A DNA stretch of 64,000 nucleotides from a virus, in the IMG/VR virus record IMGVR_UViG_3300037067_022550. One strand, given 5' to 3'. Both the position numbers and the translations under genes were made by a program. The notes under the pieces were generated by a model. The model worked only from the letters and a program-made list of their open reading frames with translations, was not told the DNA's origin and searched no databases. Below are positions 1-64,000 of the stretch, one piece after another. Numbering within the stretch: position 1 is the stretch's first letter; each line of letters starts with the position of its first letter.

Positions 1-2
1 TT

Positions 3-584
3 TTTTGTCCTGAACTTAGAGTAATTATTAATACAGCCAAGCCAAATTGTGTTAAAACAAAAATTAGTTGGTTAGAAAATAATAATCGTGTAGAATTTGA
101 TTGCTATTATTTACGTATTTGGGTTGAAAACTTTGGAAGAGCAAGAGCAAAGGATGTTGAAGTATTTTTATCAAAAATTCTTATTAAAAATGGTGAAGGA
201 AAATATGTTGAAGTGGATTCGTTTTCTCCCATGAATTTAAAATGGTCTTATAATAATGAGTCCTGCTTAGACGGAATATCTCCAGGAATTGGAAGGCATT
301 GTGATTTAGCCCATGTTATTGATCCAAAATATAGATCCAATTTGTCGCCTCTTAATGGATTACAAAACCATCCTAAAGATAAAACAATTTTAGAATTAGA
401 TCTTGTTTTTCCTCTCAATACAAATGACCATCTCCTATTTGGTGTAGATTATATGTTGGAGATTAAAATCTCTTCTTCTAATGCAAAAATTGTTTGCAAT
501 AAAATAAAAATTACTCATACTGGAAAATGGAATATTGATAAAGAGAAAATGTTTCCGGAGTGCGTAAGCGTAATGAATGTTTAA
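3..584 (+). CDS. hypothetical protein, 5' end lies outside the window
   Basis: Frame 3 is open from nt 3 and runs into the listed ORF 213..584. No recognisable motif. Confidence 0.4.
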   Translation, partial: FCPELRVIINTAKPNCVKTKISWLENNNRVEFDCYYLRIWVENFGRARAKDVEVFLSKILIKNGEGKYVEVDSFSPMNLKWSYNNESCLDGISPGIGRHCDLAHVIDPKYRSNLSPLNGLQNHPKDKTILELDLVFPLNTNDHLLFGVDYMLEIKISSSNAKIVCNKIKITHTGKWNIDKEKMFPECVSVMNV

Positions 585-800
585 AAAATAAACACATCCA
601 TATCCCAATTAAATTGGAATTAGATCATGTTAATTTATACAACTTTATACTTGACTTTACCTGTAAAAGTTGTATAAATACAAGAAAAAGAAATAATGGC
701 TTCAATTTATCCTATGCTAAAGTCACGGTGATTTCTTGAAGCAAGTCTAATGAGTAAAATATGCTAACTGGATAAACAGCAGAAAAAAAGGAGAAAAGTT

Positions 801-1391
801 ATGCCATCAGGATACACAGCAGAAATAGAAAAAGGAATTAGTTTTGAAAGATTTGCCCTTAATTGTTCAAGAGCTTTTGGTGCTTTAATTTCAATGAGGG
901 ATGATCCTATGGATACTCCCATTCCAGACAAAATAGAACCAAGTGATTATCATTTTAAAGAATGGCAAAGAGCCAGAAAAGATTACGAATTGGCAAAAAA
1001 AATTACTTTAAAAAATGCAAAAGAATTAGCAAAAAATGATTATGAAAATGCAGTAAAATACAACAAGAAAAGCATTGCTGAAAAAAATGCTTTAAAAATT
1101 AAATATGAACAAATGCTTTCTAAAGTAATGAAATGGGTTCCTCCTTCAAAAGATCATGTTGCTTTTAAAGATTTTATGATAGACCAAATAAAAAAGTCAA
1201 TAGATTGGGATTGTGATACTAAATACAATAAAGATCCAGTATTGAAGTCTGCAAAAGAATGGCTTAAAGAAAAAATAGAAAGAAATAAAAATGATATAGA
1301 ATACCATTTTAAAAATCACAAAGAAGAATTAGAAAGATGTGCTAATAGAACAAAATGGATCCAAGATTTAAAAAATTCATTGAATGTTTAA
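801..1391 (+). CDS. hypothetical Lys-rich protein, first gene of the + strand operon
   Basis: Strong SD AAAGGAGAAAAGTT before the ATG. 196 aa with no motif recognised. Confidence 0.5.
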   Translation: MPSGYTAEIEKGISFERFALNCSRAFGALISMRDDPMDTPIPDKIEPSDYHFKEWQRARKDYELAKKITLKNAKELAKNDYENAVKYNKKSIAEKNALKIKYEQMLSKVMKWVPPSKDHVAFKDFMIDQIKKSIDWDCDTKYNKDPVLKSAKEWLKEKIERNKNDIEYHFKNHKEELERCANRTKWIQDLKNSLNV

Positions 1392-1422
1392 TAAATTAAA
1401 ACACAATAAATTGAGATATAAA

Positions 1423-2100
1423 ATGAAACCAACATTTTTGCTTACCAGTGGAGGAACTAAAGTCAAGATTGATATGGTGAGATCAATAACTAATATGTCT
1501 AATGGAACATTTGGCAGTAGAATTGCAGAGCATATTTTATTTTATGGCTATAAATTATCTTTTTTACATGCAAAATATTCAAAAACTCCAGAAAGATTGA
1601 TTGGAGGAGCTGCACTGTCAGAAAATTATGTTCCTTTGGATTTTGTTACATTTGAAGACTATGAAAAGAGTTTAAACGAAGAGCTAAAAAAGAAACCGGA
1701 CATCATTATTCTTGCAGCTGCTGTTTCAGATTATGGTGTTGAAAACTATATTGACGGTAAAATTCGTTCAAATGATGCATTGGTCATTAGATTAAAACCT
1801 TTACCAAAATTAATTAGTCAAGTCAGGGAGAAATGCCCTTCTTCCATTATTTGTGGTTTTAAACTTTTAGTTAATTCCACTGAAAAAGAGCTGAGAGAAG
1901 CTGCTATTGAATCTCTATTAAAAAATAAACTTGATTTAGTTGTTGGGAATGATCTAAGAGACATTAAAGCAGGAAAACACAAATTGTTAATAGTTGAAAA
2001 TAAAAGCGATAGTGTTGTTTCTACTACATATGAAAAATATTTACCAGAAGTAGTACTAGATAAATGCATGGAACATTGGCAATTAGGAGTATTGAGGTGA
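1423..2100 (+). CDS. coaB: phosphopantothenate--cysteine ligase (CoaB domain protein)
   Basis: LLTSGGTKVKIDMVRSITNMSNGTFGSRIAE and ILAAAVSDY match the CoaB nucleotide-binding motifs. Start chosen at MKPTF (nt 1423) rather than the ORF-track start at 1384. Confidence 0.7.
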   Translation: MKPTFLLTSGGTKVKIDMVRSITNMSNGTFGSRIAEHILFYGYKLSFLHAKYSKTPERLIGGAALSENYVPLDFVTFEDYEKSLNEELKKKPDIIILAAAVSDYGVENYIDGKIRSNDALVIRLKPLPKLISQVREKCPSSIICGFKLLVNSTEKELREAAIESLLKNKLDLVVGNDLRDIKAGKHKLLIVENKSDSVVSTTYEKYLPEVVLDKCMEHWQLGVLR

Positions 2101-2750
2101 AAAAAAATTTACTAATTGGTTTTACTGGAAGTGTTGCTTCAATCTTATATGAAAAGATTTGCAAGTCTTTTTATAAAGAATATAATGTTAAGGTTGTAAT
2201 GACAGAATCATCTAGACAATTTGTAAATGATACTGTTTTAAATGATATGGAAATAAAAGTTTTTTCAGATTATGACGAATTTTATGAACCTATTAATTTT
2301 GTTAATTCAACAGAAATGGTATTGAGATTAGATAATAAAAATGGAAGATACTGTAACAAAAATGACCCCATTCTACATATTCAACTTAGAGATTGGGCTG
2401 ACTGTTTACTAATTGCTCCTTGTTCTGCTAATACATTGGCTAAAATTTCCAATGGCATTTGTGATAATTTGCTTACATCAATTGTAAGAGCATGGGATTT
2501 CTCACTTAAAAAACAATTGCCTTGTAATAGTAATAAAAAAATTATTATTGCACCAGCTGCAAATTGTAAAATGTGGTGTCATCCAATTACACAAGAACAT
2601 ATTGATAAAATTGGGAAATGGGGAATTTGTGTTATTGATCCTGTTGAAAAGAAGCTAGCTTGTGGAGAAACTGGAATTGGGGCCATGGCAGACATTAGCA
2701 CAATTGTTCATACTGTTAAACAATATTTTTCTAATGAAACGGAACAATAA
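2097..2750 (+). CDS. coaC: phosphopantothenoylcysteine decarboxylase flavoprotein (CoaC / HFCD family)
   Basis: LLIGFTGSVASI, IAPCSANTLAKISNGICDNLLTS, IIIAPAAN and ACGETGIGAM motifs. AGGAG lies 7 nt before a GTG start at 2097, which overlaps the coaB stop as GTGA. Confidence 0.7.
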   Translation: MKKNLLIGFTGSVASILYEKICKSFYKEYNVKVVMTESSRQFVNDTVLNDMEIKVFSDYDEFYEPINFVNSTEMVLRLDNKNGRYCNKNDPILHIQLRDWADCLLIAPCSANTLAKISNGICDNLLTSIVRAWDFSLKKQLPCNSNKKIIIAPAANCKMWCHPITQEHIDKIGKWGICVIDPVEKKLACGETGIGAMADISTIVHTVKQYFSNETEQ

Positions 2751-2753
2751 AAA

Positions 2754-3785
2754 ATGTCAACAATTAAAATATATGATTGTTCTAATTCTGAAGAGAGACC
2801 CATTCATAGAAAATCAAGTCTTTGCCCTTTTATGAATGATATTTGCAGTGATTTAATGGAATATGTTGCCAAAGAAAAATCAGAACAATTTGAATATGTT
2901 ATAGATCCTGTAGATGCCGATGTTATATTTACTAATGATGTTTATCCCCAAAGCATACTTGATTTAGGAAAACCTACGGTTAAAAGAATGGATGGAGTTT
3001 TTTGGCAAAAAGAATTTCAAGACAGAAATAAAAAATATTTACAAGCTGCATATAACTCTTCTAAAATTATTTTTATTTCTAAATATAGTCAAGAATGTTT
3101 TTATAATTTATACCATTGTTTATATAATTTATACCCATTTTGTGATTTTAAAAGTAAATCCAAGGTAATTCTTAATGATGCTCCAGAAGACATATTTTAT
3201 CCACGTTGGGGTAGATTTTGTCTGCCAAAACCAATACACCAAATTACCTTTGCAGCTTGTGTTTCAAATTGGGAAAGAAAAGAAAAGAGATTTAATGATT
3301 TAATTAAGTTTGCAAAAATATGTTCAAATATAAAAGATATAGACATTTATATTAAATTAATTGGGGAATGTAGCCATAAATTACCTTCAAATGTATGGGC
3401 TAATGGATATTGCGAAAACAGAAAAGATATTGCAGACATATTAAGAGTTTCAGATGCTTTTATAAATTTATCTTTTAAAGATGCTGCCCCAAAAACAGTT
3501 TGTCAAGCGATTAGATGCGGATTGCCAGTACTCTATGCCAATTCAGGTGGAGTTGGAGAAATTGTTGGAGAATATGGAGTGCCAATATTTGATAATGAAA
3601 AAGAATTTCAAGCAGTTTATGAATTAAAAGAAAAAGATATTTATTTGTCATTAAATAGTTTTATAGAAAAAATATATGTTCTTCAAGAATCTTTACTTGT
3701 CAAACAAGATCCTTTTCAAAAAGAATTTATTTCTTACAAAAAAACACTTGACAATTACCTATCTGTTTTTTCAGAAGTGGCTTGA
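2754..3785 (+). CDS. glycosyltransferase (GT4-like C-terminal motif)
   Basis: The C-terminal CGLPVLYANSGGVGEIVGEYGVPIFD resembles the GT-B group-1 donor-binding motif. The rest is not recognised. Confidence 0.4.
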   Translation: MSTIKIYDCSNSEERPIHRKSSLCPFMNDICSDLMEYVAKEKSEQFEYVIDPVDADVIFTNDVYPQSILDLGKPTVKRMDGVFWQKEFQDRNKKYLQAAYNSSKIIFISKYSQECFYNLYHCLYNLYPFCDFKSKSKVILNDAPEDIFYPRWGRFCLPKPIHQITFAACVSNWERKEKRFNDLIKFAKICSNIKDIDIYIKLIGECSHKLPSNVWANGYCENRKDIADILRVSDAFINLSFKDAAPKTVCQAIRCGLPVLYANSGGVGEIVGEYGVPIFDNEKEFQAVYELKEKDIYLSLNSFIEKIYVLQESLLVKQDPFQKEFISYKKTLDNYLSVFSEVA

Positions 3786-3848
3786 TTTTCTTCTTGACTT
3801 TATAATTTATATTGCTATCTTTCTTTTAAAGAAACAAAAAAATAAAGG

Positions 3849-4844
3849 ATGAAAAAAATGAAGTTAGAAGAAATTGGATTTTATACTCTTAACGATAAAC
3901 GTGCAATTAACTTGAGCGATAATTCTCCAATGCAGAGATGCGAAATGCTTTTAACAGGCAATTGCAATTTTTCTTGTCCTTATTGTAGGGGATTTAAGAA
4001 TTTTAGCGAAAAGTGCGGAACAATTTCAAGAAAAACAGCCTTAATGGTTCTTGATATTTGGATTAATGATGGACTAAAAAATGTAAGGTTTTCTGGTGGA
4101 GAACCAACATTATATCCTCACTTATTTGAATTGGTAGAACGCTGCAAAAAAGGCAATGTTTCCCACATTGCAATTTCTAGTAATGGTTCTGCTGATACGG
4201 ATGTATACAAAAAATTAATAGACTTGGGAGTAAATGACTTTTCTATATCATTAGATGCTTGCTGTTCATCCTTTGCTGATAAAATGGCAGGGGTTGATGG
4301 TTACTTCAATAAGGTAACAAATAACATTAGGACGATATCAAAATTAACTTACGTAACTGTTGGTGTTGTTTTAAATGAAGCCAATATTGATGAAGTTATA
4401 AAAATAACAAAATTTGCAGATGAATTGGGGGTTTCTGATATTAGACTTATTTCTTCTGCCCAATACAATAGACTATTGGATCACGTTAAGATTATAGACA
4501 ACGATATATTGGATAGACACCCTATTTTAAAATACAGGATAAACAATGTTAAGAAATATAAAAATGTAAGAGGAATTTCAGAATTGGGTTGTAACCGTTG
4601 CTATATGGTTATAGATGATTCTGTTGTAGCTGGTAACGGAGACGATGCCTGGCATTTCCCTTGTGTAATCAATTTAAGAGAAGGCGGAAAAGCAATAGGC
4701 AGAGTTGGACCAAATATGAGAAAAGAAAGAATAGAATGGTTTAAGACCCATAATTCTTTTAGTGACCGTATATGTAGGACAAACTGCCTGGACGTTTGCC
4801 AAGATTACAATTGCAAATGTATGGAACTAAACAAAAATTTTTAG
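3849..4844 (+). CDS. radical SAM enzyme (MoaA-like core, Cys-rich C-terminal domain)
   Basis: CNFSCPYC (CX3CX2C) and GGEPTLYP motif. Cys-rich C-terminus CNRCYMV...WHFPC. SD AAGGA precedes the start. Confidence 0.65.
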   Translation: MKKMKLEEIGFYTLNDKRAINLSDNSPMQRCEMLLTGNCNFSCPYCRGFKNFSEKCGTISRKTALMVLDIWINDGLKNVRFSGGEPTLYPHLFELVERCKKGNVSHIAISSNGSADTDVYKKLIDLGVNDFSISLDACCSSFADKMAGVDGYFNKVTNNIRTISKLTYVTVGVVLNEANIDEVIKITKFADELGVSDIRLISSAQYNRLLDHVKIIDNDILDRHPILKYRINNVKKYKNVRGISELGCNRCYMVIDDSVVAGNGDDAWHFPCVINLREGGKAIGRVGPNMRKERIEWFKTHNSFSDRICRTNCLDVCQDYNCKCMELNKNF

Positions 4845-4856
4845 TTTGTTAGAAAA

Positions 4857-5657
4857 ATGATATCAATTCTTTTTAGAAATAGCTGGCACCATAATGGGGA
4901 ACTTGAAACAGGAGAAGAATTTGAAGTTTCCAAGAAATATTTTCCTGTTTATGAGTACCGTTCTCAGGTGACAGAAAATTCATTAATTATAGGTAGATAT
5001 TCTGTTTTGCCGTTCTATGAAGAATTAGAAAAAGAACTATCTCTAAAAAAATCACTACTTATAAATTCCTACAAACAGCATAGATATATAGCTGATATAA
5101 CTAATTATTGTGAAGATCTTAATGGTTTTACGCCAAAAACCTATACTCAATGGATGAATATTAAGGAAGGCAAATATATAGTCAAAGGCAAAACAAACAG
5201 CAGAAAATTTAGGTGGGATACGCACATGTATGCTCCCAATAGAGATAGCCTTTTACGGGTCATTAGAAACCTATTTACAGACCAAATGATAGCCGATCAA
5301 GGAGTTGTCGTAAGAGATTATATTCCATTGAAAAAACTAGGAGAAGGAATCAACGGTTTGCCTATTTCAGCAGAATGGCGTTGTTTTTGTTATAAAGATA
5401 AGGTTTTAGCAACAGGTTTTTATTGGAGTAATTTTGAAGAACTTTCGCCTGGAAACTTACCTCAAGAAGGGGTTGACTTCTTAAAAAAAGTTACTGCCAT
5501 TGTATCAAAAAAAGTAAATTTCTATGTGGTTGATGTTGCTCAGAAAGAAAATGGGGAATATATGGTAGTAGAATTGAATTGTGGAATGATGTCGGGATTG
5601 AGTTGTGTAGACCCCAACGAAATGTATGGCAACTTAAAAAAAGCCTTAAACAGTTAA
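4857..5657 (+). CDS. ATP-grasp family enzyme (RimK / glutathione synthetase-like)
   Basis: GKYIVKGKTNSRKF, VVVRDYIP and GEYMVVELNCGMMSG resemble the ATP-grasp motifs KP..GS.G.GV and EvN..PG. Confidence 0.45.
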   Translation: MISILFRNSWHHNGELETGEEFEVSKKYFPVYEYRSQVTENSLIIGRYSVLPFYEELEKELSLKKSLLINSYKQHRYIADITNYCEDLNGFTPKTYTQWMNIKEGKYIVKGKTNSRKFRWDTHMYAPNRDSLLRVIRNLFTDQMIADQGVVVRDYIPLKKLGEGINGLPISAEWRCFCYKDKVLATGFYWSNFEELSPGNLPQEGVDFLKKVTAIVSKKVNFYVVDVAQKENGEYMVVELNCGMMSGLSCVDPNEMYGNLKKALNS

Positions 5658-6431
5658 GTGATTATTTGCATGTACAGAATAATGTTCATCTTCCCACATA
5701 GGAATAGTGTTTGTATAATGAAAACATAATTTCTGTTGCTCTGGGTCTACTAAGTCAAAAGTATAGCAAGGTTTTATATGGTGTAAATGCCACTTTCTTA
5801 TTCCATCATTGGCTAAAGTCATTCCATGCTTAAATAAAGATTTGATATAATTTTTAAAGAATTCTGATGTACAAACTAAACACTCAACGATATGTAATGT
5901 TTTTTTAACTCTTTGGTCTTTCAAAGCCATATTCATCCTACAACGTAAAATCTTAAGCATTCTAAAAGACGGGTCTATTTTGCGTTTGATTTTTTCGTAT
6001 TTTGATTGAGCAATACGTATTTCTTTTTTGTGTTTAAAGCGGTATTGTTTTTCTCTAAATAAAATTTCATCTCTATGTTCCATTCTGTGTTTTTTTCTCT
6101 TTAGACTATTTTTTTCTTTATTTTTTAAATATTGTTGTTTTTTCTTAATTCTACGTTCATATTTATGTTTTAGTTCCCACTGTTTGAGCTTTAATTTCCT
6201 TTGTTCCTTATGCGTTGATATCCATTGGTTGTTTCTTAAATCAATTTTATCTTTATGTTTTAAATAATTTTGTTTATGCCACAAACTAATTTTATCTTTT
6301 TTATCTATTTTGTGTTGCTTATCACAAAATTTGCAATTACATTTCAGCCCATCAGAACGATATTTATCTTTGTAAAAATCATTGACGTTTCTTTCATGGT
6401 GACATTTAGAACATACTTTTGTGTCATTCAT
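5646..6431 (-). CDS. HNH endonuclease with N-terminal Zn finger and basic K/R-rich repeats
   Basis: CSKCHH...CNCKFC Zn finger, then K/R/H-rich repeats. C-terminal WHLHHIKPCY...HANNH is an HNH-like motif. Confidence 0.55.
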   Translation of the reverse strand: MNDTKVCSKCHHERNVNDFYKDKYRSDGLKCNCKFCDKQHKIDKKDKISLWHKQNYLKHKDKIDLRNNQWISTHKEQRKLKLKQWELKHKYERRIKKKQQYLKNKEKNSLKRKKHRMEHRDEILFREKQYRFKHKKEIRIAQSKYEKIKRKIDPSFRMLKILRCRMNMALKDQRVKKTLHIVECLVCTSEFFKNYIKSLFKHGMTLANDGIRKWHLHHIKPCYTFDLVDPEQQKLCFHYTNTIPMWEDEHYSVHANNHLTV

Positions 6432-6766
6432 TTTTCAAATTTCTCCAGTAGTTCCTTTAGGAAAATCTTAAAAGCACCAGAAATGTTGATAGCATGTTTT
6501 TCCCTCAACTTTTCTATCATTGTGTATTCTTCTTTATTTACTCGGAAGTTGAATTGTGTTTGATTTTTAATATATTTTGTTTTCATGTATAGTTATTCTG
6601 CACAAATGCCTTTAAAACCTTTATTTATTTTGTTATTTTTTATCTTGACATTTATAGGTCCTTTGGTAGTTTTTACTTATGTCCTTATTCAATTGATTTG
6701 AAATGTAGATATACTATAGAAAAAAATAGGAATAAAATTTTTGTGTATGGTTGGAAGAAAATAATT

Positions 6767-6973
6767 ATGAATAAAACTACAAATCAAAAAATTATTAATG
6801 CCATTAAAGTTTGGCAAACTAATCCGTTTTTACATCCTTTAACTTGTGGCAATGATAGTAGACATAGAAATCTCGAACCGTTTGACGATAATGGTATTAT
6901 TAAACTTAAATGTATAGATTGTGATTATATTCAAGATTTTATTCCTGAATGTGTATCAGAATTTAAGCACTAA
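6767..6973 (+). CDS. small Zn-ribbon protein
   Basis: CGND...CIDCDY Cys pairs. Start moved to the internal ATG at 6767 with GGAAG upstream (the ORF track used a TTG at 6698). Confidence 0.35.
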   Translation: MNKTTNQKIINAIKVWQTNPFLHPLTCGNDSRHRNLEPFDDNGIIKLKCIDCDYIQDFIPECVSEFKH

Positions 6974-7030
6974 AAAAATACGTCATGCAATGGTTGGTCT
7001 GTTAAATAAATATAAAATTAGGAGAAATCA

Positions 7031-7498
7031 ATGAGCGAGAATAGCTATTATTATGGTTATACAATTATAGGATGTCGCATAGATAACAAAGACATGGAAA
7101 AATTAATTAAAAAAGAGACGAATAAAAACAAAGTACAAAGACGTGGATGTGACCATGAAGTTCCCGAATCAGCACTTTTTTGTTCTTTATGCGGTAAAGC
7201 AAGAATTGTTAATTTTTTCAAAGAATTTACGAAACATGATCTTCTTGAAAAATTTGAAAAGGACGGTTTAAATTACGTTTTAACTACAGATAATTATAAT
7301 TGTTTTGTGACATTTTCTAAAAAATATATTGCTAGTACTGGAGATATTAATTACTATAGTAGTTTTAATATGATTAATATTCCATCAGAAATTGAACTAA
7401 TAGAACTTAAGAAAACACTTAAAAATAAATTAGAACCTTATGGACTTTGGAATGAATCCAATTTCAATATATGGGCTGTTGGACGTTGTTCCTGCTAA
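7031..7498 (+). CDS. hypothetical Cys-containing protein
   Basis: SD TAGGAGAAATCA before the ATG. CDHE...CSLCG motif. Confidence 0.4.
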   Translation: MSENSYYYGYTIIGCRIDNKDMEKLIKKETNKNKVQRRGCDHEVPESALFCSLCGKARIVNFFKEFTKHDLLEKFEKDGLNYVLTTDNYNCFVTFSKKYIASTGDINYYSSFNMINIPSEIELIELKKTLKNKLEPYGLWNESNFNIWAVGRCSC

Positions 7499-7546
7499 AT
7501 AGTTCTTGAAATTAATTATCATTTTCTGCTTTGTTTTTCTTTTTGT

Positions 7547-8056
7547 TTGTATAATAATTTAAAGAAAGGAAAGGTAATTATGAAATTTCAATGGGGATGG
7601 TGTGATTTATGTGATTCTTCATTTGTTTATTGCCCTAAATGCGGCAATAATTGTTGCAGTGGTACATATGGGAAAATTAATGATCAAACATGCGATGTTT
7701 GCGAACTAGCTTATCAATATCAACATTTGGCTATGGAAACAAAAACAGAACCAAGTAAGGAATATGTTGAAAAAAACCCCCCATCAAAAATACCCCATTG
7801 GTTTTATGCAGAATGCAAAACAATTTCAAAAATATTAGATATGCCTAAAGAAGAAAAACTAAAGCATATTAAAGAACACCCAGAAGAACACAAACATTGC
7901 TATAATGAATTAATATGCTGTTGTTTTATAGATGAAAAAGTAGATGATGAATTAATAGAAGCTCATAATAATATTCCGGAATATAATGTTCCAAAAAAAT
8001 ACTTAGAAGAAATAGAACTACTTGATAGGATTTTTTCGAACGGCGAAAAACACTAA
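7547..8056 (+). CDS. hypothetical Cys-rich (Zn-binding) protein
   Basis: SD AAAGGAAAGG upstream. Multiple CxxC pairs (CDLCD, CPKCG, CDVCE). Confidence 0.4.
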   Translation: MYNNLKKGKVIMKFQWGWCDLCDSSFVYCPKCGNNCCSGTYGKINDQTCDVCELAYQYQHLAMETKTEPSKEYVEKNPPSKIPHWFYAECKTISKILDMPKEEKLKHIKEHPEEHKHCYNELICCCFIDEKVDDELIEAHNNIPEYNVPKKYLEEIELLDRIFSNGEKH

Positions 8057-8080
8057 TTAAAATTTAATGAAATAAAATAT

Positions 8081-8386
8081 ATGAAAATAAAGGGAATTTG
8101 GGAAACAAGAAAAGTTTGGATTGATGGCGAATATCTTGATCCAATAAATAGTCAGAAAGTATATAATCATTCTCCAGATGGTCATTGTTGGTCTTATTCT
8201 GGATCTGGTCCATCACAATTAGCTTTATCAATTTTGTTGTATCATTTTCCAAAAGAAAAGGCTATTATATGGTATCAGGAATTTAAGAGAGATGTTATAG
8301 CTAACCTTCCTGCTACTGATTTTGAACTTGATATTGATTTGGATGAATGGATAAAAACAAAACAAAATGAGTCAGTGAAAATTTGA
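8081..8386 (+). CDS. hypothetical protein
   Basis: 101-aa ORF. Preferred over the overlapping low-complexity antisense ORF 8064..8252. Confidence 0.35.
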   Translation: MKIKGIWETRKVWIDGEYLDPINSQKVYNHSPDGHCWSYSGSGPSQLALSILLYHFPKEKAIIWYQEFKRDVIANLPATDFELDIDLDEWIKTKQNESVKI

Positions 8387-8389
8387 TCA

Positions 8390-9121
8390 TTATTTTGGTA
8401 AAGAATGATTATTTAACTTTTTCATTAAAGAACTGCTCAATTTGTTATTTAAATAATCAGTGTAATATTTGTTGGCAGTAACTGGCACTGGTTGTTGACG
8501 AATTTGATTTGGCTTTTTATACCTACCTCTTGTGAACCTATCCCAAGCTTGCATAACAGCCGTAGTTTGACTTGCCGGTGGTATGTCTTTTGCTGGATTT
8601 TTTATTTTATTAGATCTTATTGCTTTTATCCAATATTCGTCATTTTTAGTAATATTGGGAACAGCCGTAGACGGAGTTGATGTTTGAGCTACAGGTTGTT
8701 GCCCCTGGACTTGATTAGAAGGCTGTGGCTGTACTGGAGCTTTATTAGGAAGCTCTTGAGTAGTTGACTGTGGTTCATAAGCGTTAACTTGTTCAACAAA
8801 ACCATTAACAGTTGAATTTATTGTATCTTGTAATTTTTGAATAAGAGAAGCTATGCCTTTATATTCAGGAAAATTTTTCAAGTAACCCATTGCAGCACTA
8901 TTAGACTTATTAATAGTGGTATTGAAATCCCATATTTGTTTTACTAATTTATTTAACCAGTTTTCTAAGTAATCTATTGAAGCAGCAGGCATTTGAAATG
9001 TTTGTGCTGTCTTTAATATTTTTTTGCTGCTATTACCCAAAATAACATTTTTAACAATAGATTCTATTTCTTTATTAGATAAATTTAAAAATATTGAATT
9101 AGCATATGTTGTAATATTCAT
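8390..9121 (-). CDS. hypothetical protein with Q/P-rich linker
   Basis: 243 aa with a central low-complexity PQ-rich segment (QPQPSNQVQGQQPVAQ). Confidence 0.45.
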   Translation of the reverse strand: MNITTYANSIFLNLSNKEIESIVKNVILGNSSKKILKTAQTFQMPAASIDYLENWLNKLVKQIWDFNTTINKSNSAAMGYLKNFPEYKGIASLIQKLQDTINSTVNGFVEQVNAYEPQSTTQELPNKAPVQPQPSNQVQGQQPVAQTSTPSTAVPNITKNDEYWIKAIRSNKIKNPAKDIPPASQTTAVMQAWDRFTRGRYKKPNQIRQQPVPVTANKYYTDYLNNKLSSSLMKKLNNHSLPK

Positions 9122-9196
9122 AATTAAAATCCTTTTTTAAATTATTCACTAAAAAAAATAAAAATCCTGTTAAATAATATCAAAGGATAGGTAGGA

Positions 9197-11914
9197 CTAT
9201 AATCTCCAATAAACAAAACCGTTTTTAATGCACTCTTCTTTATCATAGAGACCTTTTATATCTATAATAATAGGAGGATGAGAAGACATTTCTTTGAGTT
9301 TGTTTAATGGATATTTTTCTTTAAACATGTTGTGCTTAACAGCCACAATAATAGCTTCATAGGGCTTATTTAAACACAAATCATTATAATTTATAAGTGG
9401 GATATTATATTCTTTATATACTCTATTTATATCTGCTTTGGGATCATAAACAAATGGATTGGTATGATATTTTTTTAATTCTTTGTAAATATCCCCAATT
9501 CTTGAATTTCTTATATCACTTATATTTTCCTTAAAAGTAATGCCCATAATAAGAATATTAGCACCATTAATTTTTTTACCTAATTCTATTAATTTTTTAA
9601 TAGTATTTTCTGCTATATATTTTCCCATATTATCATTTGTTCTTCTACCAGACAAAATTACTTCTGGATGATAGCCCAATATTTCTGCTTTATAAGTAAG
9701 ATAATATGGATCAACGCCGATACAATTGTGAGAAATTATTCCAAAATCCGTAACAATAGTTTTTGTTTTTTCAACTTCTATGGAAAAAACTTCTTGCTCA
9801 TTATTTTCAATAAAAACTTCTTTTACTGGAACTAACCATAATCCATCTGAAAATTCATATTTAATAAGTGGATTTCTTCTGCAATTATTTATATGATTAC
9901 CTATCTTTAAATAATTTTTATCACCCAAAAGTGGAGATATTTTAGATAATATTTTCTGACCACCCAGCAAAGTCAAATGATTTACTTTCGGATTAACTTT
10001 ATTAATATAGGTAGAATAGTGTATTCCATTACTAAGCAATATATAGCAGATTTGGTTAAACATAACTTTACTAGAAGAACTAAAAGTCATTACACAACAA
10101 TTAAAATTATCTCTATTATCTTGCTTTAAACTACCGTCACCTCTAAAAATTCCTGACAAAATAGATAAACATAACTTTTTGTTGTATAAAATGAGAGATG
10201 GAATATTTTTTTCATAACAATTACTTCCACATTTAAAAACTTCTTTAATTAAAAATCCCAATATATTAGAAGAAATTTTAACCTGAATGCAATGGTCTTT
10301 CTTATTATGCCAAATTGAATAAGATATTCCTAATTTTTTAGCAATAGATATTACATCATCAATATATTGCCGTTCGTTTTCATTAAAAGTAAATCTAGTT
10401 CTTATAGAGTTATCTTTTGAAATACATCCCTCTGACAAATAATATCCTATAAATCTGGAAAAATATTCATCAATTTCAATAATATTAGAAATTTTATTAA
10501 AAGACGGGCCTTTGCCTGTAACTAAATAAATATTATCTCTAGAAACTGGCATACTTTTGTTTTTTTCTAGTTCTATAAAAACTTTAAGCGGAAGATAATC
10601 CCATTTAAAATAATTGTCTGGTTTTATTGTTTTTGATTTTTTTAATCCAAATATTTTTTTATAATCTATCCACTTCCCACTTTTTAATTTAACTCTTGTT
10701 TTTGAAATGAGACTATCGGGAATAACATTAATTAAATCAATGTTTGTTGATGTTTGTTCTTGTGGTAAATCCTCATTATAAAATAAGGGTATTTTATCGC
10801 CGACAGCAATATTTTTAGCATGTTTAACTATTAACTTTTCGTTTTCAAAAACAAGTAAGGGATGTTTGTCAGTTACAGATATTTTATGGTTTTTTTCGGT
10901 TGTTACAGTAACTATTTTGTCATAGGTAGCTTTTGAGCATCCAGAAATTTTACTAAATAATAATTTTCGCGAATCAACATCAAAAGAAAGAATTTCATCA
11001 GAATTTTCTTTTTCAAATCCATTGACATATTCTTTAATGGTTTGAGTTTTAATGATATTATTTTTTCTAATAGTAATGAGATGATTTTTAGTAAAGCAAT
11101 GGCCTCCTACAAGCCCAGGTTCATATTTGTGGAAATTCCATTTTGTTCCAGCAGCAGCTAAAACATCTTGGGTGTCTATGTTCATCTTGTGAAAAATCAA
11201 AGCTAATTCATTTACAAGAGCAATGTTTAAATCCCTTTGTACGTTTTCTATAACTTTAGCAGCTTCTGCTGTCCTGATATTTGGAGCCATATGTATTTTT
11301 GCTTCAATTACACTACCATATAAATCATAAATAAACTTTGCTGTTTCTTCATCATCTCCAGAAACTATTTTATTTGTATTTTTAACACAATGAACTTTAT
11401 CGCCAGGATTTATTCTTTCTGGAGAATATCCTACATGAAAATCTTTTTTCCAAACATAGTTTTCTTTAGAAAGTAAGGGGACACATATTTCTTCTGTTAC
11501 GCCAGGATAGACGGTAGATTCATAGATCACCAATATTTTCTTTTTTGTTTCAGAATAATTAAAAGTAGAAATAGTTTTTGTAGCAGATATAATTGGGGTT
11601 AAATCTGGTTGTTTATCTTCATGAATGGGAGTAGGAACAGTAACAATAAAGACATCCATATTTCTTAACATAGCAATGTCTTCTAATGAGATATATTTAA
11701 TGTATGATGCTTGTAATTCTTGTATGGAAACATCTTCATTTCTATCATAATTATTTTTTAATTCTTCAATTCTTTCCTTATAATTATCAAAACCATAAAC
11801 ATTATATTTTTTAGAAAACAAAATTGCTAATGGCAACCCTACATACCCAAGTCCCACGATGCAAATATTTTTTGTTCCAGATCCAATCAAAAAATCAGAA
11901 ATATTATAATTCAT
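9197..11914 (-). CDS. UDP-N-acetyl-D-mannosamine / UDP-sugar 6-dehydrogenase (WecC/TviB-like) interrupted by a 458-aa intein
   Basis: N-terminal Rossmann motif GLGYVGLP. N-extein ends ...LVGGH and C-extein begins CIGVDPYYL, restoring the GGHCIGVDPYY active site. Exteins are 272 + 175 aa. Confidence 0.7.
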   Translation of the reverse strand: MNYNISDFLIGSGTKNICIVGLGYVGLPLAILFSKKYNVYGFDNYKERIEELKNNYDRNEDVSIQELQASYIKYISLEDIAMLRNMDVFIVTVPTPIHEDKQPDLTPIISATKTISTFNYSETKKKILVIYESTVYPGVTEEICVPLLSKENYVWKKDFHVGYSPERINPGDKVHCVKNTNKIVSGDDEETAKFIYDLYGSVIEAKIHMAPNIRTAEAAKVIENVQRDLNIALVNELALIFHKMNIDTQDVLAAAGTKWNFHKYEPGLVGGHCFTKNHLITIRKNNIIKTQTIKEYVNGFEKENSDEILSFDVDSRKLLFSKISGCSKATYDKIVTVTTEKNHKISVTDKHPLLVFENEKLIVKHAKNIAVGDKIPLFYNEDLPQEQTSTNIDLINVIPDSLISKTRVKLKSGKWIDYKKIFGLKKSKTIKPDNYFKWDYLPLKVFIELEKNKSMPVSRDNIYLVTGKGPSFNKISNIIEIDEYFSRFIGYYLSEGCISKDNSIRTRFTFNENERQYIDDVISIAKKLGISYSIWHNKKDHCIQVKISSNILGFLIKEVFKCGSNCYEKNIPSLILYNKKLCLSILSGIFRGDGSLKQDNRDNFNCCVMTFSSSSKVMFNQICYILLSNGIHYSTYINKVNPKVNHLTLLGGQKILSKISPLLGDKNYLKIGNHINNCRRNPLIKYEFSDGLWLVPVKEVFIENNEQEVFSIEVEKTKTIVTDFGIISHNCIGVDPYYLTYKAEILGYHPEVILSGRRTNDNMGKYIAENTIKKLIELGKKINGANILIMGITFKENISDIRNSRIGDIYKELKKYHTNPFVYDPKADINRVYKEYNIPLINYNDLCLNKPYEAIIVAVKHNMFKEKYPLNKLKEMSSHPPIIIDIKGLYDKEECIKNGFVYWRL
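9725..11098 (-). mobile_element. intein with LAGLIDADG homing endonuclease domain, inserted at the catalytic Cys of the dehydrogenase
   Basis: Begins with Cys (CFTKNH), ends HN, followed by the +1 Cys. LAGLIDADG-like blocks FIGYYLSEGCISKD and LSGIFRGDGSLKQ. Boundaries computed from codon positions. Confidence 0.7.
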
Positions 11915-12315
11915 TTTTTTAATCTTTCTGTTAATAAATCTCTTTCATGAGCAATATGCCTTCTTTTTGTTAAATCTCTATCGTATTTTTCTCTTTCTTT
12001 TGGAGACAACTTTAAATATAAATTAGCATCAAAATCTAATGATTTGTGAAACTCATTTTTTCTAATCCACAATCTATCCCAAAAAAGAATTAAATTATTA
12101 AAAAAACAATTAAATATTCTATTAAATTTAAAAGACCTAGAGTTCCATCCCACCCACGCATCGCTTTCAGATAAACATTGAGGGCCTCTTGATGAACAAC
12201 TACGGCACATAACGCTACACCATTCCTGATGATCTCCACCAACTCCCCAACCAATACCCAAAAACAATGATCCGCAATGGGGGCAGGGTTTTCTCATGTC
12301 TATAAAATTATTCAT
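11911..12315 (-). CDS. Lar-family restriction-alleviation-like Zn-ribbon protein with a long C-terminal extension
   Basis: KPCPHCGS...CSVMCRSCSSRGP...AWVGWNSRS resembles the Lar (PF14354-like) pattern. Overlaps the topA end and the dehydrogenase start. Confidence 0.4.
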   Translation of the reverse strand: MNNFIDMRKPCPHCGSLFLGIGWGVGGDHQEWCSVMCRSCSSRGPQCLSESDAWVGWNSRSFKFNRIFNCFFNNLILFWDRLWIRKNEFHKSLDFDANLYLKLSPKEREKYDRDLTKRRHIAHERDLLTERLKK

Positions 12316-14299
12316 CTTTTTCAATAAATTTGCACTTTGGGAAAGCAGAACAACCTATAAAAGTGTTCCCGCTTTTTTTGGCAATTCTTTCAACTAGATC
12401 TGCACCACATTCAGGGCATTTTCTGCCGACCTTTTTAAATGTTTTCTTTTCTTTTAAAGAAAAAGAACCGTCTTCATTTTTTTGAAAAACGCTTTTACAT
12501 CCTGGATATTTGTTACAGGAATAAAATATTCCATACATTCCACTAACTTCAACTATGTCACCTTCTCTACAAACAGTGCATTTTTGTCCAACCATCTTTT
12601 GTTCTTTTTTTCCCATGGTATTTTCTTTTGCTCCTTTTATTTCATTTGTTAATACATTATATACATTTTGAACAATATCTAAATATGTTTTTTTACCATC
12701 TGCAATTAATTCTATGTCTTCTTCCAAACCTGCAGTAAATTTAACATCCATAAAAAAATCTTTAAATCTTGGATTGAGATAATCACAAATCTTCATGCCT
12801 AATTCTTGTGCTACAAATCCTCCGTTTTTGCCTTTTTCTTTTGTAACATAACCTTTATCTTGAATGCTTTTAATAATTGTGGCTCTGGTAGAAGGTCTTC
12901 CTATGCCGTCTGCTTCCATTTTTACAATCAAACTTCCATCATTATATCTTTTAGGAGGCTGTGTAGTATGTTTTGTTTTTTTAATATCCTTTAGATTAAG
13001 TTTCTCACCTTCATTAGCATTAGGCAAAATTTCTTCTTCTGTTTTAGAATATTTATAAACTTTAGACCATCCATCAAATCTAATGGTTTGTCCCTTTGCA
13101 ATTAATTCGTGTTTAGAATCTGTTTTAACTTTATAGACAACCGTATCTACTACCATTGGAGACATTTGACAGGCTAAAAACCTATCTCTTATTAATTCAT
13201 ACATTTTTTTATGTTCTGAATCTAATCCGCTTCCTTCATCTTCAATATGAGTTGGACGAATGCACTCGTGAGCTTCTTGAGCAGCTGCTGAAGACTTTTT
13301 AGCGTAGGAATTCGGTTTAGAAGGCAAATATTTAGAATCAAATTTTTCTTTTATAAAACCTATTACAGAATCCAATGCTTCTTGAGAAATAGTATAAGAA
13401 TCTGAACGAATATAACTAACCTTACCTATCTCATAAAGATGTTGAGCTATTTGCATGGTTTTGGTTGCATTGAATCCAAATAAAGAAGAACAAGAAGATT
13501 GCAATGAAACAGTATCAAAAGGTGGTTGAGCTTTCCTTTCTTTTGTTTCTCTTTCTATTTTATCTAATGTAAATGTAGATTTTTTTAGTGCTTCAAAAGA
13601 ATTAGTGGCTAGTTTTTCATCAATAAATCTATTTTCTTTTTCTTTAGTTACTACTTTTGCCCAAAATTCCCCATTATCATTTTGCAAAAGACATTCTACA
13701 TACCAAAAATCAGTTGGGATAAATGCTTTTATCTCTTTTTCTCTTTCACATATAAACTTTAAAGCTATGGATTGCACTCTACCTGCAGAAGTTCCTTTGC
13801 CAACTGAAAACCAGAGTACCGGAGAAACTTTATAACCGATTAGTCTATCTAAAACTTGTCTTGCTTTTTGAGCATCCACAAGATTATTATCATCATTTAT
13901 ATCTCTTCTATTTTTAATGGCAGTTTCAATTGCTTTTTTAGTTATTTCATTAAAAGAAATTCTAAAACACTTTTTCTTGTCTTTTTCACTTAAAAGATCA
14001 TATATATCCTTAGAAATTCTGGAACCTTCTTTATCTGGATCTGATGCTAAATAGATTAATGGGCTTTTGCCAGCATATTCTTTTATTTTCTTTACAACAT
14101 CTTTTTTTCCGCTAATGATTTGGCAAGTAGGAATAAATCCGTTTTTTATATCAATATTTAATCCCTTCTTAGGTATTTCCATTATGTGGCCGACTGAGGC
14201 TATAACATCATAGTCTGTCCCTAAAAAAGATTTTATCTTTCCACATTTATTAGGCGACTCAACTATAACTAGTTTATTACTCATTTTTTTTATCTCCAA
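12308..14299 (-). CDS. topA: DNA topoisomerase I (type IA) with two C-terminal C4 zinc ribbons
   Basis: TOPRIM N-terminus LVIVESPNKCGKIKSFLG. Zn ribbons CTVCREG...CNKYPGCKS and CPECGADL...CSAFPKCKF. Confidence 0.8.
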   Translation of the reverse strand: MEIKKMSNKLVIVESPNKCGKIKSFLGTDYDVIASVGHIMEIPKKGLNIDIKNGFIPTCQIISGKKDVVKKIKEYAGKSPLIYLASDPDKEGSRISKDIYDLLSEKDKKKCFRISFNEITKKAIETAIKNRRDINDDNNLVDAQKARQVLDRLIGYKVSPVLWFSVGKGTSAGRVQSIALKFICEREKEIKAFIPTDFWYVECLLQNDNGEFWAKVVTKEKENRFIDEKLATNSFEALKKSTFTLDKIERETKERKAQPPFDTVSLQSSCSSLFGFNATKTMQIAQHLYEIGKVSYIRSDSYTISQEALDSVIGFIKEKFDSKYLPSKPNSYAKKSSAAAQEAHECIRPTHIEDEGSGLDSEHKKMYELIRDRFLACQMSPMVVDTVVYKVKTDSKHELIAKGQTIRFDGWSKVYKYSKTEEEILPNANEGEKLNLKDIKKTKHTTQPPKRYNDGSLIVKMEADGIGRPSTRATIIKSIQDKGYVTKEKGKNGGFVAQELGMKICDYLNPRFKDFFMDVKFTAGLEEDIELIADGKKTYLDIVQNVYNVLTNEIKGAKENTMGKKEQKMVGQKCTVCREGDIVEVSGMYGIFYSCNKYPGCKSVFQKNEDGSFSLKEKKTFKKVGRKCPECGADLVERIAKKSGNTFIGCSAFPKCKFIEKDE

Positions 14300-14518
14300 T
14301 AATATTAGAATTATTTATATTAATTTTCCATTCTCCAAAAATCATACCGCATTCGCAATATATTTTAAAATATAAAATATTATTAGTATAAGTCTTTAAA
14401 GAACATTCTCTATGTTTAGAACTAAAAGAAAACAAATACCAAAGGCAATGTAGCCACCTTTTAAAACACGCAACAAATATTTCTATTAATAACATAATTA
14501 ATACATTATACCGTTTTT

Positions 14519-15817
14519 TTAATCTTCTTCTAACAATAATTTTCTATATTCATCAATTCTAGAAGCATCAGAGAATGGGACTGTTGGCTTTTTATTATAT
14601 TTTTTAAAAATAGCATCTTTAGCTTTTTTATAAACTTCTTTGTTCTTTATTTTTTCTATATAAACATCATTTTTTACACAATAATCAACAGCCCAATCAA
14701 CAGGAGCATTTTGATGACATGCTATTGCTTCATCCATTTTTTTTAAAAAATCATCTAAATTCAGTTCTTTTTCAGTATTTCCCTCTTGCATCAATATTCC
14801 GGAAGGAGAATTTAATGCTAAATTTAATGCTTCATGTTCAGCATATACATTTTCAAGTTCTTTTCTAATATTAGTTATAATAAATAAAACTTCTGTAGAT
14901 GTGGACTGATTATTAACTAAAGCTGCTATCTTTTCTGGTCTAAAGTTAACAACACTTTGATTAATTTTAGCAATTTGTTCTATGGCTTTAATATTATTAA
15001 TTTCATTAACTTTAGAAACGTCTTGGCTTTGCAAAACATAGTTAAGTGCTATATTTAGAGGGGCATTTTTATTGGTTGCTATAGAACTAATTATGGAAGG
15101 TATTTTATGAAAAAACCCAATTTTATAAAAGTTTTCTAATATTTTTGGAGTTAAATTAGGAATTAAATTTTTTTCACCTATAATTTTTAAAACTGTGTCT
15201 TTAAAATAAGGTGCTATTTTTTGATTATTAAATAAAAGCTCAGAAAAATCTTCAAAAACGTTAAGAGGGCAGTTTTTATTTTCCAATATTTCTTTTATAA
15301 TATCTGTTATTGATTGATTCCTTACAAGTCCTTCAACAGATAAAAAATTTCCTAATAGTTTTTTATTTATATAGTCCCAATATTCTGATAATGCTATCGG
15401 TGGCGTGTTTTGATTTTCTATTATCTTTTTTATAATTAATAGTTTCCATCCTTCTGGCTGTTTTTTAATTCCTGAAAAATAAAAAGCAAGAAATTTCATG
15501 TCGTCAAATAAAGATGGATTTGTTGACAAAGCTTTAAGCATATTATGCAATTCATTGGGATCTGTTGAATGTGTTACAATGTCTTCTATTTCTTTTTTTA
15601 AAATTTCTATTTTACCTCTTTCATATTCATAGCTTTTATTTTCTTTTTCTTCTTGTAGCTTTTGTTGCTTCAAATCTTTAAGGGGATCATTATATTGGGC
15701 TTGAGCATTGATGATAGAAAAATATTTATTAGAGGAGATCACATCATAAAACGAATCAGAAGTTTTAGTTATAGTTAAACTACTACTATTTGATAGTTGT
15801 TCTATTGAATATGCCAT
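14519..15817 (-). CDS. hypothetical protein with degenerate NxNxP (LRV-like) repeats
   Basis: NQNTPPIALSEYW, NKNCPLNVFEDF, NKNAPLNIALNYV and HQNAPVDWAVDY resemble the NPNCPPEIL repeat of 27821..28729 and 58454..59299. Confidence 0.4.
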   Translation of the reverse strand: MAYSIEQLSNSSSLTITKTSDSFYDVISSNKYFSIINAQAQYNDPLKDLKQQKLQEEKENKSYEYERGKIEILKKEIEDIVTHSTDPNELHNMLKALSTNPSLFDDMKFLAFYFSGIKKQPEGWKLLIIKKIIENQNTPPIALSEYWDYINKKLLGNFLSVEGLVRNQSITDIIKEILENKNCPLNVFEDFSELLFNNQKIAPYFKDTVLKIIGEKNLIPNLTPKILENFYKIGFFHKIPSIISSIATNKNAPLNIALNYVLQSQDVSKVNEINNIKAIEQIAKINQSVVNFRPEKIAALVNNQSTSTEVLFIITNIRKELENVYAEHEALNLALNSPSGILMQEGNTEKELNLDDFLKKMDEAIACHQNAPVDWAVDYCVKNDVYIEKIKNKEVYKKAKDAIFKKYNKKPTVPFSDASRIDEYRKLLLEED

Positions 15818-15868
15818 AAATATATTATTATCAATTTTATATATAAAAACCTATATGATAGTGAATTG

Positions 15869-16111
15869 TTAACTATTTTCCCAACATTTATTTTCATAAT
15901 TCCAATGCCTATGATCATAAATCTGTATGTGAAAATAAAATAATTTATACAATTCTATAAATAAACCTATTCCAGCGTGGTCTGCTTTTTGATTAATCAT
16001 AAATTTGCAATTAAAAATAGTAACGTCATCTTGCGGGAACAAATCTATCTGAAATTCAAGGCTCTTGTTTATAGATAAATTAATGTTTTTTAAGAACGTT
16101 TTCGGTTTCAT
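15869..16111 (-). CDS. hypothetical small protein
   Basis: 80-aa ORF only. Confidence 0.25.
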   Translation of the reverse strand: MKPKTFLKNINLSINKSLEFQIDLFPQDDVTIFNCKFMINQKADHAGIGLFIELYKLFYFHIQIYDHRHWNYENKCWENS

Positions 16112-16126
16112 CGTTCTCCATATCTT

Positions 16127-16957
16127 CTAATAATTTTTTATTATTATTTCTTCTGATTTTGAATTTCCTGAACGACTTACTTTGTCATAATCACATTCTA
16201 TTTTAACAATATCATACTTCTTTATTCTATCACAATAGGGATTTTTTTTGCCTTTATGTTGCATTACATTAGACATTAAAAACCTTATTCCATTTGAGTT
16301 TAAACCATCAATATAATCATAGAGTTTTAATTCTAAGCTCTTTGACCAATAGCAATTATATCCAGCATCAGTAATCATATAAGGTGGATCTAAATAAACA
16401 AAAGCCCTTTTATTTTCTATATTAATGTTTTCAAAACTATTATTAATAAATACTAAATTGTTGTTGTTGTAAATTCTCTTATGATAATCATAAAGTTTTT
16501 TTTCAATACTTCTATTGAATATTCTATTGCCCCATGTTTGGTTAAAACTTAAACTTTTGTTAAATCTCATCATGTTGTTTGTGCAAGAACAGCAAAGCAA
16601 AAACAAATCAATAGGATTATTTTCCTTATTAAATCTTTCTCTTAATAGTAAATATTCTGTTTGATTTCTATTAATTTGTTTTTTTTGTATTGCGTCTAAT
16701 ACATCAAGCCAAGTGTTTTTCTGCATAAAAATATAAAATTCTATTAAAGGAAGTATAATGTCATTGGCATAAACTTTGTTTGACAAACAGTAATTAATGA
16801 AAAAACTTCCACCACCACAAAACAAATCATATATTTCATCAATATCAGAAGGAATATATTCAGACAATATAGGTATTAACTTATACTTAGAACCAGTGTA
16901 GTTTAGTGGAGAAGCAAGAACTTTTTTATCAACCCTATCAAATAAATTAGTTTCCAT
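16127..16957 (-). CDS. dam: DNA adenine methyltransferase (Dam-like, alpha class)
   Basis: N-terminal NYTGSKYKLIPIL, motif I LFCGGGSF, and motif IV FVYLDPPY near the C-terminus. Confidence 0.7.
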   Translation of the reverse strand: METNLFDRVDKKVLASPLNYTGSKYKLIPILSEYIPSDIDEIYDLFCGGGSFFINYCLSNKVYANDIILPLIEFYIFMQKNTWLDVLDAIQKKQINRNQTEYLLLRERFNKENNPIDLFLLCCSCTNNMMRFNKSLSFNQTWGNRIFNRSIEKKLYDYHKRIYNNNNLVFINNSFENINIENKRAFVYLDPPYMITDAGYNCYWSKSLELKLYDYIDGLNSNGIRFLMSNVMQHKGKKNPYCDRIKKYDIVKIECDYDKVSRSGNSKSEEIIIKNY

Positions 16958-17130
16958 ATGTATTTTATAACTCCTGTTTCAAGAAAGCTCATATGCTTTA
17001 GTCATAGGTATTTTATTTCTTAACCTATATATTATACAGTTTAAATTCAAAAAAGATAATTTAATGAAAGCCAGAAGGGATTATGTTAAGAACTGTTTTA
17101 AGGGCGTTTCAGACTACTTTAAATGCCAAT

Positions 17131-17790
17131 CTATACATCATTAAACAATGTTTTAGGTTCTTCATTTATGTTTTCAAACACATCATATTGTTTGTAACTC
17201 CAAGAAAATAAAGATGTGAAACTAAACCATATTTCCTGATAATTTAAATTATTTTTTGCAAGAATTTTATCTTTAACTGGAACATCAGAATCTTGTTTAT
17301 AGCACCAATCTAATATTATCCAATTATTATCCGTCTCTCTGCAATAAGTTACATAACAGTGACCTTCTTGTTGACCATTGTTGTCTTGTACTAATCCTGC
17401 ATTAACTCTTACTCTCCACCAGGGAACTCCGTTGGAACACAATAAACTTGCCATAAGTAAAGAACCGTCTTCGCAATCACCTCTTTTTAAATATAGTGTT
17501 TCATTAGGAAATTGCCAAAATTCATTATATCCCCAAGAATCTTGATCATACTCGTATTTGCAATTTTTGACAATATACTGTTGACAAACTAAAGCAAAAT
17601 CATCATTTTTTGGAACATATAAGTTTTCTTTTTTTATTAAATCAATAAGAACATAATCGTTTGTCCAAAACATTTTTCTAACATCAATTGGTATCTTGCC
17701 AGCAAAATTAGGTATTTGCCTACCACCATAAATTATTGGTGTTTTGGGATGCTTGTTATTCCAATATTGTTCAAGTTCTTGTTCGTTCAT
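17131..17790 (-). CDS. transglutaminase-like / papain-fold cysteine peptidase domain protein
   Basis: Candidate Cys-His-Asp triad: GDCEDGSLLMASLL, GHCYVTY, ILDW. Immediately downstream of the fibre gene. Confidence 0.4.
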   Translation of the reverse strand: MNEQELEQYWNNKHPKTPIIYGGRQIPNFAGKIPIDVRKMFWTNDYVLIDLIKKENLYVPKNDDFALVCQQYIVKNCKYEYDQDSWGYNEFWQFPNETLYLKRGDCEDGSLLMASLLCSNGVPWWRVRVNAGLVQDNNGQQEGHCYVTYCRETDNNWIILDWCYKQDSDVPVKDKILAKNNLNYQEIWFSFTSLFSWSYKQYDVFENINEEPKTLFNDV

Positions 17791-17793
17791 GCT

Positions 17794-20700
17794 TTATCTT
17801 CCAATAAAATGTCCTTTAAATCTTGAAGATCCATTGGTTCCCCCACCAGATATTGTGTCAGCAGCATTCTCAAGAACTCTAATAATATACCAGTTTGTTT
17901 GTCCATCGTCATAAAGAACAGCATTAATTCTAGCATCGTGTGCGTTAGCTAATGCTCCAATTCCACCTGACTGTATATTATTGGTTGAAGATGAATTACA
18001 TCTACTTAAATAAATAGTTAAAGCGTGATTGCCTGCAATTGTAATTTCAGCATTAACTTCATACCAACCAGCTATAGGAGGAATAAAAGCATTTTTGACA
18101 TTATCATAACACCCTGAAACAGATCCGTTTTCAATAAAAGGGATTGTTGTTATTTTATTGTTTGGAATTGTCCATCCATTGGTAATATAAGCATCAAAAG
18201 CTGCTAAAGCATTCATTGCCATATTGCTAACAGTATTAATATTATTCTGTAGATTAGTATCAGCCATATGCAAAGCGTTACTAGTAACATTAATATTGCC
18301 CTGCAAATTTGTGTCTGCTGCATGTAAAGCGTTACTAGCAACATTAATATTATTCTGTAGATTTGTGTCTACTGCATGTAAAGCATTACTAGCAATATTA
18401 ACATTTTCCTGTAAATTTGTTTCAGCAGTACCTGCCCTATTTATTTCAATGTTCAAATTAGATTCCGATGCATAATATGAAGGTAATTGACTTCCAAGAA
18501 TATCTGGTTTTGTTATCTGTATGTTTATAGAACCATTTGTTGCACTTACATTACACCATCCAATAAATTGAGAAATATTAGTTCCCGTCGGTTCAACATT
18601 AGTAATGCCCCCTGCAATAAGAGGACTTACATAAAGTTTATCGCCAGCAGTCCAAGATGTGGTATCCATTATATATTCAGCTCTTCCCAATCTAAGGATC
18701 ATACCTCTATTACCAGCAGAAATTCCGCCAATACTTGTAACTATACCAAAGCATGGCATTGTACTTAAAGAATCTGCTTTTGCTCTTTTAACATAATGTG
18801 ATGTGTCACTTATTCCAGAAGTTATATAAATTAATTCGCCTCGTTGTAAAGTATTTGTTTCAGAGTTATATACTGTTAAAACAGAATCTCTGCCTATTCT
18901 AGTTTGATTTCCTTTTGAATCTGTAAAATATGGTCTTTCAAATCCGCTTACAGCATCAATAAAAATTCTAAGGTGACCAGAAGCAGGATTAACTTGTTCA
19001 CCAGTATTTTCAGCTGACATATCAAGAGCCCCACCCAATAGCAATGTTCCGTCAGAATGTGGTGTAATATATATAAAATTGCCAGCATAGCCACTATTAG
19101 TATATCTACGGGGATAATTTGTTAAACTGCTTGATAAAATTGTGTTTATAATAAAAACAGAATCTTTATCATGTGTTGCTGCACCCCAATACACATTTGA
19201 AGGATTACCATCAGATATAGATACCCTATTGTCTTTAAAAGATATGCCACTTTCTCCAGACTTTCCATTAGCTGAATAGCCTAAAAACAAATTGCAATTA
19301 TTTGTTGTTAACAATGATAAAATATTAAAAACCCCTTCATATCCAATTCTTCCTGTAGCTCTATTATTATATGCAATTATAATATTATTCGAATATGAAA
19401 GACCTGCTGTATTAAGCTGAATTCTAGAAATACCACCTTGCACTGTATTTATTCCACGATATGAACTATCATGATTATATGTTATACTAATGTTGTCATT
19501 TTCATCTTTAGAGTTAATAATACTAGAACTATTAAATGATGAAAATTTAATTAATCCGCCAATTGATTCTCCATCTGTACTTTCAAATATTTGAGCATTG
19601 CAAACAGATTCAGAACCATTAGTTGGAATAATATTAAGTTCATTATAAGTGGTTGAATAAATTTCAACATCACCACGTTTTAATATAATCACGCTTTTAT
19701 TTGTAATATCATTGTCATAATCAGAACGCAAATAACAAGAATTAACAGCCATATAAGCATTATCAGCACCAGCATCTGCTATAATTGCAGGAGCATTTGT
19801 TTGAAATACAGTTATAAAAGTCAGTTCAGTTCCATTACTATCTGTATAATTTGTTGTCCAATTTACTGTTCCTTTAATTACAGTTGCCTCAATTGAGTTT
19901 GCATTAATTCCTATATAATTCTTCATCGTAATGTTTTCTGGATAAATTCCTGGACTTACTGTTACTATAAAACGATTAGAGTCTGATGCCACAATAGCAG
20001 CATCATCAATTGCAGCTTGTATGGTTTTATACGGTAAAATTGAACTCTCAAGTAAAGCTGTTGAATCATTTCCACTATCTGAATCAACATAAGCCCTGTT
20101 TGCGTTAATCTTATTAATTGTTGAATCAACATATCCTTTATTAGCTGCCTGATCGTCTGTGGCAGGATTACCCATACCAGATGGCAATATTCCTCCTGTA
20201 ACAGGACTTTTTAAAAGAACTTGATATAAACTTGGAACAGAACTGCCACTACTTCCCCCACCTGTAGATATGGTTCCTCTTCTTATCATAAATCTACGAT
20301 CTAACCAATAGTCTGACTCTTCTCTTAAACTAATATCTCCCCCTTGGAAAATATAGGCAGTACACTTTGGAACATAAGGTTCAAAACCAGGAGGCAAAAC
20401 TGGATCATCACCAGCTAAAGCAGATGCATAATTAGTATATTCTATTTGAGGATAAACCCATTCCATTGCAGGATTACCTTCTTGAGATAAAAATACTCCT
20501 CTATACCAATTACTAACTGTGCAATTAACTATATTTGTGCCATTATCCCATTTATCAATGGGGAGTTGATTAGTAACTGAATAGACCCATGTTGCTGTAT
20601 TTGTATGATAATATGTAACTAAAACAGTTGCAGGGGAAACAAAACCATAATTTGTTAAATTTTTAGACAAATGAACATTTCTTTGAGACATATTTTGATA

Positions 20701-21480
20701 TTCTATACCACCAACTTCTATAATTTGATTTAAATTTGTTCCAATAGCTGCATAATATAAGCCATCAACAACCAAAGAAGGCATTACGGCTGCATGTCCA
20801 GCATCAGTTTTTAATGGAAGATCTCCGGCTGGTATAATAGGTGATACATGCATAATTCTACCAAATCCCGTAATAAATCTACAAATAGCCATATTGTTGC
20901 CCGTATCAGGTCTCGTACCAGTAGTCCATGAAACCACATTTGGATTTGATAAACGCCAATATGCATAATTTATAGCATTATCCACCAGTGTGTTAGAACC
21001 AGCAGCCAGATGATAATAACCGTTTGTGGGATCATATACGTCTCCTTCATTCCAAGAAACATTTAAATCAGCAATTGGAGAAATATTATATGTAAAAACA
21101 GGGATATCTCTTGCTGCTCCTCTTGAACTGGTGTCTTCTATGAATTTATCTAAATAATAACCACCTAATGCACCTATTTGTCTAAATCCTTCACTGCCTA
21201 AAGTTTTAGAAGCTATTATATTACTGTATGTATTAATATTGTTTTGTAAGTTAGTATCAGCAGAAGTGGATCTAACAATTTCGTTATCAATCTTAGCACC
21301 TAAATTAGTTTCAGCGGCAACAGCGCGAATTGATTCAGCTTCAACTTGTTCAATTACATAATTAGTAGTGGCAACATTACCATCTGAGGAACCGTCATGA
21401 ATAACAGTTCCAAAAGATAAATTACCAAACAACAAAACAATAAAAAACAATAATATTATGATGTTATATTTAAGTTTCAT
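17794..21480 (-). CDS. large fibre-like protein with signal peptide, ETNL repeats and a C1q-like C-terminal domain
   Basis: 1228 aa. N-terminal signal/TM MKLKYNIIILLFFIVLLFG. Four 18-aa repeats (NALHAADTNLQNNINVAS). C-terminal FIPPIAGWYEVNAEI fits the C1q GxYxF signature. SD GGGGAGAG upstream. Confidence 0.55.
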   Translation of the reverse strand: MKLKYNIIILLFFIVLLFGNLSFGTVIHDGSSDGNVATTNYVIEQVEAESIRAVAAETNLGAKIDNEIVRSTSADTNLQNNINTYSNIIASKTLGSEGFRQIGALGGYYLDKFIEDTSSRGAARDIPVFTYNISPIADLNVSWNEGDVYDPTNGYYHLAAGSNTLVDNAINYAYWRLSNPNVVSWTTGTRPDTGNNMAICRFITGFGRIMHVSPIIPAGDLPLKTDAGHAAVMPSLVVDGLYYAAIGTNLNQIIEVGGIEYQNMSQRNVHLSKNLTNYGFVSPATVLVTYYHTNTATWVYSVTNQLPIDKWDNGTNIVNCTVSNWYRGVFLSQEGNPAMEWVYPQIEYTNYASALAGDDPVLPPGFEPYVPKCTAYIFQGGDISLREESDYWLDRRFMIRRGTISTGGGSSGSSVPSLYQVLLKSPVTGGILPSGMGNPATDDQAANKGYVDSTINKINANRAYVDSDSGNDSTALLESSILPYKTIQAAIDDAAIVASDSNRFIVTVSPGIYPENITMKNYIGINANSIEATVIKGTVNWTTNYTDSNGTELTFITVFQTNAPAIIADAGADNAYMAVNSCYLRSDYDNDITNKSVIILKRGDVEIYSTTYNELNIIPTNGSESVCNAQIFESTDGESIGGLIKFSSFNSSSIINSKDENDNISITYNHDSSYRGINTVQGGISRIQLNTAGLSYSNNIIIAYNNRATGRIGYEGVFNILSLLTTNNCNLFLGYSANGKSGESGISFKDNRVSISDGNPSNVYWGAATHDKDSVFIINTILSSSLTNYPRRYTNSGYAGNFIYITPHSDGTLLLGGALDMSAENTGEQVNPASGHLRIFIDAVSGFERPYFTDSKGNQTRIGRDSVLTVYNSETNTLQRGELIYITSGISDTSHYVKRAKADSLSTMPCFGIVTSIGGISAGNRGMILRLGRAEYIMDTTSWTAGDKLYVSPLIAGGITNVEPTGTNISQFIGWCNVSATNGSINIQITKPDILGSQLPSYYASESNLNIEINRAGTAETNLQENVNIASNALHAVDTNLQNNINVASNALHAADTNLQGNINVTSNALHMADTNLQNNINTVSNMAMNALAAFDAYITNGWTIPNNKITTIPFIENGSVSGCYDNVKNAFIPPIAGWYEVNAEITIAGNHALTIYLSRCNSSSTNNIQSGGIGALANAHDARINAVLYDDGQTNWYIIRVLENAADTISGGGTNGSSRFKGHFIGR
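18215..18430 (-). repeat. in-frame tandem repeat, 4 copies of a 54-nt unit inside the fibre gene
   Basis: The unit catgtaaagcgttactagcaacattaatatt... recurs with a 54-nt period. It also generates the spurious antisense ORF 18224..18475. Confidence 0.5.
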
Positions 21481-21643
21481 AATTAACTCTCCCCATATTT
21501 TGACTATTCTACTTATTCTAATTAGTTCTTAAATTTTTGTTTATTTTCCTCTATATTCAAAAATATTGTGAAAATAATTAAATTAATGATAAAGGGTTTA
21601 TTGATTAAAATAAGGAACAATAAAGTAAATTGAGGAGAAAAAT

Positions 21644-22396
21644 ATGCCAATTACATACTATTATGATTCCAAATTTAAAAAACCTTATCCAAACTTTGAA
21701 AAGATACAGAAAAGAAAAGTAATTCTTTCTGCAAGCAATGGGGCTGATTTAACAACTTCCGGGCTAAACTATACATTATGGCATCCTTCTGAAAACTGGG
21801 TAGTACATGAAGTTCTAATGCATTTTGGAGCTGCAACAGCTAGGTCTTACTCAGTTAACAAAGTAATCGGTAGAGGCATTATTACTAATTTAAATGACCT
21901 TTTATGGATAAGATGCGATGGATATACTGCACAAAGTATTTATTTGGATCAGGGCTTTTATACTGGAACAACATTGGCTACTCAAATTAAAACAAAATTA
22001 GATGCCGATGCCAATTTTATTGCTGCAGGTGTTGCTCCATTCACAGTATCCTATAGTGCTACAACAGGTAAATTTACTATTGTAACTACTGCTGGAAATA
22101 TTCAATTTATTAATACTAATATAGCTGTAGGAGTTAATAGAAATAGCACTGCTGGAGCTGTTGTTGGATTTGCAGCTGATAGTTCTTTTGCTACTTCAAT
22201 TACTAGTGACACTGCTGTTTTGGGGTTAGGAGATTTAATCCCAATAGATGCAGAAGCAACTAGTACAGATATAAATACAATTGTTAATGTAGATTCTCTT
22301 TCTCCAATTTTTGATGTGGACGGAGCTTTAAATTTAACAATTGGAACAGTTGCTACCACAGTAGATTATAAAATATCTTATGAAGAAGTTTTTTAA
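21644..22396 (+). CDS. hypothetical protein, possibly structural
   Basis: SD GAGGAG upstream. 250 aa, Thr/Ala/Gly-rich and beta-rich in character. Divergent from the fibre gene. Confidence 0.4.
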   Translation: MPITYYYDSKFKKPYPNFEKIQKRKVILSASNGADLTTSGLNYTLWHPSENWVVHEVLMHFGAATARSYSVNKVIGRGIITNLNDLLWIRCDGYTAQSIYLDQGFYTGTTLATQIKTKLDADANFIAAGVAPFTVSYSATTGKFTIVTTAGNIQFINTNIAVGVNRNSTAGAVVGFAADSSFATSITSDTAVLGLGDLIPIDAEATSTDINTIVNVDSLSPIFDVDGALNLTIGTVATTVDYKISYEEVF

Positions 22397-22427
22397 AGCA
22401 TTGTTATAATTTTTAACGCAATACATT

Positions 22428-23090
22428 ATGCCTATTTGTATAAAATGTCAATGGTTTAATAAAGATGCATCAGATTGTCACGCTCCAGGATATGATTCTG
22501 AATTGCGTAGGGTAACTTTAATGCGGAGATGTATATTTGGTGCTATAACAGAAAACTTAGACTTAATTAACGGCAAAGTTTTAGAAGTTGGACATGGCAA
22601 AGTCTTTTTTCTTAGAAAAAGAGTTAATAGAAAAAAATCTTTTTGGTATGGACTGGAGCCAAGATGGGCTGGAGGCGAACCACAAAACAAAATGTTTTAT
22701 GGCACTGTTTCTAAAATGCCTTTTGACAATATTTTTTTTGATTGTGTTGTTTGTAGTCAGAGTATAGAACATTGGCATGAATTTGGAGATACTATAGATT
22801 CTGGTCTAAAAGAAATATATAGAGTATTAAAACCTTCTGGTCTACTCTTTATTGATGTTCCTATTCATTCTCACGGAGCAAAAATATTTATTGTTGGAAA
22901 TATGGATGAAATTAAAAACATTTTTGATAAAGAAAAATGGGAAATAATTAAATTTGAAGAAAGAAGAAAAATTTATGAACCCTTAAAAGAACTTCCTACT
23001 ACAGTTAAACATCGTAAATATGCAATAGAAAATTCAGGACAAATAGTTCCTTCAGAATGGATATTAAATATTATTGTCAAAAAAATATAA
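22428..23090 (+). CDS. class I SAM-dependent methyltransferase
   Basis: Motif I VLEVGHG, motif II FDCVVCSQSIEHWHE, motif III LKPSGLLFIDVP. Confidence 0.45.
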   Translation: MPICIKCQWFNKDASDCHAPGYDSELRRVTLMRRCIFGAITENLDLINGKVLEVGHGKVFFLRKRVNRKKSFWYGLEPRWAGGEPQNKMFYGTVSKMPFDNIFFDCVVCSQSIEHWHEFGDTIDSGLKEIYRVLKPSGLLFIDVPIHSHGAKIFIVGNMDEIKNIFDKEKWEIIKFEERRKIYEPLKELPTTVKHRKYAIENSGQIVPSEWILNIIVKKI

Positions 23091-23858
23091 TTATTTGTTT
23101 AGTAATTTAATTATCAATGATTCAGGAGCACCATAAAGATTTTTTACAGGAGACCCAGCAAGTTTAACATCAACAATTGTTAAATCTACTATATAAACAT
23201 TATCTAAATAAGTTGTTGTAGCCCCATTGTAAACATTAAATCCCATAAAATTAGTTAAATTAGGATTAATAAATCCAAGATTATTAGTAACCAATGTATC
23301 ATTCATAAACAAACTCCATTTTTTAGTAATAAAGTTTTCATGAATACTAATTGTTATCCAACTATTGTTATTAGTTCCCATCCCGATATTTGTTATCGTT
23401 ATCCAATTCAAAGAATTTGTTGGAGAAGGATTAGTTGCAGGACCATTATGTACTGTGAAATAACCATTAGAATTTACATAAAACATTGCGACAACATTAG
23501 TATCAACAACAGGGTTATTAGTTCCATCATAAAAAACCATTCTAAGATCCATCTGAACACCCACAAAATTGTTAGTAACACCTTCAAATCTATTAGATAA
23601 TGTACTATCAACTGGAATCATTGCCATCTTTATACTACCAATTGGGGCAATAGCAGAATTTGATGTAACAATAACATTACTAGAAGAAGCATACCATCCA
23701 TTAGTACCCGTATCCAAGGGAGTTCCGTTGGTATATGATTCAAAATTGTCAGTGAATGGAATATTGGTGTTAACTCCTGAAAAGCCCTGCCCTGTTAAAA
23801 GAATAAAAATAGTTAAAACTATAATAGCTAACCTTCTCATTATTGAATTGCTCCCCAA
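23091..23858 (-). CDS. secreted protein, possible lectin/jelly-roll fold
   Basis: Signal peptide MRRLAIIVLTIFILLTGQGFSG. The FTDNFESYTNGTPLDTGTNGW segment is reminiscent of LamG/ConA-like domains. Confidence 0.4.
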   Translation of the reverse strand: MGSNSIMRRLAIIVLTIFILLTGQGFSGVNTNIPFTDNFESYTNGTPLDTGTNGWYASSSNVIVTSNSAIAPIGSIKMAMIPVDSTLSNRFEGVTNNFVGVQMDLRMVFYDGTNNPVVDTNVVAMFYVNSNGYFTVHNGPATNPSPTNSLNWITITNIGMGTNNNSWITISIHENFITKKWSLFMNDTLVTNNLGFINPNLTNFMGFNVYNGATTTYLDNVYIVDLTIVDVKLAGSPVKNLYGAPESLIIKLLNK

Positions 23859-24364
23859 ATTCCATCAGGACTAAAATGTATCTTGTTTGTTTCTATAGCA
23901 TATCCTATTATTCTTATAATTTCTCCTGAATTTGTTGGAATTGTTTGTCCCCACTCTCCAGATGTAGATGAAACATAAATAGGACTGCCAGGAGATAAAT
24001 TTGTGTTTGTAACAGTTAAATCTCCATTTACTAACATTCCATTAATTGAGCTATTTGTTCCTATAGCTATCCCCAACATCTTAGTGCAATTTCCATTAGT
24101 ATCAATAGTAACAACCCAAGCATTAGTTACCCACTGATATAACTTTTCAGGAATTGTGGTTGTATTACCAATTTTTAGTATTTTTTTAAATGTTCCGTCA
24201 GCTTCTACATTATTTAGAAGAGTATTACTTACTACGACAAAATCATTGGAAACAATTATCTTATCCTTTTCTACTATTGTGCCAGCATAGGCGTTATAAT
24301 AAAAGATAATAGATAATAATCCTATAAACCCAATGGTTAAAATTTTATTTATCTTTTTATACAT
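23840..24364 (-). CDS. secreted hypothetical protein
   Basis: Signal peptide MYKKINKILTIGFIGLLSIIFYYNAYAG. Confidence 0.4.
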   Translation of the reverse strand: MYKKINKILTIGFIGLLSIIFYYNAYAGTIVEKDKIIVSNDFVVVSNTLLNNVEADGTFKKILKIGNTTTIPEKLYQWVTNAWVVTIDTNGNCTKMLGIAIGTNSSINGMLVNGDLTVTNTNLSPGSPIYVSSTSGEWGQTIPTNSGEIIRIIGYAIETNKIHFSPDGIWGAIQ

Positions 24365-24557
24365 ATTTTCTCCTGTTTGTTTTTATAATTATACAATGAT
24401 TTGTTTATTTTAATAATTTTACATTAAAAAATTAATCACAAATATATAATGTATTTCTGCATTTTATTCAATTATCCCTACCTTGAACATTTTTTAAAAT
24501 AAAAGGGTTTTAGCATTTTTTATTGAAAAACTAAATACAATTAGGAAATAATAAATT

Positions 24558-25667
24558 ATGTCACTTCAAACTAGAGCAACAGCATTACAAGGAGAATATG
24601 TTAGGCTTTATTGTAGATTTATTCAGGATGGCATTTTAACAGATCCTTTTGCTGCACCAGAAGTTTATATAACAGATAACGGCTATTATCCGGATTCTGT
24701 TTCTTCATCTGAATCTTCTTCCTATAGCTACTCACTATCAGTTTCATCAGAAAGTTCATCTGAATCTGGAATTTATTATGGACCATTTACTGCACAAAAA
24801 GAACATACAGGACTTTGGTATATAGATTGGTTAGTTCCTGATAGTTTGCCTATTGGTAAATATTTTGATGTATGGAAATTTAAATGGTCAATAGATACAA
24901 GTATTAATAAAACAGAAATATTTGAATTAGTAGTAAATAAAATGGATCAACTTGTTAATTCTGTTAGCCCTGCAGAAACTTTCAATGTTGGGGATAATGT
25001 TTACGGTATGATGAACGATCTATCAAATAATTTCATCTATGAAGCCATGCATATACCTATATATTGGGAACAAGGTTATAAATCTAATGATAAAAAAACA
25101 ATTAACTTTGCCTTTGGTAATTGGAATCACGATCCCAGACCTATAATTAGAGTAAATCAAAAAATTCGTCCAGACGGTTGGCAACCCAATTATAATGGCA
25201 ATATTTATTTTAACCAAAGTTTAGATCCGGAAGATATGGTCTATGCTCAATATAATTTTAAATATTTTAGTAAAGAAGAAATAATGGATTTTCTTAATAT
25301 GGGTTTATATGCCATGAATGCTACACCTCCAGCTAGCCTAACTTATAATAGTATTAATAGTTCTCCTTTTGCTTGGAGATTTGGGATTATTTTATATGCT
25401 GCTATTAAAGCTATTCAAAGATTGGTGTTCGGATTAAATTTCCAAGAAAGAGCTTTAATATTTGCAGAAAAACCAGAAAATGTACAAGCTGCCATTAATA
25501 ACTTTAAGGCACTTTATGCAGATTATAATACTTTGTGGATTGAAGTTAAAAAAGAAGTTAAGACCTTGAAGTTGCCTAGTATCGGACAAATTTCTGTTCC
25601 TGAATATACGTTACCAGGTGGCAGAAGTCGTTGGTTTCGTTATCTTTACAAAAATGGATCTGGTTAA
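24558..25667 (+). CDS. hypothetical protein with Ser-rich low-complexity segment
   Basis: 369 aa. Low-complexity stretch SVSSSESSSYSYSLSVSSESSSESG. Confidence 0.45.
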   Translation: MSLQTRATALQGEYVRLYCRFIQDGILTDPFAAPEVYITDNGYYPDSVSSSESSSYSYSLSVSSESSSESGIYYGPFTAQKEHTGLWYIDWLVPDSLPIGKYFDVWKFKWSIDTSINKTEIFELVVNKMDQLVNSVSPAETFNVGDNVYGMMNDLSNNFIYEAMHIPIYWEQGYKSNDKKTINFAFGNWNHDPRPIIRVNQKIRPDGWQPNYNGNIYFNQSLDPEDMVYAQYNFKYFSKEEIMDFLNMGLYAMNATPPASLTYNSINSSPFAWRFGIILYAAIKAIQRLVFGLNFQERALIFAEKPENVQAAINNFKALYADYNTLWIEVKKEVKTLKLPSIGQISVPEYTLPGGRSRWFRYLYKNGSG

Positions 25668-26794
25668 GATAGTTGATGTTTCTCTTTATATCTTTTTAAT
25701 ATTAATTCTTTGTTTAAATTTAATATTGCATTTTTGTGTTTTAAATACTCTTGTTCATCAAACTTGTATAAAAGTTCTTTTATCGCAAATTTTTTAGTTA
25801 TTTTTAATAATTCTGATGAAGATTTAAAATCAAATATTATCCTAGGTTTTAGTTTTAACGCAGGACATCTAAATCTTACTTCTGCTGTTAATCCAAATTT
25901 TTCATATAATATTGTCTTTAATTTTTTATTTTCTTCTTCGGTAAAAGATTCAGAACACAATTGACATCTTGGAAGAGCATTGTTTAATTTTATTCCGTTT
26001 CTATATCCCCAATCAGTTATCCCATCATCCATAAACCAAATTGCTAAAACAAACTCATTTATATAATCTTCCATATTTTCTGGAACTACCTTTTTTCCGT
26101 TTTTATAAAAAGATTCTTTTAATTCTAAATTTAAACTATGAACTTTACAAACAAGTTGAAAAGTATAAACCCTAGTTCCAGATCTCTTATCATCTCCTAC
26201 GTAATAAGTAAAAGGGTTATTATTCCAAATTTCCTTTAAAAAACTAGCTTTCCACTCTAAATACTCAACTTGTTTTTCAGAATGTTTTTCTCTAAAATTT
26301 CCCCATTTATCTATACAACCATCCCCCAGAAGTGATCCAATAATAACATCCTTGGCTTCTTGAGACAATGGTTTTTCATTAGCAAGTCTTCTTATAAAAG
26401 TAGCTCCTTTTCTCTTAATGCCATAGAAGTCTCTTAAATATGTAATGTGTTCTCTTGGTATATTATATTTTTTTGATATATCATCTAAACTATTTATGGT
26501 TTGGTTATATTCTAATTCAAAAATTTCCTTATTAATAATTGTTGATTGATTTTTTAAAAAGTAATTATAAAAACTAATTAAGTGTTTAGATGTACCTTTT
26601 TTTATTTCTTTTGAAAATCCTCCATTTAATATTTTTTCTTTATATTCTTCAAAAGATATAAATTCTTTTTTTCTATGAGATGGTATTTTTAATCCATGTT
26701 CTTCCTGTTGAATGTGGCATTTATCAATACATTCCACCAATTCTTTTCTTGCCATTTCGTTGCTCACTTTATAAATATTGCTTGTTTTTAACAT
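25664..26794 (-). CDS. free-standing LAGLIDADG homing endonuclease
   Basis: Two LAGLIDADG motifs: IIGSLLGDGCID and LAIWFMDDGITD. Confidence 0.6.
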   Translation of the reverse strand: MLKTSNIYKVSNEMARKELVECIDKCHIQQEEHGLKIPSHRKKEFISFEEYKEKILNGGFSKEIKKGTSKHLISFYNYFLKNQSTIINKEIFELEYNQTINSLDDISKKYNIPREHITYLRDFYGIKRKGATFIRRLANEKPLSQEAKDVIIGSLLGDGCIDKWGNFREKHSEKQVEYLEWKASFLKEIWNNNPFTYYVGDDKRSGTRVYTFQLVCKVHSLNLELKESFYKNGKKVVPENMEDYINEFVLAIWFMDDGITDWGYRNGIKLNNALPRCQLCSESFTEEENKKLKTILYEKFGLTAEVRFRCPALKLKPRIIFDFKSSSELLKITKKFAIKELLYKFDEQEYLKHKNAILNLNKELILKRYKEKHQLS

Positions 26795-26930
26795 TATTTA
26801 TTCTCCTTAATTGTATATCTTATTATATATTACCAGAATTATTATACAACATCCTACAAAAATATACAATTTATTTTACCATATTTTTTATCCAATAGGA
26901 TTCTCCCCTTTAATCCAAGAAACATATTTC

Positions 26931-27815
26931 ATGAACAACATTACAAAAATATTAACACTTATATTTTTATTAATTTCATCAATATTATTTGCAGATTCAT
27001 TTTCTGCTTATATTGAAAATGATGTATATGAAAATAGTGATGGTTTCTATACTCATGGAACACAATTAGAATATACTCATAATATAGATTCAACCAATGT
27101 TTTAGGAATTAAGGGATCACAAGAAATATTTACTCCATCTGACAAAAATAATCCCCTTCCTGAATATGGTGACAGACCTTATGCAGGATGGTTACATGGG
27201 GATGTTTATTTGGAAAGATATTATGATAATCATTGGATAGATCATTATGAATTAAGTCTGGGAGTAGTTGGACCATATTCAGGTGGAGAATTAGCTCAAA
27301 AAACAGTTCATAAATGGTTAGGCAACAAACAACCTCAAGGATGGCAATATCAACTATTAAATGAACCTACTATTCAAATAAATTATGGTAAAATATACTC
27401 TGTTTTTTTAAATGATTATGTTGAATTACGTCCAGAAATGAGATTAAATGCTGGTAATGTTTTAGATGATTTTGAACTTATTCAAACTGTAAGATTTGGT
27501 TATAATATTCCTAAAGATTTTAGTCCTAGAATTTCTATTAAAGGATTATCAAAGAAATATTATTGTTATGGATTTTTAGGAGTAGCTGGGGCTGCAATTG
27601 CTAGGAATTTACTTTTAGATGGGAATACATTTAGGGAAGATGAAGATGTTGTGACTGTAGAACATAGACCAATTGTTTGTGATGGAATAATGGGTATATG
27701 CTTTGGAATAAATTTTATAGAAATAACTGTTACCCATATTGAACAAACAGATGAATTTTATGGTCAGAAGAGAGATGAAAGATATGACAGCTTAAAGGTA
27801 AGGTACATTTGGTAA
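26931..27815 (+). CDS. outer-membrane protein, LpxR/DUF2219-like (putative lipid A deacylase family)
   Basis: Signal peptide MNNITKILTLIFLLISSILFA. Mature N-terminus has YIENDV, and GDRPYAGWLHGD recalls a conserved LpxR-family motif. Start moved from 26811 to the internal ATG at 26931. Confidence 0.35.
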   Translation: MNNITKILTLIFLLISSILFADSFSAYIENDVYENSDGFYTHGTQLEYTHNIDSTNVLGIKGSQEIFTPSDKNNPLPEYGDRPYAGWLHGDVYLERYYDNHWIDHYELSLGVVGPYSGGELAQKTVHKWLGNKQPQGWQYQLLNEPTIQINYGKIYSVFLNDYVELRPEMRLNAGNVLDDFELIQTVRFGYNIPKDFSPRISIKGLSKKYYCYGFLGVAGAAIARNLLLDGNTFREDEDVVTVEHRPIVCDGIMGICFGINFIEITVTHIEQTDEFYGQKRDERYDSLKVRYIW

Positions 27816-27820
27816 ATTAA

Positions 27821-28729
27821 TTATTGATTCCACCAAGAATTTTGTATGGCTTCTTCTTTTTGTTCTTTTTGGCGTTCTTGAACCTCTTTATTAATCTTAT
27901 CTTGTTCTTGTCTTTTTTTAAATTCTTCTCTATCAAATCTAGCTTCTATTTCATATCCCAATTGATAATAATCTTTTAAAAGGGGATAACTTTTTAAAAA
28001 TTTGAGTCTAGCTTGATTGGGAGAATAAGCATCTTTTATAACATTTTCTAATTGTTGAGGAGTTTGTTCTATACCATATTTAATAACAACTATTTTATAG
28101 GGATAGGGCGTTTCTACTTTTTTTTCTGCTATTTTTTTTGATATTTTGTTCCCCTTATTATTTTTAGATAATAGGTGGTGAGATAATTTTACATCTTTGT
28201 GCTTTAAATCATCCATTTTTTTATAAAATAAAGAAATAATAAAATCATCTTTTGATAATATTTTTAGTAATCTTTTTATTCTTTCTACTAATACTTTATT
28301 GGCGGAATTTGTAAACTCATTTTTAAATTCTACAAAACGTTTCCCTAAAAAGTTAATAATAGATTTTTTCACAACATTTATGACTTCTTGGTTTTGTTTT
28401 ATTTCTGGAGGAGCTTCTAAATAAGACAATGCTACTAATGATGGTTCTGAAAGTTCTTTTGGATTAAATAAATTGTGTTCCCATAACCATTTTATTTCTT
28501 TTGGACAATTCCAGTTATCAACAGCTTTCCAAGAGATTTGGTTGCTTTCCCCTTTTCTTAAAACTTCAGCCAGTATTTCAGGGGGGCAGTTAATATTGCC
28601 GGCTGCATACATAGAAATGACATCTTCTTTTCCCCTTCTCAGAACTTCTGCTAAAATTTCAGGAGGACAGTTAGGATCTTGAACCATTTCTGATGTTATT
28701 TTTGATTGTGATGTCTTATACCAGTTCAT
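27821..28729 (-). CDS. MNWYK-leader protein with NPNCPPEIL (LRV/HEAT-like) repeats
   Basis: Starts MNWYKTSQ. Repeats DPNCPPEILAEVLRRGKEDVIS, NINCPPEILAEVLRKGESNQIS and NWNCPKEI. Paralogue of 58454..59299. Confidence 0.55.
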   Translation of the reverse strand: MNWYKTSQSKITSEMVQDPNCPPEILAEVLRRGKEDVISMYAAGNINCPPEILAEVLRKGESNQISWKAVDNWNCPKEIKWLWEHNLFNPKELSEPSLVALSYLEAPPEIKQNQEVINVVKKSIINFLGKRFVEFKNEFTNSANKVLVERIKRLLKILSKDDFIISLFYKKMDDLKHKDVKLSHHLLSKNNKGNKISKKIAEKKVETPYPYKIVVIKYGIEQTPQQLENVIKDAYSPNQARLKFLKSYPLLKDYYQLGYEIEARFDREEFKKRQEQDKINKEVQERQKEQKEEAIQNSWWNQ

Positions 28730-29322
28730 TCATATTTATCCTTAAAAATAGTATCAAATACATCTTTAATTCCGAATTTTTCTTTAATCATTTTATTGAT
28801 ATCTGGATAGCTTCTTATCTTATCTGATTCATTATTATAAACGGCCAATGCTTCTTTTATCATATCCATTCGCAAATAATCAATAAATGTTTTAACACAA
28901 GAAACTCCTCTACCGTTATTTTTTATTTTTTGAATATTGTCTAGTTTATCAATCCAATCTGTTTCTACTAATTTGTCGCTTATCCCTAAATATACCTGAA
29001 TAGACTTATTACCTTTTGCTTTTGCCATGCCTATTCTATGTTTTCCGTCTAAAACATCATAGGAATTATTATCTATTTTTAAAACAATCGGTGGAATATT
29101 TGTTTGTTTGTTTTTAAATTTAGGATCTGCTACCCAGTCAAAAAGATCTAATGATAATTCTGTTAGTTCCCATTGTTTAGACGCATAAGCTATTTCTTTG
29201 GCACTATTAAGATTTATTTCTCCTGACCAATCTTTTAATGAATTATTTAAAATAAAATCAACCATTTCATCGCCTGTTAGAGATTTTGGATAATTTTTTT
29301 GTGATATTTTATACCAGTTCAT
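28726..29322 (-). CDS. MNWYK-leader protein with ParB/Srx-like nuclease domain
   Basis: Starts MNWYKISQ. PPIVLKIDNNSYDVLDGKHRIGMAKAKG matches the ParB/sulfiredoxin DGxHR motif. 4-nt overlap with the downstream gene. Confidence 0.5.
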   Translation of the reverse strand: MNWYKISQKNYPKSLTGDEMVDFILNNSLKDWSGEINLNSAKEIAYASKQWELTELSLDLFDWVADPKFKNKQTNIPPIVLKIDNNSYDVLDGKHRIGMAKAKGNKSIQVYLGISDKLVETDWIDKLDNIQKIKNNGRGVSCVKTFIDYLRMDMIKEALAVYNNESDKIRSYPDINKMIKEKFGIKDVFDTIFKDKYE

Positions 29323-29627
29323 TGCAATACAAGTCCCATATAGTAAGCAGTTCTTTCACATTCTTTTAATATTAAATCTTCGTCACTGCTTCCTAAAAAT
29401 TCAAAAAATTGGAAATTAGGAAGTTGATGTTTTTCTTGTTTAGAACCGCTTTGCCAAAAAGCTTTTAATTTTTCATTCAAATACACATTGCAAAAATAAA
29501 CAAATTTTTGCAACTCATTTTGGTCTTCACTTTCAAAACAAATTCCCCAGGTATGAACTCCGTCTGGATAATGAATATATAGTTTGTCTTTTAATTCTGC
29601 TTTTTTATACCAGTTGGTTTTAAACAT
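29319..29627 (-). CDS. NWYK-leader hypothetical protein
   Basis: Starts MFKTNWYKK. 102 aa. 4-nt overlap with the neighbouring gene. Confidence 0.45.
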   Translation of the reverse strand: MFKTNWYKKAELKDKLYIHYPDGVHTWGICFESEDQNELQKFVYFCNVYLNEKLKAFWQSGSKQEKHQLPNFQFFEFLGSSDEDLILKECERTAYYMGLVLQ

Positions 29628-29629
29628 AT

Positions 29630-30577
29630 TTATTTACCAATAATTTTTTGTTTTAAATTTCTAACAAAATCTTCTTTATTTTCATATCTGTCTATCATTG
29701 TTTTAAGAACATCTTCTGGAACTCCATGAACATTTCTGCCTTTTAGAAAATCGAAATTCCATTTTCCGGTAGAATCTTTTAAATCTTTATGCCAATGAGG
29801 TTCTTCTATTCTTATTTTATAACCGTGACCGATAGCCATTCTAACGTAAGGTTCTGCTTCTATAGCTTGTGTATTAGTATTGGCTATAATTATGGGAGTT
29901 ATACCATTTTCCATTGCTTCAAGACATCTTTCTTGATTCCAATTATGGGCTTCTATTTGTTTTTCTTTATCAAAAACATATTTATCTTGTTGCATAAAAA
30001 ATTCATCTGATTCTAAAACAATACCTGTATTTCCAGCTAATTGTTTGGCTAATGTACTTTTTCCGCCGCCAGGAGGGCATCTCACCAATATCATTAGTTT
30101 TTCTTGTTGGGATATTTTGTGCCAATTGCAACTATGGCTTAAGTTTAATTCTGGTTGATATTTAATTTCTTCTTTTCTTTTCTTTTTTTGTTCAATTAAA
30201 TAATTACACATTCCAATAACTCTTCTTAATGTTTCTTTATCAAACAAAGCCATATGACATAAATTTCTTGGAACATTAAGTTTTCTGGCCAACCAATTAT
30301 AATATTTTTGTTGAGCTTCTTTAGGATTGGATTCGTTTTCTATCATTTCTTTTATTTTATTATGAGCTGCTTTCCTCAATGCTATTGTTTCTAAATCTCC
30401 AGGAACTCCTTGTGGCTTACCATCTTTGAATGCTCCATGAGTAACTTTACAATCTGGATAATTTTGACAACGATAGTAAAATCTGTCATTCCATTTATGA
30501 AGTTTAAGTTTTGAGCCGCATTCAGGGCAATCTAAATCGTGTTCCTTTACTTCTTGTGCAATTTTATACCAGTTCAT
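29630..30577 (-). CDS. MNWYK-leader protein with topoisomerase-type Zn ribbon plus P-loop kinase domain (polynucleotide-kinase-like)
   Basis: Starts MNWYKIAQ. Zn ribbon CPECGSKLKL...CQNYPDCK. Walker A CPPGGGKST. C-terminal HGVPEDVLKTMIDRY resembles PNK-family kinases. Confidence 0.55.
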   Translation of the reverse strand: MNWYKIAQEVKEHDLDCPECGSKLKLHKWNDRFYYRCQNYPDCKVTHGAFKDGKPQGVPGDLETIALRKAAHNKIKEMIENESNPKEAQQKYYNWLARKLNVPRNLCHMALFDKETLRRVIGMCNYLIEQKKKRKEEIKYQPELNLSHSCNWHKISQQEKLMILVRCPPGGGKSTLAKQLAGNTGIVLESDEFFMQQDKYVFDKEKQIEAHNWNQERCLEAMENGITPIIIANTNTQAIEAEPYVRMAIGHGYKIRIEEPHWHKDLKDSTGKWNFDFLKGRNVHGVPEDVLKTMIDRYENKEDFVRNLKQKIIGK

Positions 30578-30837
30578 AATTCCCCCGATAAAGTTCCCAA
30601 AAGGTATTTTGCCCCAATTTCTTTTGCTTTTGAGGCATAATCAAAAGTTGTTGGCATATGACCTCTATATTGACCTTCAAACCAAAAATGAGGAACATAA
30701 TAAACATAAAAATCTTTAAGTGGGTCATTTTTTTTGACACCTTCCTTATAATGTTTTTTTACAGTTACCTTCCACCCCTTGGGCAATTTTACTTTTTCTG
30801 CTTCTGGAAATTCTTGAGACGTTTTATACCAGTTCAT
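30574..30837 (-). CDS. MNWYK-leader small hypothetical protein
   Basis: The ORF track starts at MKRTIM (30852). An AAGGA SD sits 7 nt before the MNWYKTSQ ATG at 30837, so that start is preferred. Confidence 0.45.
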   Translation of the reverse strand: MNWYKTSQEFPEAEKVKLPKGWKVTVKKHYKEGVKKNDPLKDFYVYYVPHFWFEGQYRGHMPTTFDYASKAKEIGAKYLLGTLSGEL

Positions 30838-31048
30838 GATTGTCCTTTTCAAAAATCAATTTTTCTTCACCTATATATAGTTCTTTTTTGAATTTTCTAA
30901 AAATATGTTCTAATATTTCAGCACAACCACTTTTATTAATAGTTGTTATAGGGATGCAATTTCTACAGGTGCTGATAACTTTGCCAACATGTTCTCTACC
31001 AACATTTATTATAATTTTATTTTCGCGTCTTATGTATTTAACGAACAC
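30824..31048 (-). CDS. hypothetical small protein
   Basis: 74-aa ORF with CRNC...C Cys residues. Confidence 0.3.
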   Translation of the reverse strand: MFVKYIRRENKIIINVGREHVGKVISTCRNCIPITTINKSGCAEILEHIFRKFKKELYIGEEKLIFEKDNHELV

Positions 31049-31052
31049 TTTT

Positions 31053-31274
31053 TTAACTCCCTATTAATTCTATTTTCTCGTCACCTAGTTTCAGGCCATC
31101 AAAATTATTAAAAACTGTTATGGGTATTATTATTTTCCCATCCTGTTTAATATTCCCCAAAAAAACATTTATTTCACATCCATTTTTATATCCACATATC
31201 TTTTCCCCTGTATACCTACAACCAAAAGATATAGTTATATCTAGTCCTTTCTTAATTAATGTGAACTTATTCAT
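31053..31274 (-). CDS. hypothetical small protein, first gene of the minus-strand operon
   Basis: 73-aa ORF with CRYTGEKICGYKNGC. Confidence 0.3.
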   Translation of the reverse strand: MNKFTLIKKGLDITISFGCRYTGEKICGYKNGCEINVFLGNIKQDGKIIIPITVFNNFDGLKLGDEKIELIGS

Positions 31275-31411
31275 ATTAATATTTATTCTTATTTTTTAAA
31301 TAAAAAACCTATAAACACAATTTTAAACAAACAATTTTATTTTTTGTAGGATTAGGCAAAAATGTATGGGAATTAATAATTATATTAAAAATCAATATAA
31401 AAGGATAATAT

Positions 31412-32281
31412 ATGGTTACAAATTTAATAACAAACAATTTGGTAAAAGCTTGTCAAGTTTGCGGCCAAGCAGATAGCCTTCTACATAATCTTATTCATTT
31501 TCCAGGTTTGGGCTATGTTCTTATTGCTCTTATAGCTGTTCTTGTTTTTATTTTGATTATAAAAAACGGAGCTGCTGTTAATATAGAAACTATTTTTGGG
31601 AAAATAAAAATTCCTTCACTTAGAAAAAGCAACAATGCTGTAGATATGTGCGAATTATGTAAAATTAATGTTATGTTTTTTATAACAGATTTTATGGAAA
31701 CTTTTTATGCCATAAACAAAGCTGAACAAACAAATTCTAATGAACAAATTAGAGAACTAGATAGCCAATTTGTTATTGAATATAGTTGGATAAACAATTT
31801 ACATTCTAGTGTTGTTAATGAAAAAATAAAATTAAGAAAAAATCTTAATGAATCTGAAATGACTAAAATTTTCATGAAAAACAACCAGATATTAAATTAT
31901 ATTTGGTTAATCAAAGAAAGAGAAATATATGATTTTATGAAAAATGTTATTCTATTAAACACTTTTCTGAACAAAAATGCAACAGAACTGAGATACTTTG
32001 TTCACGAAAGAAGTCAGGTTCTAGCAGCCAGTTTAGAGAGCGGATCAAACTTGTATCCTGATTGGGATGATCCAGAACTTTTATTCAAAAGAAAAGAATA
32101 TATAGATTATATATTAATGGGCAAAATTAAACCAAGAATAGAAGAAGTTTTATTAACTACATTAGAGAAATGTCAAATCATTCAACAAAAACACAGTAGT
32201 GAAATAGAAGTTCTTAAAAACAAAAAAAATAAAATAATAGAAGAACTTAAAAAATCAATGCCACCAAAAAAGAAAGAATAA
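31412..32281 (+). CDS. membrane protein (one TM), hypothetical
   Basis: Hydrophobic segment GLGYVLIALIAVLVFILII. SD AAAAGGA upstream. Confidence 0.45.
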   Translation: MVTNLITNNLVKACQVCGQADSLLHNLIHFPGLGYVLIALIAVLVFILIIKNGAAVNIETIFGKIKIPSLRKSNNAVDMCELCKINVMFFITDFMETFYAINKAEQTNSNEQIRELDSQFVIEYSWINNLHSSVVNEKIKLRKNLNESEMTKIFMKNNQILNYIWLIKEREIYDFMKNVILLNTFLNKNATELRYFVHERSQVLAASLESGSNLYPDWDDPELLFKRKEYIDYILMGKIKPRIEEVLLTTLEKCQIIQQKHSSEIEVLKNKKNKIIEELKKSMPPKKKE

Positions 32282-32282
32282 A

Positions 32283-32945
32283 TTAATTTTTTAATGTTTT
32301 TAATTGGCTCCATTGCCTTAATAAATAAGCATTGTTTTCCTTATTTTTATTAATTATAGCATTTAATTCTTCTTCTGTTTTATTATATTTAGGTTTTAAC
32401 TTCAAAGACATTTTGTATATAATAAAATCTATGTTCCATGGAGCATAATTTGGAGAACCATCAACTCCAACATCCATTCTTTTAACATCATCTCTTTCTT
32501 CTAATCTTTGGTGTGAATGAGCATAACAATTTATACTTCCATAATGAGAAGCTTCCCAAACCAACATCGCACAATGAGTTATAACGAACTGAACATTGTG
32601 TATAGTAGTTATCCACATCCCTTCATGAACGGCAGTAAAATTTTTCAAGCAATCTTGATTCATTTTATCGTGACTGCCTCTAATTAATATCTTTTTGCAT
32701 CTTATTCCACCTATATAATGGTTGTGATTTTTCCATGCAAAGTCGCCAGCAATAATTAGAGTATCTTTGGGAGAACAAGTTTTATTAAACTGATCCAAAA
32801 TAAAGCTATCATGAGCTTCAATATTTTCAAATTCTTTGAATGTTATAGGATTAGTTCTTTTAGCGTGATGTATTATTCCGCCCAATCCTTTCTTGTTCTT
32901 ATCATGACCAAAATGAGGGTCTCCTGTTATCCAAATTTCACTCAT
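32283..32945 (-). CDS. calcineurin-like metallophosphoesterase
   Basis: GDPHFGHD (motif I), IIAGDFAWKNH (GD/GNH motifs) and CYAHSH. Confidence 0.6.
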   Translation of the reverse strand: MSEIWITGDPHFGHDKNKKGLGGIIHHAKRTNPITFKEFENIEAHDSFILDQFNKTCSPKDTLIIAGDFAWKNHNHYIGGIRCKKILIRGSHDKMNQDCLKNFTAVHEGMWITTIHNVQFVITHCAMLVWEASHYGSINCYAHSHQRLEERDDVKRMDVGVDGSPNYAPWNIDFIIYKMSLKLKPKYNKTEEELNAIINKNKENNAYLLRQWSQLKTLKN

Positions 32946-32959
32946 TGTTTAACACCGTT

Positions 32960-34132
32960 TTATTTGTCAATATTATCAATACCAGTATTGTTTTCACAAG
33001 AAGATGGTGGTATTTTAACTGAATATATTGAAGTTGTTGTTCCCCAACCACCAGGAACTGCATACATAAAAACACCGTCTTTATTTTTTTTAGGATATTC
33101 ATATTCAGGATAAACAACTCCATATACCATAACTTCATTAAAAACTCCATATAGAATTCTTTGGCCAACCATTTCTTTCGTTTTAAATTGTTTTTTAGTG
33201 GATTTATTTTCATTAATTTCAACATATTTATTTTTACAATGGTCTTTACAACATTTAAAAGATTCAAATCTGTATTTATTTAATCTATTTTGCCATATAT
33301 ATTTTAATGGATTTTCTTTATAATCTTTATATCCCTTATCAGATCCGTAATCACAATCTGTTTCATCTAAAATATTACCAACGACAACATCATTAATATT
33401 TACCCAAGACCTCATGCTTAAACAAGGAACTACATATCCATTATGAAGTATTCCAATTGAACACATTCCAGCACTACATTTTCCACAATTAGCGTTATCT
33501 GCTATTACTATTTTAATTCCGTTACTAATAGAATTTGAAATTTTTTCAGAAAAGAAATTTAAAGCTTTTGAATTGTTATAAATAGCCGATACATTATCTT
33601 CTTCTTTATACATTGTATATTGAATTTGCCAAGTTAAATTATTTTCTTTAACAAAACCTTCTATTTCGTCATACATAAAAATATTTTGCAAATTAAAATT
33701 ACTAATAATTGTTGACTTTTTTAATAAATCTTTATTAAAAGAAGTTATTAATAATTTTAATTCTTTTTCTGTGTTAACAGACAATCCAATCCAATCATAT
33801 AGCTCTAAAATATTATCAATAATTAAATTTGTATAAGATTTTGAATTTACAATACTCTTTGGATTTATAATGATTTTACATTTAACTTCTTTATCTTTCA
33901 ATATTTCTGTAACAATTTTGTGAGTTTCATAATTAACCAGAAGAGGATCTCCACCAGACATATCTATTTCTTCTGGACTAAATTTTGCAATATTTTTTGC
34001 AATTTGGATTATTTTTTCTGAGTCTACGGGGTAATTCCAAGATTCTTTAGAACCGCAATATTCACATCCGTTATTACATTTACCTGTCATTTCCCAAATA
34101 ATTTCTTTAAGTTTTAAATGACTATTTTGCAT
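32960..34132 (-). CDS. radical SAM enzyme with SPASM-like Cys-rich domain
   Basis: GKCNNGCEYCGS (CX3CX2C) and GGDPLL. Later CGKCSAGMCSIGILHNGYVVPC cluster. Confidence 0.6.
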   Translation of the reverse strand: MQNSHLKLKEIIWEMTGKCNNGCEYCGSKESWNYPVDSEKIIQIAKNIAKFSPEEIDMSGGDPLLVNYETHKIVTEILKDKEVKCKIIINPKSIVNSKSYTNLIIDNILELYDWIGLSVNTEKELKLLITSFNKDLLKKSTIISNFNLQNIFMYDEIEGFVKENNLTWQIQYTMYKEEDNVSAIYNNSKALNFFSEKISNSISNGIKIVIADNANCGKCSAGMCSIGILHNGYVVPCLSMRSWVNINDVVVGNILDETDCDYGSDKGYKDYKENPLKYIWQNRLNKYRFESFKCCKDHCKNKYVEINENKSTKKQFKTKEMVGQRILYGVFNEVMVYGVVYPEYEYPKKNKDGVFMYAVPGGWGTTTSIYSVKIPPSSCENNTGIDNIDK

Positions 34133-34148
34133 TGTTTTTCTCCTTAAA

Positions 34149-34685
34149 TTATGTCCACATAAAACTTCTTATTTTTATTAGTCTTATCATGTTTTCTTCG
34201 TCTTCTTTATTGCATTTTTCTTCCCATTTATCGAAATCTATACATGCCTTTTCCCATCTTTCTTCTGCTTCTTTAGAGTCATGTACAAATTCCATTGTTG
34301 AAGTGGATTCTTCTTTTTGATTTATTGGATTTATAATTTTTTCATCTGTAGGAGTGAATTTAAAGTCTGGAGATTTTACGTCTGGTCCAAGAAGGGGATT
34401 GTGCTTTTCTCTATTTTTTCTTTCTTTCCACCAATTATACATTTCCTGCATTTCTTCCCAAGCATGTTTGTGTTCTGGATCTGAATTCCAATCAACAATT
34501 TCATCAGGTTTTTCTTTTTCAATAAAATTACATAATGATTGGAACATAGCATGAATTAGTATTTCATCTGCATCATGATAGCCTGGATTTAAATATTCCA
34601 GTTTTAAAACATGAAAGCGATTCCATATGCGATAATAAATCCAATTAAAAAAATCAAATTTTCTAAAAAATCTATATATGCTCAT
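34149..34685 (-). CDS. hypothetical protein (acidic, W-rich)
   Basis: 178-aa ORF only. Confidence 0.4.
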   Translation of the reverse strand: MSIYRFFRKFDFFNWIYYRIWNRFHVLKLEYLNPGYHDADEILIHAMFQSLCNFIEKEKPDEIVDWNSDPEHKHAWEEMQEMYNWWKERKNREKHNPLLGPDVKSPDFKFTPTDEKIINPINQKEESTSTMEFVHDSKEAEERWEKACIDFDKWEEKCNKEDEENMIRLIKIRSFMWT

Positions 34686-34766
34686 TTTTTACCTTTAATT
34701 TCCACTATATCTTTGACCTTCAAATGATTAAAAATAAATATTCTTTTCTATCTTTCCTCAATCTTC

Positions 34767-35084
34767 TTAGTTTTCTTTTTTATTCCCCCTATCAACCTTA
34801 TCTAATAATTCTTTTATTTCTTTACAATCTTCTGGCTTTAACAAAGTGCAATCCCAATGTCCATATTTACATTCGTAACCAAAAATATATTTAAGAGCAA
34901 GCCAAATTCTTTCAAACACATTATGGTCTTGACACAATTGAACTTCTGTATATAAATCATTTTCATCTGGATCATATACAAACCTGATAGTATGATCTGA
35001 ACATTCACATTGGCATTCATAATAACTTATTTGCAATTTCTCCATATTTTTATAATCCTTACTTTCCTGTTGAACCAAATCCAC
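34767..35084 (-). CDS. hypothetical Cys-rich protein
   Basis: 105 aa with CQCECSDH...C...C. Overlaps the dut start by 26 nt. Confidence 0.35.
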   Translation of the reverse strand: MDLVQQESKDYKNMEKLQISYYECQCECSDHTIRFVYDPDENDLYTEVQLCQDHNVFERIWLALKYIFGYECKYGHWDCTLLKPEDCKEIKELLDKVDRGNKKEN

Positions 35085-35580
35085 CAGCCCCTCTTTCTGT
35101 TTTATCTAGTTCCCAAACAGAATTAAAACTTGATTGAACAACAGGAGAAATTATTCCTTGAGCTATTCTTTCTCCATCCTTTAAAATAATGGTGTTGGGA
35201 TCATATGGTGTTTTCTTTATCAATCTACGAAACAAACGAACTAATATGTTAGACTTTTTTGCAATATTATCACAAATTATTCCTAATTCTCCTCTATAAT
35301 CGCTATCTAGTGTCCCCGGGGAGTTAGCTATTCTAAGTTTTGTTTTTAAAGACATTCCACTACGAGGTCTAATTTGAAGTTCATAACCTTCTGGAATAGA
35401 AAAGTACAATCCTGTTGGTATTAATTTGGTTTCTCCAGGTTTTATTTCATGAAATCTATCCATGGGTAAATCTTCATAATCAAACCCTGCAACCATTAAA
35501 TCAAATCCTGAAGAAAATTTTGTTTGATATTTTGGAATTTTACTGCTGCCATATTTTGATACTATATTTGTATTAATCAT
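35059..35580 (-). CDS. dut: dUTP diphosphatase (dUTPase)
   Basis: Motifs RPRSGMS, GTLDSDYRGE and C-terminal RGAGGFGSTG. Confidence 0.75.
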   Translation of the reverse strand: MINTNIVSKYGSSKIPKYQTKFSSGFDLMVAGFDYEDLPMDRFHEIKPGETKLIPTGLYFSIPEGYELQIRPRSGMSLKTKLRIANSPGTLDSDYRGELGIICDNIAKKSNILVRLFRRLIKKTPYDPNTIILKDGERIAQGIISPVVQSSFNSVWELDKTERGAGGFGSTGK

Positions 35581-35674
35581 TTATTTTATAACTCCGTATT
35601 TGTTTGTTGATATAAGGCAAAGAAAGCTTCGGAACACTAAAAAGTTCCTATAACTTTCTAGCCTTATTTCTATA

Positions 35675-35905
35675 TTATACCTTATTTTTATTTTTTTTAG
35701 ATATTAATTTGCTCAAACAAGTGTTTTTTTCTTTAAGATCTTTTATATAATTTTCAAGTCCCTTGTTGATGGCCCAATTGATTAAACATTGTTTGTCATT
35801 AACAATATTTTTCTTGGCGTATTCTAACAAGGCATCTTCTTCTTTTTTAGATATTGTGGTTTCCATATCCCAACACTTAACTGCTTTTTCTTTGCCGAAT
35901 TTCAT
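35675..35905 (-). CDS. hypothetical small protein
   Basis: 76-aa ORF only. Confidence 0.3.
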   Translation of the reverse strand: MKFGKEKAVKCWDMETTISKKEEDALLEYAKKNIVNDKQCLINWAINKGLENYIKDLKEKNTCLSKLISKKNKNKV

Positions 35906-35925
35906 GTTTTCTCCTTTTATTTAAT

Positions 35926-36573
35926 TTATTTGAAAATATTCAATTGTGACAACAATCCCATAGCTATCATAAGCTTTCCGTCTATTGGTTTTGTATCCGA
36001 AACCATATTAGCAATCCCTTCTTTTCCCAACCATTCTAACTGTATTCTTTCTTCATCATCACAAGATTGTTTTCCTGGTTCTCCTTCAATCTCTACAAAA
36101 AAATAATGTTGAATTTCATTACTATATCCAGGAGTTGGATATATCAACCCTATTTTTCTAATATTAAAAGCTTCATAACCAGTTTCTTCTTTCAGTTCTC
36201 TTTTTGCTGCATCTATTGCTGATTCTCCTGGATCTATTTTACCAGCTATTGCTTCAAGTAACAGACCTTCTACCGGTTTTCTAAATTGTCTAACACATAA
36301 TATTTTATTGTCTTTTTTTCTTAACGGCAATATAACAACCACTTCTGGAAAATTAACTATTTCCCTAATTGCTTTATTGCCATTATCTAATTCAACTTCG
36401 AGCTTGTCAATCTTTAATAGTTTGCCATCAAATACTCTTTGGGTTGATAATGTTCTTTCCATAAATAATTCTACCTTTCTATGATTTAAGAATTGGATGC
36501 AGTTTAACTTTTCTTGGGTTAAAATACCATTTAATTTGCTATTTTTGCATCTTAGCCCTGCAAGGTTTTCCAA
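35926..36573 (-). CDS. Nudix hydrolase (ADP-ribose pyrophosphatase-like)
   Basis: Nudix box GKIDPGESAIDAAKRELKEETGY. Confidence 0.7.
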   Translation of the reverse strand: MENLAGLRCKNSKLNGILTQEKLNCIQFLNHRKVELFMERTLSTQRVFDGKLLKIDKLEVELDNGNKAIREIVNFPEVVVILPLRKKDNKILCVRQFRKPVEGLLLEAIAGKIDPGESAIDAAKRELKEETGYEAFNIRKIGLIYPTPGYSNEIQHYFFVEIEGEPGKQSCDDEERIQLEWLGKEGIANMVSDTKPIDGKLMIAMGLLSQLNIFK

Positions 36574-37064
36574 ACATCATCACAATAAGCCTTATGCCAG
36601 TAATCGTATGTAGTTTTTTCAAGTTCAAAAAACATAGTATTAGAAATAATATTTTTATAAAATTCTTTAGCTTCCGTTTCTAGTCCAAATAGGCGCAAAC
36701 AGCGAATAATTCTTGTTATACGGAGGAGATTATGATTACCGTTTTTACACCATTCTCTTTGACTGTCTATATTTTCATATTCCCCAATGGCAAAAAATTT
36801 TTCAAAACGATTTTTTGCTAAGCGAAGATTGTCCAAAATTTTAGAATCTTTTTTAGCTTCTTCTGCAATTTCAGGGGTTATGATTGGGTATGTTGAAGCG
36901 TGGCAAGATTCTTCGTGGAGAGGAAAAATTTGTTGTACCTGATCGTGGCAACGTTCCAAAACTTCATCAGAACTATATATAATTTCTTTGAACGTTCTTC
37001 CTCGGTAATCTTTTGTTTTGCCTCTAAGAAAACCAAGAATTTTATTTTTATCAGTAATAATCAT
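36552..37064 (-). CDS. hypothetical protein
   Basis: 170-aa ORF, no confident motif. Confidence 0.4.
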   Translation of the reverse strand: MIITDKNKILGFLRGKTKDYRGRTFKEIIYSSDEVLERCHDQVQQIFPLHEESCHASTYPIITPEIAEEAKKDSKILDNLRLAKNRFEKFFAIGEYENIDSQREWCKNGNHNLLRITRIIRCLRLFGLETEAKEFYKNIISNTMFFELEKTTYDYWHKAYCDDVWKTLQG

Positions 37065-37069
37065 ATTTT

Positions 37070-37315
37070 TTATCCTCTTAATTTAACAAACTCACTTATA
37101 TTATGGCCTTTTTTTCTTCTTTTAATCATTCCTTCAAAATGGACTATAATTTCTGACAATTCACTATCTGTCATCATTTCTCCAAGATTTAATAGAGCTG
37201 GAATAAAACGATCTTCAACCTTAGTAACCGTATGCAAGCAATTAAATCTATCCATACTTTCAATATAACTAACCTGAGTGGTTATACGTATGTCCCTATT
37301 TTTGATTTTTATCAT
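37070..37315 (-). CDS. hypothetical small protein
   Basis: 81-aa ORF only. Confidence 0.3.
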   Translation of the reverse strand: MIKIKNRDIRITTQVSYIESMDRFNCLHTVTKVEDRFIPALLNLGEMMTDSELSEIIVHFEGMIKRRKKGHNISEFVKLRG

Positions 37316-37423
37316 GCTTTATTTCCTTTGATTCTTATATACTGTCATAAACAACTTAAAATGCCAATAATATTTTTAACAAGATTCAATATTAACAACA
37401 ATAACCAACAACCATTATTAAAA

Positions 37424-38506
37424 TTACTTTCTCTTTTCAAATTCATTACCAATAGCCCAATACCAAAATGCAATCTCACTTATAATTATTAAAATTATCA
37501 AAACAAAATAACTCCAAATCGGTGGATTAATTGTTATATAATCAAACTTAGACCAATCTTTAATTTGATAATTTTTTCTAACTTCTTGTTCTATTTTTGG
37601 TATTATGCTTGAATCTATTTTATTGTCAATAAAAATAGTTTCTAGATTTCTTTTTACTATTTCTTTTTCTGTCCAACCAAAACAAAAAGACCAATCCGCC
37701 TTATTATTTTTTTCTCCACCATAGCATATTACTAAATCATTCTTTTTACCTCCAATCCATTTAGCCTGTTGCCATTTGCCCATAGAAGAATCTTTATTCC
37801 CAAAATAAACTATTATAACATTAACTTTTTTTAATGGGCCTAACCTAGAATTCATTCTGTCAAATTCTAATAAATTAATGGGAACATTGCCCAATAAACG
37901 ATCTGACCTCAACCAATCACCATTAGGTGGATATTCATAAACAGCAATATTTTTTGAAACCTTAACAAAAGAAAAAACACTTGGTGCAGCTTTTACTTTA
38001 TTTTTCCATATTCTGACACTAGTAACTGGATAAACAAATTTAGAATTATTATAGGCAACATAAATATTCGGATCTCCAGAATCAAATCCGTCTTTATAGG
38101 GTCTTTCTGTCGTTAAGTTATGAAAATTTTCTGAAATTTCACTAAAAAAATCTTTAGTAATATCATATTCATCTCCAAGAGTTGTTGATGCTTTCCATTC
38201 TTCATCATGAGTTCGGTGATGAGTATCTGTAGATGTAGTAACATTGCCTTCATCATCTGTTTCTGTATGTGTTTCTGTATATTCTTCAATCCATTCAGGA
38301 TAATGCGTGGCTTTTGATATTTGCCCACTTAATGTTTGAACATCTTTACATGTTCCATAAATAACAAGAATGTGCATTACAGCAGAAAAAAACAGTGCTA
38401 TAGCAACCGATCCGAGCCATTCTAACCAGACAACCTTCTTATTGCATACGTATAATACAATCCCTACAATGGCTGGAATTATAGATATTAAATAAAGAAA
38501 TATCAT
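37424..38506 (-). CDS. integral membrane protein, hypothetical
   Basis: Two N-terminal TM segments and a C-terminal TM (INPPIWSYFVLIILIIISEIAFWYWAIG). Confidence 0.45.
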   Translation of the reverse strand: MIFLYLISIIPAIVGIVLYVCNKKVVWLEWLGSVAIALFFSAVMHILVIYGTCKDVQTLSGQISKATHYPEWIEEYTETHTETDDEGNVTTSTDTHHRTHDEEWKASTTLGDEYDITKDFFSEISENFHNLTTERPYKDGFDSGDPNIYVAYNNSKFVYPVTSVRIWKNKVKAAPSVFSFVKVSKNIAVYEYPPNGDWLRSDRLLGNVPINLLEFDRMNSRLGPLKKVNVIIVYFGNKDSSMGKWQQAKWIGGKKNDLVICYGGEKNNKADWSFCFGWTEKEIVKRNLETIFIDNKIDSSIIPKIEQEVRKNYQIKDWSKFDYITINPPIWSYFVLIILIIISEIAFWYWAIGNEFEKRK

Positions 38507-38507
38507 A

Positions 38508-38753
38508 TTAATGTATATAAATATATTTTTTAATTGAAATTAACTTTTGATTTTTAAGTAGGCAATCAATATCACGAAGTGAAATCTCCGGAAACCAACT
38601 AGTTTTCTTATGAGCTAAATCTTTAAATGTTCCTAATTCCATTAATTGAACACTGTCTGGTGTAAAGTAATTACAAAATTCATCATTAAGCAAAGCAATT
38701 TCAGCATCATCTGGAAAATCTTCCATTAATTTTATTAATTGTTTTTTATTCAT
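38508..38753 (-). CDS. hypothetical small protein
   Basis: 81-aa ORF only. Confidence 0.3.
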   Translation of the reverse strand: MNKKQLIKLMEDFPDDAEIALLNDEFCNYFTPDSVQLMELGTFKDLAHKKTSWFPEISLRDIDCLLKNQKLISIKKYIYIH

Positions 38754-38755
38754 TT

Positions 38756-39007
38756 TTAATTTTCAATATTAACTATGCTTAATGTATTCTTAATAAATTT
38801 CCTAAATTCATAATCACTAAGTTTTTCATTATCTACATTTGAAGAAATAGTATTAACAAAATTATCTGATGATATTTTATCAGATTGTTGTAAAAGTTCC
38901 ATCTTTTCTGCTCTATATACGTCTTTACAATAATTACTAAATTCTCCATAATATTTATTATTAACTGTTTCAAGTATTTCAATTAATTTTTCTATAGTTA
39001 ATTTCAT
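38756..39007 (-). CDS. hypothetical small protein
   Basis: 83-aa ORF only. Confidence 0.3.
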   Translation of the reverse strand: MKLTIEKLIEILETVNNKYYGEFSNYCKDVYRAEKMELLQQSDKISSDNFVNTISSNVDNEKLSDYEFRKFIKNTLSIVNIEN

Positions 39008-39044
39008 TTTTTTATACCCTTATTTTAATCCTTATCACATTCAT

Positions 39045-39623
39045 TTAGTTTTTTTCTACTTTTGTTTTGTCTCCAAAAACAACAGTATCATCATCCTTAC
39101 CGGTTTCAAAAGATTTTTCAGTTTCAGTAGATATAATAACAGGAATTTTAACCTCCTTAAAACCCATCATTCCCAACATAAAATTAGATGGAAATCTTTG
39201 CAACATTAAATTATATTCCCTCTGCAAATCAATAAGTTCTTTCTGTCTCATGGTCCAAGCATCCCGAGATGAAACAATAATGTTTTGAAGATTTTTAAAA
39301 GTAGATGTATCAACATTAGGAACACTTTCAGAAATCCATTTCATAATTAATTTGCTATCATCTCCATTACCACTTCTTGATTTTGCATAACCGTCAAATA
39401 TACGGGCAAGAGAATTTATTTGTTCTGTTGAAACTTGAGCAACTTGACAAATTTTCTTCTTGGTATTGTCAAATTCATTCTTATTATCTTCAATTTTAGC
39501 TGTTATAGCAACGGTAATAGTTTTTGCATTATTATACATTCCCACAAAACTAGAACCAACAATAACAGCAATCAGAAATATAATACTTAAAATACCTAAT
39601 ACAACAATTAATCCTTTTGACAT
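39045..39623 (-). CDS. LemA-family membrane protein
   Basis: N-terminal TM, then VGMYNN and C-terminal REYNLMLQRFPSNFMLGMMGF resemble LemA motifs. Confidence 0.45.
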   Translation of the reverse strand: MSKGLIVVLGILSIIFLIAVIVGSSFVGMYNNAKTITVAITAKIEDNKNEFDNTKKKICQVAQVSTEQINSLARIFDGYAKSRSGNGDDSKLIMKWISESVPNVDTSTFKNLQNIIVSSRDAWTMRQKELIDLQREYNLMLQRFPSNFMLGMMGFKEVKIPVIISTETEKSFETGKDDDTVVFGDKTKVEKN

Positions 39624-39641
39624 AACTTTTCTCCTTTAATA

Positions 39642-39836
39642 TTATTTTAGAACAAATTCACCTATTTCTTCGTTAAATATAACACCTATGCATTTAATGT
39701 CAACTTGAGGCAAAATAACGTTTTCTAATGTTTTTATATTAACTCCATGAGAAACGACTCTAAATTTTTTGCCTTCTTTATTTTCCTCCTTTGTAGTTAT
39801 AACAACAATTATTTCTTTTAAGCATTCTTCTTTCAT
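39642..39836 (-). CDS. hypothetical small protein
   Basis: 64-aa ORF only. Confidence 0.25.
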   Translation of the reverse strand: MKEECLKEIIVVITTKEENKEGKKFRVVSHGVNIKTLENVILPQVDIKCIGVIFNEEIGEFVLK

Positions 39837-39840
39837 TTTT

Positions 39841-40074
39841 TCACAACTTTACTTTGTACATTTTTGATGGTGGCGATATTATTACTGTTTTTCCAATATC
39901 GAAAATAACATATCCCAGCCCTATTATAGCCAAAATATGTAAATTATCAAAATTACCATACCCAACTAAGTAGGATAATAAAAATACAGGGACAGTTAAA
40001 CATATTCCTAATATCATCCACATAACTAACAACATCTTATATGTCTCTTTTATATTACATTCTTTTTCTATCAT
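39841..40074 (-). CDS. hypothetical small membrane protein
   Basis: 77 aa with two hydrophobic helices. Confidence 0.3.
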   Translation of the reverse strand: MIEKECNIKETYKMLLVMWMILGICLTVPVFLLSYLVGYGNFDNLHILAIIGLGYVIFDIGKTVIISPPSKMYKVKL

Positions 40075-40099
40075 ATTTATTATCCTAATGAATTATCTT

Positions 40100-41098
40100 T
40101 TAATTTGTTAATTTAACTGCAATTCTAAAAGCTTCTCTTTTAAAGTCTGCTCCTCTTCCAGTCCAAATAGATGCAAACCTTGATGTAGGATTTTTTGTTT
40201 TGGTTTTTGAATATATGCTATAATGATCTGTAAATTCAGTAGCACTATTAAATGCAGCCCAAGCAGAACCTCTAATTCCTGGCAGGGAATTAGATTCAGA
40301 TTCAAATCTAGATAAAATTCCATGCCTAATATTATTGGTTCTAGTGCTTACTTCTTCTTCATCTTTAGCAGGAACAAGTTCTTTAACGTATTCTGTAAGC
40401 CACTCGTCATTGACTTGATATCCTGCAAGTTTATCGTATGCTTGTTGTAATTCGCCATATGTTTTGTCAACAAGTCCTAAAATTTCCTTCGCAGCTTCTA
40501 CTTTGTTATGAACACCTGGCAAATGTTTTATTCTCACAACATTACCACCAGATTGTTCTACTTCAGTATTAGCAGCAGCAAGGGTATTCTCACAAACTAC
40601 ACGTACACCTGTAAAGAACATACGCATAGTACTTTTGCCGTTATGTGAATTAGTTAGCAATAGATATTTTTCAACAATATCATCTGTTTTAAGAATTCTT
40701 ATCTCCCCCGGAATTTTAGCTAACAACCATATCGTTTCGCCTTGCCCAAGAGATCCACAAACTTCATAAATAGCCTTACCTTGACCTACGACGCCATCAA
40801 AGAAGCTAAAGCTGTCAACATTCTGTATGGGAGTATATAGCCGTCCTACGACCCCAATGGCAGCCATAGTGTCCATCCTAACAGTAGCTCTTGTGTCGCA
40901 TATTGGTATAAACTCATTAATTTTGAAATTATCACTAATATCAGGAACACCAGCATAAACAGGAAATGCTTTTACTTCCCAATCTAGTTTAGCTGCCTTA
41001 ATTGCTTCTGCTGCTGTGGCTGGCTTATCAAGTTCCGTACCCATACCGTGCCAAGGTCTTTCCCCATAATAACAAATGCTATTGATATTTGCTGGCAT
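40100..41098 (-). CDS. phage/plasmid-like protein (DUF932 / TIGR03299-like), hypothetical
   Basis: The N-terminus GERPWHGMGTELDKPATAAEAIKAAKLDWEV resembles the conserved DUF932 N-terminus as I remember it. Confidence 0.35.
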   Translation of the reverse strand: MPANINSICYYGERPWHGMGTELDKPATAAEAIKAAKLDWEVKAFPVYAGVPDISDNFKINEFIPICDTRATVRMDTMAAIGVVGRLYTPIQNVDSFSFFDGVVGQGKAIYEVCGSLGQGETIWLLAKIPGEIRILKTDDIVEKYLLLTNSHNGKSTMRMFFTGVRVVCENTLAAANTEVEQSGGNVVRIKHLPGVHNKVEAAKEILGLVDKTYGELQQAYDKLAGYQVNDEWLTEYVKELVPAKDEEEVSTRTNNIRHGILSRFESESNSLPGIRGSAWAAFNSATEFTDHYSIYSKTKTKNPTSRFASIWTGRGADFKREAFRIAVKLTN

Positions 41099-41216
41099 AA
41101 CCGTTCTCCTTTATTTGTTTTTTTTATAATTGAATAATAAGTTTTTTAATTTTTTAGTCAAGTTTTAAATATTTCTTAAAGTGATAAAATTGCCAAGGAT
41201 TATTTTTTCCTTTATT

Positions 41217-41711
41217 TTAAGATTCAGGGTCTAAGTGGCAAGTTACGCACCATACGGCGTCAGGAATGGCGTCTTCAAACCCATGTCTTATTTTACGCAA
41301 AGCCCCATCAGCATCATCAGCCATCCCAAGCCCTTTCTTCATTTCTTCTATAATTTTTTGGTCATTGATTCCAAATTCTTTAACAGCTTTTTCAAGAACT
41401 ATGTCAAAAAAATTCTTTGTTGCTTCTATCATCCAATCGTCATCAAGAAGCTCTTTTATAACAGTATTAATTTTCTCTATGTTATGTTCGTATACCGCCG
41501 TCTTTTCTTTTTTTGGAAGAGATAAAAAATCTTTCTTTTTTAGGTTTTTCATTATTTTGTCATTTTCTTTTTTTTCAGATAACTTCTCGTTGAGCTTGGC
41601 AATTTCTTCTCTGTCATCTATAACAATTCTGCCTGCTTTATCTCTTGATATAAGACAATCACCTACTTTTGTGGATTTTTCTGTTATGTCTTTGGGGTTC
41701 ATTTCTTTCAT
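41217..41711 (-). CDS. hypothetical acidic protein
   Basis: 164-aa ORF only. Confidence 0.4.
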   Translation of the reverse strand: MKEMNPKDITEKSTKVGDCLISRDKAGRIVIDDREEIAKLNEKLSEKKENDKIMKNLKKKDFLSLPKKEKTAVYEHNIEKINTVIKELLDDDWMIEATKNFFDIVLEKAVKEFGINDQKIIEEMKKGLGMADDADGALRKIRHGFEDAIPDAVWCVTCHLDPES

Positions 41712-41768
41712 TTCAATTTCTCATCTGTATTTTCTGGCATATGCAAATTCTTTTTTATTCATGGAATT

Positions 41769-42113
41769 CTATTTTCTAAAAATATATTGGGCTACATAAT
41801 CCCCAGCTAGCAATGGCTTAAAATATTGAACTTTCCAACCGGCCTCTTTATAAAGAGCTATAATGTCTAAATAAAAATATTTAAAAAGAAATGGTTCGGA
41901 CATTTTGTTTTTTGCAAAATAATATTTAGTTAATTTTTTAACTTCGTTTTCATAAACAACAGCTTTATTGTTACGCCAGCTATTTCTAATCAATTTGTTA
42001 AACACTTGAATAACTTTATTGGGTATATCGTCTTTTATTTCGGATGGTTTAATTGGTTTAACTTTATAGTTTTTTTTCATTTTTTTATCTCCTTTGGCTG
42101 TTTTCTGACGCAA
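41769..42113 (-). CDS. small paralogue family protein, copy 4
   Basis: Shares KPIKPSEI..DIP..VI..FN.LI...W and C-terminal GW.V.Y...FIFRK with the next three genes. Confidence 0.45.
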   Translation of the reverse strand: MRQKTAKGDKKMKKNYKVKPIKPSEIKDDIPNKVIQVFNKLIRNSWRNNKAVVYENEVKKLTKYYFAKNKMSEPFLFKYFYLDIIALYKEAGWKVQYFKPLLAGDYVAQYIFRK

Positions 42114-42165
42114 TTCTATTTCTTTTTTAAATCATAATTAGATTTGAAAATTATTCTTTGTTTTC

Positions 42166-42507
42166 TTATGGATGTTTAAAAACAAATCCTTTTATATTAT
42201 ATTCAACTATCCATCCTGCTTGGCTATAAACACTTTTAACACTCAAAATACAATTGAGACTTAGCTCGCTTAATCCCGAAATAACATATTTACAGTTTAT
42301 TGGGAGAATTACAAGTTCAAATTCTTTTAAAATAATTTGAACGGCTTCTTTTGGAGAAATGATGGATTTGTTGCCATCCCAGTTTCTTTTAATTGCTTCA
42401 TTAAATATTTTTATCATTCTAGGTGGAAGTGTAAAATCTCCGTCGCTCTCACAGGGATTAACCAATTGAATCGGCTCAATTGGTTTAATTGGTTTAATTT
42501 TATTCAT
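42166..42507 (-). CDS. small paralogue family protein, copy 3
   Basis: Has KPIKPIEPI...IFNEAIKRNWDGN...AGWIVEY. Confidence 0.45.
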   Translation of the reverse strand: MNKIKPIKPIEPIQLVNPCESDGDFTLPPRMIKIFNEAIKRNWDGNKSIISPKEAVQIILKEFELVILPINCKYVISGLSELSLNCILSVKSVYSQAGWIVEYNIKGFVFKHP

Positions 42508-42513
42508 GAAATT

Positions 42514-42816
42514 CTATTTTCTAAAAATGAATTTGGCTCTAGTATCGCTAGGTGAAGATTCAATATATGTAACGCTCCATCCATTTTTTTGATAAACATC
42601 TATAATTTGTAAATATAAAAATAAACGAAGTGGTGTGTATGTATTATTTTTTGAAGAATAATAACTATCTAATTTTTTAACTTCATCTTCATAAACCTCA
42701 GCCTCATGGTTTTTCCAGTTTTTTATAATCAATTCGTTAACCGCCCGAATAACTTCATCAGGTAAAATATCATCATCTATTTCGGATGGCTTAATCGGTT
42801 GAATTGTATTTTTCAT
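42514..42816 (-). CDS. small paralogue family protein, copy 2
   Basis: Has IQPIKPSEIDDDILPDEVIRAVNELIIKNW...GWSVTY...FIFRK. Confidence 0.45.
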   Translation of the reverse strand: MKNTIQPIKPSEIDDDILPDEVIRAVNELIIKNWKNHEAEVYEDEVKKLDSYYSSKNNTYTPLRLFLYLQIIDVYQKNGWSVTYIESSPSDTRAKFIFRK

Positions 42817-42820
42817 TTTT

Positions 42821-43195
42821 TTAAGACTTAATTTGGTTTATTGCCCCATCTTTTTTAAAAATAAACATAGCAACAAAATCATCACCAATACCAGGTTTTT
42901 CATAGGTTACATCCCATCCTTCTTTCCCATAAATACTTTCTATATTCAAGTAACCACGATCAAAAATTGAGGATCGCGTTAAGTTTCCTTTCGTTTCTTC
43001 TGAAATATCTAAAATCAATTCTATAACATCATTTTGTGTAAATTCAGATTCATTGCCGTCCCATCGTCTTTTAATTAATTCGTTAAATGCCACAATAACT
43101 TCATCTGGAATTTGCAAACCTACTTCATTAGGGCTAATAGGTTTGTTTTTATTATTAATTACTTGGGCAGCAAGTGTTGAAATATATGTTTTCAT
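42821..43195 (-). CDS. small paralogue family protein, copy 1
   Basis: Has NKPISPNEVGLQIPDEVIVAFNELIKRRWDGN...GWDVTY...FIFKK. Confidence 0.45.
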   Translation of the reverse strand: MKTYISTLAAQVINNKNKPISPNEVGLQIPDEVIVAFNELIKRRWDGNESEFTQNDVIELILDISEETKGNLTRSSIFDRGYLNIESIYGKEGWDVTYEKPGIGDDFVAMFIFKKDGAINQIKS

Positions 43196-43204
43196 ATTTT
43201 ATTA

Positions 43205-43627
43205 CTATTTCTTTGAAACTTTTTGATAATTTTCTAATTCTTCTGACAATGTAGCCGGTTTTGTTTTAGATTGATTTTTCATTAAACTATTAAATATGGC
43301 GTTTTCCCTATTTCTTTCTTTTAATAGCAATTCTTCACTTTTATCACCAACTAGATCATTTTTATGGTCTTTCTTAATGGGATTATTTTTAACTTCTTCT
43401 TTAATAATTTTTACATACCATTTCATTAAAGGAAGCCAATTTTGAGGAGTACTTACTTTAATTTTCTTTTTATCTTTTTCTGACTGAACTTCTCCTTGCC
43501 AAGCAAGCTGTAGAATCTCGCACTTATCACATTTTTCACAATAACGAATAAGCGGGTATTTTTCTTTTGTATTTTGTTTTGGGTTGTCAATAAGCAACCA
43601 TTTATGTTTAAAGTGAAATGGATTCAT
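43205..43627 (-). CDS. hypothetical protein
   Basis: Start moved to the internal ATG at 43627, which has a strong SD TAGGAGAAAT. This removes the 56-nt overlap with the upstream gene. Confidence 0.4.
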   Translation of the reverse strand: MNPFHFKHKWLLIDNPKQNTKEKYPLIRYCEKCDKCEILQLAWQGEVQSEKDKKKIKVSTPQNWLPLMKWYVKIIKEEVKNNPIKKDHKNDLVGDKSEELLLKERNRENAIFNSLMKNQSKTKPATLSEELENYQKVSKK

Positions 43628-43634
43628 ATTTCTC

Positions 43635-44390
43635 CTAATAATAATTTTGTTCATAATCTTCTTTCTCAGAAATACTGTCTTTTTGTTCATCTAATTCCTT
43701 TTGAGATTTGACAAACTTACGTATCCCTAATGGATCTGATTTATTACCAGTTAAATAGTAAGCACAGACCATATCCTTCATTCTTACGGTGGGATATTTG
43801 TCTTTTTTACAATAGTTCCACATTTCTCTGAAAACTTCATCGGAAAACAGTACTTTCATTTTTAATCCGTGCGTACGATTTTTTTCTCTATTATAATATG
43901 GAATTTCTTCTTTTTCTACTGATAGAACGAATTTATTATTTTTTAGATATTCAAGCACTCCGTCTATATGATAGTGTTCATTGTCGATGCCACCGCAATA
44001 ATCAAAATACATAACTGTTGGTATTGGGTAAAGATCCTTTATTTTAAAAACCATATGCCCACCGTAATATGGGCACAATATTCTATTAATGTCCAATTTT
44101 TTTTCATTCTTGAATTTGTCAAAAGGAATAATAAATTCATTAAATTTTATTTCAGTAAAATGTTTGACATTAAATTCATCAAATATCTTTTTATCAAAAT
44201 AATAATATGAAAGATTTTTATCAAGTTGGTCTTCAGATTTAAAAGGCATTTTATTACAATGAATTTGATAACTTTGAATCTTATTATTTTGTTTGCTAAC
44301 ATAAATATTAATATTCTTATTACCATCAACTGAATATATGTCTGTTTCGTAAGTAATTACTGTTTTGACACATTTTCTTATTTCAATCAT
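43635..44390 (-). CDS. hypothetical protein
   Basis: 251-aa ORF only. Confidence 0.45.
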   Translation of the reverse strand: MIEIRKCVKTVITYETDIYSVDGNKNINIYVSKQNNKIQSYQIHCNKMPFKSEDQLDKNLSYYYFDKKIFDEFNVKHFTEIKFNEFIIPFDKFKNEKKLDINRILCPYYGGHMVFKIKDLYPIPTVMYFDYCGGIDNEHYHIDGVLEYLKNNKFVLSVEKEEIPYYNREKNRTHGLKMKVLFSDEVFREMWNYCKKDKYPTVRMKDMVCAYYLTGNKSDPLGIRKFVKSQKELDEQKDSISEKEDYEQNYY

Positions 44391-44416
44391 ATCATATTTA
44401 TCCTTTTATATGTCAT

Positions 44417-44641
44417 TTATATTGAAATGGTTTTTCCTTTTGATGGCTGACTAGAAACAATATTAATAATATGTTCCCTAATTTTAGCGTCTAAATGAAA
44501 ATAAACATTTGGATCAACTCTAGTAAAAATATGACTTCTGTTTTTTTTAGCATATTCCAAAATATATCTTCTACACATTGATTTTTTTATCATCGTTTTC
44601 ATTATTTTATCATTCTCATAAATTCTTCTTCTGATATGCAT
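44417..44641 (-). CDS. hypothetical small protein (uncertain)
   Basis: 74-aa ORF overlapping the ligA 3' end. May start at an internal Met. Confidence 0.2.
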   Translation of the reverse strand: MHIRRRIYENDKIMKTMIKKSMCRRYILEYAKKNRSHIFTRVDPNVYFHLDAKIREHIINIVSSQPSKGKTISI

Positions 44642-46584
44642 GTGACTCCAAGGGCAGAAGCCTTATCCATCTTAGAACCGCACTTTTCTCCACAAATAAG
44701 ATAGTTTAATTTGCTTGAAACTGAAGAAGAAAAATTTCCCCCATTTTCTTCAATCATTTCTTGAAATTTGCTTCTTGAACTACTTAATGTTCCAGTAATG
44801 CAAAAGCTTTTACCATTTAGTTTTTTTGACATTGTTTCTTTATCCTTTTTTATTGTTATGTAACTATTCAATAATCTATCTATTTGATCCCTTTGCTTTT
44901 TCCATCCATTGATAAAAGAATTAGCTTTCTTTTCTTTAAATCCATGAATTTTAACTATATCTTCTACTTTTAATTTGTCAATATCTTTAATTGTAGGAGC
45001 TATGGCTGTAATATCTTTACTCATTCTGCCTATCTTGCCTATTCCCAAAGCTTCTATAAAATCTGCTAATGAAAGCTCCTTAACAGAATTAACAGCTTGA
45101 ACAATATTGGCAAAGGCTTTCTTGCCAAAAATCTCATTATACACTGCTGGGCCGTCGGGCTGATATATGTTAGACAGATTGCACAATAAATACATATCTG
45201 CAACATTCCTGAGTGGTATGTAGCCTTCTTTTTCTTCTCCAGATGTTAATTTTTCAATAATTCCTGGACCAATACCAAGAACTCCTATTTTTTTAAACCA
45301 ATGTTCTATGCATCTGTCAACCTGTGCTGGGCAAGCGTCATTATAGCAATGTTTTGTGGTTTCTGTATCATCCCATTCCAATTCTCCTTCACAAGCAGGG
45401 CAAGTATCTGGTATTTCTATTTTTTTCCCCTTGCCCTGTTCTACTACTTCAATTATTTTGGGAATAATATCTCCTGCTTTCTCCAGTACAATTTTGGTGC
45501 CCAAATTGGTAATGCCAAGTCGCGTCATTTCCTTTAAGTTATGGATAGTTGATCTTTGAACTGTTGTACCAGCAATATGAACTGGTTTTAACAATGCTAC
45601 AGGGGTCAAAGAACCTGTGCGACCAATGCTCCATTCTACGCCTTCCAAGATTGTCTCTTTTTTTTCTGTTGGGAATTTTATTGCCCTATTAGCTTTGAGT
45701 CTTTTACCTTCATCTGTTGTACCCATTGACTCTACTAATTCCAGATCATTAATTTTAACAACAATCCCATCAACATCAAAAGGCAAGTCTTCCCTCTTTA
45801 CTTGGTTCATAAATTTATTAATTTCTTTTATGACATCTTCTACTTTCTTGCCTTTACAAACAATCAAACTAGTTTCGTCCCTCAAGGTTTTAAACCCATT
45901 ATATTCAAGAAACTTTGATTTTTCAACTTCTTGTTTAAAGTCTACACCACGAACATCATAGGCTATAAACTCCAATCCTCTGCGTTTTGTTTCTTGTGGA
46001 TCTTTCTGGTTAATAGCTCCTGCAGTAAAATTTCTAGGATTGGCTGGATTCCTTCCGTTGATAAGTTGATTTGCCCAATTTTTATAAAAATCTTGTCTAT
46101 TTTTGAAAACTTCACCCTTAATTTCTACATATCCTTGGCTACTAATTTTTTCTTGAACGTTTTTAATAAAGCGAGCGTTACTTGTATAGTCCAACCCTTC
46201 TACTCCATCTCCACGAGAAACCCCCTGAATAAACTTACCGTCTTGATATTTAAGACAAAAAGAACTTCCGTCAACTTTTAATTCAACAACAAGAATAAGT
46301 TTGTCTAACTTATCACCGAATGTTTTCTCAAACCATTTTGCAAACTCATCTGTGTTTGGATCTTTGTTAAGAGATCCCATAATATATTTGTGTTTAACCC
46401 TAGTACCATAGACAGATTCTTCTATTCCACCAACTTCACTAAAAAAATCATTTGTGGGGTCAAGTTCTTTTAGAGCAGAATATTCCTTGTCATATTCATC
46501 ATCTGTAATAGGAGAAGTTCCATTGGTTTCATACAGTTTGGCACATTTTTTGAGATAATCTATCCTATCTTGAACTGATTTCAT
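44602..46584 (-). CDS. ligA: NAD-dependent DNA ligase
   Basis: Adenylation KxDG motif (ELKVDGSSF). Zn finger CPACEGELEW...C..ACP. C-terminal HhH and BRCT region. 660 aa. Confidence 0.85.
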   Translation of the reverse strand: MKSVQDRIDYLKKCAKLYETNGTSPITDDEYDKEYSALKELDPTNDFFSEVGGIEESVYGTRVKHKYIMGSLNKDPNTDEFAKWFEKTFGDKLDKLILVVELKVDGSSFCLKYQDGKFIQGVSRGDGVEGLDYTSNARFIKNVQEKISSQGYVEIKGEVFKNRQDFYKNWANQLINGRNPANPRNFTAGAINQKDPQETKRRGLEFIAYDVRGVDFKQEVEKSKFLEYNGFKTLRDETSLIVCKGKKVEDVIKEINKFMNQVKREDLPFDVDGIVVKINDLELVESMGTTDEGKRLKANRAIKFPTEKKETILEGVEWSIGRTGSLTPVALLKPVHIAGTTVQRSTIHNLKEMTRLGITNLGTKIVLEKAGDIIPKIIEVVEQGKGKKIEIPDTCPACEGELEWDDTETTKHCYNDACPAQVDRCIEHWFKKIGVLGIGPGIIEKLTSGEEKEGYIPLRNVADMYLLCNLSNIYQPDGPAVYNEIFGKKAFANIVQAVNSVKELSLADFIEALGIGKIGRMSKDITAIAPTIKDIDKLKVEDIVKIHGFKEKKANSFINGWKKQRDQIDRLLNSYITIKKDKETMSKKLNGKSFCITGTLSSSRSKFQEMIEENGGNFSSSVSSKLNYLICGEKCGSKMDKASALGVTCISEEEFMRMIK

Positions 46585-46630
46585 GGTTTTGTTCCTAAAT
46601 GGTTTATGACTTATTCTTTAAAATAATGTA

Positions 46631-47029
46631 TCAGATGTTAGTTGTTTTGTCAATACTATTTTGAAGAATATTGGCGTTTAATAATTCCAACCATTTGTTT
46701 TTTAGTTTAACGGAAATTTCGCGAGTGCCGACAGGTATTGCAATGTCAGAAGAAATAACTTTTGAACTATCCCAGTTTAAGCCAACTTTCACTGACTTCT
46801 CTGACACTTTCCTGCGAAAATCAGATTTACTAGATGAAATTCCCAACTCCAGCATTATCCATGATATATTAACTGGAAATGGGCACACTAAAATAACCAT
46901 GTCGTCTTCGCTTATATCTGCAATAATTGTGTTATCAAAAATCTTATCTCTGTTTTCAATTTCGCTAATCTGTTCGCAAATAAAACCAGACTTTATTTGG
47001 GGATGCCCACTTAATGAAAACTTATTCAT
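46631..47029 (-). CDS. hypothetical protein (possible S4-like RNA-binding C-terminus)
   Basis: FRRKVSEKSVKVGLNWDSSKV weakly resembles S4-type motifs. Confidence 0.3.
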   Translation of the reverse strand: MNKFSLSGHPQIKSGFICEQISEIENRDKIFDNTIIADISEDDMVILVCPFPVNISWIMLELGISSSKSDFRRKVSEKSVKVGLNWDSSKVISSDIAIPVGTREISVKLKNKWLELLNANILQNSIDKTTNI

Positions 47030-47160
47030 ATTTTGACTACATTCTTTAAAGGTTTCCTTACTTATTCTTTAAATACAATGTAGCAGACATTAATAGATTT
47101 GTCAAGTATTAACTTCTATTCTACCACTTTATGCAATTATTTAAATCACAATTATTAGCT

Positions 47161-47412
47161 CTATTTTTTTGTAAATGGATAAAACAAGACTGGTTGATGT
47201 CTTGTTTCTCTATTAGCATTATACATAATGGATTCCTTATGTTCTGATCGCGTGAATAAAACAAAATGTCCATTGTCGTCTTCCACCCAAACCACAGCAG
47301 ATGGACCAATTTCTTTTTGATAAATATTCCAATAATCAAACGCTGCTTTGATGAGTTTTTTTGCAGCTTTTCCAAGGTCGCTTTTCAAATTTATTGATTT
47401 ATTTGTTTGCAT
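47161..47412 (-). CDS. hypothetical small protein
   Basis: 83-aa ORF only. Confidence 0.3.
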   Translation of the reverse strand: MQTNKSINLKSDLGKAAKKLIKAAFDYWNIYQKEIGPSAVVWVEDDNGHFVLFTRSEHKESIMYNANRETRHQPVLFYPFTKK

Positions 47413-47714
47413 TTTTTATCTTTTTTTGAAGGGATTTGCCAATCCATGTGACCAAAGCTACAAAATATCATTCCATTAATCGCATTACAACCACCGTCTG
47501 GATAAATACAATTGGTTAAAAAATTTTTATATTTAACTTCTTCATCCACAAATTGTGGGACTTCAATAATTCTGCGTCTATTGGCAAGATTAAGTTGATA
47601 GTCTACGTGATAACCATTTTTTTCAAAAGATTTAATAGTTTTAAAATCAGAATAAAACTGTTTGTGGCTTGCTTTTGGTCTTTCTCCGTGTTCCCATATT
47701 TCCATGTCTGTCAT
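47391..47714 (-). CDS. hypothetical protein
   Basis: 107-aa ORF only. Confidence 0.3.
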   Translation of the reverse strand: MTDMEIWEHGERPKASHKQFYSDFKTIKSFEKNGYHVDYQLNLANRRRIIEVPQFVDEEVKYKNFLTNCIYPDGGCNAINGMIFCSFGHMDWQIPSKKDKKCKQINQ

Positions 47715-47794
47715 GTTGTTTTACTCCTGCTGCTATTTTAATGGCTATCAGTTCTTTGGTTGAACATGCCCAACAATTTTAGTGATTTTGTAAT

Positions 47795-48610
47795 TTATTT
47801 TCCCAACAACATTTCCTTGGTTATTTCTTTAGGAATCTTTTGGGCAAATTTATTCTTTATTTCAATAAACTTTTCAAACCCAGGATTACCTTCTTTAATC
47901 CAATTTTCAAAAGAAAGATACTCTTTAGGAACATCTTTAAGTTGATCAAATTCTTTATATAAATAATATTCTGATATTTTATGCAATCTTTTATCATAAC
48001 TTGGAATGAAAGGAATTATAAGTTCAACACTAAATGGAACATAATAAGACATATCTCTTGTTAATTCTGCAGTAAAACCGTTCATGCTTGGAACATAATT
48101 AAAATCTTTCAATATTTTATCCCAAATTTTTCCTCTTTTCTCCCAATCTTTATAATTAATTCCATCAAGAGGGTCTGTATTGTTCCAATAACCGAATTTT
48201 TTTATCCATTCTTGTTGAAACCACATTTCATTAATTTTTCTATTATCACAAAATAGCATTCCGTAAAATGTATCTTTATACAAATGAACTGTGGCAGAAC
48301 AGGAATAATCAAAAAGGCTCCTTTCTGGAGAAATTTTTACTTTTTTAGTTTCTTGCAGTAAATATTCGTATGCATAAAAAAAGGGGGATGTATTTTTTTC
48401 ATTATTTTCTATACCACAGCAACAATTGTCTATAAAATTTGATGCAATAGCGGCAGAAAATTTATTGAATTCACTAGTAATATATTTATCAATTTTATGT
48501 CTAAATTCCTGATTTTTTTTATTTATAACTGCTATGTTTTTAGGAACAAACATAAAACCATCATATATTTTTGTACTCATATTTTCACATTTAGTGCAAT
48601 GGTTGATCAA
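47795..48610 (-). CDS. hypothetical protein
   Basis: 271-aa ORF, Cys-rich N-terminus, no motif recognised. Confidence 0.4.
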   Translation of the reverse strand: MINHCTKCENMSTKIYDGFMFVPKNIAVINKKNQEFRHKIDKYITSEFNKFSAAIASNFIDNCCCGIENNEKNTSPFFYAYEYLLQETKKVKISPERSLFDYSCSATVHLYKDTFYGMLFCDNRKINEMWFQQEWIKKFGYWNNTDPLDGINYKDWEKRGKIWDKILKDFNYVPSMNGFTAELTRDMSYYVPFSVELIIPFIPSYDKRLHKISEYYLYKEFDQLKDVPKEYLSFENWIKEGNPGFEKFIEIKNKFAQKIPKEITKEMLLGK

Positions 48611-48649
48611 CTTGTTTATTTTTTAAAAAAAAATATTTCTAATTATCAA

Positions 48650-49024
48650 TTAATTACTTTTTAGTTTATTTAAATCTTCTTCTGCATTTTTTATTTGTTC
48701 CTCTAGTCGTTTCATTTCTTCCTGTTTGCGAATAATTTTATAAGCAATTTCTTTCTTTTCTCTACTTTTTTTAGCTTTTTCAACTCTTTTGCTTTCATCA
48801 ATAAATTCAGTAGCAGAAACTGTCAATTTTACAATTAACGGAATCCCATAATCTGGGTAATTATTGGCCCACCAAGTAACCATAGATCTGGCTCCACCAA
48901 TTTTGGGGTAAATACGTGCCTTATTTATGTTATCAACCCAGCATGTTCCACTACCACCGTATCCCTTTCTCCTAAGCCATTTTCCATCTTTACTTTGAAC
49001 AACATATAATTCTAAATTTTGCAT
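48650..49024 (-). CDS. hypothetical protein with coiled-coil C-terminus
   Basis: 124-aa ORF with C-terminal K/E-rich helix. Confidence 0.35.
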   Translation of the reverse strand: MQNLELYVVQSKDGKWLRRKGYGGSGTCWVDNINKARIYPKIGGARSMVTWWANNYPDYGIPLIVKLTVSATEFIDESKRVEKAKKSREKKEIAYKIIRKQEEMKRLEEQIKNAEEDLNKLKSN

Positions 49025-49106
49025 CAGATTTTTACCATAGTTATCTTGAAAAAATAATCTTTATTTCAGTAAACAAATAACAATCAAAAATATTGGCAAT
49101 TATTTT

Positions 49107-49388
49107 TTATTCATTAATAGATTCAGGAAAATCACATCCTATTTCTTTTAACTTTGACTTTTTCACAAGAAATATCTTTTTTAGTCTCCTATCTTCCTTA
49201 CTAGTAAAAACATTATATTCTTTTTCATCATAAGCAATTCCAGCTGCAGAAAACATTCCATTGTTAATTAAAATAACAGGAATAAGATCTTTTGGAATAT
49301 TTCCCCAATCTGCCTCCGGAACTTCAAGTCCTTCTCTATACAAAAAAGTTTCTTTTTCTTCATTTGGTGGATTTACATAAAAGCCCAT
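49107..49388 (-). CDS. hypothetical small protein
   Basis: 93-aa ORF. Weak N-terminal similarity to the next gene (MGFYVN vs MGYTYG). Confidence 0.3.
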   Translation of the reverse strand: MGFYVNPPNEEKETFLYREGLEVPEADWGNIPKDLIPVILINNGMFSAAGIAYDEKEYNVFTSKEDRRLKKIFLVKKSKLKEIGCDFPESINE

Positions 49389-49400
49389 TTGTTTTTCTCC

Positions 49401-49634
49401 TTATATTATTTGAAGTCTAATCGGTTTTTTTATTAATTCAACCTGATCTTCTCGTAAAACTATACCAAAACATCCAATTCCAGTTTCTTTCATAAATGTT
49501 CCATCTTTACTTTTAGTAAGAATATCATCCGTAAAAAGTTCTATATTTCTGTCCTTTTCAGATAGGCATGGCCAAGGATATTCTCCGTCTTTTTTGACCT
49601 TATAATATTCATTAAGTCCATATGTGTATCCCAT
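49401..49634 (-). CDS. hypothetical small protein
   Basis: Start placed at the MGYTYG internal Met to reduce overlap with the upstream gene. Confidence 0.3.
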   Translation of the reverse strand: MGYTYGLNEYYKVKKDGEYPWPCLSEKDRNIELFTDDILTKSKDGTFMKETGIGCFGIVLREDQVELIKKPIRLQII

Positions 49635-49644
49635 TTGTTTCTCC

Positions 49645-50076
49645 TTATTTTTGTTCTTTATTGCGTGTTGCTTCAAGTATGGGCAAATTAGCTTCTGTTG
49701 GAATATAAACTACTGTTTTTTGTTGCCCAGCTCCAGCTACATCAGTAATCCAAAGATAACGAAGATAAGCTTCATTGTTGTGTAAACTTTCTCCAATAAT
49801 TTTGTTTGCTTTGGCTACTCCTTCTGCTCTCAATACTTCTGCTTTAGCCAAAAGCTCAGAACTTTCCATCTTAGCTTTGGCTTCTGCCACAGCAACTTCC
49901 TTGGCAGATTGAGCATGAGCCAATTGAGCTTGACCCTCAAGGCGTTTTTGGTACACATTCCAACGAGGACAACCCCACATTCCTAAACACGTTATTATTA
50001 GAATAAATATTCCAACATGAATTAATATGGGTGCAACTTTCGGAGTTTCGTTTCTTTCATTCCAATAAATACTCAT
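49645..50076 (-). CDS. SPFH/band-7-like membrane protein (short)
   Basis: N-terminal TM. Ala/Glu-rich helix RLEGQAQLAHAQSAKEVAVAEAKAKMESSELLAKAEVLRAEGVAKA typical of SPFH/YqiK C-terminal regions. Confidence 0.45.
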   Translation of the reverse strand: MSIYWNERNETPKVAPILIHVGIFILIITCLGMWGCPRWNVYQKRLEGQAQLAHAQSAKEVAVAEAKAKMESSELLAKAEVLRAEGVAKANKIIGESLHNNEAYLRYLWITDVAGAGQQKTVVYIPTEANLPILEATRNKEQK

Positions 50077-50095
50077 TTGTTTCTCCTTATTATGT

Positions 50096-51268
50096 TTATT
50101 TTTTTATGATTTCAAGATATAACTGATTAATTGCCTTGTGGTTTACAGTATGAGGAATTTTTGTTGTTTCTTTCAACCTTTTCAATCCTTCCATTTCTTC
50201 TTCAACTATCTTTATTAATGTTTGATAGTCGTATTTTCCTCTCCTAATATCCATCAAGAATTCTCTTTGCTTTCCTTCAAATCTAACAATTGGCTCAGAT
50301 TTTGTCAATATATTTTTTCCAGAATAAAGAAGTCTCATGCAATGCATCATATTTTTACAGTCATAATCAACTACACCTTTTTCTTGAATAATCCATCTTG
50401 CTTCATTTCTATTTTTAACCCAATCCCAATAGTTTTTCCATACTTTGTGAGCTTTTTCAAATTCAGCTTCGCTATATTGTAAAAGACCGACAAATCTATC
50501 TCTTTCGTCGTCAAGCGGAATAGATTCGCAAACCAACATTTGGTCTCCTCTAAAAACCCCCTTGGAAGAATCTCCATAATAATAAAGTCTATAGGTGTTA
50601 GGAATATGTTCCAAAGCAGCAACATGAAATTTAGATAAGTCATATACTTTTGAAAGACGGCAATATTCTATTGGTCTGCATGGAGTGTTCATTATAAATT
50701 TAATCATGTCTAAATCATATATTGTTTCTATATTAGACATATCAGATCTGAACCCGCACTTTCTTGGAGAATAATTTTCCCAAAGAGGCAAAGGAATAAT
50801 GCGACAAAAATCTTCTTTCTTTGGTGGATCTTTTGGACAAGGGTTATTAACTAGTTTATTTTGACCACGACACTTTTCCCACTGAGCATAAGCATATCCG
50901 CTGTGCGTAAAGTAAGCCTTTTGAGAAATAAAAAGATTTCTGTTAGCAATTATCATTTCCATTTCCGGAGTGCATTTCTTAATACATTCTTTTGGTAAAA
51001 ATGCCATTTCTAGAATATTTGGATTCCCATCTTGTATTAGTTTAAAAAACTTTCTAAGTTCATAATATTTAACATCTTGCTTATCATCTGCAACTTCCTC
51101 GGGAGGATCAAACAAAGACATATGCATTTCATTTGGAACCTTAAATACACCCCTAATATCCGTATCAGAAGAATATTCTGGAGTATCAATGGCCAAATTA
51201 TATGCCCTTGATCCTGAAATTGCTTCAAACATAATGTATTTTTGTTCTTTAATGTCTTTAATATTCAC
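50096..51268 (-). CDS. predicted nucleotidyltransferase (pol-beta superfamily, PF10127-like)
   Basis: ISGSRAYNLAIDTPEYSSDTDIRGVF gives the GS...DxD NTase motif. Confidence 0.5.
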   Translation of the reverse strand: MNIKDIKEQKYIMFEAISGSRAYNLAIDTPEYSSDTDIRGVFKVPNEMHMSLFDPPEEVADDKQDVKYYELRKFFKLIQDGNPNILEMAFLPKECIKKCTPEMEMIIANRNLFISQKAYFTHSGYAYAQWEKCRGQNKLVNNPCPKDPPKKEDFCRIIPLPLWENYSPRKCGFRSDMSNIETIYDLDMIKFIMNTPCRPIEYCRLSKVYDLSKFHVAALEHIPNTYRLYYYGDSSKGVFRGDQMLVCESIPLDDERDRFVGLLQYSEAEFEKAHKVWKNYWDWVKNRNEARWIIQEKGVVDYDCKNMMHCMRLLYSGKNILTKSEPIVRFEGKQREFLMDIRRGKYDYQTLIKIVEEEMEGLKRLKETTKIPHTVNHKAINQLYLEIIKK

Positions 51269-51447
51269 AGTTTTTCTCCTATTTGTTAAAAGACTACCAT
51301 ATTATAAAATAATGTCAATAATTTTATTATTATATAGAATATACACATTTTTACAATATTTAATTATAAAAAAATAAAAGAAGAAAGGATATTTAAAAAA
51401 AACTATGAATGATAAAATAGTTAATAAAAAACTAAAAGGAGAAAAAC

Positions 51448-52611
51448 ATGAGTATTTTCACAACTATTTGGAATTTAATTAAGTCTATTTTATGTATTAA
51501 TAGTGGTAATAATAGTAGCAGCAATGGTCCAAAACCTTGGGAAGGCAATCGTAAATTTTTCACTTGCCAATTTCTTTTGAAAGGGCAGTATTCTCCTGAC
51601 GGGTTAGATAATACTATGCAATTTTTTGGAGACAAAATTACAGATGCCATGCGTCAAAAATATCTTGATCAAGTTATTTCATTGGGATTAGATTCCATAT
51701 TTGTCTTTATGCTAAATGGTGGTGGTGGAAATGCAGGAATGGTTTCTTTCTATAAAAACAGGCAAATGATTGGTGGAGAAGTTGATCAAAACGAAATTAA
51801 TTTGAGAAAAACTTGGCTTGCAAAAATGAAGTCAATGGGCATTCAACCAATTTTATGTATGCAATGCTGTGAACACGACATTAACCAAACATGGTCTAGT
51901 TATATTGTAAACCATGCTGATAAGATTTGCTCTGATATTATGCCTGCATTAGAAGAGTATAATCCATTGTGGGTATCTTTCCTTGAAGCAGAAAAGAATG
52001 TTGATGGAGCTGGTTCTCAAAAAGTTGCTGAAGCTATGTGTAAGTATACCATGTCTCCTATTGGAATTCACTCAAGCAAGGTAGAATATATTACAGGAGT
52101 GATGGGAGCTAAAATAGTAGAATTTTTAAAAGACTATAATAATGGAGAAAGAAAGAAAGGCGAACAATTAAATGTGGACGATTTTGTGGCATGGGAACTA
52201 TTCTTGAAAGGCTATGTTAAATCAATAAAAGTTGCTCGTGGTGGATATGATTGGATTGCTTATGAAAGAGGAGAAAATCCAAGTGCTTGGGATAGTATTT
52301 CTCCTGAACAAAATTATGATGATAGCAAAAGAGTAGCCAACAATGTAAGAAGTCCAAAACGCTTTATGATGTTTGAGTATTCTTTAGGAAGAATTAATGA
52401 TAAACATGAACGTCAAGGACTTGCTGTTTCATTTTGTGATACCACCAAAACATTCGGTTGTGGAAGTGGATGCCCTAAAGATCTAGGTGCATTCATGCGT
52501 AATTTATCTGCTGGAATGAATAGTAGTAGATCCGGTAGTAACATTACTCTTACGGGAAATGGTACAACTTGTACTGCCAATCTTTCAACAGGAACGTTTA
52601 CAAAAATATAA
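51448..52611 (+). CDS. hypothetical protein
   Basis: Strong SD AAAAGGAGAAAAAC. 387-aa ORF. Confidence 0.45.
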   Translation: MSIFTTIWNLIKSILCINSGNNSSSNGPKPWEGNRKFFTCQFLLKGQYSPDGLDNTMQFFGDKITDAMRQKYLDQVISLGLDSIFVFMLNGGGGNAGMVSFYKNRQMIGGEVDQNEINLRKTWLAKMKSMGIQPILCMQCCEHDINQTWSSYIVNHADKICSDIMPALEEYNPLWVSFLEAEKNVDGAGSQKVAEAMCKYTMSPIGIHSSKVEYITGVMGAKIVEFLKDYNNGERKKGEQLNVDDFVAWELFLKGYVKSIKVARGGYDWIAYERGENPSAWDSISPEQNYDDSKRVANNVRSPKRFMMFEYSLGRINDKHERQGLAVSFCDTTKTFGCGSGCPKDLGAFMRNLSAGMNSSRSGSNITLTGNGTTCTANLSTGTFTKI

Positions 52612-52877
52612 TATAGTAAAAAAGATGAATTAAGTATGTCTTAAAAAGCTTTGGCTATATATGACGGTTATATAGTTGTATTAATTGTTGTTTTTTATCC
52701 ATTTAATTCTAATTAATATTGCAAATTATTGCTTGTATTTCTATTATGTAGACTTAATAAAATATAAGTGAACACATAAATAATAATATAGTATAAATTT
52801 TAGTGGATCCGTTAGGTTGGCAAAACAATCTAATAAGGACTAAACATAGAATTAAATATAGACAATATTAGGACGGG

Positions 52878-52908
52878 TTGACAAAATCATATAATATTGA
52901 GTATTAAT
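52878..52908 (+). promoter_or_regulatory. candidate sigma-70-type promoter
   Basis: -35 TTGACA at 52878-52883, an 18-nt spacer, then TATTAA at 52902-52907 preceded by TG. Confidence 0.3.
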
Positions 52909-52913
52909 ATACC

Positions 52914-52945
52914 GGGAAACTATTTTCAGGAAATAGTTTTGTCCC
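52914..52945 (+). promoter_or_regulatory. imperfect inverted repeat (stem-loop) in the putative 5' leader of the 52997 gene
   Basis: GGGAAACTATTT-TCAGG-AAATAGTTTTGTCCC forms a 12-bp stem with one 3-nt bulge. No T-run follows, so it is not a + strand terminator. Confidence 0.35.
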
Positions 52946-52996
52946 TAAAAAAATAATTAAAATAAGTTGGTTGATAAATAAAAGGAATAATAAAAA

Positions 52997-53806
52997 ATGA
53001 GTATAACATTAAATTCAGACTATAAAATAGTAGCTCAGAAAGCTATAGAAAAAATAAAATTAGATGTGCTTGAAGCAATTACAAGTAAATTTTCTCCACA
53101 AGCAGTCAAAAAGGGTTGTTCTATTACTGTACCGCTTGTTGGTAATAAAAAAGCTGTTCCATTCTGTCCTGTTCTATTGGATCAATCTTCAGATTCTTTT
53201 ATTCCATTACCTGATATAGAGATTACAAATGATAAGTTAGCAGATTTTGCAGCTGAAGATATGTATGCTGTAGCTAAAAAGGTTATAAACCATGCCTTTA
53301 GTAAAGTTACAGCTGCAAATTATAAAAGAGAGTATATGGTTACTGCTGCATCATTTTCAATATCGGATATTGTAAAATTGATACAGTTAGCAATTACCAG
53401 TGGATTTTCTAAAGGATCAATTGTTCTTAATACCGAAGTTTATGGAGCTTTACTGAATAATAATAATCATATATTACAAGGTAAAAATATATTTAAATTT
53501 ATGAATTTTGATATTATGGGCTATGCTGATTTGCCCAATAATTCTGAAAACCTTGTGGGAATGATTCTTAATCCAGTTGCTATAGCTTGTGCTTCCAGCC
53601 CTGTTTTATCTCCAGAACACTTAAAAACTCAAATGCAGGTGGTAACTAGTACTAATACTGGCATTTCCATGGGATTAATAAAGTTCTATGATAATAATTC
53701 AGGCAAAACATATCAAGGCGTACATCTGATTCATGGATCTATAGCAACCCAATCTGATTCCTTAATTAGGATTGTTACAACGCATATTAAAACAAATCAA
53801 AAATAG
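52997..53806 (+). CDS. hypothetical protein, possibly abundant structural protein
   Basis: 269 aa. Preceded by a 385-bp non-coding region with a promoter-like element and a leader hairpin. Confidence 0.4.
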   Translation: MSITLNSDYKIVAQKAIEKIKLDVLEAITSKFSPQAVKKGCSITVPLVGNKKAVPFCPVLLDQSSDSFIPLPDIEITNDKLADFAAEDMYAVAKKVINHAFSKVTAANYKREYMVTAASFSISDIVKLIQLAITSGFSKGSIVLNTEVYGALLNNNNHILQGKNIFKFMNFDIMGYADLPNNSENLVGMILNPVAIACASSPVLSPEHLKTQMQVVTSTNTGISMGLIKFYDNNSGKTYQGVHLIHGSIATQSDSLIRIVTTHIKTNQK

Positions 53807-53892
53807 ATCAATTTCATCATTATATATTAATAAAAAACCTATGCTTTAATTGTCTATGATTTTTTATTAACAAATACAATTAACTAATAAAA

Positions 53893-54150
53893 CTATTTCT
53901 CTACAATAATATCATAATTTTGTTGATTTTCTTTTATGGTAATATCAAGGTCTTTTATTCCAATTTTTTGAAGTGCAAACATTATCCCAATTGTTAAAAT
54001 AGATGTTAACTTGCCATCTAATTCTTCTTTAGGAATTTGAACAACTACTTTATTATTGTTTATAAAATGAGATGAATAATTATTTTCATTAATTGTTTTT
54101 TGTGCTTTATTAATAATTTTTGATTTTTCTTTTTTTTGTTTTTTTATCAT
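53893..54150 (-). CDS. hypothetical small protein
   Basis: 85-aa ORF only. Confidence 0.3.
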   Translation of the reverse strand: MIKKQKKEKSKIINKAQKTINENNYSSHFINNNKVVVQIPKEELDGKLTSILTIGIMFALQKIGIKDLDITIKENQQNYDIIVEK

Positions 54151-54824
54151 TTTATAATTCCTTTTTTACTTTTTTCTCCCAAATAACCCCCATGATGTCT
54201 AATATGAAAATCTTCCATAGTAAATTTATTAATTCTAGCTGCATTTGTAGCAATTATATCTGCTATAACCAACATTACAACAATTGAAGTTGTAGGTGCT
54301 GTATGTAAGTACCCTGATTCTTTAATAATTCCCATATCAATTGTAATATCTGCTTTTTTACGAATAACACTATCGGGATGAGATGTAATAGCAATAATAT
54401 TACCAATATTTAGTTTTCTAGTAAAATCTACTGTTTCTATTACTTCTCTTGTTTTTCCAGAAGTTGAGAAAACCAATAAAACATCTCCTTCTCTAACAAC
54501 TCCTATATCCCCGTGTGCTGATTCCCCAGGATGAATATAAAAAGAAGGGATGCCTAAAGAAGAAAAAGATGATGATGCTTTTTGAGCTATGTGGCCAGCT
54601 TTACCCATACCTGTTGTAATAACTATTGATTTTTTTCTAGATGCGTTAGCAATAATATTACAAGCTTTGCAAATTGACTTGTTTTCTGCCAATAAATGTT
54701 TAAGATTTAACATAGACCAAATAGTTTCATCAATCATTTGGATTACATTTTCATGTATTTCTTTATCTTCTTCAATAATATTTTCAGCAATACATTTTTT
54801 ATTTTTTAAATTTGTTTTTATCAT
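54147..54824 (-). CDS. SIS-domain sugar phosphate isomerase (GmhA/KpsF-like)
   Basis: SIS motifs VITTGMGKAGHIAQK and VLLVFSTSGKTREV. The track start at 54878 is GTG, and the internal ATG at 54824 avoids overlap with the upstream gene. Confidence 0.55.
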   Translation of the reverse strand: MIKTNLKNKKCIAENIIEEDKEIHENVIQMIDETIWSMLNLKHLLAENKSICKACNIIANASRKKSIVITTGMGKAGHIAQKASSSFSSLGIPSFYIHPGESAHGDIGVVREGDVLLVFSTSGKTREVIETVDFTRKLNIGNIIAITSHPDSVIRKKADITIDMGIIKESGYLHTAPTTSIVVMLVIADIIATNAARINKFTMEDFHIRHHGGYLGEKSKKGIIK

Positions 54825-54828
54825 ATTT

Positions 54829-55371
54829 TTATTCAAATAACATGAGTTTGTTTTTGGGGCATATTTTATCAAACACACTAACTATCTGTGCTCTACCGAA
54901 ATATGTTTTTGGTTGCCAAACATACACTGCTGACAATGCAAACTTTTCCTGTGACTTTTTATATTTACCATTTGGATTTGCAGGTATAAACCAATGCTGA
55001 AAAATAATTCTTTGACTTGCAACCCTAGATAACTCTTTTAACAAATCGTGATTCCATTGAAATTTGCCATTATATGGAGGATCTGATATTACTGTATCAA
55101 ATTCATTGTCTTTAACAAAATCTTTCATATTGGCAGCATCGCACTTTATATCGGCTGTTTCTTCATTTAAATCAACCCTAACATCTCCTAATTTACTTTT
55201 GCCACAACAAACATGAAGAGTCCTTCCTACAAATAAAGTTTGTAGGAAGGACTCTATTGACTGTGGCCATAAAACCTTTTTAACAGTATAGATATGACTA
55301 GTTCCAGCTAAAGGTATATTGCCTTTAGATGCATCTATAGCAGGTTGATTTTTATAAGTAACAGTTGACAT
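54829..55371 (-). CDS. small DNA methyltransferase (motif I followed by DPPY)
   Basis: TLHVCCGKSKLGDVRVDL (SAM-binding motif) then TVISDPPYNGKF. 180 aa, no separate TRD. Confidence 0.45.
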   Translation of the reverse strand: MSTVTYKNQPAIDASKGNIPLAGTSHIYTVKKVLWPQSIESFLQTLFVGRTLHVCCGKSKLGDVRVDLNEETADIKCDAANMKDFVKDNEFDTVISDPPYNGKFQWNHDLLKELSRVASQRIIFQHWFIPANPNGKYKKSQEKFALSAVYVWQPKTYFGRAQIVSVFDKICPKNKLMLFE

Positions 55372-55629
55372 GGGTTAAATCAGAACTCCAGCAATTAGAA
55401 ATTTATTTTAGAATATTTTTCTTGTGCGGAAGAAACAGAACAACCTATTTGTTTAGAAATAGCTTTGTAATTCCTATGACCTATTTTCTTCATATGAATT
55501 AGTTTTCTAACCCTGCTCCTGCTCCAAACAAACTTCTTTGAATATATCTTCATTTTATTTTTCCTTTTGTTTTTATACTTAATTGCATAAAAACATTTAT
55601 ATTATACAAATTAGAAGGAAAAATACAAA

Positions 55630-56040
55630 CTATTTTTTAAATTCGTCTTGTGTTGGGAAGAGTAGATTTGGTCTAGGGTGAAAGACTCCTGGATCAGGAG
55701 ATAATGCAGCAATTGAAAATTTTTTTGATTCACTTATGGAAAGTTTTGAAGTTAATGATTTCATATAACGGTATGCTTCTCCAAGTGAAGAAAATGGGAT
55801 AGGAGCTTCATCAATTTTTGGGCTTGTCCCTTCTATTAATTGAAAATGGCAATTTTTAAAGATGGCCATTGGAGGAAAAACACGATTATCTTTTACAAAC
55901 CAACCGTGAATATCTATTCTTGAGTCGCTTTCTAGTTTTTCTTGTAATCCGAATAATCTTCTTAATTTATGCCAAGGATAAGAAGCGTTTCCTCTAAAAC
56001 CTTTATCTCCGGGCAATATTAGTTTACCTCTATTAATCAT
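55630..56040 (-). CDS. hypothetical protein
   Basis: 136-aa ORF only. Confidence 0.35.
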   Translation of the reverse strand: MINRGKLILPGDKGFRGNASYPWHKLRRLFGLQEKLESDSRIDIHGWFVKDNRVFPPMAIFKNCHFQLIEGTSPKIDEAPIPFSSLGEAYRYMKSLTSKLSISESKKFSIAALSPDPGVFHPRPNLLFPTQDEFKK

Positions 56041-56738
56041 ATGCTGCTTTTGTCCTCTGATTTTGATAAATTTTTTAATAAACTGACTATAATATTTTTT
56101 TCTTCTTCATTTTTTGCATTGTCTAAAGCATTATTAAATACTTGTTTAAATTTCCCTCTGTCAATTAAAATCATTTCTCCAGTGCTTTTCATTTCTCCTA
56201 ACAGTTCTGATCTTAACTTTAAGAGAGATGAAAAACTTTTTGATATTTGAGTTACAACATTTGATTTTATTACTTCTGCATCTATTTTTGATGTTCTTGA
56301 ATCACCAACTATTTTATTTGTCTCAATTAACCTTTCTTTTAGTGCAGCCAACATAATATCAACTTCTTCAAGTGTTGACTGTTTAACGCTAGCAATATTA
56401 TCTATGGTGTTTATATATTCTATTTTACGTAATTGTGATTCTCCTTGATTAATATGAGAATTACAATGGTTTTTGACTACATCAATAGAGAAATTTTCTC
56501 CTTTTTCTATTAAAAATTTTAGAGCATTATCATATTTATCATTTTGATATTGAGGTGTTTTTAAAAATATAGATTCGGCTTCTGTCCTATATTTACTAGA
56601 ACAAAAAGCACAGCTATGTTCGTTAAATATGCCAAGTTCATTGATTTTTATTACACTCCCCATAAGTTCTCTAAATCTTGAAGGGACATGTTTTATTAAA
56701 TCAACTGAATCTATTTTGATTATTTTGTTTTCTTCCAT
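56037..56738 (-). CDS. hypothetical protein
   Basis: 233-aa ORF with 4-nt overlap to the downstream gene. Confidence 0.4.
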   Translation of the reverse strand: MEENKIIKIDSVDLIKHVPSRFRELMGSVIKINELGIFNEHSCAFCSSKYRTEAESIFLKTPQYQNDKYDNALKFLIEKGENFSIDVVKNHCNSHINQGESQLRKIEYINTIDNIASVKQSTLEEVDIMLAALKERLIETNKIVGDSRTSKIDAEVIKSNVVTQISKSFSSLLKLRSELLGEMKSTGEMILIDRGKFKQVFNNALDNAKNEEEKNIIVSLLKNLSKSEDKSSI

Positions 56739-56808
56739 ATATATTATTATACAATAAAAACATCAGATATATTACAATGTTTATAAAACAGTAGACAAAA
56801 AGGTATAG

Positions 56809-57147
56809 TTAATCTAACGGCGTATCCATGTCGGCATAAGGTAGAACAGGAACATTTTTATTTTTTAGGGATTTTTCTCCCATATCTGCTATAATAACAA
56901 ATTCTTCAACCTTATGAAATTCTTCTAATAAAACTTCTGGTTTATAGCTCTTAATAGCATATATTAATGAATCAAAAATATCTAATAATCCATCTTTAAT
57001 TCCAAATTTCCTACTATCACATAAAATTTTACAAGAATTAATTGTATCAATAGCTAAAGTTCTATTGCTATGGTCCACGGAAAGTTCTTTTGCATTATTT
57101 AGAAGGGCAATTAGTTTTTTTGCGGTGTCTGAAGCATTATGTGACAT
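56809..57147 (-). CDS. hypothetical protein
   Basis: 112-aa ORF only. Confidence 0.3.
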   Translation of the reverse strand: MSHNASDTAKKLIALLNNAKELSVDHSNRTLAIDTINSCKILCDSRKFGIKDGLLDIFDSLIYAIKSYKPEVLLEEFHKVEEFVIIADMGEKSLKNKNVPVLPYADMDTPLD

Positions 57148-57148
57148 T

Positions 57149-57598
57149 TTACAACCGATATATATTTGTTACACTATCTAATTCCAATGTAGAAAATTTT
57201 TGAATTTCTTCTTCTGCCTTAATACGTGCTTCTTGTTCATTTGCTGCAGTAATTGAAATGCCAAAATCATCACTACTTGAATATATTCTTCCATGAGTAT
57301 CTTCTATATCAAACCCCCAATGTTGAGATATATCATCTGCAAATTCTTCATTAAAATTTCCACTTTCCATAAAGCTTTTTATCATAATAGGATCATATCC
57401 GTCTAATTGAAGCAATTCTTCTGTTTCTTTTCTACTCATTCCTGCGTGTATATATTGATGAGCATTTTTAATCATTTCGTTTTTCTTACAATTGGCACTC
57501 ATTTTATCAATCGCTTGACGAAGATTAGTAATAAAGATAGAACTTTGCACCTGTGTGGGAGTTGATTTATTCGTGCTATTTATATTTAAACTTTTCAT
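57149..57598 (-). CDS. hypothetical protein
   Basis: 149-aa ORF only. Confidence 0.3.
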   Translation of the reverse strand: MKSLNINSTNKSTPTQVQSSIFITNLRQAIDKMSANCKKNEMIKNAHQYIHAGMSRKETEELLQLDGYDPIMIKSFMESGNFNEEFADDISQHWGFDIEDTHGRIYSSSDDFGISITAANEQEARIKAEEEIQKFSTLELDSVTNIYRL

Positions 57599-57684
57599 AT
57601 ATAATTATTTCTTTATTTGCTAATATTTGTCCTTTATTTTTTATATATTATTCTTTTATCAATATTCAATTACCTACATATTAT

Positions 57685-57912
57685 TCAATTAATTAGTTCA
57701 AAGTCCTTGCTACCACAATTTTTACAACCGTCAGAAAAATATTGTTCATCCAAAACCAATCCGCAGTTAGAGCATTTTATCATTTTGACTGTTGTAAGTT
57801 CAGGATTATTAATAGAATTATCTATTACTGCAATTAGGGATTTACCTATAAATCTGCCGCTAGGTGTTTTATTAAAAACCCCTTGTAATTGTAGTATTCT
57901 TTTAATGTCCAT
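57685..57912 (-). CDS. small Zn-ribbon protein
   Basis: CSNCG...CKNCG. Confidence 0.3.
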   Translation of the reverse strand: MDIKRILQLQGVFNKTPSGRFIGKSLIAVIDNSINNPELTTVKMIKCSNCGLVLDEQYFSDGCKNCGSKDFELIN

Positions 57913-58001
57913 AAGTATTTATTCAATCAAATATTAAATTTTCCTTCATAGGTAATTTTTAAAAACTGATTGAATAATTAAGCATAATAGGAGAAAAACC
58001 A

Positions 58002-58457
58002 ATGGGCAAAAAAAGAAAAATAAATAAAGAAACTAAAACATATAAAGAAAAAATAATTCGCCGTTTAAAAAAGAAATTATTAGCTCTTTGGTCTATGAAA
58101 GTAAAAGAACTCAATGGCAATTGTTGTGAAGTTGACGGATGTTCAACTGGAAATGCTCTTAATAGTCACCACGTAGAAAACTTTGTTGTTAATCCAGAGT
58201 TAAGATACGATCTTAATAATGGGGTTTGTTTGTGTCAAAGTCATCATAAATTTTTAGCCAAATCTGCTCACAAGTCTTTTATATTCATGTATGACTTAAT
58301 GTTGAAAAAACATCCAAAAAGTTTAGAATATCTAATTAATTTTAAGCCAACGGGAGAAGAACTAACTGTTGAAACATTAGAAAAAAAAATAAAGGAAATG
58401 GAATCTATTAAGTTTGTAAAAGAAAATCAAGATGTTAATAAAACAGGTAATGTGTGA
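58002..58457 (+). CDS. HNH endonuclease-like protein
   Basis: CEVDGCSTGNALNSHHVEN...NGVCLCQSHH gives an HNH-type motif. SD ATAGGAGAAAAACC upstream. Confidence 0.5.
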   Translation: MGKKRKINKETKTYKEKIIRRLKKKLLALWSMKVKELNGNCCEVDGCSTGNALNSHHVENFVVNPELRYDLNNGVCLCQSHHKFLAKSAHKSFIFMYDLMLKKHPKSLEYLINFKPTGEELTVETLEKKIKEMESIKFVKENQDVNKTGNV

Positions 58458-59299
58458 AAATAATTAAAATAGCTACAGAAATAACATTAGAAATGGTTAA
58501 AGATCCCAACTGTCCCCCAGAAATATTGACAGAAGTATTATTAAAAAAAGAAAATTATGATGATGAAGATTATGTTTCTCACTATGCGGCTATTAATCCT
58601 AATTGTCCTCCTGAAACATTGGCAAAAGTTTTAAGGAGAGAAAAAAATGATACTGTTTCTCAATGTGCTGTTGGTAATCCAAATTGCCCACCAGAAATAT
58701 TAACTGAAATATTAAAAAGAGGTAAAAATGATGATGTTTCTCTATATACTGCTACAAGTCCAAACTGTCCTCCAGAAACGTTAACAGAAGTATTAAAAAG
58801 AGGAAAAAATGATTTTGTTTCTAGGTATGCAGCCGGAAACCGCAATTGCCCTCCAGAAACATTAATAGAATTATTAAGGATAGGTAAAGATAATGAAGTT
58901 TCCCAACATGCAGCTCGTAATCCAAATTGCCCACCAGAAATGCTAGCTGAAGTATTAAAAAGATTGAAAAACGATAATGTTTCTGCATTTGCTTCTAAAA
59001 ATCCAAATTGCCCACCAGAATATGCTTGGTTGTGGAAAAACAAGATGCATAATCCAACCGACTGGTTTTTAAACTATTTGGATGCTTCTCCAACGGTAAA
59101 AAACGATCCTTATATAACTAAACTAGTTAAAACAGATTTAGTAAAAACATTAAATGATTTTTTTAATGGTAAAACATTACTAATGGGGAAAACATTACTA
59201 ATAGGTAAAGACAAAGATAAAATAAAAAAGTTAGTGGATTACTTTGGTAGCAATGACTTTGTAATTTCACTTTACAAAAATAAAATATTTAATAATTAA
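58454..59299 (+). CDS. NPNCPPExL (LRV/HEAT-like) repeat protein
   Basis: Six ~28-aa repeats NPNCPPE[IT]L[AT]EVLKRGKND.VS..AA. Ends with a WLW segment like 27821..28729. GTG start overlapping the upstream stop as GTGA. Confidence 0.5.
   Translation: MKIIKIATEITLEMVKDPNCPPEILTEVLLKKENYDDEDYVSHYAAINPNCPPETLAKVLRREKNDTVSQCAVGNPNCPPEILTEILKRGKNDDVSLYTATSPNCPPETLTEVLKRGKNDFVSRYAAGNRNCPPETLIELLRIGKDNEVSQHAARNPNCPPEMLAEVLKRLKNDNVSAFASKNPNCPPEYAWLWKNKMHNPTDWFLNYLDASPTVKNDPYITKLVKTDLVKTLNDFFNGKTLLMGKTLLIGKDKDKIKKLVDYFGSNDFVISLYKNKIFNN
58490..59030 (+). repeat. in-frame tandem repeats, about 6 copies of an 81-84-nt unit inside 58454..59299
   Basis: The nucleotide unit aatccaaattgcccaccagaaat... recurs. 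It produces the spurious antisense ORF 58660..59043. Confidence 0.5.
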
Positions 59300-59562
59300 A
59301 CATCATTTTCTTTAGCATTAGGTTGTTCCGCATTAGTTTCTTCCATTATATCTTTTTCAGTATTAGTTAATTCTAATTTAAATTTTTCTATGTCTTCTTC
59401 GGTTATATTTTCTTCAACATATATTAAGGATATTAAATCCTGAACTTCATCCATAAAAGAACTTGATAATCTAATTATTTCCTGTTTATCATTGCAACTA
59501 ATCATGTTTTGCATTATTTTACTAATTCTATAATACCCACGAATCATTAAATCTTTTTCCAT
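59296..59562 (-). CDS. hypothetical small acidic protein
   Basis: 88-aa ORF only. Confidence 0.3.
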   Translation of the reverse strand: MEKDLMIRGYYRISKIMQNMISCNDKQEIIRLSSSFMDEVQDLISLIYVEENITEEDIEKFKLELTNTEKDIMEETNAEQPNAKENDV

Positions 59563-59732
59563 TATTTTTATTCTCCTTGTTTAACATATTTGTTTGTCCA
59601 ATCTTCACAAGCCTTATCTTTTATATTTTTACCTACTATCTTTTTATAAACTATTTCACATATAGATAAAACATCAACTATTTTCCAACATATAAATCTA
59701 GATATTTTCATAAAAATGTTCATATATTTCCC

Positions 59733-60932
59733 TTATCTTACAATAGAAATTTTTCTGATAGCACTGGCAAAAATAGCATCTTTAGAATCTGTTGAACCTG
59801 TTCTTAATTCATAAAGTCCGTCAAATGCACATATATATCTTTCTATATTTTTATTAAGTACCATTTCTTTTTTATTGGAATTTTCTGAAACAATAGACTT
59901 GGGAAGAATATTGTTTATGAAATTCAATATGTCTTTATTGTTGTAATTTGATGGTAGATTCTCGTTTTTAAAATCAATTTCTTTATCTTCTGAAACTGAA
60001 TTCAAAATTCGGGGATCTAAAAGTTTCTGTTTGAATATTTCTTCCCTGATAAATTTGTTTACTGAAAAATTGTTTATTTTATTTAGTGTGCCATATTTAA
60101 ATAATAAATGAGAATAAATAACATGCCATCTTATCTGCTTCAAACACAATATAATAATGCCGTCATAATTAAAGCCGTTATTCATTAGATTTTCGGCAGC
60201 ATTCATTATTTTTGAATAAGAACCGGTATTTAAGGCTGTATAAAATGACCAAACAGGATAATCTTTTGACATTGGAAATGTTAGGTCAGTAACATCTTCT
60301 TGCTTTATATCATTTCCATCAACAGAAATAGAAATTTTATTAATTTCACTATTTAATGCCAATCTATTGTCTCCTACTATTTCAAGTAAAAGATTAGCAT
60401 TTTCTTGAGTAATTTTTTTATCTTGTTTTTTGAATTCTTCAACAATATATTTTATCTTTTCGCTTATTGAAAATTCTGAAATAGGAATTCCAGCATTTGA
60501 AATAGTAGCGTTTTGGTAACAAAATTGTTTAAAATCAATCCACTTTAGTTTTCCAAAACAAGCCTTACCGTTATTTAGAACATTAGTCTTGTCACATACA
60601 ATAAGATAATTGCTATGTGGTAAATTTTTAAAGGCATTAAATAAAAACTCAAGAAATGCGGAGCTATCTATTATTTCTTTTAAAACGATAAACTTTTTGT
60701 CATTGTCTATCCAAGAAGAACAGGTAATTTCAGAATCAACTAAATTAAGCCATTTTTCTTCAGATGATGATTTCTTTTTAAAACTAGGTATATCTATCTC
60801 TTTCCATAAATTTGGAGGAATTTGTTTTATGTTTGGAAAAAAATATTTTTTTATTTTTATTAGCTTTTCAGGATAAAATGACGGATCTCCACATATTAAA
60901 ATAACATTTTTTAATTTACTTTTTTCAGACAT
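59733..60932 (-). CDS. hypothetical protein, possibly clamp-loader delta-like subunit
   Basis: N-terminal NVILICGDPSF resembles the HolA N-terminus (yLlyG.d). Location next to dnaN. Weak call. Confidence 0.3.
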   Translation of the reverse strand: MSEKSKLKNVILICGDPSFYPEKLIKIKKYFFPNIKQIPPNLWKEIDIPSFKKKSSSEEKWLNLVDSEITCSSWIDNDKKFIVLKEIIDSSAFLEFLFNAFKNLPHSNYLIVCDKTNVLNNGKACFGKLKWIDFKQFCYQNATISNAGIPISEFSISEKIKYIVEEFKKQDKKITQENANLLLEIVGDNRLALNSEINKISISVDGNDIKQEDVTDLTFPMSKDYPVWSFYTALNTGSYSKIMNAAENLMNNGFNYDGIIILCLKQIRWHVIYSHLLFKYGTLNKINNFSVNKFIREEIFKQKLLDPRILNSVSEDKEIDFKNENLPSNYNNKDILNFINNILPKSIVSENSNKKEMVLNKNIERYICAFDGLYELRTGSTDSKDAIFASAIRKISIVR

Positions 60933-61238
60933 AATAATTATTATTTCAATTTACTGAACCATTAATTTTCCATGATTTTTGACAACCACCCTTGCCTTGC
61001 TAAAGATGAAAAAGCAGAACTTTTTGCTTTCCAGACTTCGTCTTCTTTTGAATTTTCTCCTCCTACTCCGTCTTTATCCCAAGTATACCATAGTCAGTTA
61101 GAATAAACAGATGCCCTACATCTTCCAAAAGGAGAAAAACTTAATTGCCATTCTTGTAGACAATCTGACCAATGCCACCTTAAAAAATATAATACAATTC
61201 TACGAAATATGGAATACATTTTTTTTGATCCAAAATAA

Positions 61239-62477
61239 TTAATTTGGTGTCATACTTTGCATCAAATAGACAAAATTGGTATCTTTATCAATAGAAGACA
61301 TTTTTATCTTTTTTTCGTCTTTAGAAAATGAAATTTTTATATTATTTCCATTTATCTTTTTACAACCATCTTTAATAAAACTATTTGACATTGCAACAGG
61401 ATTGTTTAAAGAAGATTCGATTTGATTACATCCTACAATAGCTGTTTCTGGATCAGTTCCTCTTCTGGCTGCATCAACCTTTATCTCTGATTTACCAGCA
61501 TTAACATGAAAGATTGATTTTTCAGAATTATATAGACTCAAGAATTCAACAGCTTCTAACAAGTCTGCTTTATCTACAACTATATTTGTTGGCAAATTCA
61601 AATTAAGTATATTAATGAAATTGGGAAACTGTTGTTTAATTTCTTCTGATGCAATACATAATTTTATTTTAAGTCTTTCTGAAGATAGTATAATATGTTC
61701 CTTATTTTCACAATCAATTATTTCAATTTTTTCATCATCTTCAAATGATTTGCAAGATGTTTTTAATAAATTACCGTCAATTAAAAATTTTTGTTCATCA
61801 CAATTAATTTTAACATCATCTTTATTTTCGCCAATAGAGAAAATGGCACATCTTTTGCCGTCTGTACCAGCTAAATAAATATTTTTACCAGAAACAACAA
61901 TTGCTATCCTATCAAGGATGTTGGACAAATCTGTTGGGTCTACTGCAAATATTACTTGTTCTACGGCTTCTTTAAACGCTTTGGCTTTAAGAGAAAAAAT
62001 AACTTTATTGTAGTTATAATCAACTTTAACAAACTCACTAACTGGAAAGGTATCGTTTTTGCCCTTTCTTTTCTCTGATTTGTTATCAATAGCTATTGTT
62101 GTTATTTTGCCGTTAGGCTGAACAATTCCTGCAAAAGAATCTTTACCATAATTTTCATTTTCTTCATAAGAAATCTGAATGGAATATTTATTGGAAAGGG
62201 TATTTAAAACCTTTAAGTAACTACTTGCTTCAACACAAAAGCTGCCTTCTTCTTCTGTAATTATACTTTCATCTTTTGGGACAGAGCATAATATGGATAT
62301 TTTTGGAGACGAAGATTCAAAAGCAATGGAATCTTTATTTGAAGATATTTTTATACAAGAATCAGTTGGCCTAATTTTCTTTCTTTCTTCATCTTGTGAA
62401 TCTTTGGTTAATGCTCCAGATACACTTTTTTCTACTAATGCTGTTAATGTTTTTAACGGTACTGTCATTTTCATCAT
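61239..62477 (-). CDS. dnaN: DNA polymerase III beta subunit (sliding clamp)
   Basis: N-terminal MKMTVPLKTLTALVEK, LAGTDGKRCAI, and C-terminal FVYLMQSMTP resembling the beta-clamp C-terminal motif. 412 aa. Confidence 0.7.
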   Translation of the reverse strand: MMKMTVPLKTLTALVEKSVSGALTKDSQDEERKKIRPTDSCIKISSNKDSIAFESSSPKISILCSVPKDESIITEEEGSFCVEASSYLKVLNTLSNKYSIQISYEENENYGKDSFAGIVQPNGKITTIAIDNKSEKRKGKNDTFPVSEFVKVDYNYNKVIFSLKAKAFKEAVEQVIFAVDPTDLSNILDRIAIVVSGKNIYLAGTDGKRCAIFSIGENKDDVKINCDEQKFLIDGNLLKTSCKSFEDDEKIEIIDCENKEHIILSSERLKIKLCIASEEIKQQFPNFINILNLNLPTNIVVDKADLLEAVEFLSLYNSEKSIFHVNAGKSEIKVDAARRGTDPETAIVGCNQIESSLNNPVAMSNSFIKDGCKKINGNNIKISFSKDEKKIKMSSIDKDTNFVYLMQSMTPN

Positions 62478-62580
62478 ACTATTTTACTCCTTTGTTCTTA
62501 ATTTTTATCAACTACTTTTTAACTACTTTTTAACTATCAATCATTATACAATAAAATATAAAAATGCAAAGTAAATATTT

Positions 62581-63486
62581 TTAATTGAACAAAAGAGGGA
62601 CAATATCTTTGCTGTTGCATTTAATAAGTTCTTGAGCCTTTTTTCTTATTCTTAATAGGGCATTGTCTATAGACTTGGCATTATATCTAATTTCTAATCT
62701 TTTAGACACCCCTTTAGCAACTTCTTTATAAGATTTTTCATTTAAGTATTCCTCTAAAACCACTATTTCAAAACTACTCAATCTACTTTTTATTGATTCA
62801 AATGTTTGATTAAAACTTTCTTTATCTGAAAGTTTTTTGTAAGGTAATGTTTTATTATTATCATCTGCAATTATGTTAGAAAGAGGAGCCATTTCCATTT
62901 CATTGTCATTTTGATTAATTGGAGAATGATCCATGCTAACAGCAGTATTTATTGGAATATTTTTTTTCCTATGTTTGGATGCGTGTAGAATAGTTATAAG
63001 ATGTCTAGTTATACACATTTTGGCAAAATTTAAAAAAGACATTCCTTTATTGGGATTGAATTTTGGTATAGCTTTTTTAAACAATGCTATTAAAGATTCT
63101 TGATACATGTCGTTTTCATCGTAACCTTTAATAAAACTAAATTTTTTAAATACTAAACCCAACAAATATTTGTGTATATAAAAATGTATTTTATTGAAAC
63201 AATCATTATCATTTGGATGTTTTTGCATTTTTAATGCTAATGCATCAAGTTCTTTTCTTACTTCTCGGGGAGTTCCTATTAAAGGATCATTTACTCCCGT
63301 AACATTAAAAATAGAAACATCTTCTTCAACAGAACTTATAGGTAAGATTTCATCTGATATTACAACCTTTATCTTTTTTCTATAATTTCTTTTTTTAAAA
63401 CAGGAACGTTTTTTAAACACTCTTACCTGTTTAATCTTTTTATTACATTTTGTTTTTCTTTTGTTTTTTGATTTAACTAGTGGCAT
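62581..63486 (-). CDS. RNA polymerase sigma factor (sigma-70 family) with K/R-rich N-terminal extension
   Basis: Region 2: DMYQESLIALFKKAIPKFNPNKGMSFLNFAKMCITRHL. Region 4 HTH: SYKEVAKGVSKRLEIRYNAKSIDNALLRIRKKA. SD AAGGGGGA is 4 nt before the ATG. Confidence 0.65.
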   Translation of the reverse strand: MPLVKSKNKRKTKCNKKIKQVRVFKKRSCFKKRNYRKKIKVVISDEILPISSVEEDVSIFNVTGVNDPLIGTPREVRKELDALALKMQKHPNDNDCFNKIHFYIHKYLLGLVFKKFSFIKGYDENDMYQESLIALFKKAIPKFNPNKGMSFLNFAKMCITRHLITILHASKHRKKNIPINTAVSMDHSPINQNDNEMEMAPLSNIIADDNNKTLPYKKLSDKESFNQTFESIKSRLSSFEIVVLEEYLNEKSYKEVAKGVSKRLEIRYNAKSIDNALLRIRKKAQELIKCNSKDIVPLLFN

Positions 63487-63539
63487 CAATCCCCCTTTTA
63501 AAGGATAGACGCCGCACGCTATGTTTCTAATCTAATTTA

Positions 63540-64000
63540 TTATTTCGCATTACTGACATCGTTTTTAAGAAGAATAAGGCAATTAATTAGTGCAGCCTCT
63601 AATATCCATCTTTCATTTAAATTAACGTTTATTTCTTTTTCTATTCTACTCAAAGCACTTGCCGTCTTAATCAAACTATTTCTATTAACCTTTTCTGCAA
63701 TTTCAGCAATGGACTTTCTTTCAACATCCAAAACATCTAATAGAGCTGAATCTTTCCCACAAATTTTACATACAAATATATTTCTTAAAATATATGAAAT
63801 ATCATTTAATATTGTTTTTGCTTCTATTCCAGATTGCAATAAAATATTAACTTTTTCTAATAGCCCAGAAGCATCCTGTGAAACCATTAAATTAACTATT
63901 TCATAAGTAATGGTTTCATCAGGGATACCAAAATATTCATTGGCTTCTTTTTCTCCTATCTTATTGTCTTTTGCCATAGCAATTTGTTCTAAATGATTAA
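63540..64000 (-). CDS. dnaX: DNA polymerase III tau/gamma (DnaX)-like, C-terminal part only, 5' end beyond the window
   Basis: The reading frame stays open upstream of the listed Met to the window edge. ITYEIVNLMVSQDASGLLEKVNILLQSGIEAKTILNDISYILRNI resembles DnaX domain III. Confidence 0.45.
   Translation of the reverse strand, partial: NHLEQIAMAKDNKIGEKEANEYFGIPDETITYEIVNLMVSQDASGLLEKVNILLQSGIEAKTILNDISYILRNIFVCKICGKDSALLDVLDVERKSIAEIAEKVNRNSLIKTASALSRIEKEINVNLNERWILEAALINCLILLKNDVSNAK

Follow-up and report, generated by a model that had tools for sequence, protein, structure and literature searches.

In bacteriophage T4, an acidic-hydrophobic epitope that binds the sliding clamp is shared by the C-termini of gp55, gp33 and gp43, where it follows a variable linker (PMC2988020). 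In the T4 cryo-EM complex, the clamp is positioned upstream, next to the flap-tip site where sigma region 4 normally sits (PMC7892883). Phage Mu MuC engages the E. coli beta clamp via QxDLF-type motifs (PMC12867686, PNAS 2026), and the clamp-binding consensus quoted in the same paper is QL[SD]LF. Here we describe a 64-kb stretch of viral DNA (the window) in which a sigma factor gene lies among clamp and clamp-loader genes and ends in a candidate clamp-binding peptide.

A conserved cassette of clamp, clamp-loader and sigma genes

As shown in Table 1, all four cassette genes are on the minus strand of the window. They encode a clamp-loader ATPase (dnaX), a sigma factor, a sliding clamp (dnaN) and a clamp-loader delta subunit (holA), and the cassette is conserved in a clade of huge uncultured phages. 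The order dnaX-sigma-dnaN-holA was kept in 11 of 11 loci examined (about 10 lineages), counting one locus that stops inside dnaN, short of holA, and one with a methyltransferase inserted between sigma and dnaN. Since these loci span about 10 lineages, lie on contigs of 7 to 512 kb with a GC content of 28-50%, and have sigma identities down to about 44%, the order is a signature of the clade and not a chance neighbourhood. An identical sigma was found on a 264-kb contig, with relatives on 476-512-kb contigs and in IMG/VR, which fits the jumbo-phage origin proposed in the original prediction.

Table 1. Positions of the cassette genes and associated features in the window.
Feature	Position	Strand	Description or basis
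topA	12308-14299		Real gene
ligA	44602-46584		Real gene
holA-like	59733..60932	-	399 aa, delta subunit (clamp opener); TIGR01128 E=3.6e-22; P-loop absent
dnaN-holA spacer	60933..61238	-	306 nt; lineage-specific
dnaN	61239..62477	-	412 aa, three-domain beta sliding clamp; Pfam, PHROG and NCBIfam matches
Tandem 11-mer AGTTAAAAAGT x2.5	62508..62535	-	In the leader of dnaN, 3' of the -10-like box and 5' of the ribosome-binding site; read from sequence
TGTATAAT box	62543..62550	-	-10-like promoter element 5' of dnaN (TTTGCA-16-TATAAT)
Sigma factor	62581..63486	-	301 aa, sigma-70-family, SigH-type; NCBIfam SigH models E=8e-33
Sigma tail motif D-I-V-P-L-L-F	62587..62607	-	aa 294-300, candidate clamp-binding peptide; family conservation
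Sigma N-terminal extension	63289..63486	-	aa 1-66, K/R-rich head, then short acidic/Ser stretch; family alignment
dnaX 3' end	63540..64000	-	Last 152 codons and stop (domain III, collar); open to window edge

The dnaX fragment matched domain III (PF12169, E=1.4e-11; TIGR02397, E=1.5e-14, model positions 219-354 of 355), as expected for the partial DnaX that had been predicted to run past the window. The complete gene, whose recovery had been proposed, was obtained on loci L001/L002 and encodes 370 aa with a Walker A (GQFGSGKTS), a 4-Cys zinc module, a Walker B (DECH), an SRC motif and sensor 2. It terminates after domain III, tau domains IV-V being absent, and dnaX thus encodes a gamma-only, ATPase-competent clamp-loader motor. 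The holA-like protein scored 79.1 bits against TIGR01128, just under the cutoff of 80, and the delta of B. subtilis (PDB 3zh9) was matched by its family profile at E=4.1e-5. Its AF2 model was poor (pLDDT 57), and the top Foldseek matches were delta subunits (3zh9, 1jr3_D, 1jqj_D). This gene, always directly 3' of dnaN and formerly listed as possibly delta-like, encodes a divergent HolA/delta, the clamp opener. A delta-prime (HolB) paralogue was absent from the 64 kb and from every 15-20-kb locus.

DnaN matched Pfam DNA_pol3_beta (E=1.6e-14) together with the central and C-terminal domains, phrog_947 (E=1e-24) and TIGR00663 (E=8e-24). Its AF2 model has three domains (pLDDT 91.8, pTM 0.87), and each of its best 50 Foldseek matches was a beta clamp (E about 1e-23 to 6e-27, TM 0.74-0.87; 0.76-0.87 against bacterial clamps). 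The predicted beta clamp thus models as one, and the family assignments of all four cassette genes are far above chance. The segments lining its cleft, GTDGKRCA, FPNF and YLMQSM, rank among the most conserved DnaN columns. The non-coding gap reported downstream of dnaN exists, with a length of 306 nt and not 305. It holds an 85-codon frame broken by a single TGA, the ordinary stop in 10 of 70 genes. Its fold z-score was -0.8, the best Rfam match had an E of about 2 with scores far under gathering thresholds, and blastn against the phage collection gave no match. Other lineages are without the spacer, and dnaN and holA abut or overlap there.

Neither the window nor a further 10 kb outside it contains a DNA polymerase, helicase, primase, delta-prime or tau domain, so the description of the element as self-contained and encoding much of its own replisome was an overreach; the ligA and topA genes noted elsewhere in the window are both genuine.

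In 8 of 10 loci, a [GT]TATAAT box lay within about 85 nt 5' of dnaN. For the called dnaX start the count was likewise 8 of 10, with the box no more than 70 nt away on the 5' side, and in a ninth locus (L004) the box overlaps the called start; none of the 10 loci had it upstream of sigma. GTATAAT occurred 9 times in L003 (1.24 expected) and 4 times in L004 (0.54 expected), counts reached by 0 of 200 shuffles, and 6 times in the window's upstream regions (0.6 expected). The genuinely recurrent upstream element is TGTATAAT, and the recurring motif earlier pointed out at 46609 and 47062 has two copies only, a local duplication of a sigma-70-like promoter and not a regulon signal. In no locus does a promoter box separate sigma from dnaX, so the two are probably transcribed together. 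From the promoter positions we infer two transcription units in the cassette, dnaX-sigma and dnaN-holA, both with a -10-like TGTATAAT box and without a conserved -35 element.

The sigma factor and its C-terminal tail

The second cassette gene encodes a SigH-type factor of the sigma-70 family. It can start at a TTG (62581-63489) or at the ATG at 63486, and the ATG form corresponds to public gene calls. The SigH match covers aa 100-292, and PDB 3mzy (sigma-H) was matched at E=1.4e-10 by the sequence alone and at E=1.2e-17 by the family profile; the homologues number 317. Regions 2.1-2.4 and the helix-turn-helix of region 4.2 align with SigH, and the family assignment of the original prediction, which had named regions 2.4 and 4.2 as its check, is borne out. 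Residues 1-40 contain 20 K/R and no D/E. Family N-terminal extensions range from 41 to 185 aa, with medians of 33% K/R and 5% D/E in the first 40 residues and 20% D/E in the last 30. The basic extension remarked on earlier is therefore present, and is a family-wide trait and not peculiar to one gene. Its K/R-rich head would probably add non-specific DNA affinity.

In the window, DIVPLLF is separated from the sigma stop by a single residue. Across the family, [LIVMFA]P[LIM][LFVIM] was found 10-16 residues after the RIRKK anchor in 113 of 119 sigmas, behind a linker that is variable. The tail consensus, 10-16 residues past region 4.2, is acidic-hydrophobic, [DE][DESA][LIV]-P-[LI][FLV][FLIM]; the Pro was invariant in the motif-bearing tails tallied for the logo (114/114), and position -2 was D/E in 104 of them. 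Between the motif and the C-terminus lie a median of 4 and at most 13 residues, e.g. LPIFLPKKATHTV and LPLVFGNVES. The motif was absent from all full-length outgroup sigmas (114 outgroup sequences with the anchor); the only outgroup matches were one internal match and short fragments of the same sigma family. The sigma tail was the sole real C-terminal occurrence among the ORFs of the window and loci. The conserved tail motif of the family sigmas is new here. Neither this tail nor the strict gene order had been noticed in the original prediction.

Compared with QL[SD]LF, the hydrophobic residues of the tail coincide at positions 2, 4 and 5. Gln1 is replaced by D/E/S/A/N in most family sigmas, and a Pro at position 3 is atypical of known clamp-binding motifs. 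The most divergent orthologues have QLALF (L010) and QIPIF (L011) at the tail position, which in sequence terms are the canonical beta-clamp-binding pentapeptide. Three DnaN homologues carry a C-terminal extension of their own with LPIF, GLPF or PLPF, which hints that this peptide class belongs with the clamp. No covariation was seen between tail variants and clamp pocket residues (9 pairs).

Proposed clamp tethering and alternative roles of the tail

These features suggest, but do not prove, that the phage couples its own transcription to DNA replication. We tentatively favour, at somewhat less than even confidence, a clamp-tethered sigma that would be a bacterial-type counterpart of T4 gp55/gp33-gp45 and Mu MuC-beta. 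The sigma would redirect the RNA polymerase of the host to one class of promoters on the phage DNA, and the acidic-hydrophobic peptide (DIVPLLF here), on its short linker after region 4.2, would dock on the phage beta clamp, in its hydrophobic cleft. Where the gamma/delta loader of the phage has left clamps on replicating or nicked DNA of the phage, these would then tether the sigma holoenzyme to DNA on the upstream, sigma-4 side, and tethering would speed promoter search or promoter opening, making this transcription class replication-dependent. The logic would be that of T4 gp45 with gp55/gp33, assembled from bacterial-type parts. The synteny (11/11), the tail in 113/119 sigmas, the QLALF/QIPIF orthologues and the conserved cleft segments argue for such tethering; the mostly replaced Gln, the atypical Pro, the lack of tail-pocket covariation and the likeness to the SSB tip argue against it, as does the full region 4, with which the sigma, unlike gp55, may need no upstream activator.

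It is also possible, though in our view somewhat less probable, that the protein is an ordinary middle or late sigma, inherited in a block with clamp genes for co-expression only, whose tail serves as a short linear motif for an anti-sigma or co-activator of the phage, an RNA polymerase contact or a lifetime-limiting degradation tag. Both regions 2 and 4 are retained, the consensus Gln1 is mostly missing, and protease tags are also typically hydrophobic C-terminal tails. Sigma genes are common in jumbo phages and do not require a clamp link (PMC7824862). However, the position between loader and clamp is fixed over about 10 lineages with GC from 28 to 50%, which exceeds the needs of co-expression, QLALF and QIPIF in divergent orthologues are textbook motifs, and the acidic-hydrophobic motif resembles the T4 clamp-binding epitopes (PMC2988020).

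Less probable still, and in our view unlikely, is mimicry of the SSB tip, by which the sigma would dock on an SSB-interacting protein or ssDNA intermediates and couple to replication without the clamp. The C-terminal tip of SSB is DDDIPF. Like this tip, the phage sigma has an acidic run and then I/L-P-hydrophobic-F near its C-terminus (consensus [DE][DE][LIV]-P-[LI]-F), and GLPF and PLPF stand at the extreme C-terminus of two DnaN homologues. The SSB tip, however, acts through a free C-terminal Phe carboxylate, whereas the phage motif usually stops short of the extreme C-terminus (median 4, up to 13 residues), has an additional hydrophobic residue between Pro and Phe, and loses its Pro in QLALF of L010; a chi/HolC-like partner was not seen in the loci.

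A low-GC bacterial or plasmid segment with housekeeping dnaX/dnaN/holA and a cellular SigH is very improbable: all four genes are of bacterial type and JGI labels the sigma a 'sporulation-specific sigma factor', but NCBIfam equivalog cutoffs are widely missed (sigma 114 vs 212, DnaN 84 vs 138, DnaX fragment 54 vs 250), DnaX is without tau domains, tRNA and rRNA genes are absent from the 64 kb, a phage tail-tube gene, a phage metallopeptidase, homing endonucleases and an intein lie nearby, the related contigs (60-476 kb) are viral entries of IMG/VR, and the majority of ORFs are without any family match.

Comparison with known systems

Bacterial sigma-H (SigH/Spo0H type; 3mzy) proteins are the best-scoring cellular relatives of the phage sigma, sharing regions 2.1-2.4 and the 4.2 helix-turn-helix, with an FAxxCIxR signature replacing the sigma-70 WW dyad. 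Unlike them, the phage sigma scores 114 bits, roughly half of the equivalog cutoff of 212. Its family also differs in having the basic/acidic N-terminal extension of 41-185 aa, a DPLxGTPxEV segment that is conserved, six extra residues inserted into the 4.2 helix-turn-helix, and the C-terminal tail, which begins where SigH (3mzy) ends. Like the bacterial loader (DnaX3-HolA-HolB), the phage has a DnaX with Walker A/B, zinc module, SRC arginine finger and collar, and a delta homologue; its clamp, like bacterial DnaN, has three domains and the TDGxR and FP cleft segments. In contrast, the phage DnaX has no tau link to polymerase or helicase, the delta exceeds its cellular counterpart by about 60 aa, HolB has no counterpart in the 64 kb or the 15-20-kb loci, and the loader and clamp proteins fall far under orthologue cutoffs.

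As in T4 late transcription, a phage-encoded promoter-specificity factor carries an acidic-hydrophobic C-terminal peptide behind a variable linker, clamp and clamp loader are phage-encoded, and the clamp would sit upstream, on the flap-tip side of RNA polymerase, where the phage sigma tail leaves region 4. T4 differs in having a clamp that is trimeric and PCNA-like, with the RFC-like gp44/62 as its loader, instead of a DnaN-type beta clamp and DnaX/HolA, and in splitting its factor into gp55, a region-2-like domain only, and gp33, which replaces region 4, whereas here one complete SigH-type sigma bears the tail on region 4. The T4 genes are not in a loader-sigma-clamp-loader arrangement, and clamp binding is proven in T4, whereas we only infer it for the phage sigma. 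In Mu MuC/Mor, likewise, the transcription factor has a QL[SD]LF-like motif at a terminus by which it recruits a beta clamp of bacterial type, and late genes are switched on (PMC12867686). MuC, however, is a small DNA-binding activator that works with the sigma-70 and the clamp of its host. In the phage described here the motif, mostly x-L-P-L-F and not Q-x-D-L-F, is on the sigma factor itself, and both clamp and loader are encoded by the phage.

Gene order and phage context of the cassette

The ORFs of the minus-strand run at the right end of the window were found as the original prediction had described them. The window has 29% GC and is transcribed mostly from the minus strand, and no tRNA or Rfam match was found in its 64 kb. 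Profiles of the four proteins were run against the ORFs of the window and 11 loci, and dnaX, sigma, dnaN and holA lie in the same order and on one strand in every locus (the L009 contig stops within dnaN, ahead of holA). The sole insertion in the cassette among the window and these loci is a methyltransferase gene, which in L005 separates sigma from dnaN. GC varies from 28 to 50% among the loci, and the sigmas are as little as about 44% identical. The strongest contextual fact is that, over such divergence, the sigma gene keeps its place between the genes for the clamp-loader motor and for the clamp. In the two contig loci that carry the window's own genes, a dATP/dGTP diphosphohydrolase-like gene (PF18909) and a dNMP kinase gene are directly upstream of dnaX (L002 1017-1981; L001 4721-6174, past the window's right edge). 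Further out, L001 has an IS605-type TnpA/TnpB pair, a peptide deformylase gene and a tail-tube-like gene.

Coordinates of the cassette and of promoter-like elements in the window
Feature	Position	Strand	Remark
holA-like gene	59733-60932	-	399 aa
dnaN-holA spacer	60933-61238	-	306 nt
dnaN	61239-62477	-	412 aa
11-nt tandem repeat	62508-62535	-	follows the dnaN box
TGTATAAT box	62543-62550	-	dnaN box
sigma	62581-63486	-	301 aa, ATG start
dnaX 3' end	63540-64000	-	open at window edge
TGTATAAT box	56746-56753	-	
TGTATAAT box	55601-55608	-	
TGTATAAT box	24388-24395	-	
TGTATAAT box	17031-17038	-	
TTGACA-17-TACATT plus AAAGAATAAGT	46625-46653	-	perfect sigma-70-type promoter, one of two copies
TTGACA-17-TACATT plus AAAGAATAAGT	47077-47105	-	perfect sigma-70-type promoter, one of two copies

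The cassette carriers are a clade of huge phages. A jumbo-phage origin had been proposed, and it is supported by an identical sigma on a 264-kb contig and by relatives on contigs of 476, 507 and 512 kb; further relatives are in IMG/VR. Among the neighbours in the window and loci are genes for a metallopeptidase and a tail-tube protein, both of phage type, for peptide deformylase, topoisomerase I and homing endonucleases, and an intein. A cellular rather than phage origin of the window is very unlikely. In a 90%-identity database the sigma family has 317 members. When 1.84 billion representatives were searched with a profile, about 25 clusters scored above 220 bits, followed by four matches of 149-181 bits, mostly fragments, and then by ordinary SigH-sized proteins at 150 bits or less. 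Among 50,697 deposited phage genomes, tblastn with DnaN found no match, and the sigma matched only eight unannotated records at 27-35% identity (four named Listeria phage and four human-faecal 'Bacteriophage sp.' contigs); that collection holds no member of the clade and no cultured relative. A single-protein sigma scan of viral contigs returned nothing; an alignment-based scan did retrieve relatives.

Several other genes were observed in the window. A UDP-glucose/GDP-mannose dehydrogenase gene at 9197-11914 (-) is split by an intein with a LAGLIDADG endonuclease, and a free-standing LAGLIDADG gene lies at 25664-26794. The product of the gene at 26811-27815 (+) is homologous to LpxR, a lipid A deacylase of the outer membrane (Pfam E=6e-66); this is a hint that the host has an outer membrane and that the phage possibly remodels lipid A. 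Adjacent CoaB-like (DFP) and CoaC-like (Flavoprotein) genes for steps of coenzyme A biosynthesis at 1384-2750 (+) are followed at 2754-5657 by genes for a GT4 glycosyltransferase, a radical SAM enzyme and an R2K ATP-grasp protein. A 281-aa protein (58454-59299, +) has six 27-residue (81-nt) repeats with the core NPNCPPE-L-E-L and could be placed in no family. The 1228-aa ORF at 17794-21480 (-), with internal 54-nt repeats and no Pfam or PHROG match, is possibly a fibre or structural protein.

Clamp, clamp loader and SigH-like sigma

The dnaX fragment in the window encodes DnaX domain III (PF12169, E=1.4e-11; TIGR02397, E=1.5e-14, model positions 219-354 of 355). Recovery of the full gene, which the original prediction had called for, was achieved with the public contigs L001 (37.8 kb) and L002 (7.5 kb), and the complete DnaX has 370 aa. 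A four-Cys zinc module is typical of DnaX. The L002 full gene, identical over the window's portion, encodes this module together with Walker A GQFGSGKTS, Walker B DECH, an SRC arginine finger, sensor 2 and collar domain III. The protein ends at residue 370, directly past domain III, so that tau domains IV-V, which bind polymerase alpha and DnaB, are absent; orthologues have 364-423 aa. With these motifs and its end after the collar domain, the phage DnaX is an ATPase-competent gamma without tau domains.

DnaN matches all three Pfam beta-clamp domains, the N-terminal one over threshold (54.5 vs 24.4) and the central (26.4 vs 27) and C-terminal (25.8 vs 27) ones slightly below; it also matches phrog_947 (E=1e-24) and TIGR00663 (E=8e-24, with a score of 84 vs a cutoff of 137.65). 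Its AF2 model, from 21 homologues, has the three-domain fold expected of a beta clamp (pLDDT 91.8, pTM 0.87), and in Foldseek its 50 best PDB matches are bacterial beta clamps without exception (TM 0.74-0.87, E down to 6e-27). Judged from sequence, the phage DnaN is a divergent member of the beta clamps. The segments matching E. coli residues 171-178, 240-247 and 360-366 can be aligned; these segments, which in cellular clamps line the client cleft (TDGxR, FP and C-terminal Y-x-M-x-x-M), are among the best-conserved columns in the phage DnaN family. T205, G207 and P285 are invariant, and single pocket residues differ.

For the gene suggested to be delta-like, the protein matches TIGR01128 (holA) at E=3.6e-22 (79.1 bits, 0.9 bit below cutoff) and has no match in Pfam; a profile of the protein and its orthologues matches B. 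subtilis delta 3zh9 ('DELTA') at E=4.1e-5, and the assignment holds. The AF2 model, from 7 sequences, is weak (pLDDT 57) and informative for secondary structure only, which runs in the order beta-alpha Rossmann, lid and helical collar. Its best Foldseek matches are the delta subunits 3zh9, 1jr3_D and 1jqj_D, yet with TM about 0.2. The N-terminus reads GDPSFYPEK at the would-be P-loop position.

Over its residues 100-292 the sigma matches NCBIfam SigH models (E=8e-33). Its regions 2.4 and 4.2, on which the sigma assignment had been made to depend, both align with SigH: matches to the sigma-H structure 3mzy (E=1.4e-10 with the single sequence, 1.2e-17 with the family profile) span regions 2.1-2.4 and the 4.2 helix-turn-helix, and the profile match begins at GYDExDxYQE. 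Region 2 is found by Pfam Sigma70_r2 at E=1.1e-4 (22.4 bits, slightly below the gathering score of 24), and there is no separate Pfam r4 match. In region 4.2, SYKEVA...SIDNALLRIRKKA of the phage sigma aligns with SYREIA...SIDNTIQRIRKKS of SigH, with a 6-residue insertion in the turn. Against the equivalog cutoff of 212 bits for bacterial SigH, the phage sigma reaches at best 113.7, and against 294.8 for TIGR02859 it reaches 101; it is a SigH-like relative and not SigH itself. All four cassette proteins are well under curated orthologue cutoffs and are divergent relatives of the cellular proteins, not orthologues.

The N-terminal extension of the sigma has 66 aa in the window and 41-185 aa in the family. 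The earlier description of it as K/R-rich was right, but it is not particular to this sigma: in family sigmas K/R make up a median of 33% of the initial 40 residues, and D/E a median of 20% of the 30 residues that precede the core, so that the basic-then-acidic layout is a family-wide trait. Next comes a conserved segment, F-x-DPLxGTPxEVxxELDxLA, ahead of the SigH-like regions 2 and 4.

The cassette is a clamp and clamp-loader module containing a sigma. To call it self-contained, as had been done, was too strong. Besides the missing tau domains, a sensitive phmmer search that compared DnaX with every ORF of the window and of 11 loci found no delta-prime paralogue, and the window and the 10 kb past it have no polymerase, helicase or primase gene.

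The spacer between dnaN and holA is found in the window's lineage only; in the other loci the two genes abut or overlap. It gave no match by blastn against the phage collection, and its GC is 0.32-0.35 vs 0.29 for the window. As a structured RNA it was rejected (fold z-score -0.8; best Rfam E about 2, far below gathering thresholds). It has an 85-codon frame (ATG at 61219) with one in-frame TGA, and a recoded gene was also rejected, TGA being an ordinary stop in the window. The spacer may be what is left of a small gene that decayed, or of an insertion.

Promoter-like boxes and probable transcription units

The word TGTATAAT/GTATAAT is the sole non-Shine-Dalgarno word enriched in the window's upstream regions. 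GTATAAT was counted 6 times upstream of window genes (0.6 expected) and TGTATAAT 5 times (0.37 expected). The strong Shine-Dalgarno word AGGAGAAA is likewise enriched there. GTATAAT is also over-represented in GC-richer relatives, with 9 copies in L003 (1.24 expected) and 4 in L004 (0.54 expected), counts reached by no shuffle. TGTATAAT was noted in L003, L004 and L005-L011 too, and is strongly over-represented in the relatives with 47-50% GC.

The boxes have regular positions in the cassette. [GT]TATAAT lies within about 85 nt upstream of dnaN in eight of ten loci. Ahead of dnaX it lies no more than 70 nt from the called start in eight of ten, and in a ninth, L004, it overlaps the start. In every locus the region upstream of sigma is free of such boxes; in L006 and L010 one lies directly ahead of the called holA start. 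Since boxes precede dnaX and dnaN and none precedes sigma, dnaX-sigma and, in most lineages, dnaN-holA look like two transcription units. No conserved -35 element accompanies the boxes, which are probably a -10-only or extended -10 promoter class. The dnaN leader of the window has, between its -10-like box and the RBS, 2.5 copies of the 11-nt repeat AGTTAAAAAGT, which is possibly an operator.

A recurring motif at 46609 and 47062 had been put forward as a possible target of this sigma. It has just two copies, each a TTGACA-17-TACATT promoter with AAAGAATAAGT, and was rejected as a regulon signal. The copies flank a 132-aa ORF (46631-47029), one being upstream of ligA and the other upstream of the ORF, and are a local duplication.

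The C-terminal tail of the sigma and a possible link to the clamp

Past the RIRKK end of the 4.2 recognition helix, after a variable linker, the phage sigmas have at 10-16 residues a nearly invariant motif with the logo G/K, E/K, [DE], [DESA], [LIV], P, [LI], [FLV], [FLIM]. The SigH structure (3mzy) stops where this tail starts. The motif is found in 113 of 119 family members; in the window's sigma it reads DIVPLLF, followed by N and the stop. Pro is present in 114/114 motif-bearing tails and D/E at position -2 in 104/114; position -1 is D in 40, E in 17, S in 15, A in 15 and N in 10 of them. Matches among the outgroup sequences are short C-terminal fragments of the phage sigma family and one internal match, so that no full-length outgroup sigma has the motif. 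The sigma apart, no real protein encoded by the ORFs of the window and loci has this motif at its C-terminus.

In hexapeptide form the beta-clamp-binding motif is QLxLxL. As quoted for bacteria it is QL[SD]LF (PMC12867686). Like this motif, the phage tail is hydrophobic at positions 2, 4 and 5 (L/I/V at 0, L/I at +2, F/L/V at +3), but it usually has D/E/S/A/N in place of Gln, and Q is found at position 1 only in L010 and L011. The most divergent orthologue, that of L010, has ...SEVQLALFE at the exact tail position, and the L011 orthologue has ...DQIPIFIS; both are canonical QLxLF-type peptides. Because of the tail motif, the conserved cleft segments of the clamp and the precedents of T4 and Mu, we tentatively propose that the tail tethers the phage's sigma to its clamp. 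The tail peptide on region 4 would bind the DnaN-type beta clamp, making a complete sigma-70-family sigma a clamp client, and the tether would link one class of phage transcription to replication.

Somewhat less probably, the tail serves another partner, such as an anti-sigma factor, a co-activator, RNA polymerase or a protease. Across nine sigma-DnaN pairs no clear covariation was seen between tail variants and clamp pocket residues; the L010 and L011 tails point to the clamp. The tip of SSB, DDDIPF, ends the protein with a free Phe carboxylate. Mimicry of this tip by the acidic, Pro-containing tail is improbable, since the motif is usually not at the extreme C-terminus (0-13 residues follow it, median 4) and the QLALF variant is without Pro.

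Tails resembling clamp-binding motifs were also observed in other proteins. Three DnaN homologues in the DnaN alignment (P0133, P0136 and P0137) have C-terminal extensions of their own with GLPF, LPIF or PLPF, ending ...NTGLPF, ...GKLPIFKGRFAQVV and ...STPLPF; these peptides, of the same kind as the sigma tail, are possibly self-ligands of the clamp. A NUDIX/MutT-like hydrolase of the window (35926-36573, -; Pfam E=1.5e-18) ends ...SQLNIFK, a canonical-looking beta-clamp-binding pentapeptide; the enzyme could sanitise the nucleotide pool while tethered to the clamp, or the match could be due to chance. The RecD2-type helicase of L010 ends ...AYDLFNSA. QLNIFK and YDLFNSA are weak leads to other putative clamp clients. 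Topoisomerase I has acidic-hydrophobic ends in L006 (5078-7183, DDLDTL), L007 (5139-7247, DVLGID), L008 (5328-7310, DDILDV) and L009 (5356-7377, EDLGIE); the window's topA has no such tail. A polymerase was found neither in the window nor in the loci. Two outgroup SigH-like sigmas end ...PDDLFS (P0178, in L013) and ...SLEDLF (P0268, in L012), a hint that clamp-binding phage sigmas may be widespread. The ORFs flanking the L013 sigma give very weak DnaX-domain-III (E=0.022) and DnaN-N (Pfam E=0.04) signals in cassette order, which hhalign did not bear out; the genes downstream of the L012 and L013 sigmas were rejected as DnaN (insignificant signals; Pfam E=0.04, hhalign probability <1%).

Phage sigma factors and phage clamp modules are each already known (PMC7824862). 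We found no literature report of the cassette, of the sigma family or of a sigma-70-family protein with a clamp-binding tail. If the tether is not real, the cassette and its sigma are a new, well-delimited member of known groups, and the cassette with its TGTATAAT boxes is still a clade marker and a starting point for promoter analysis. If it is real, it is a new form of clamp-activated transcription made from bacterial-type parts; sigma factors would join the list of beta-clamp clients, and uncultured megaphages would have a concrete, testable mechanism of gene timing. Peptide, clamp, loader and sigma could all be made synthetically, so that in vitro tests need neither the phage nor its host.

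Clamp-activated transcription was long seen as peculiar to T4-like phages. In T4, gp55, gp33 and the polymerase bind the clamp by a shared short epitope, acidic-hydrophobic and C-terminal, that sits on a variable linker (PMC2988020). Cryo-EM places the T4 clamp at the upstream end, beside gp33 on the beta flap tip, the usual place of sigma region 4 (PMC7892883); a clamp-binding peptide on region 4 would point to that same upstream-end site. In 2026 Mu was added, a phage that relies on the beta clamp of its host: with MuC, the bacterial clamp can activate transcription through QL[SD]LF-type motifs (PMC12867686). We tentatively suggest that huge phages made a replication-coupled transcription switch of their own, in which sigma region 4 acquired a clamp-binding peptide and the sigma gene was locked in place between the phages' own genes for clamp loader and clamp. 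If true, the coupling of late transcription to replication would be a recurrent solution reached from different parts, and the phage sigma-clamp switch, compared with T4 gp45/gp55/gp33, an independent, bacterial-type reinvention.
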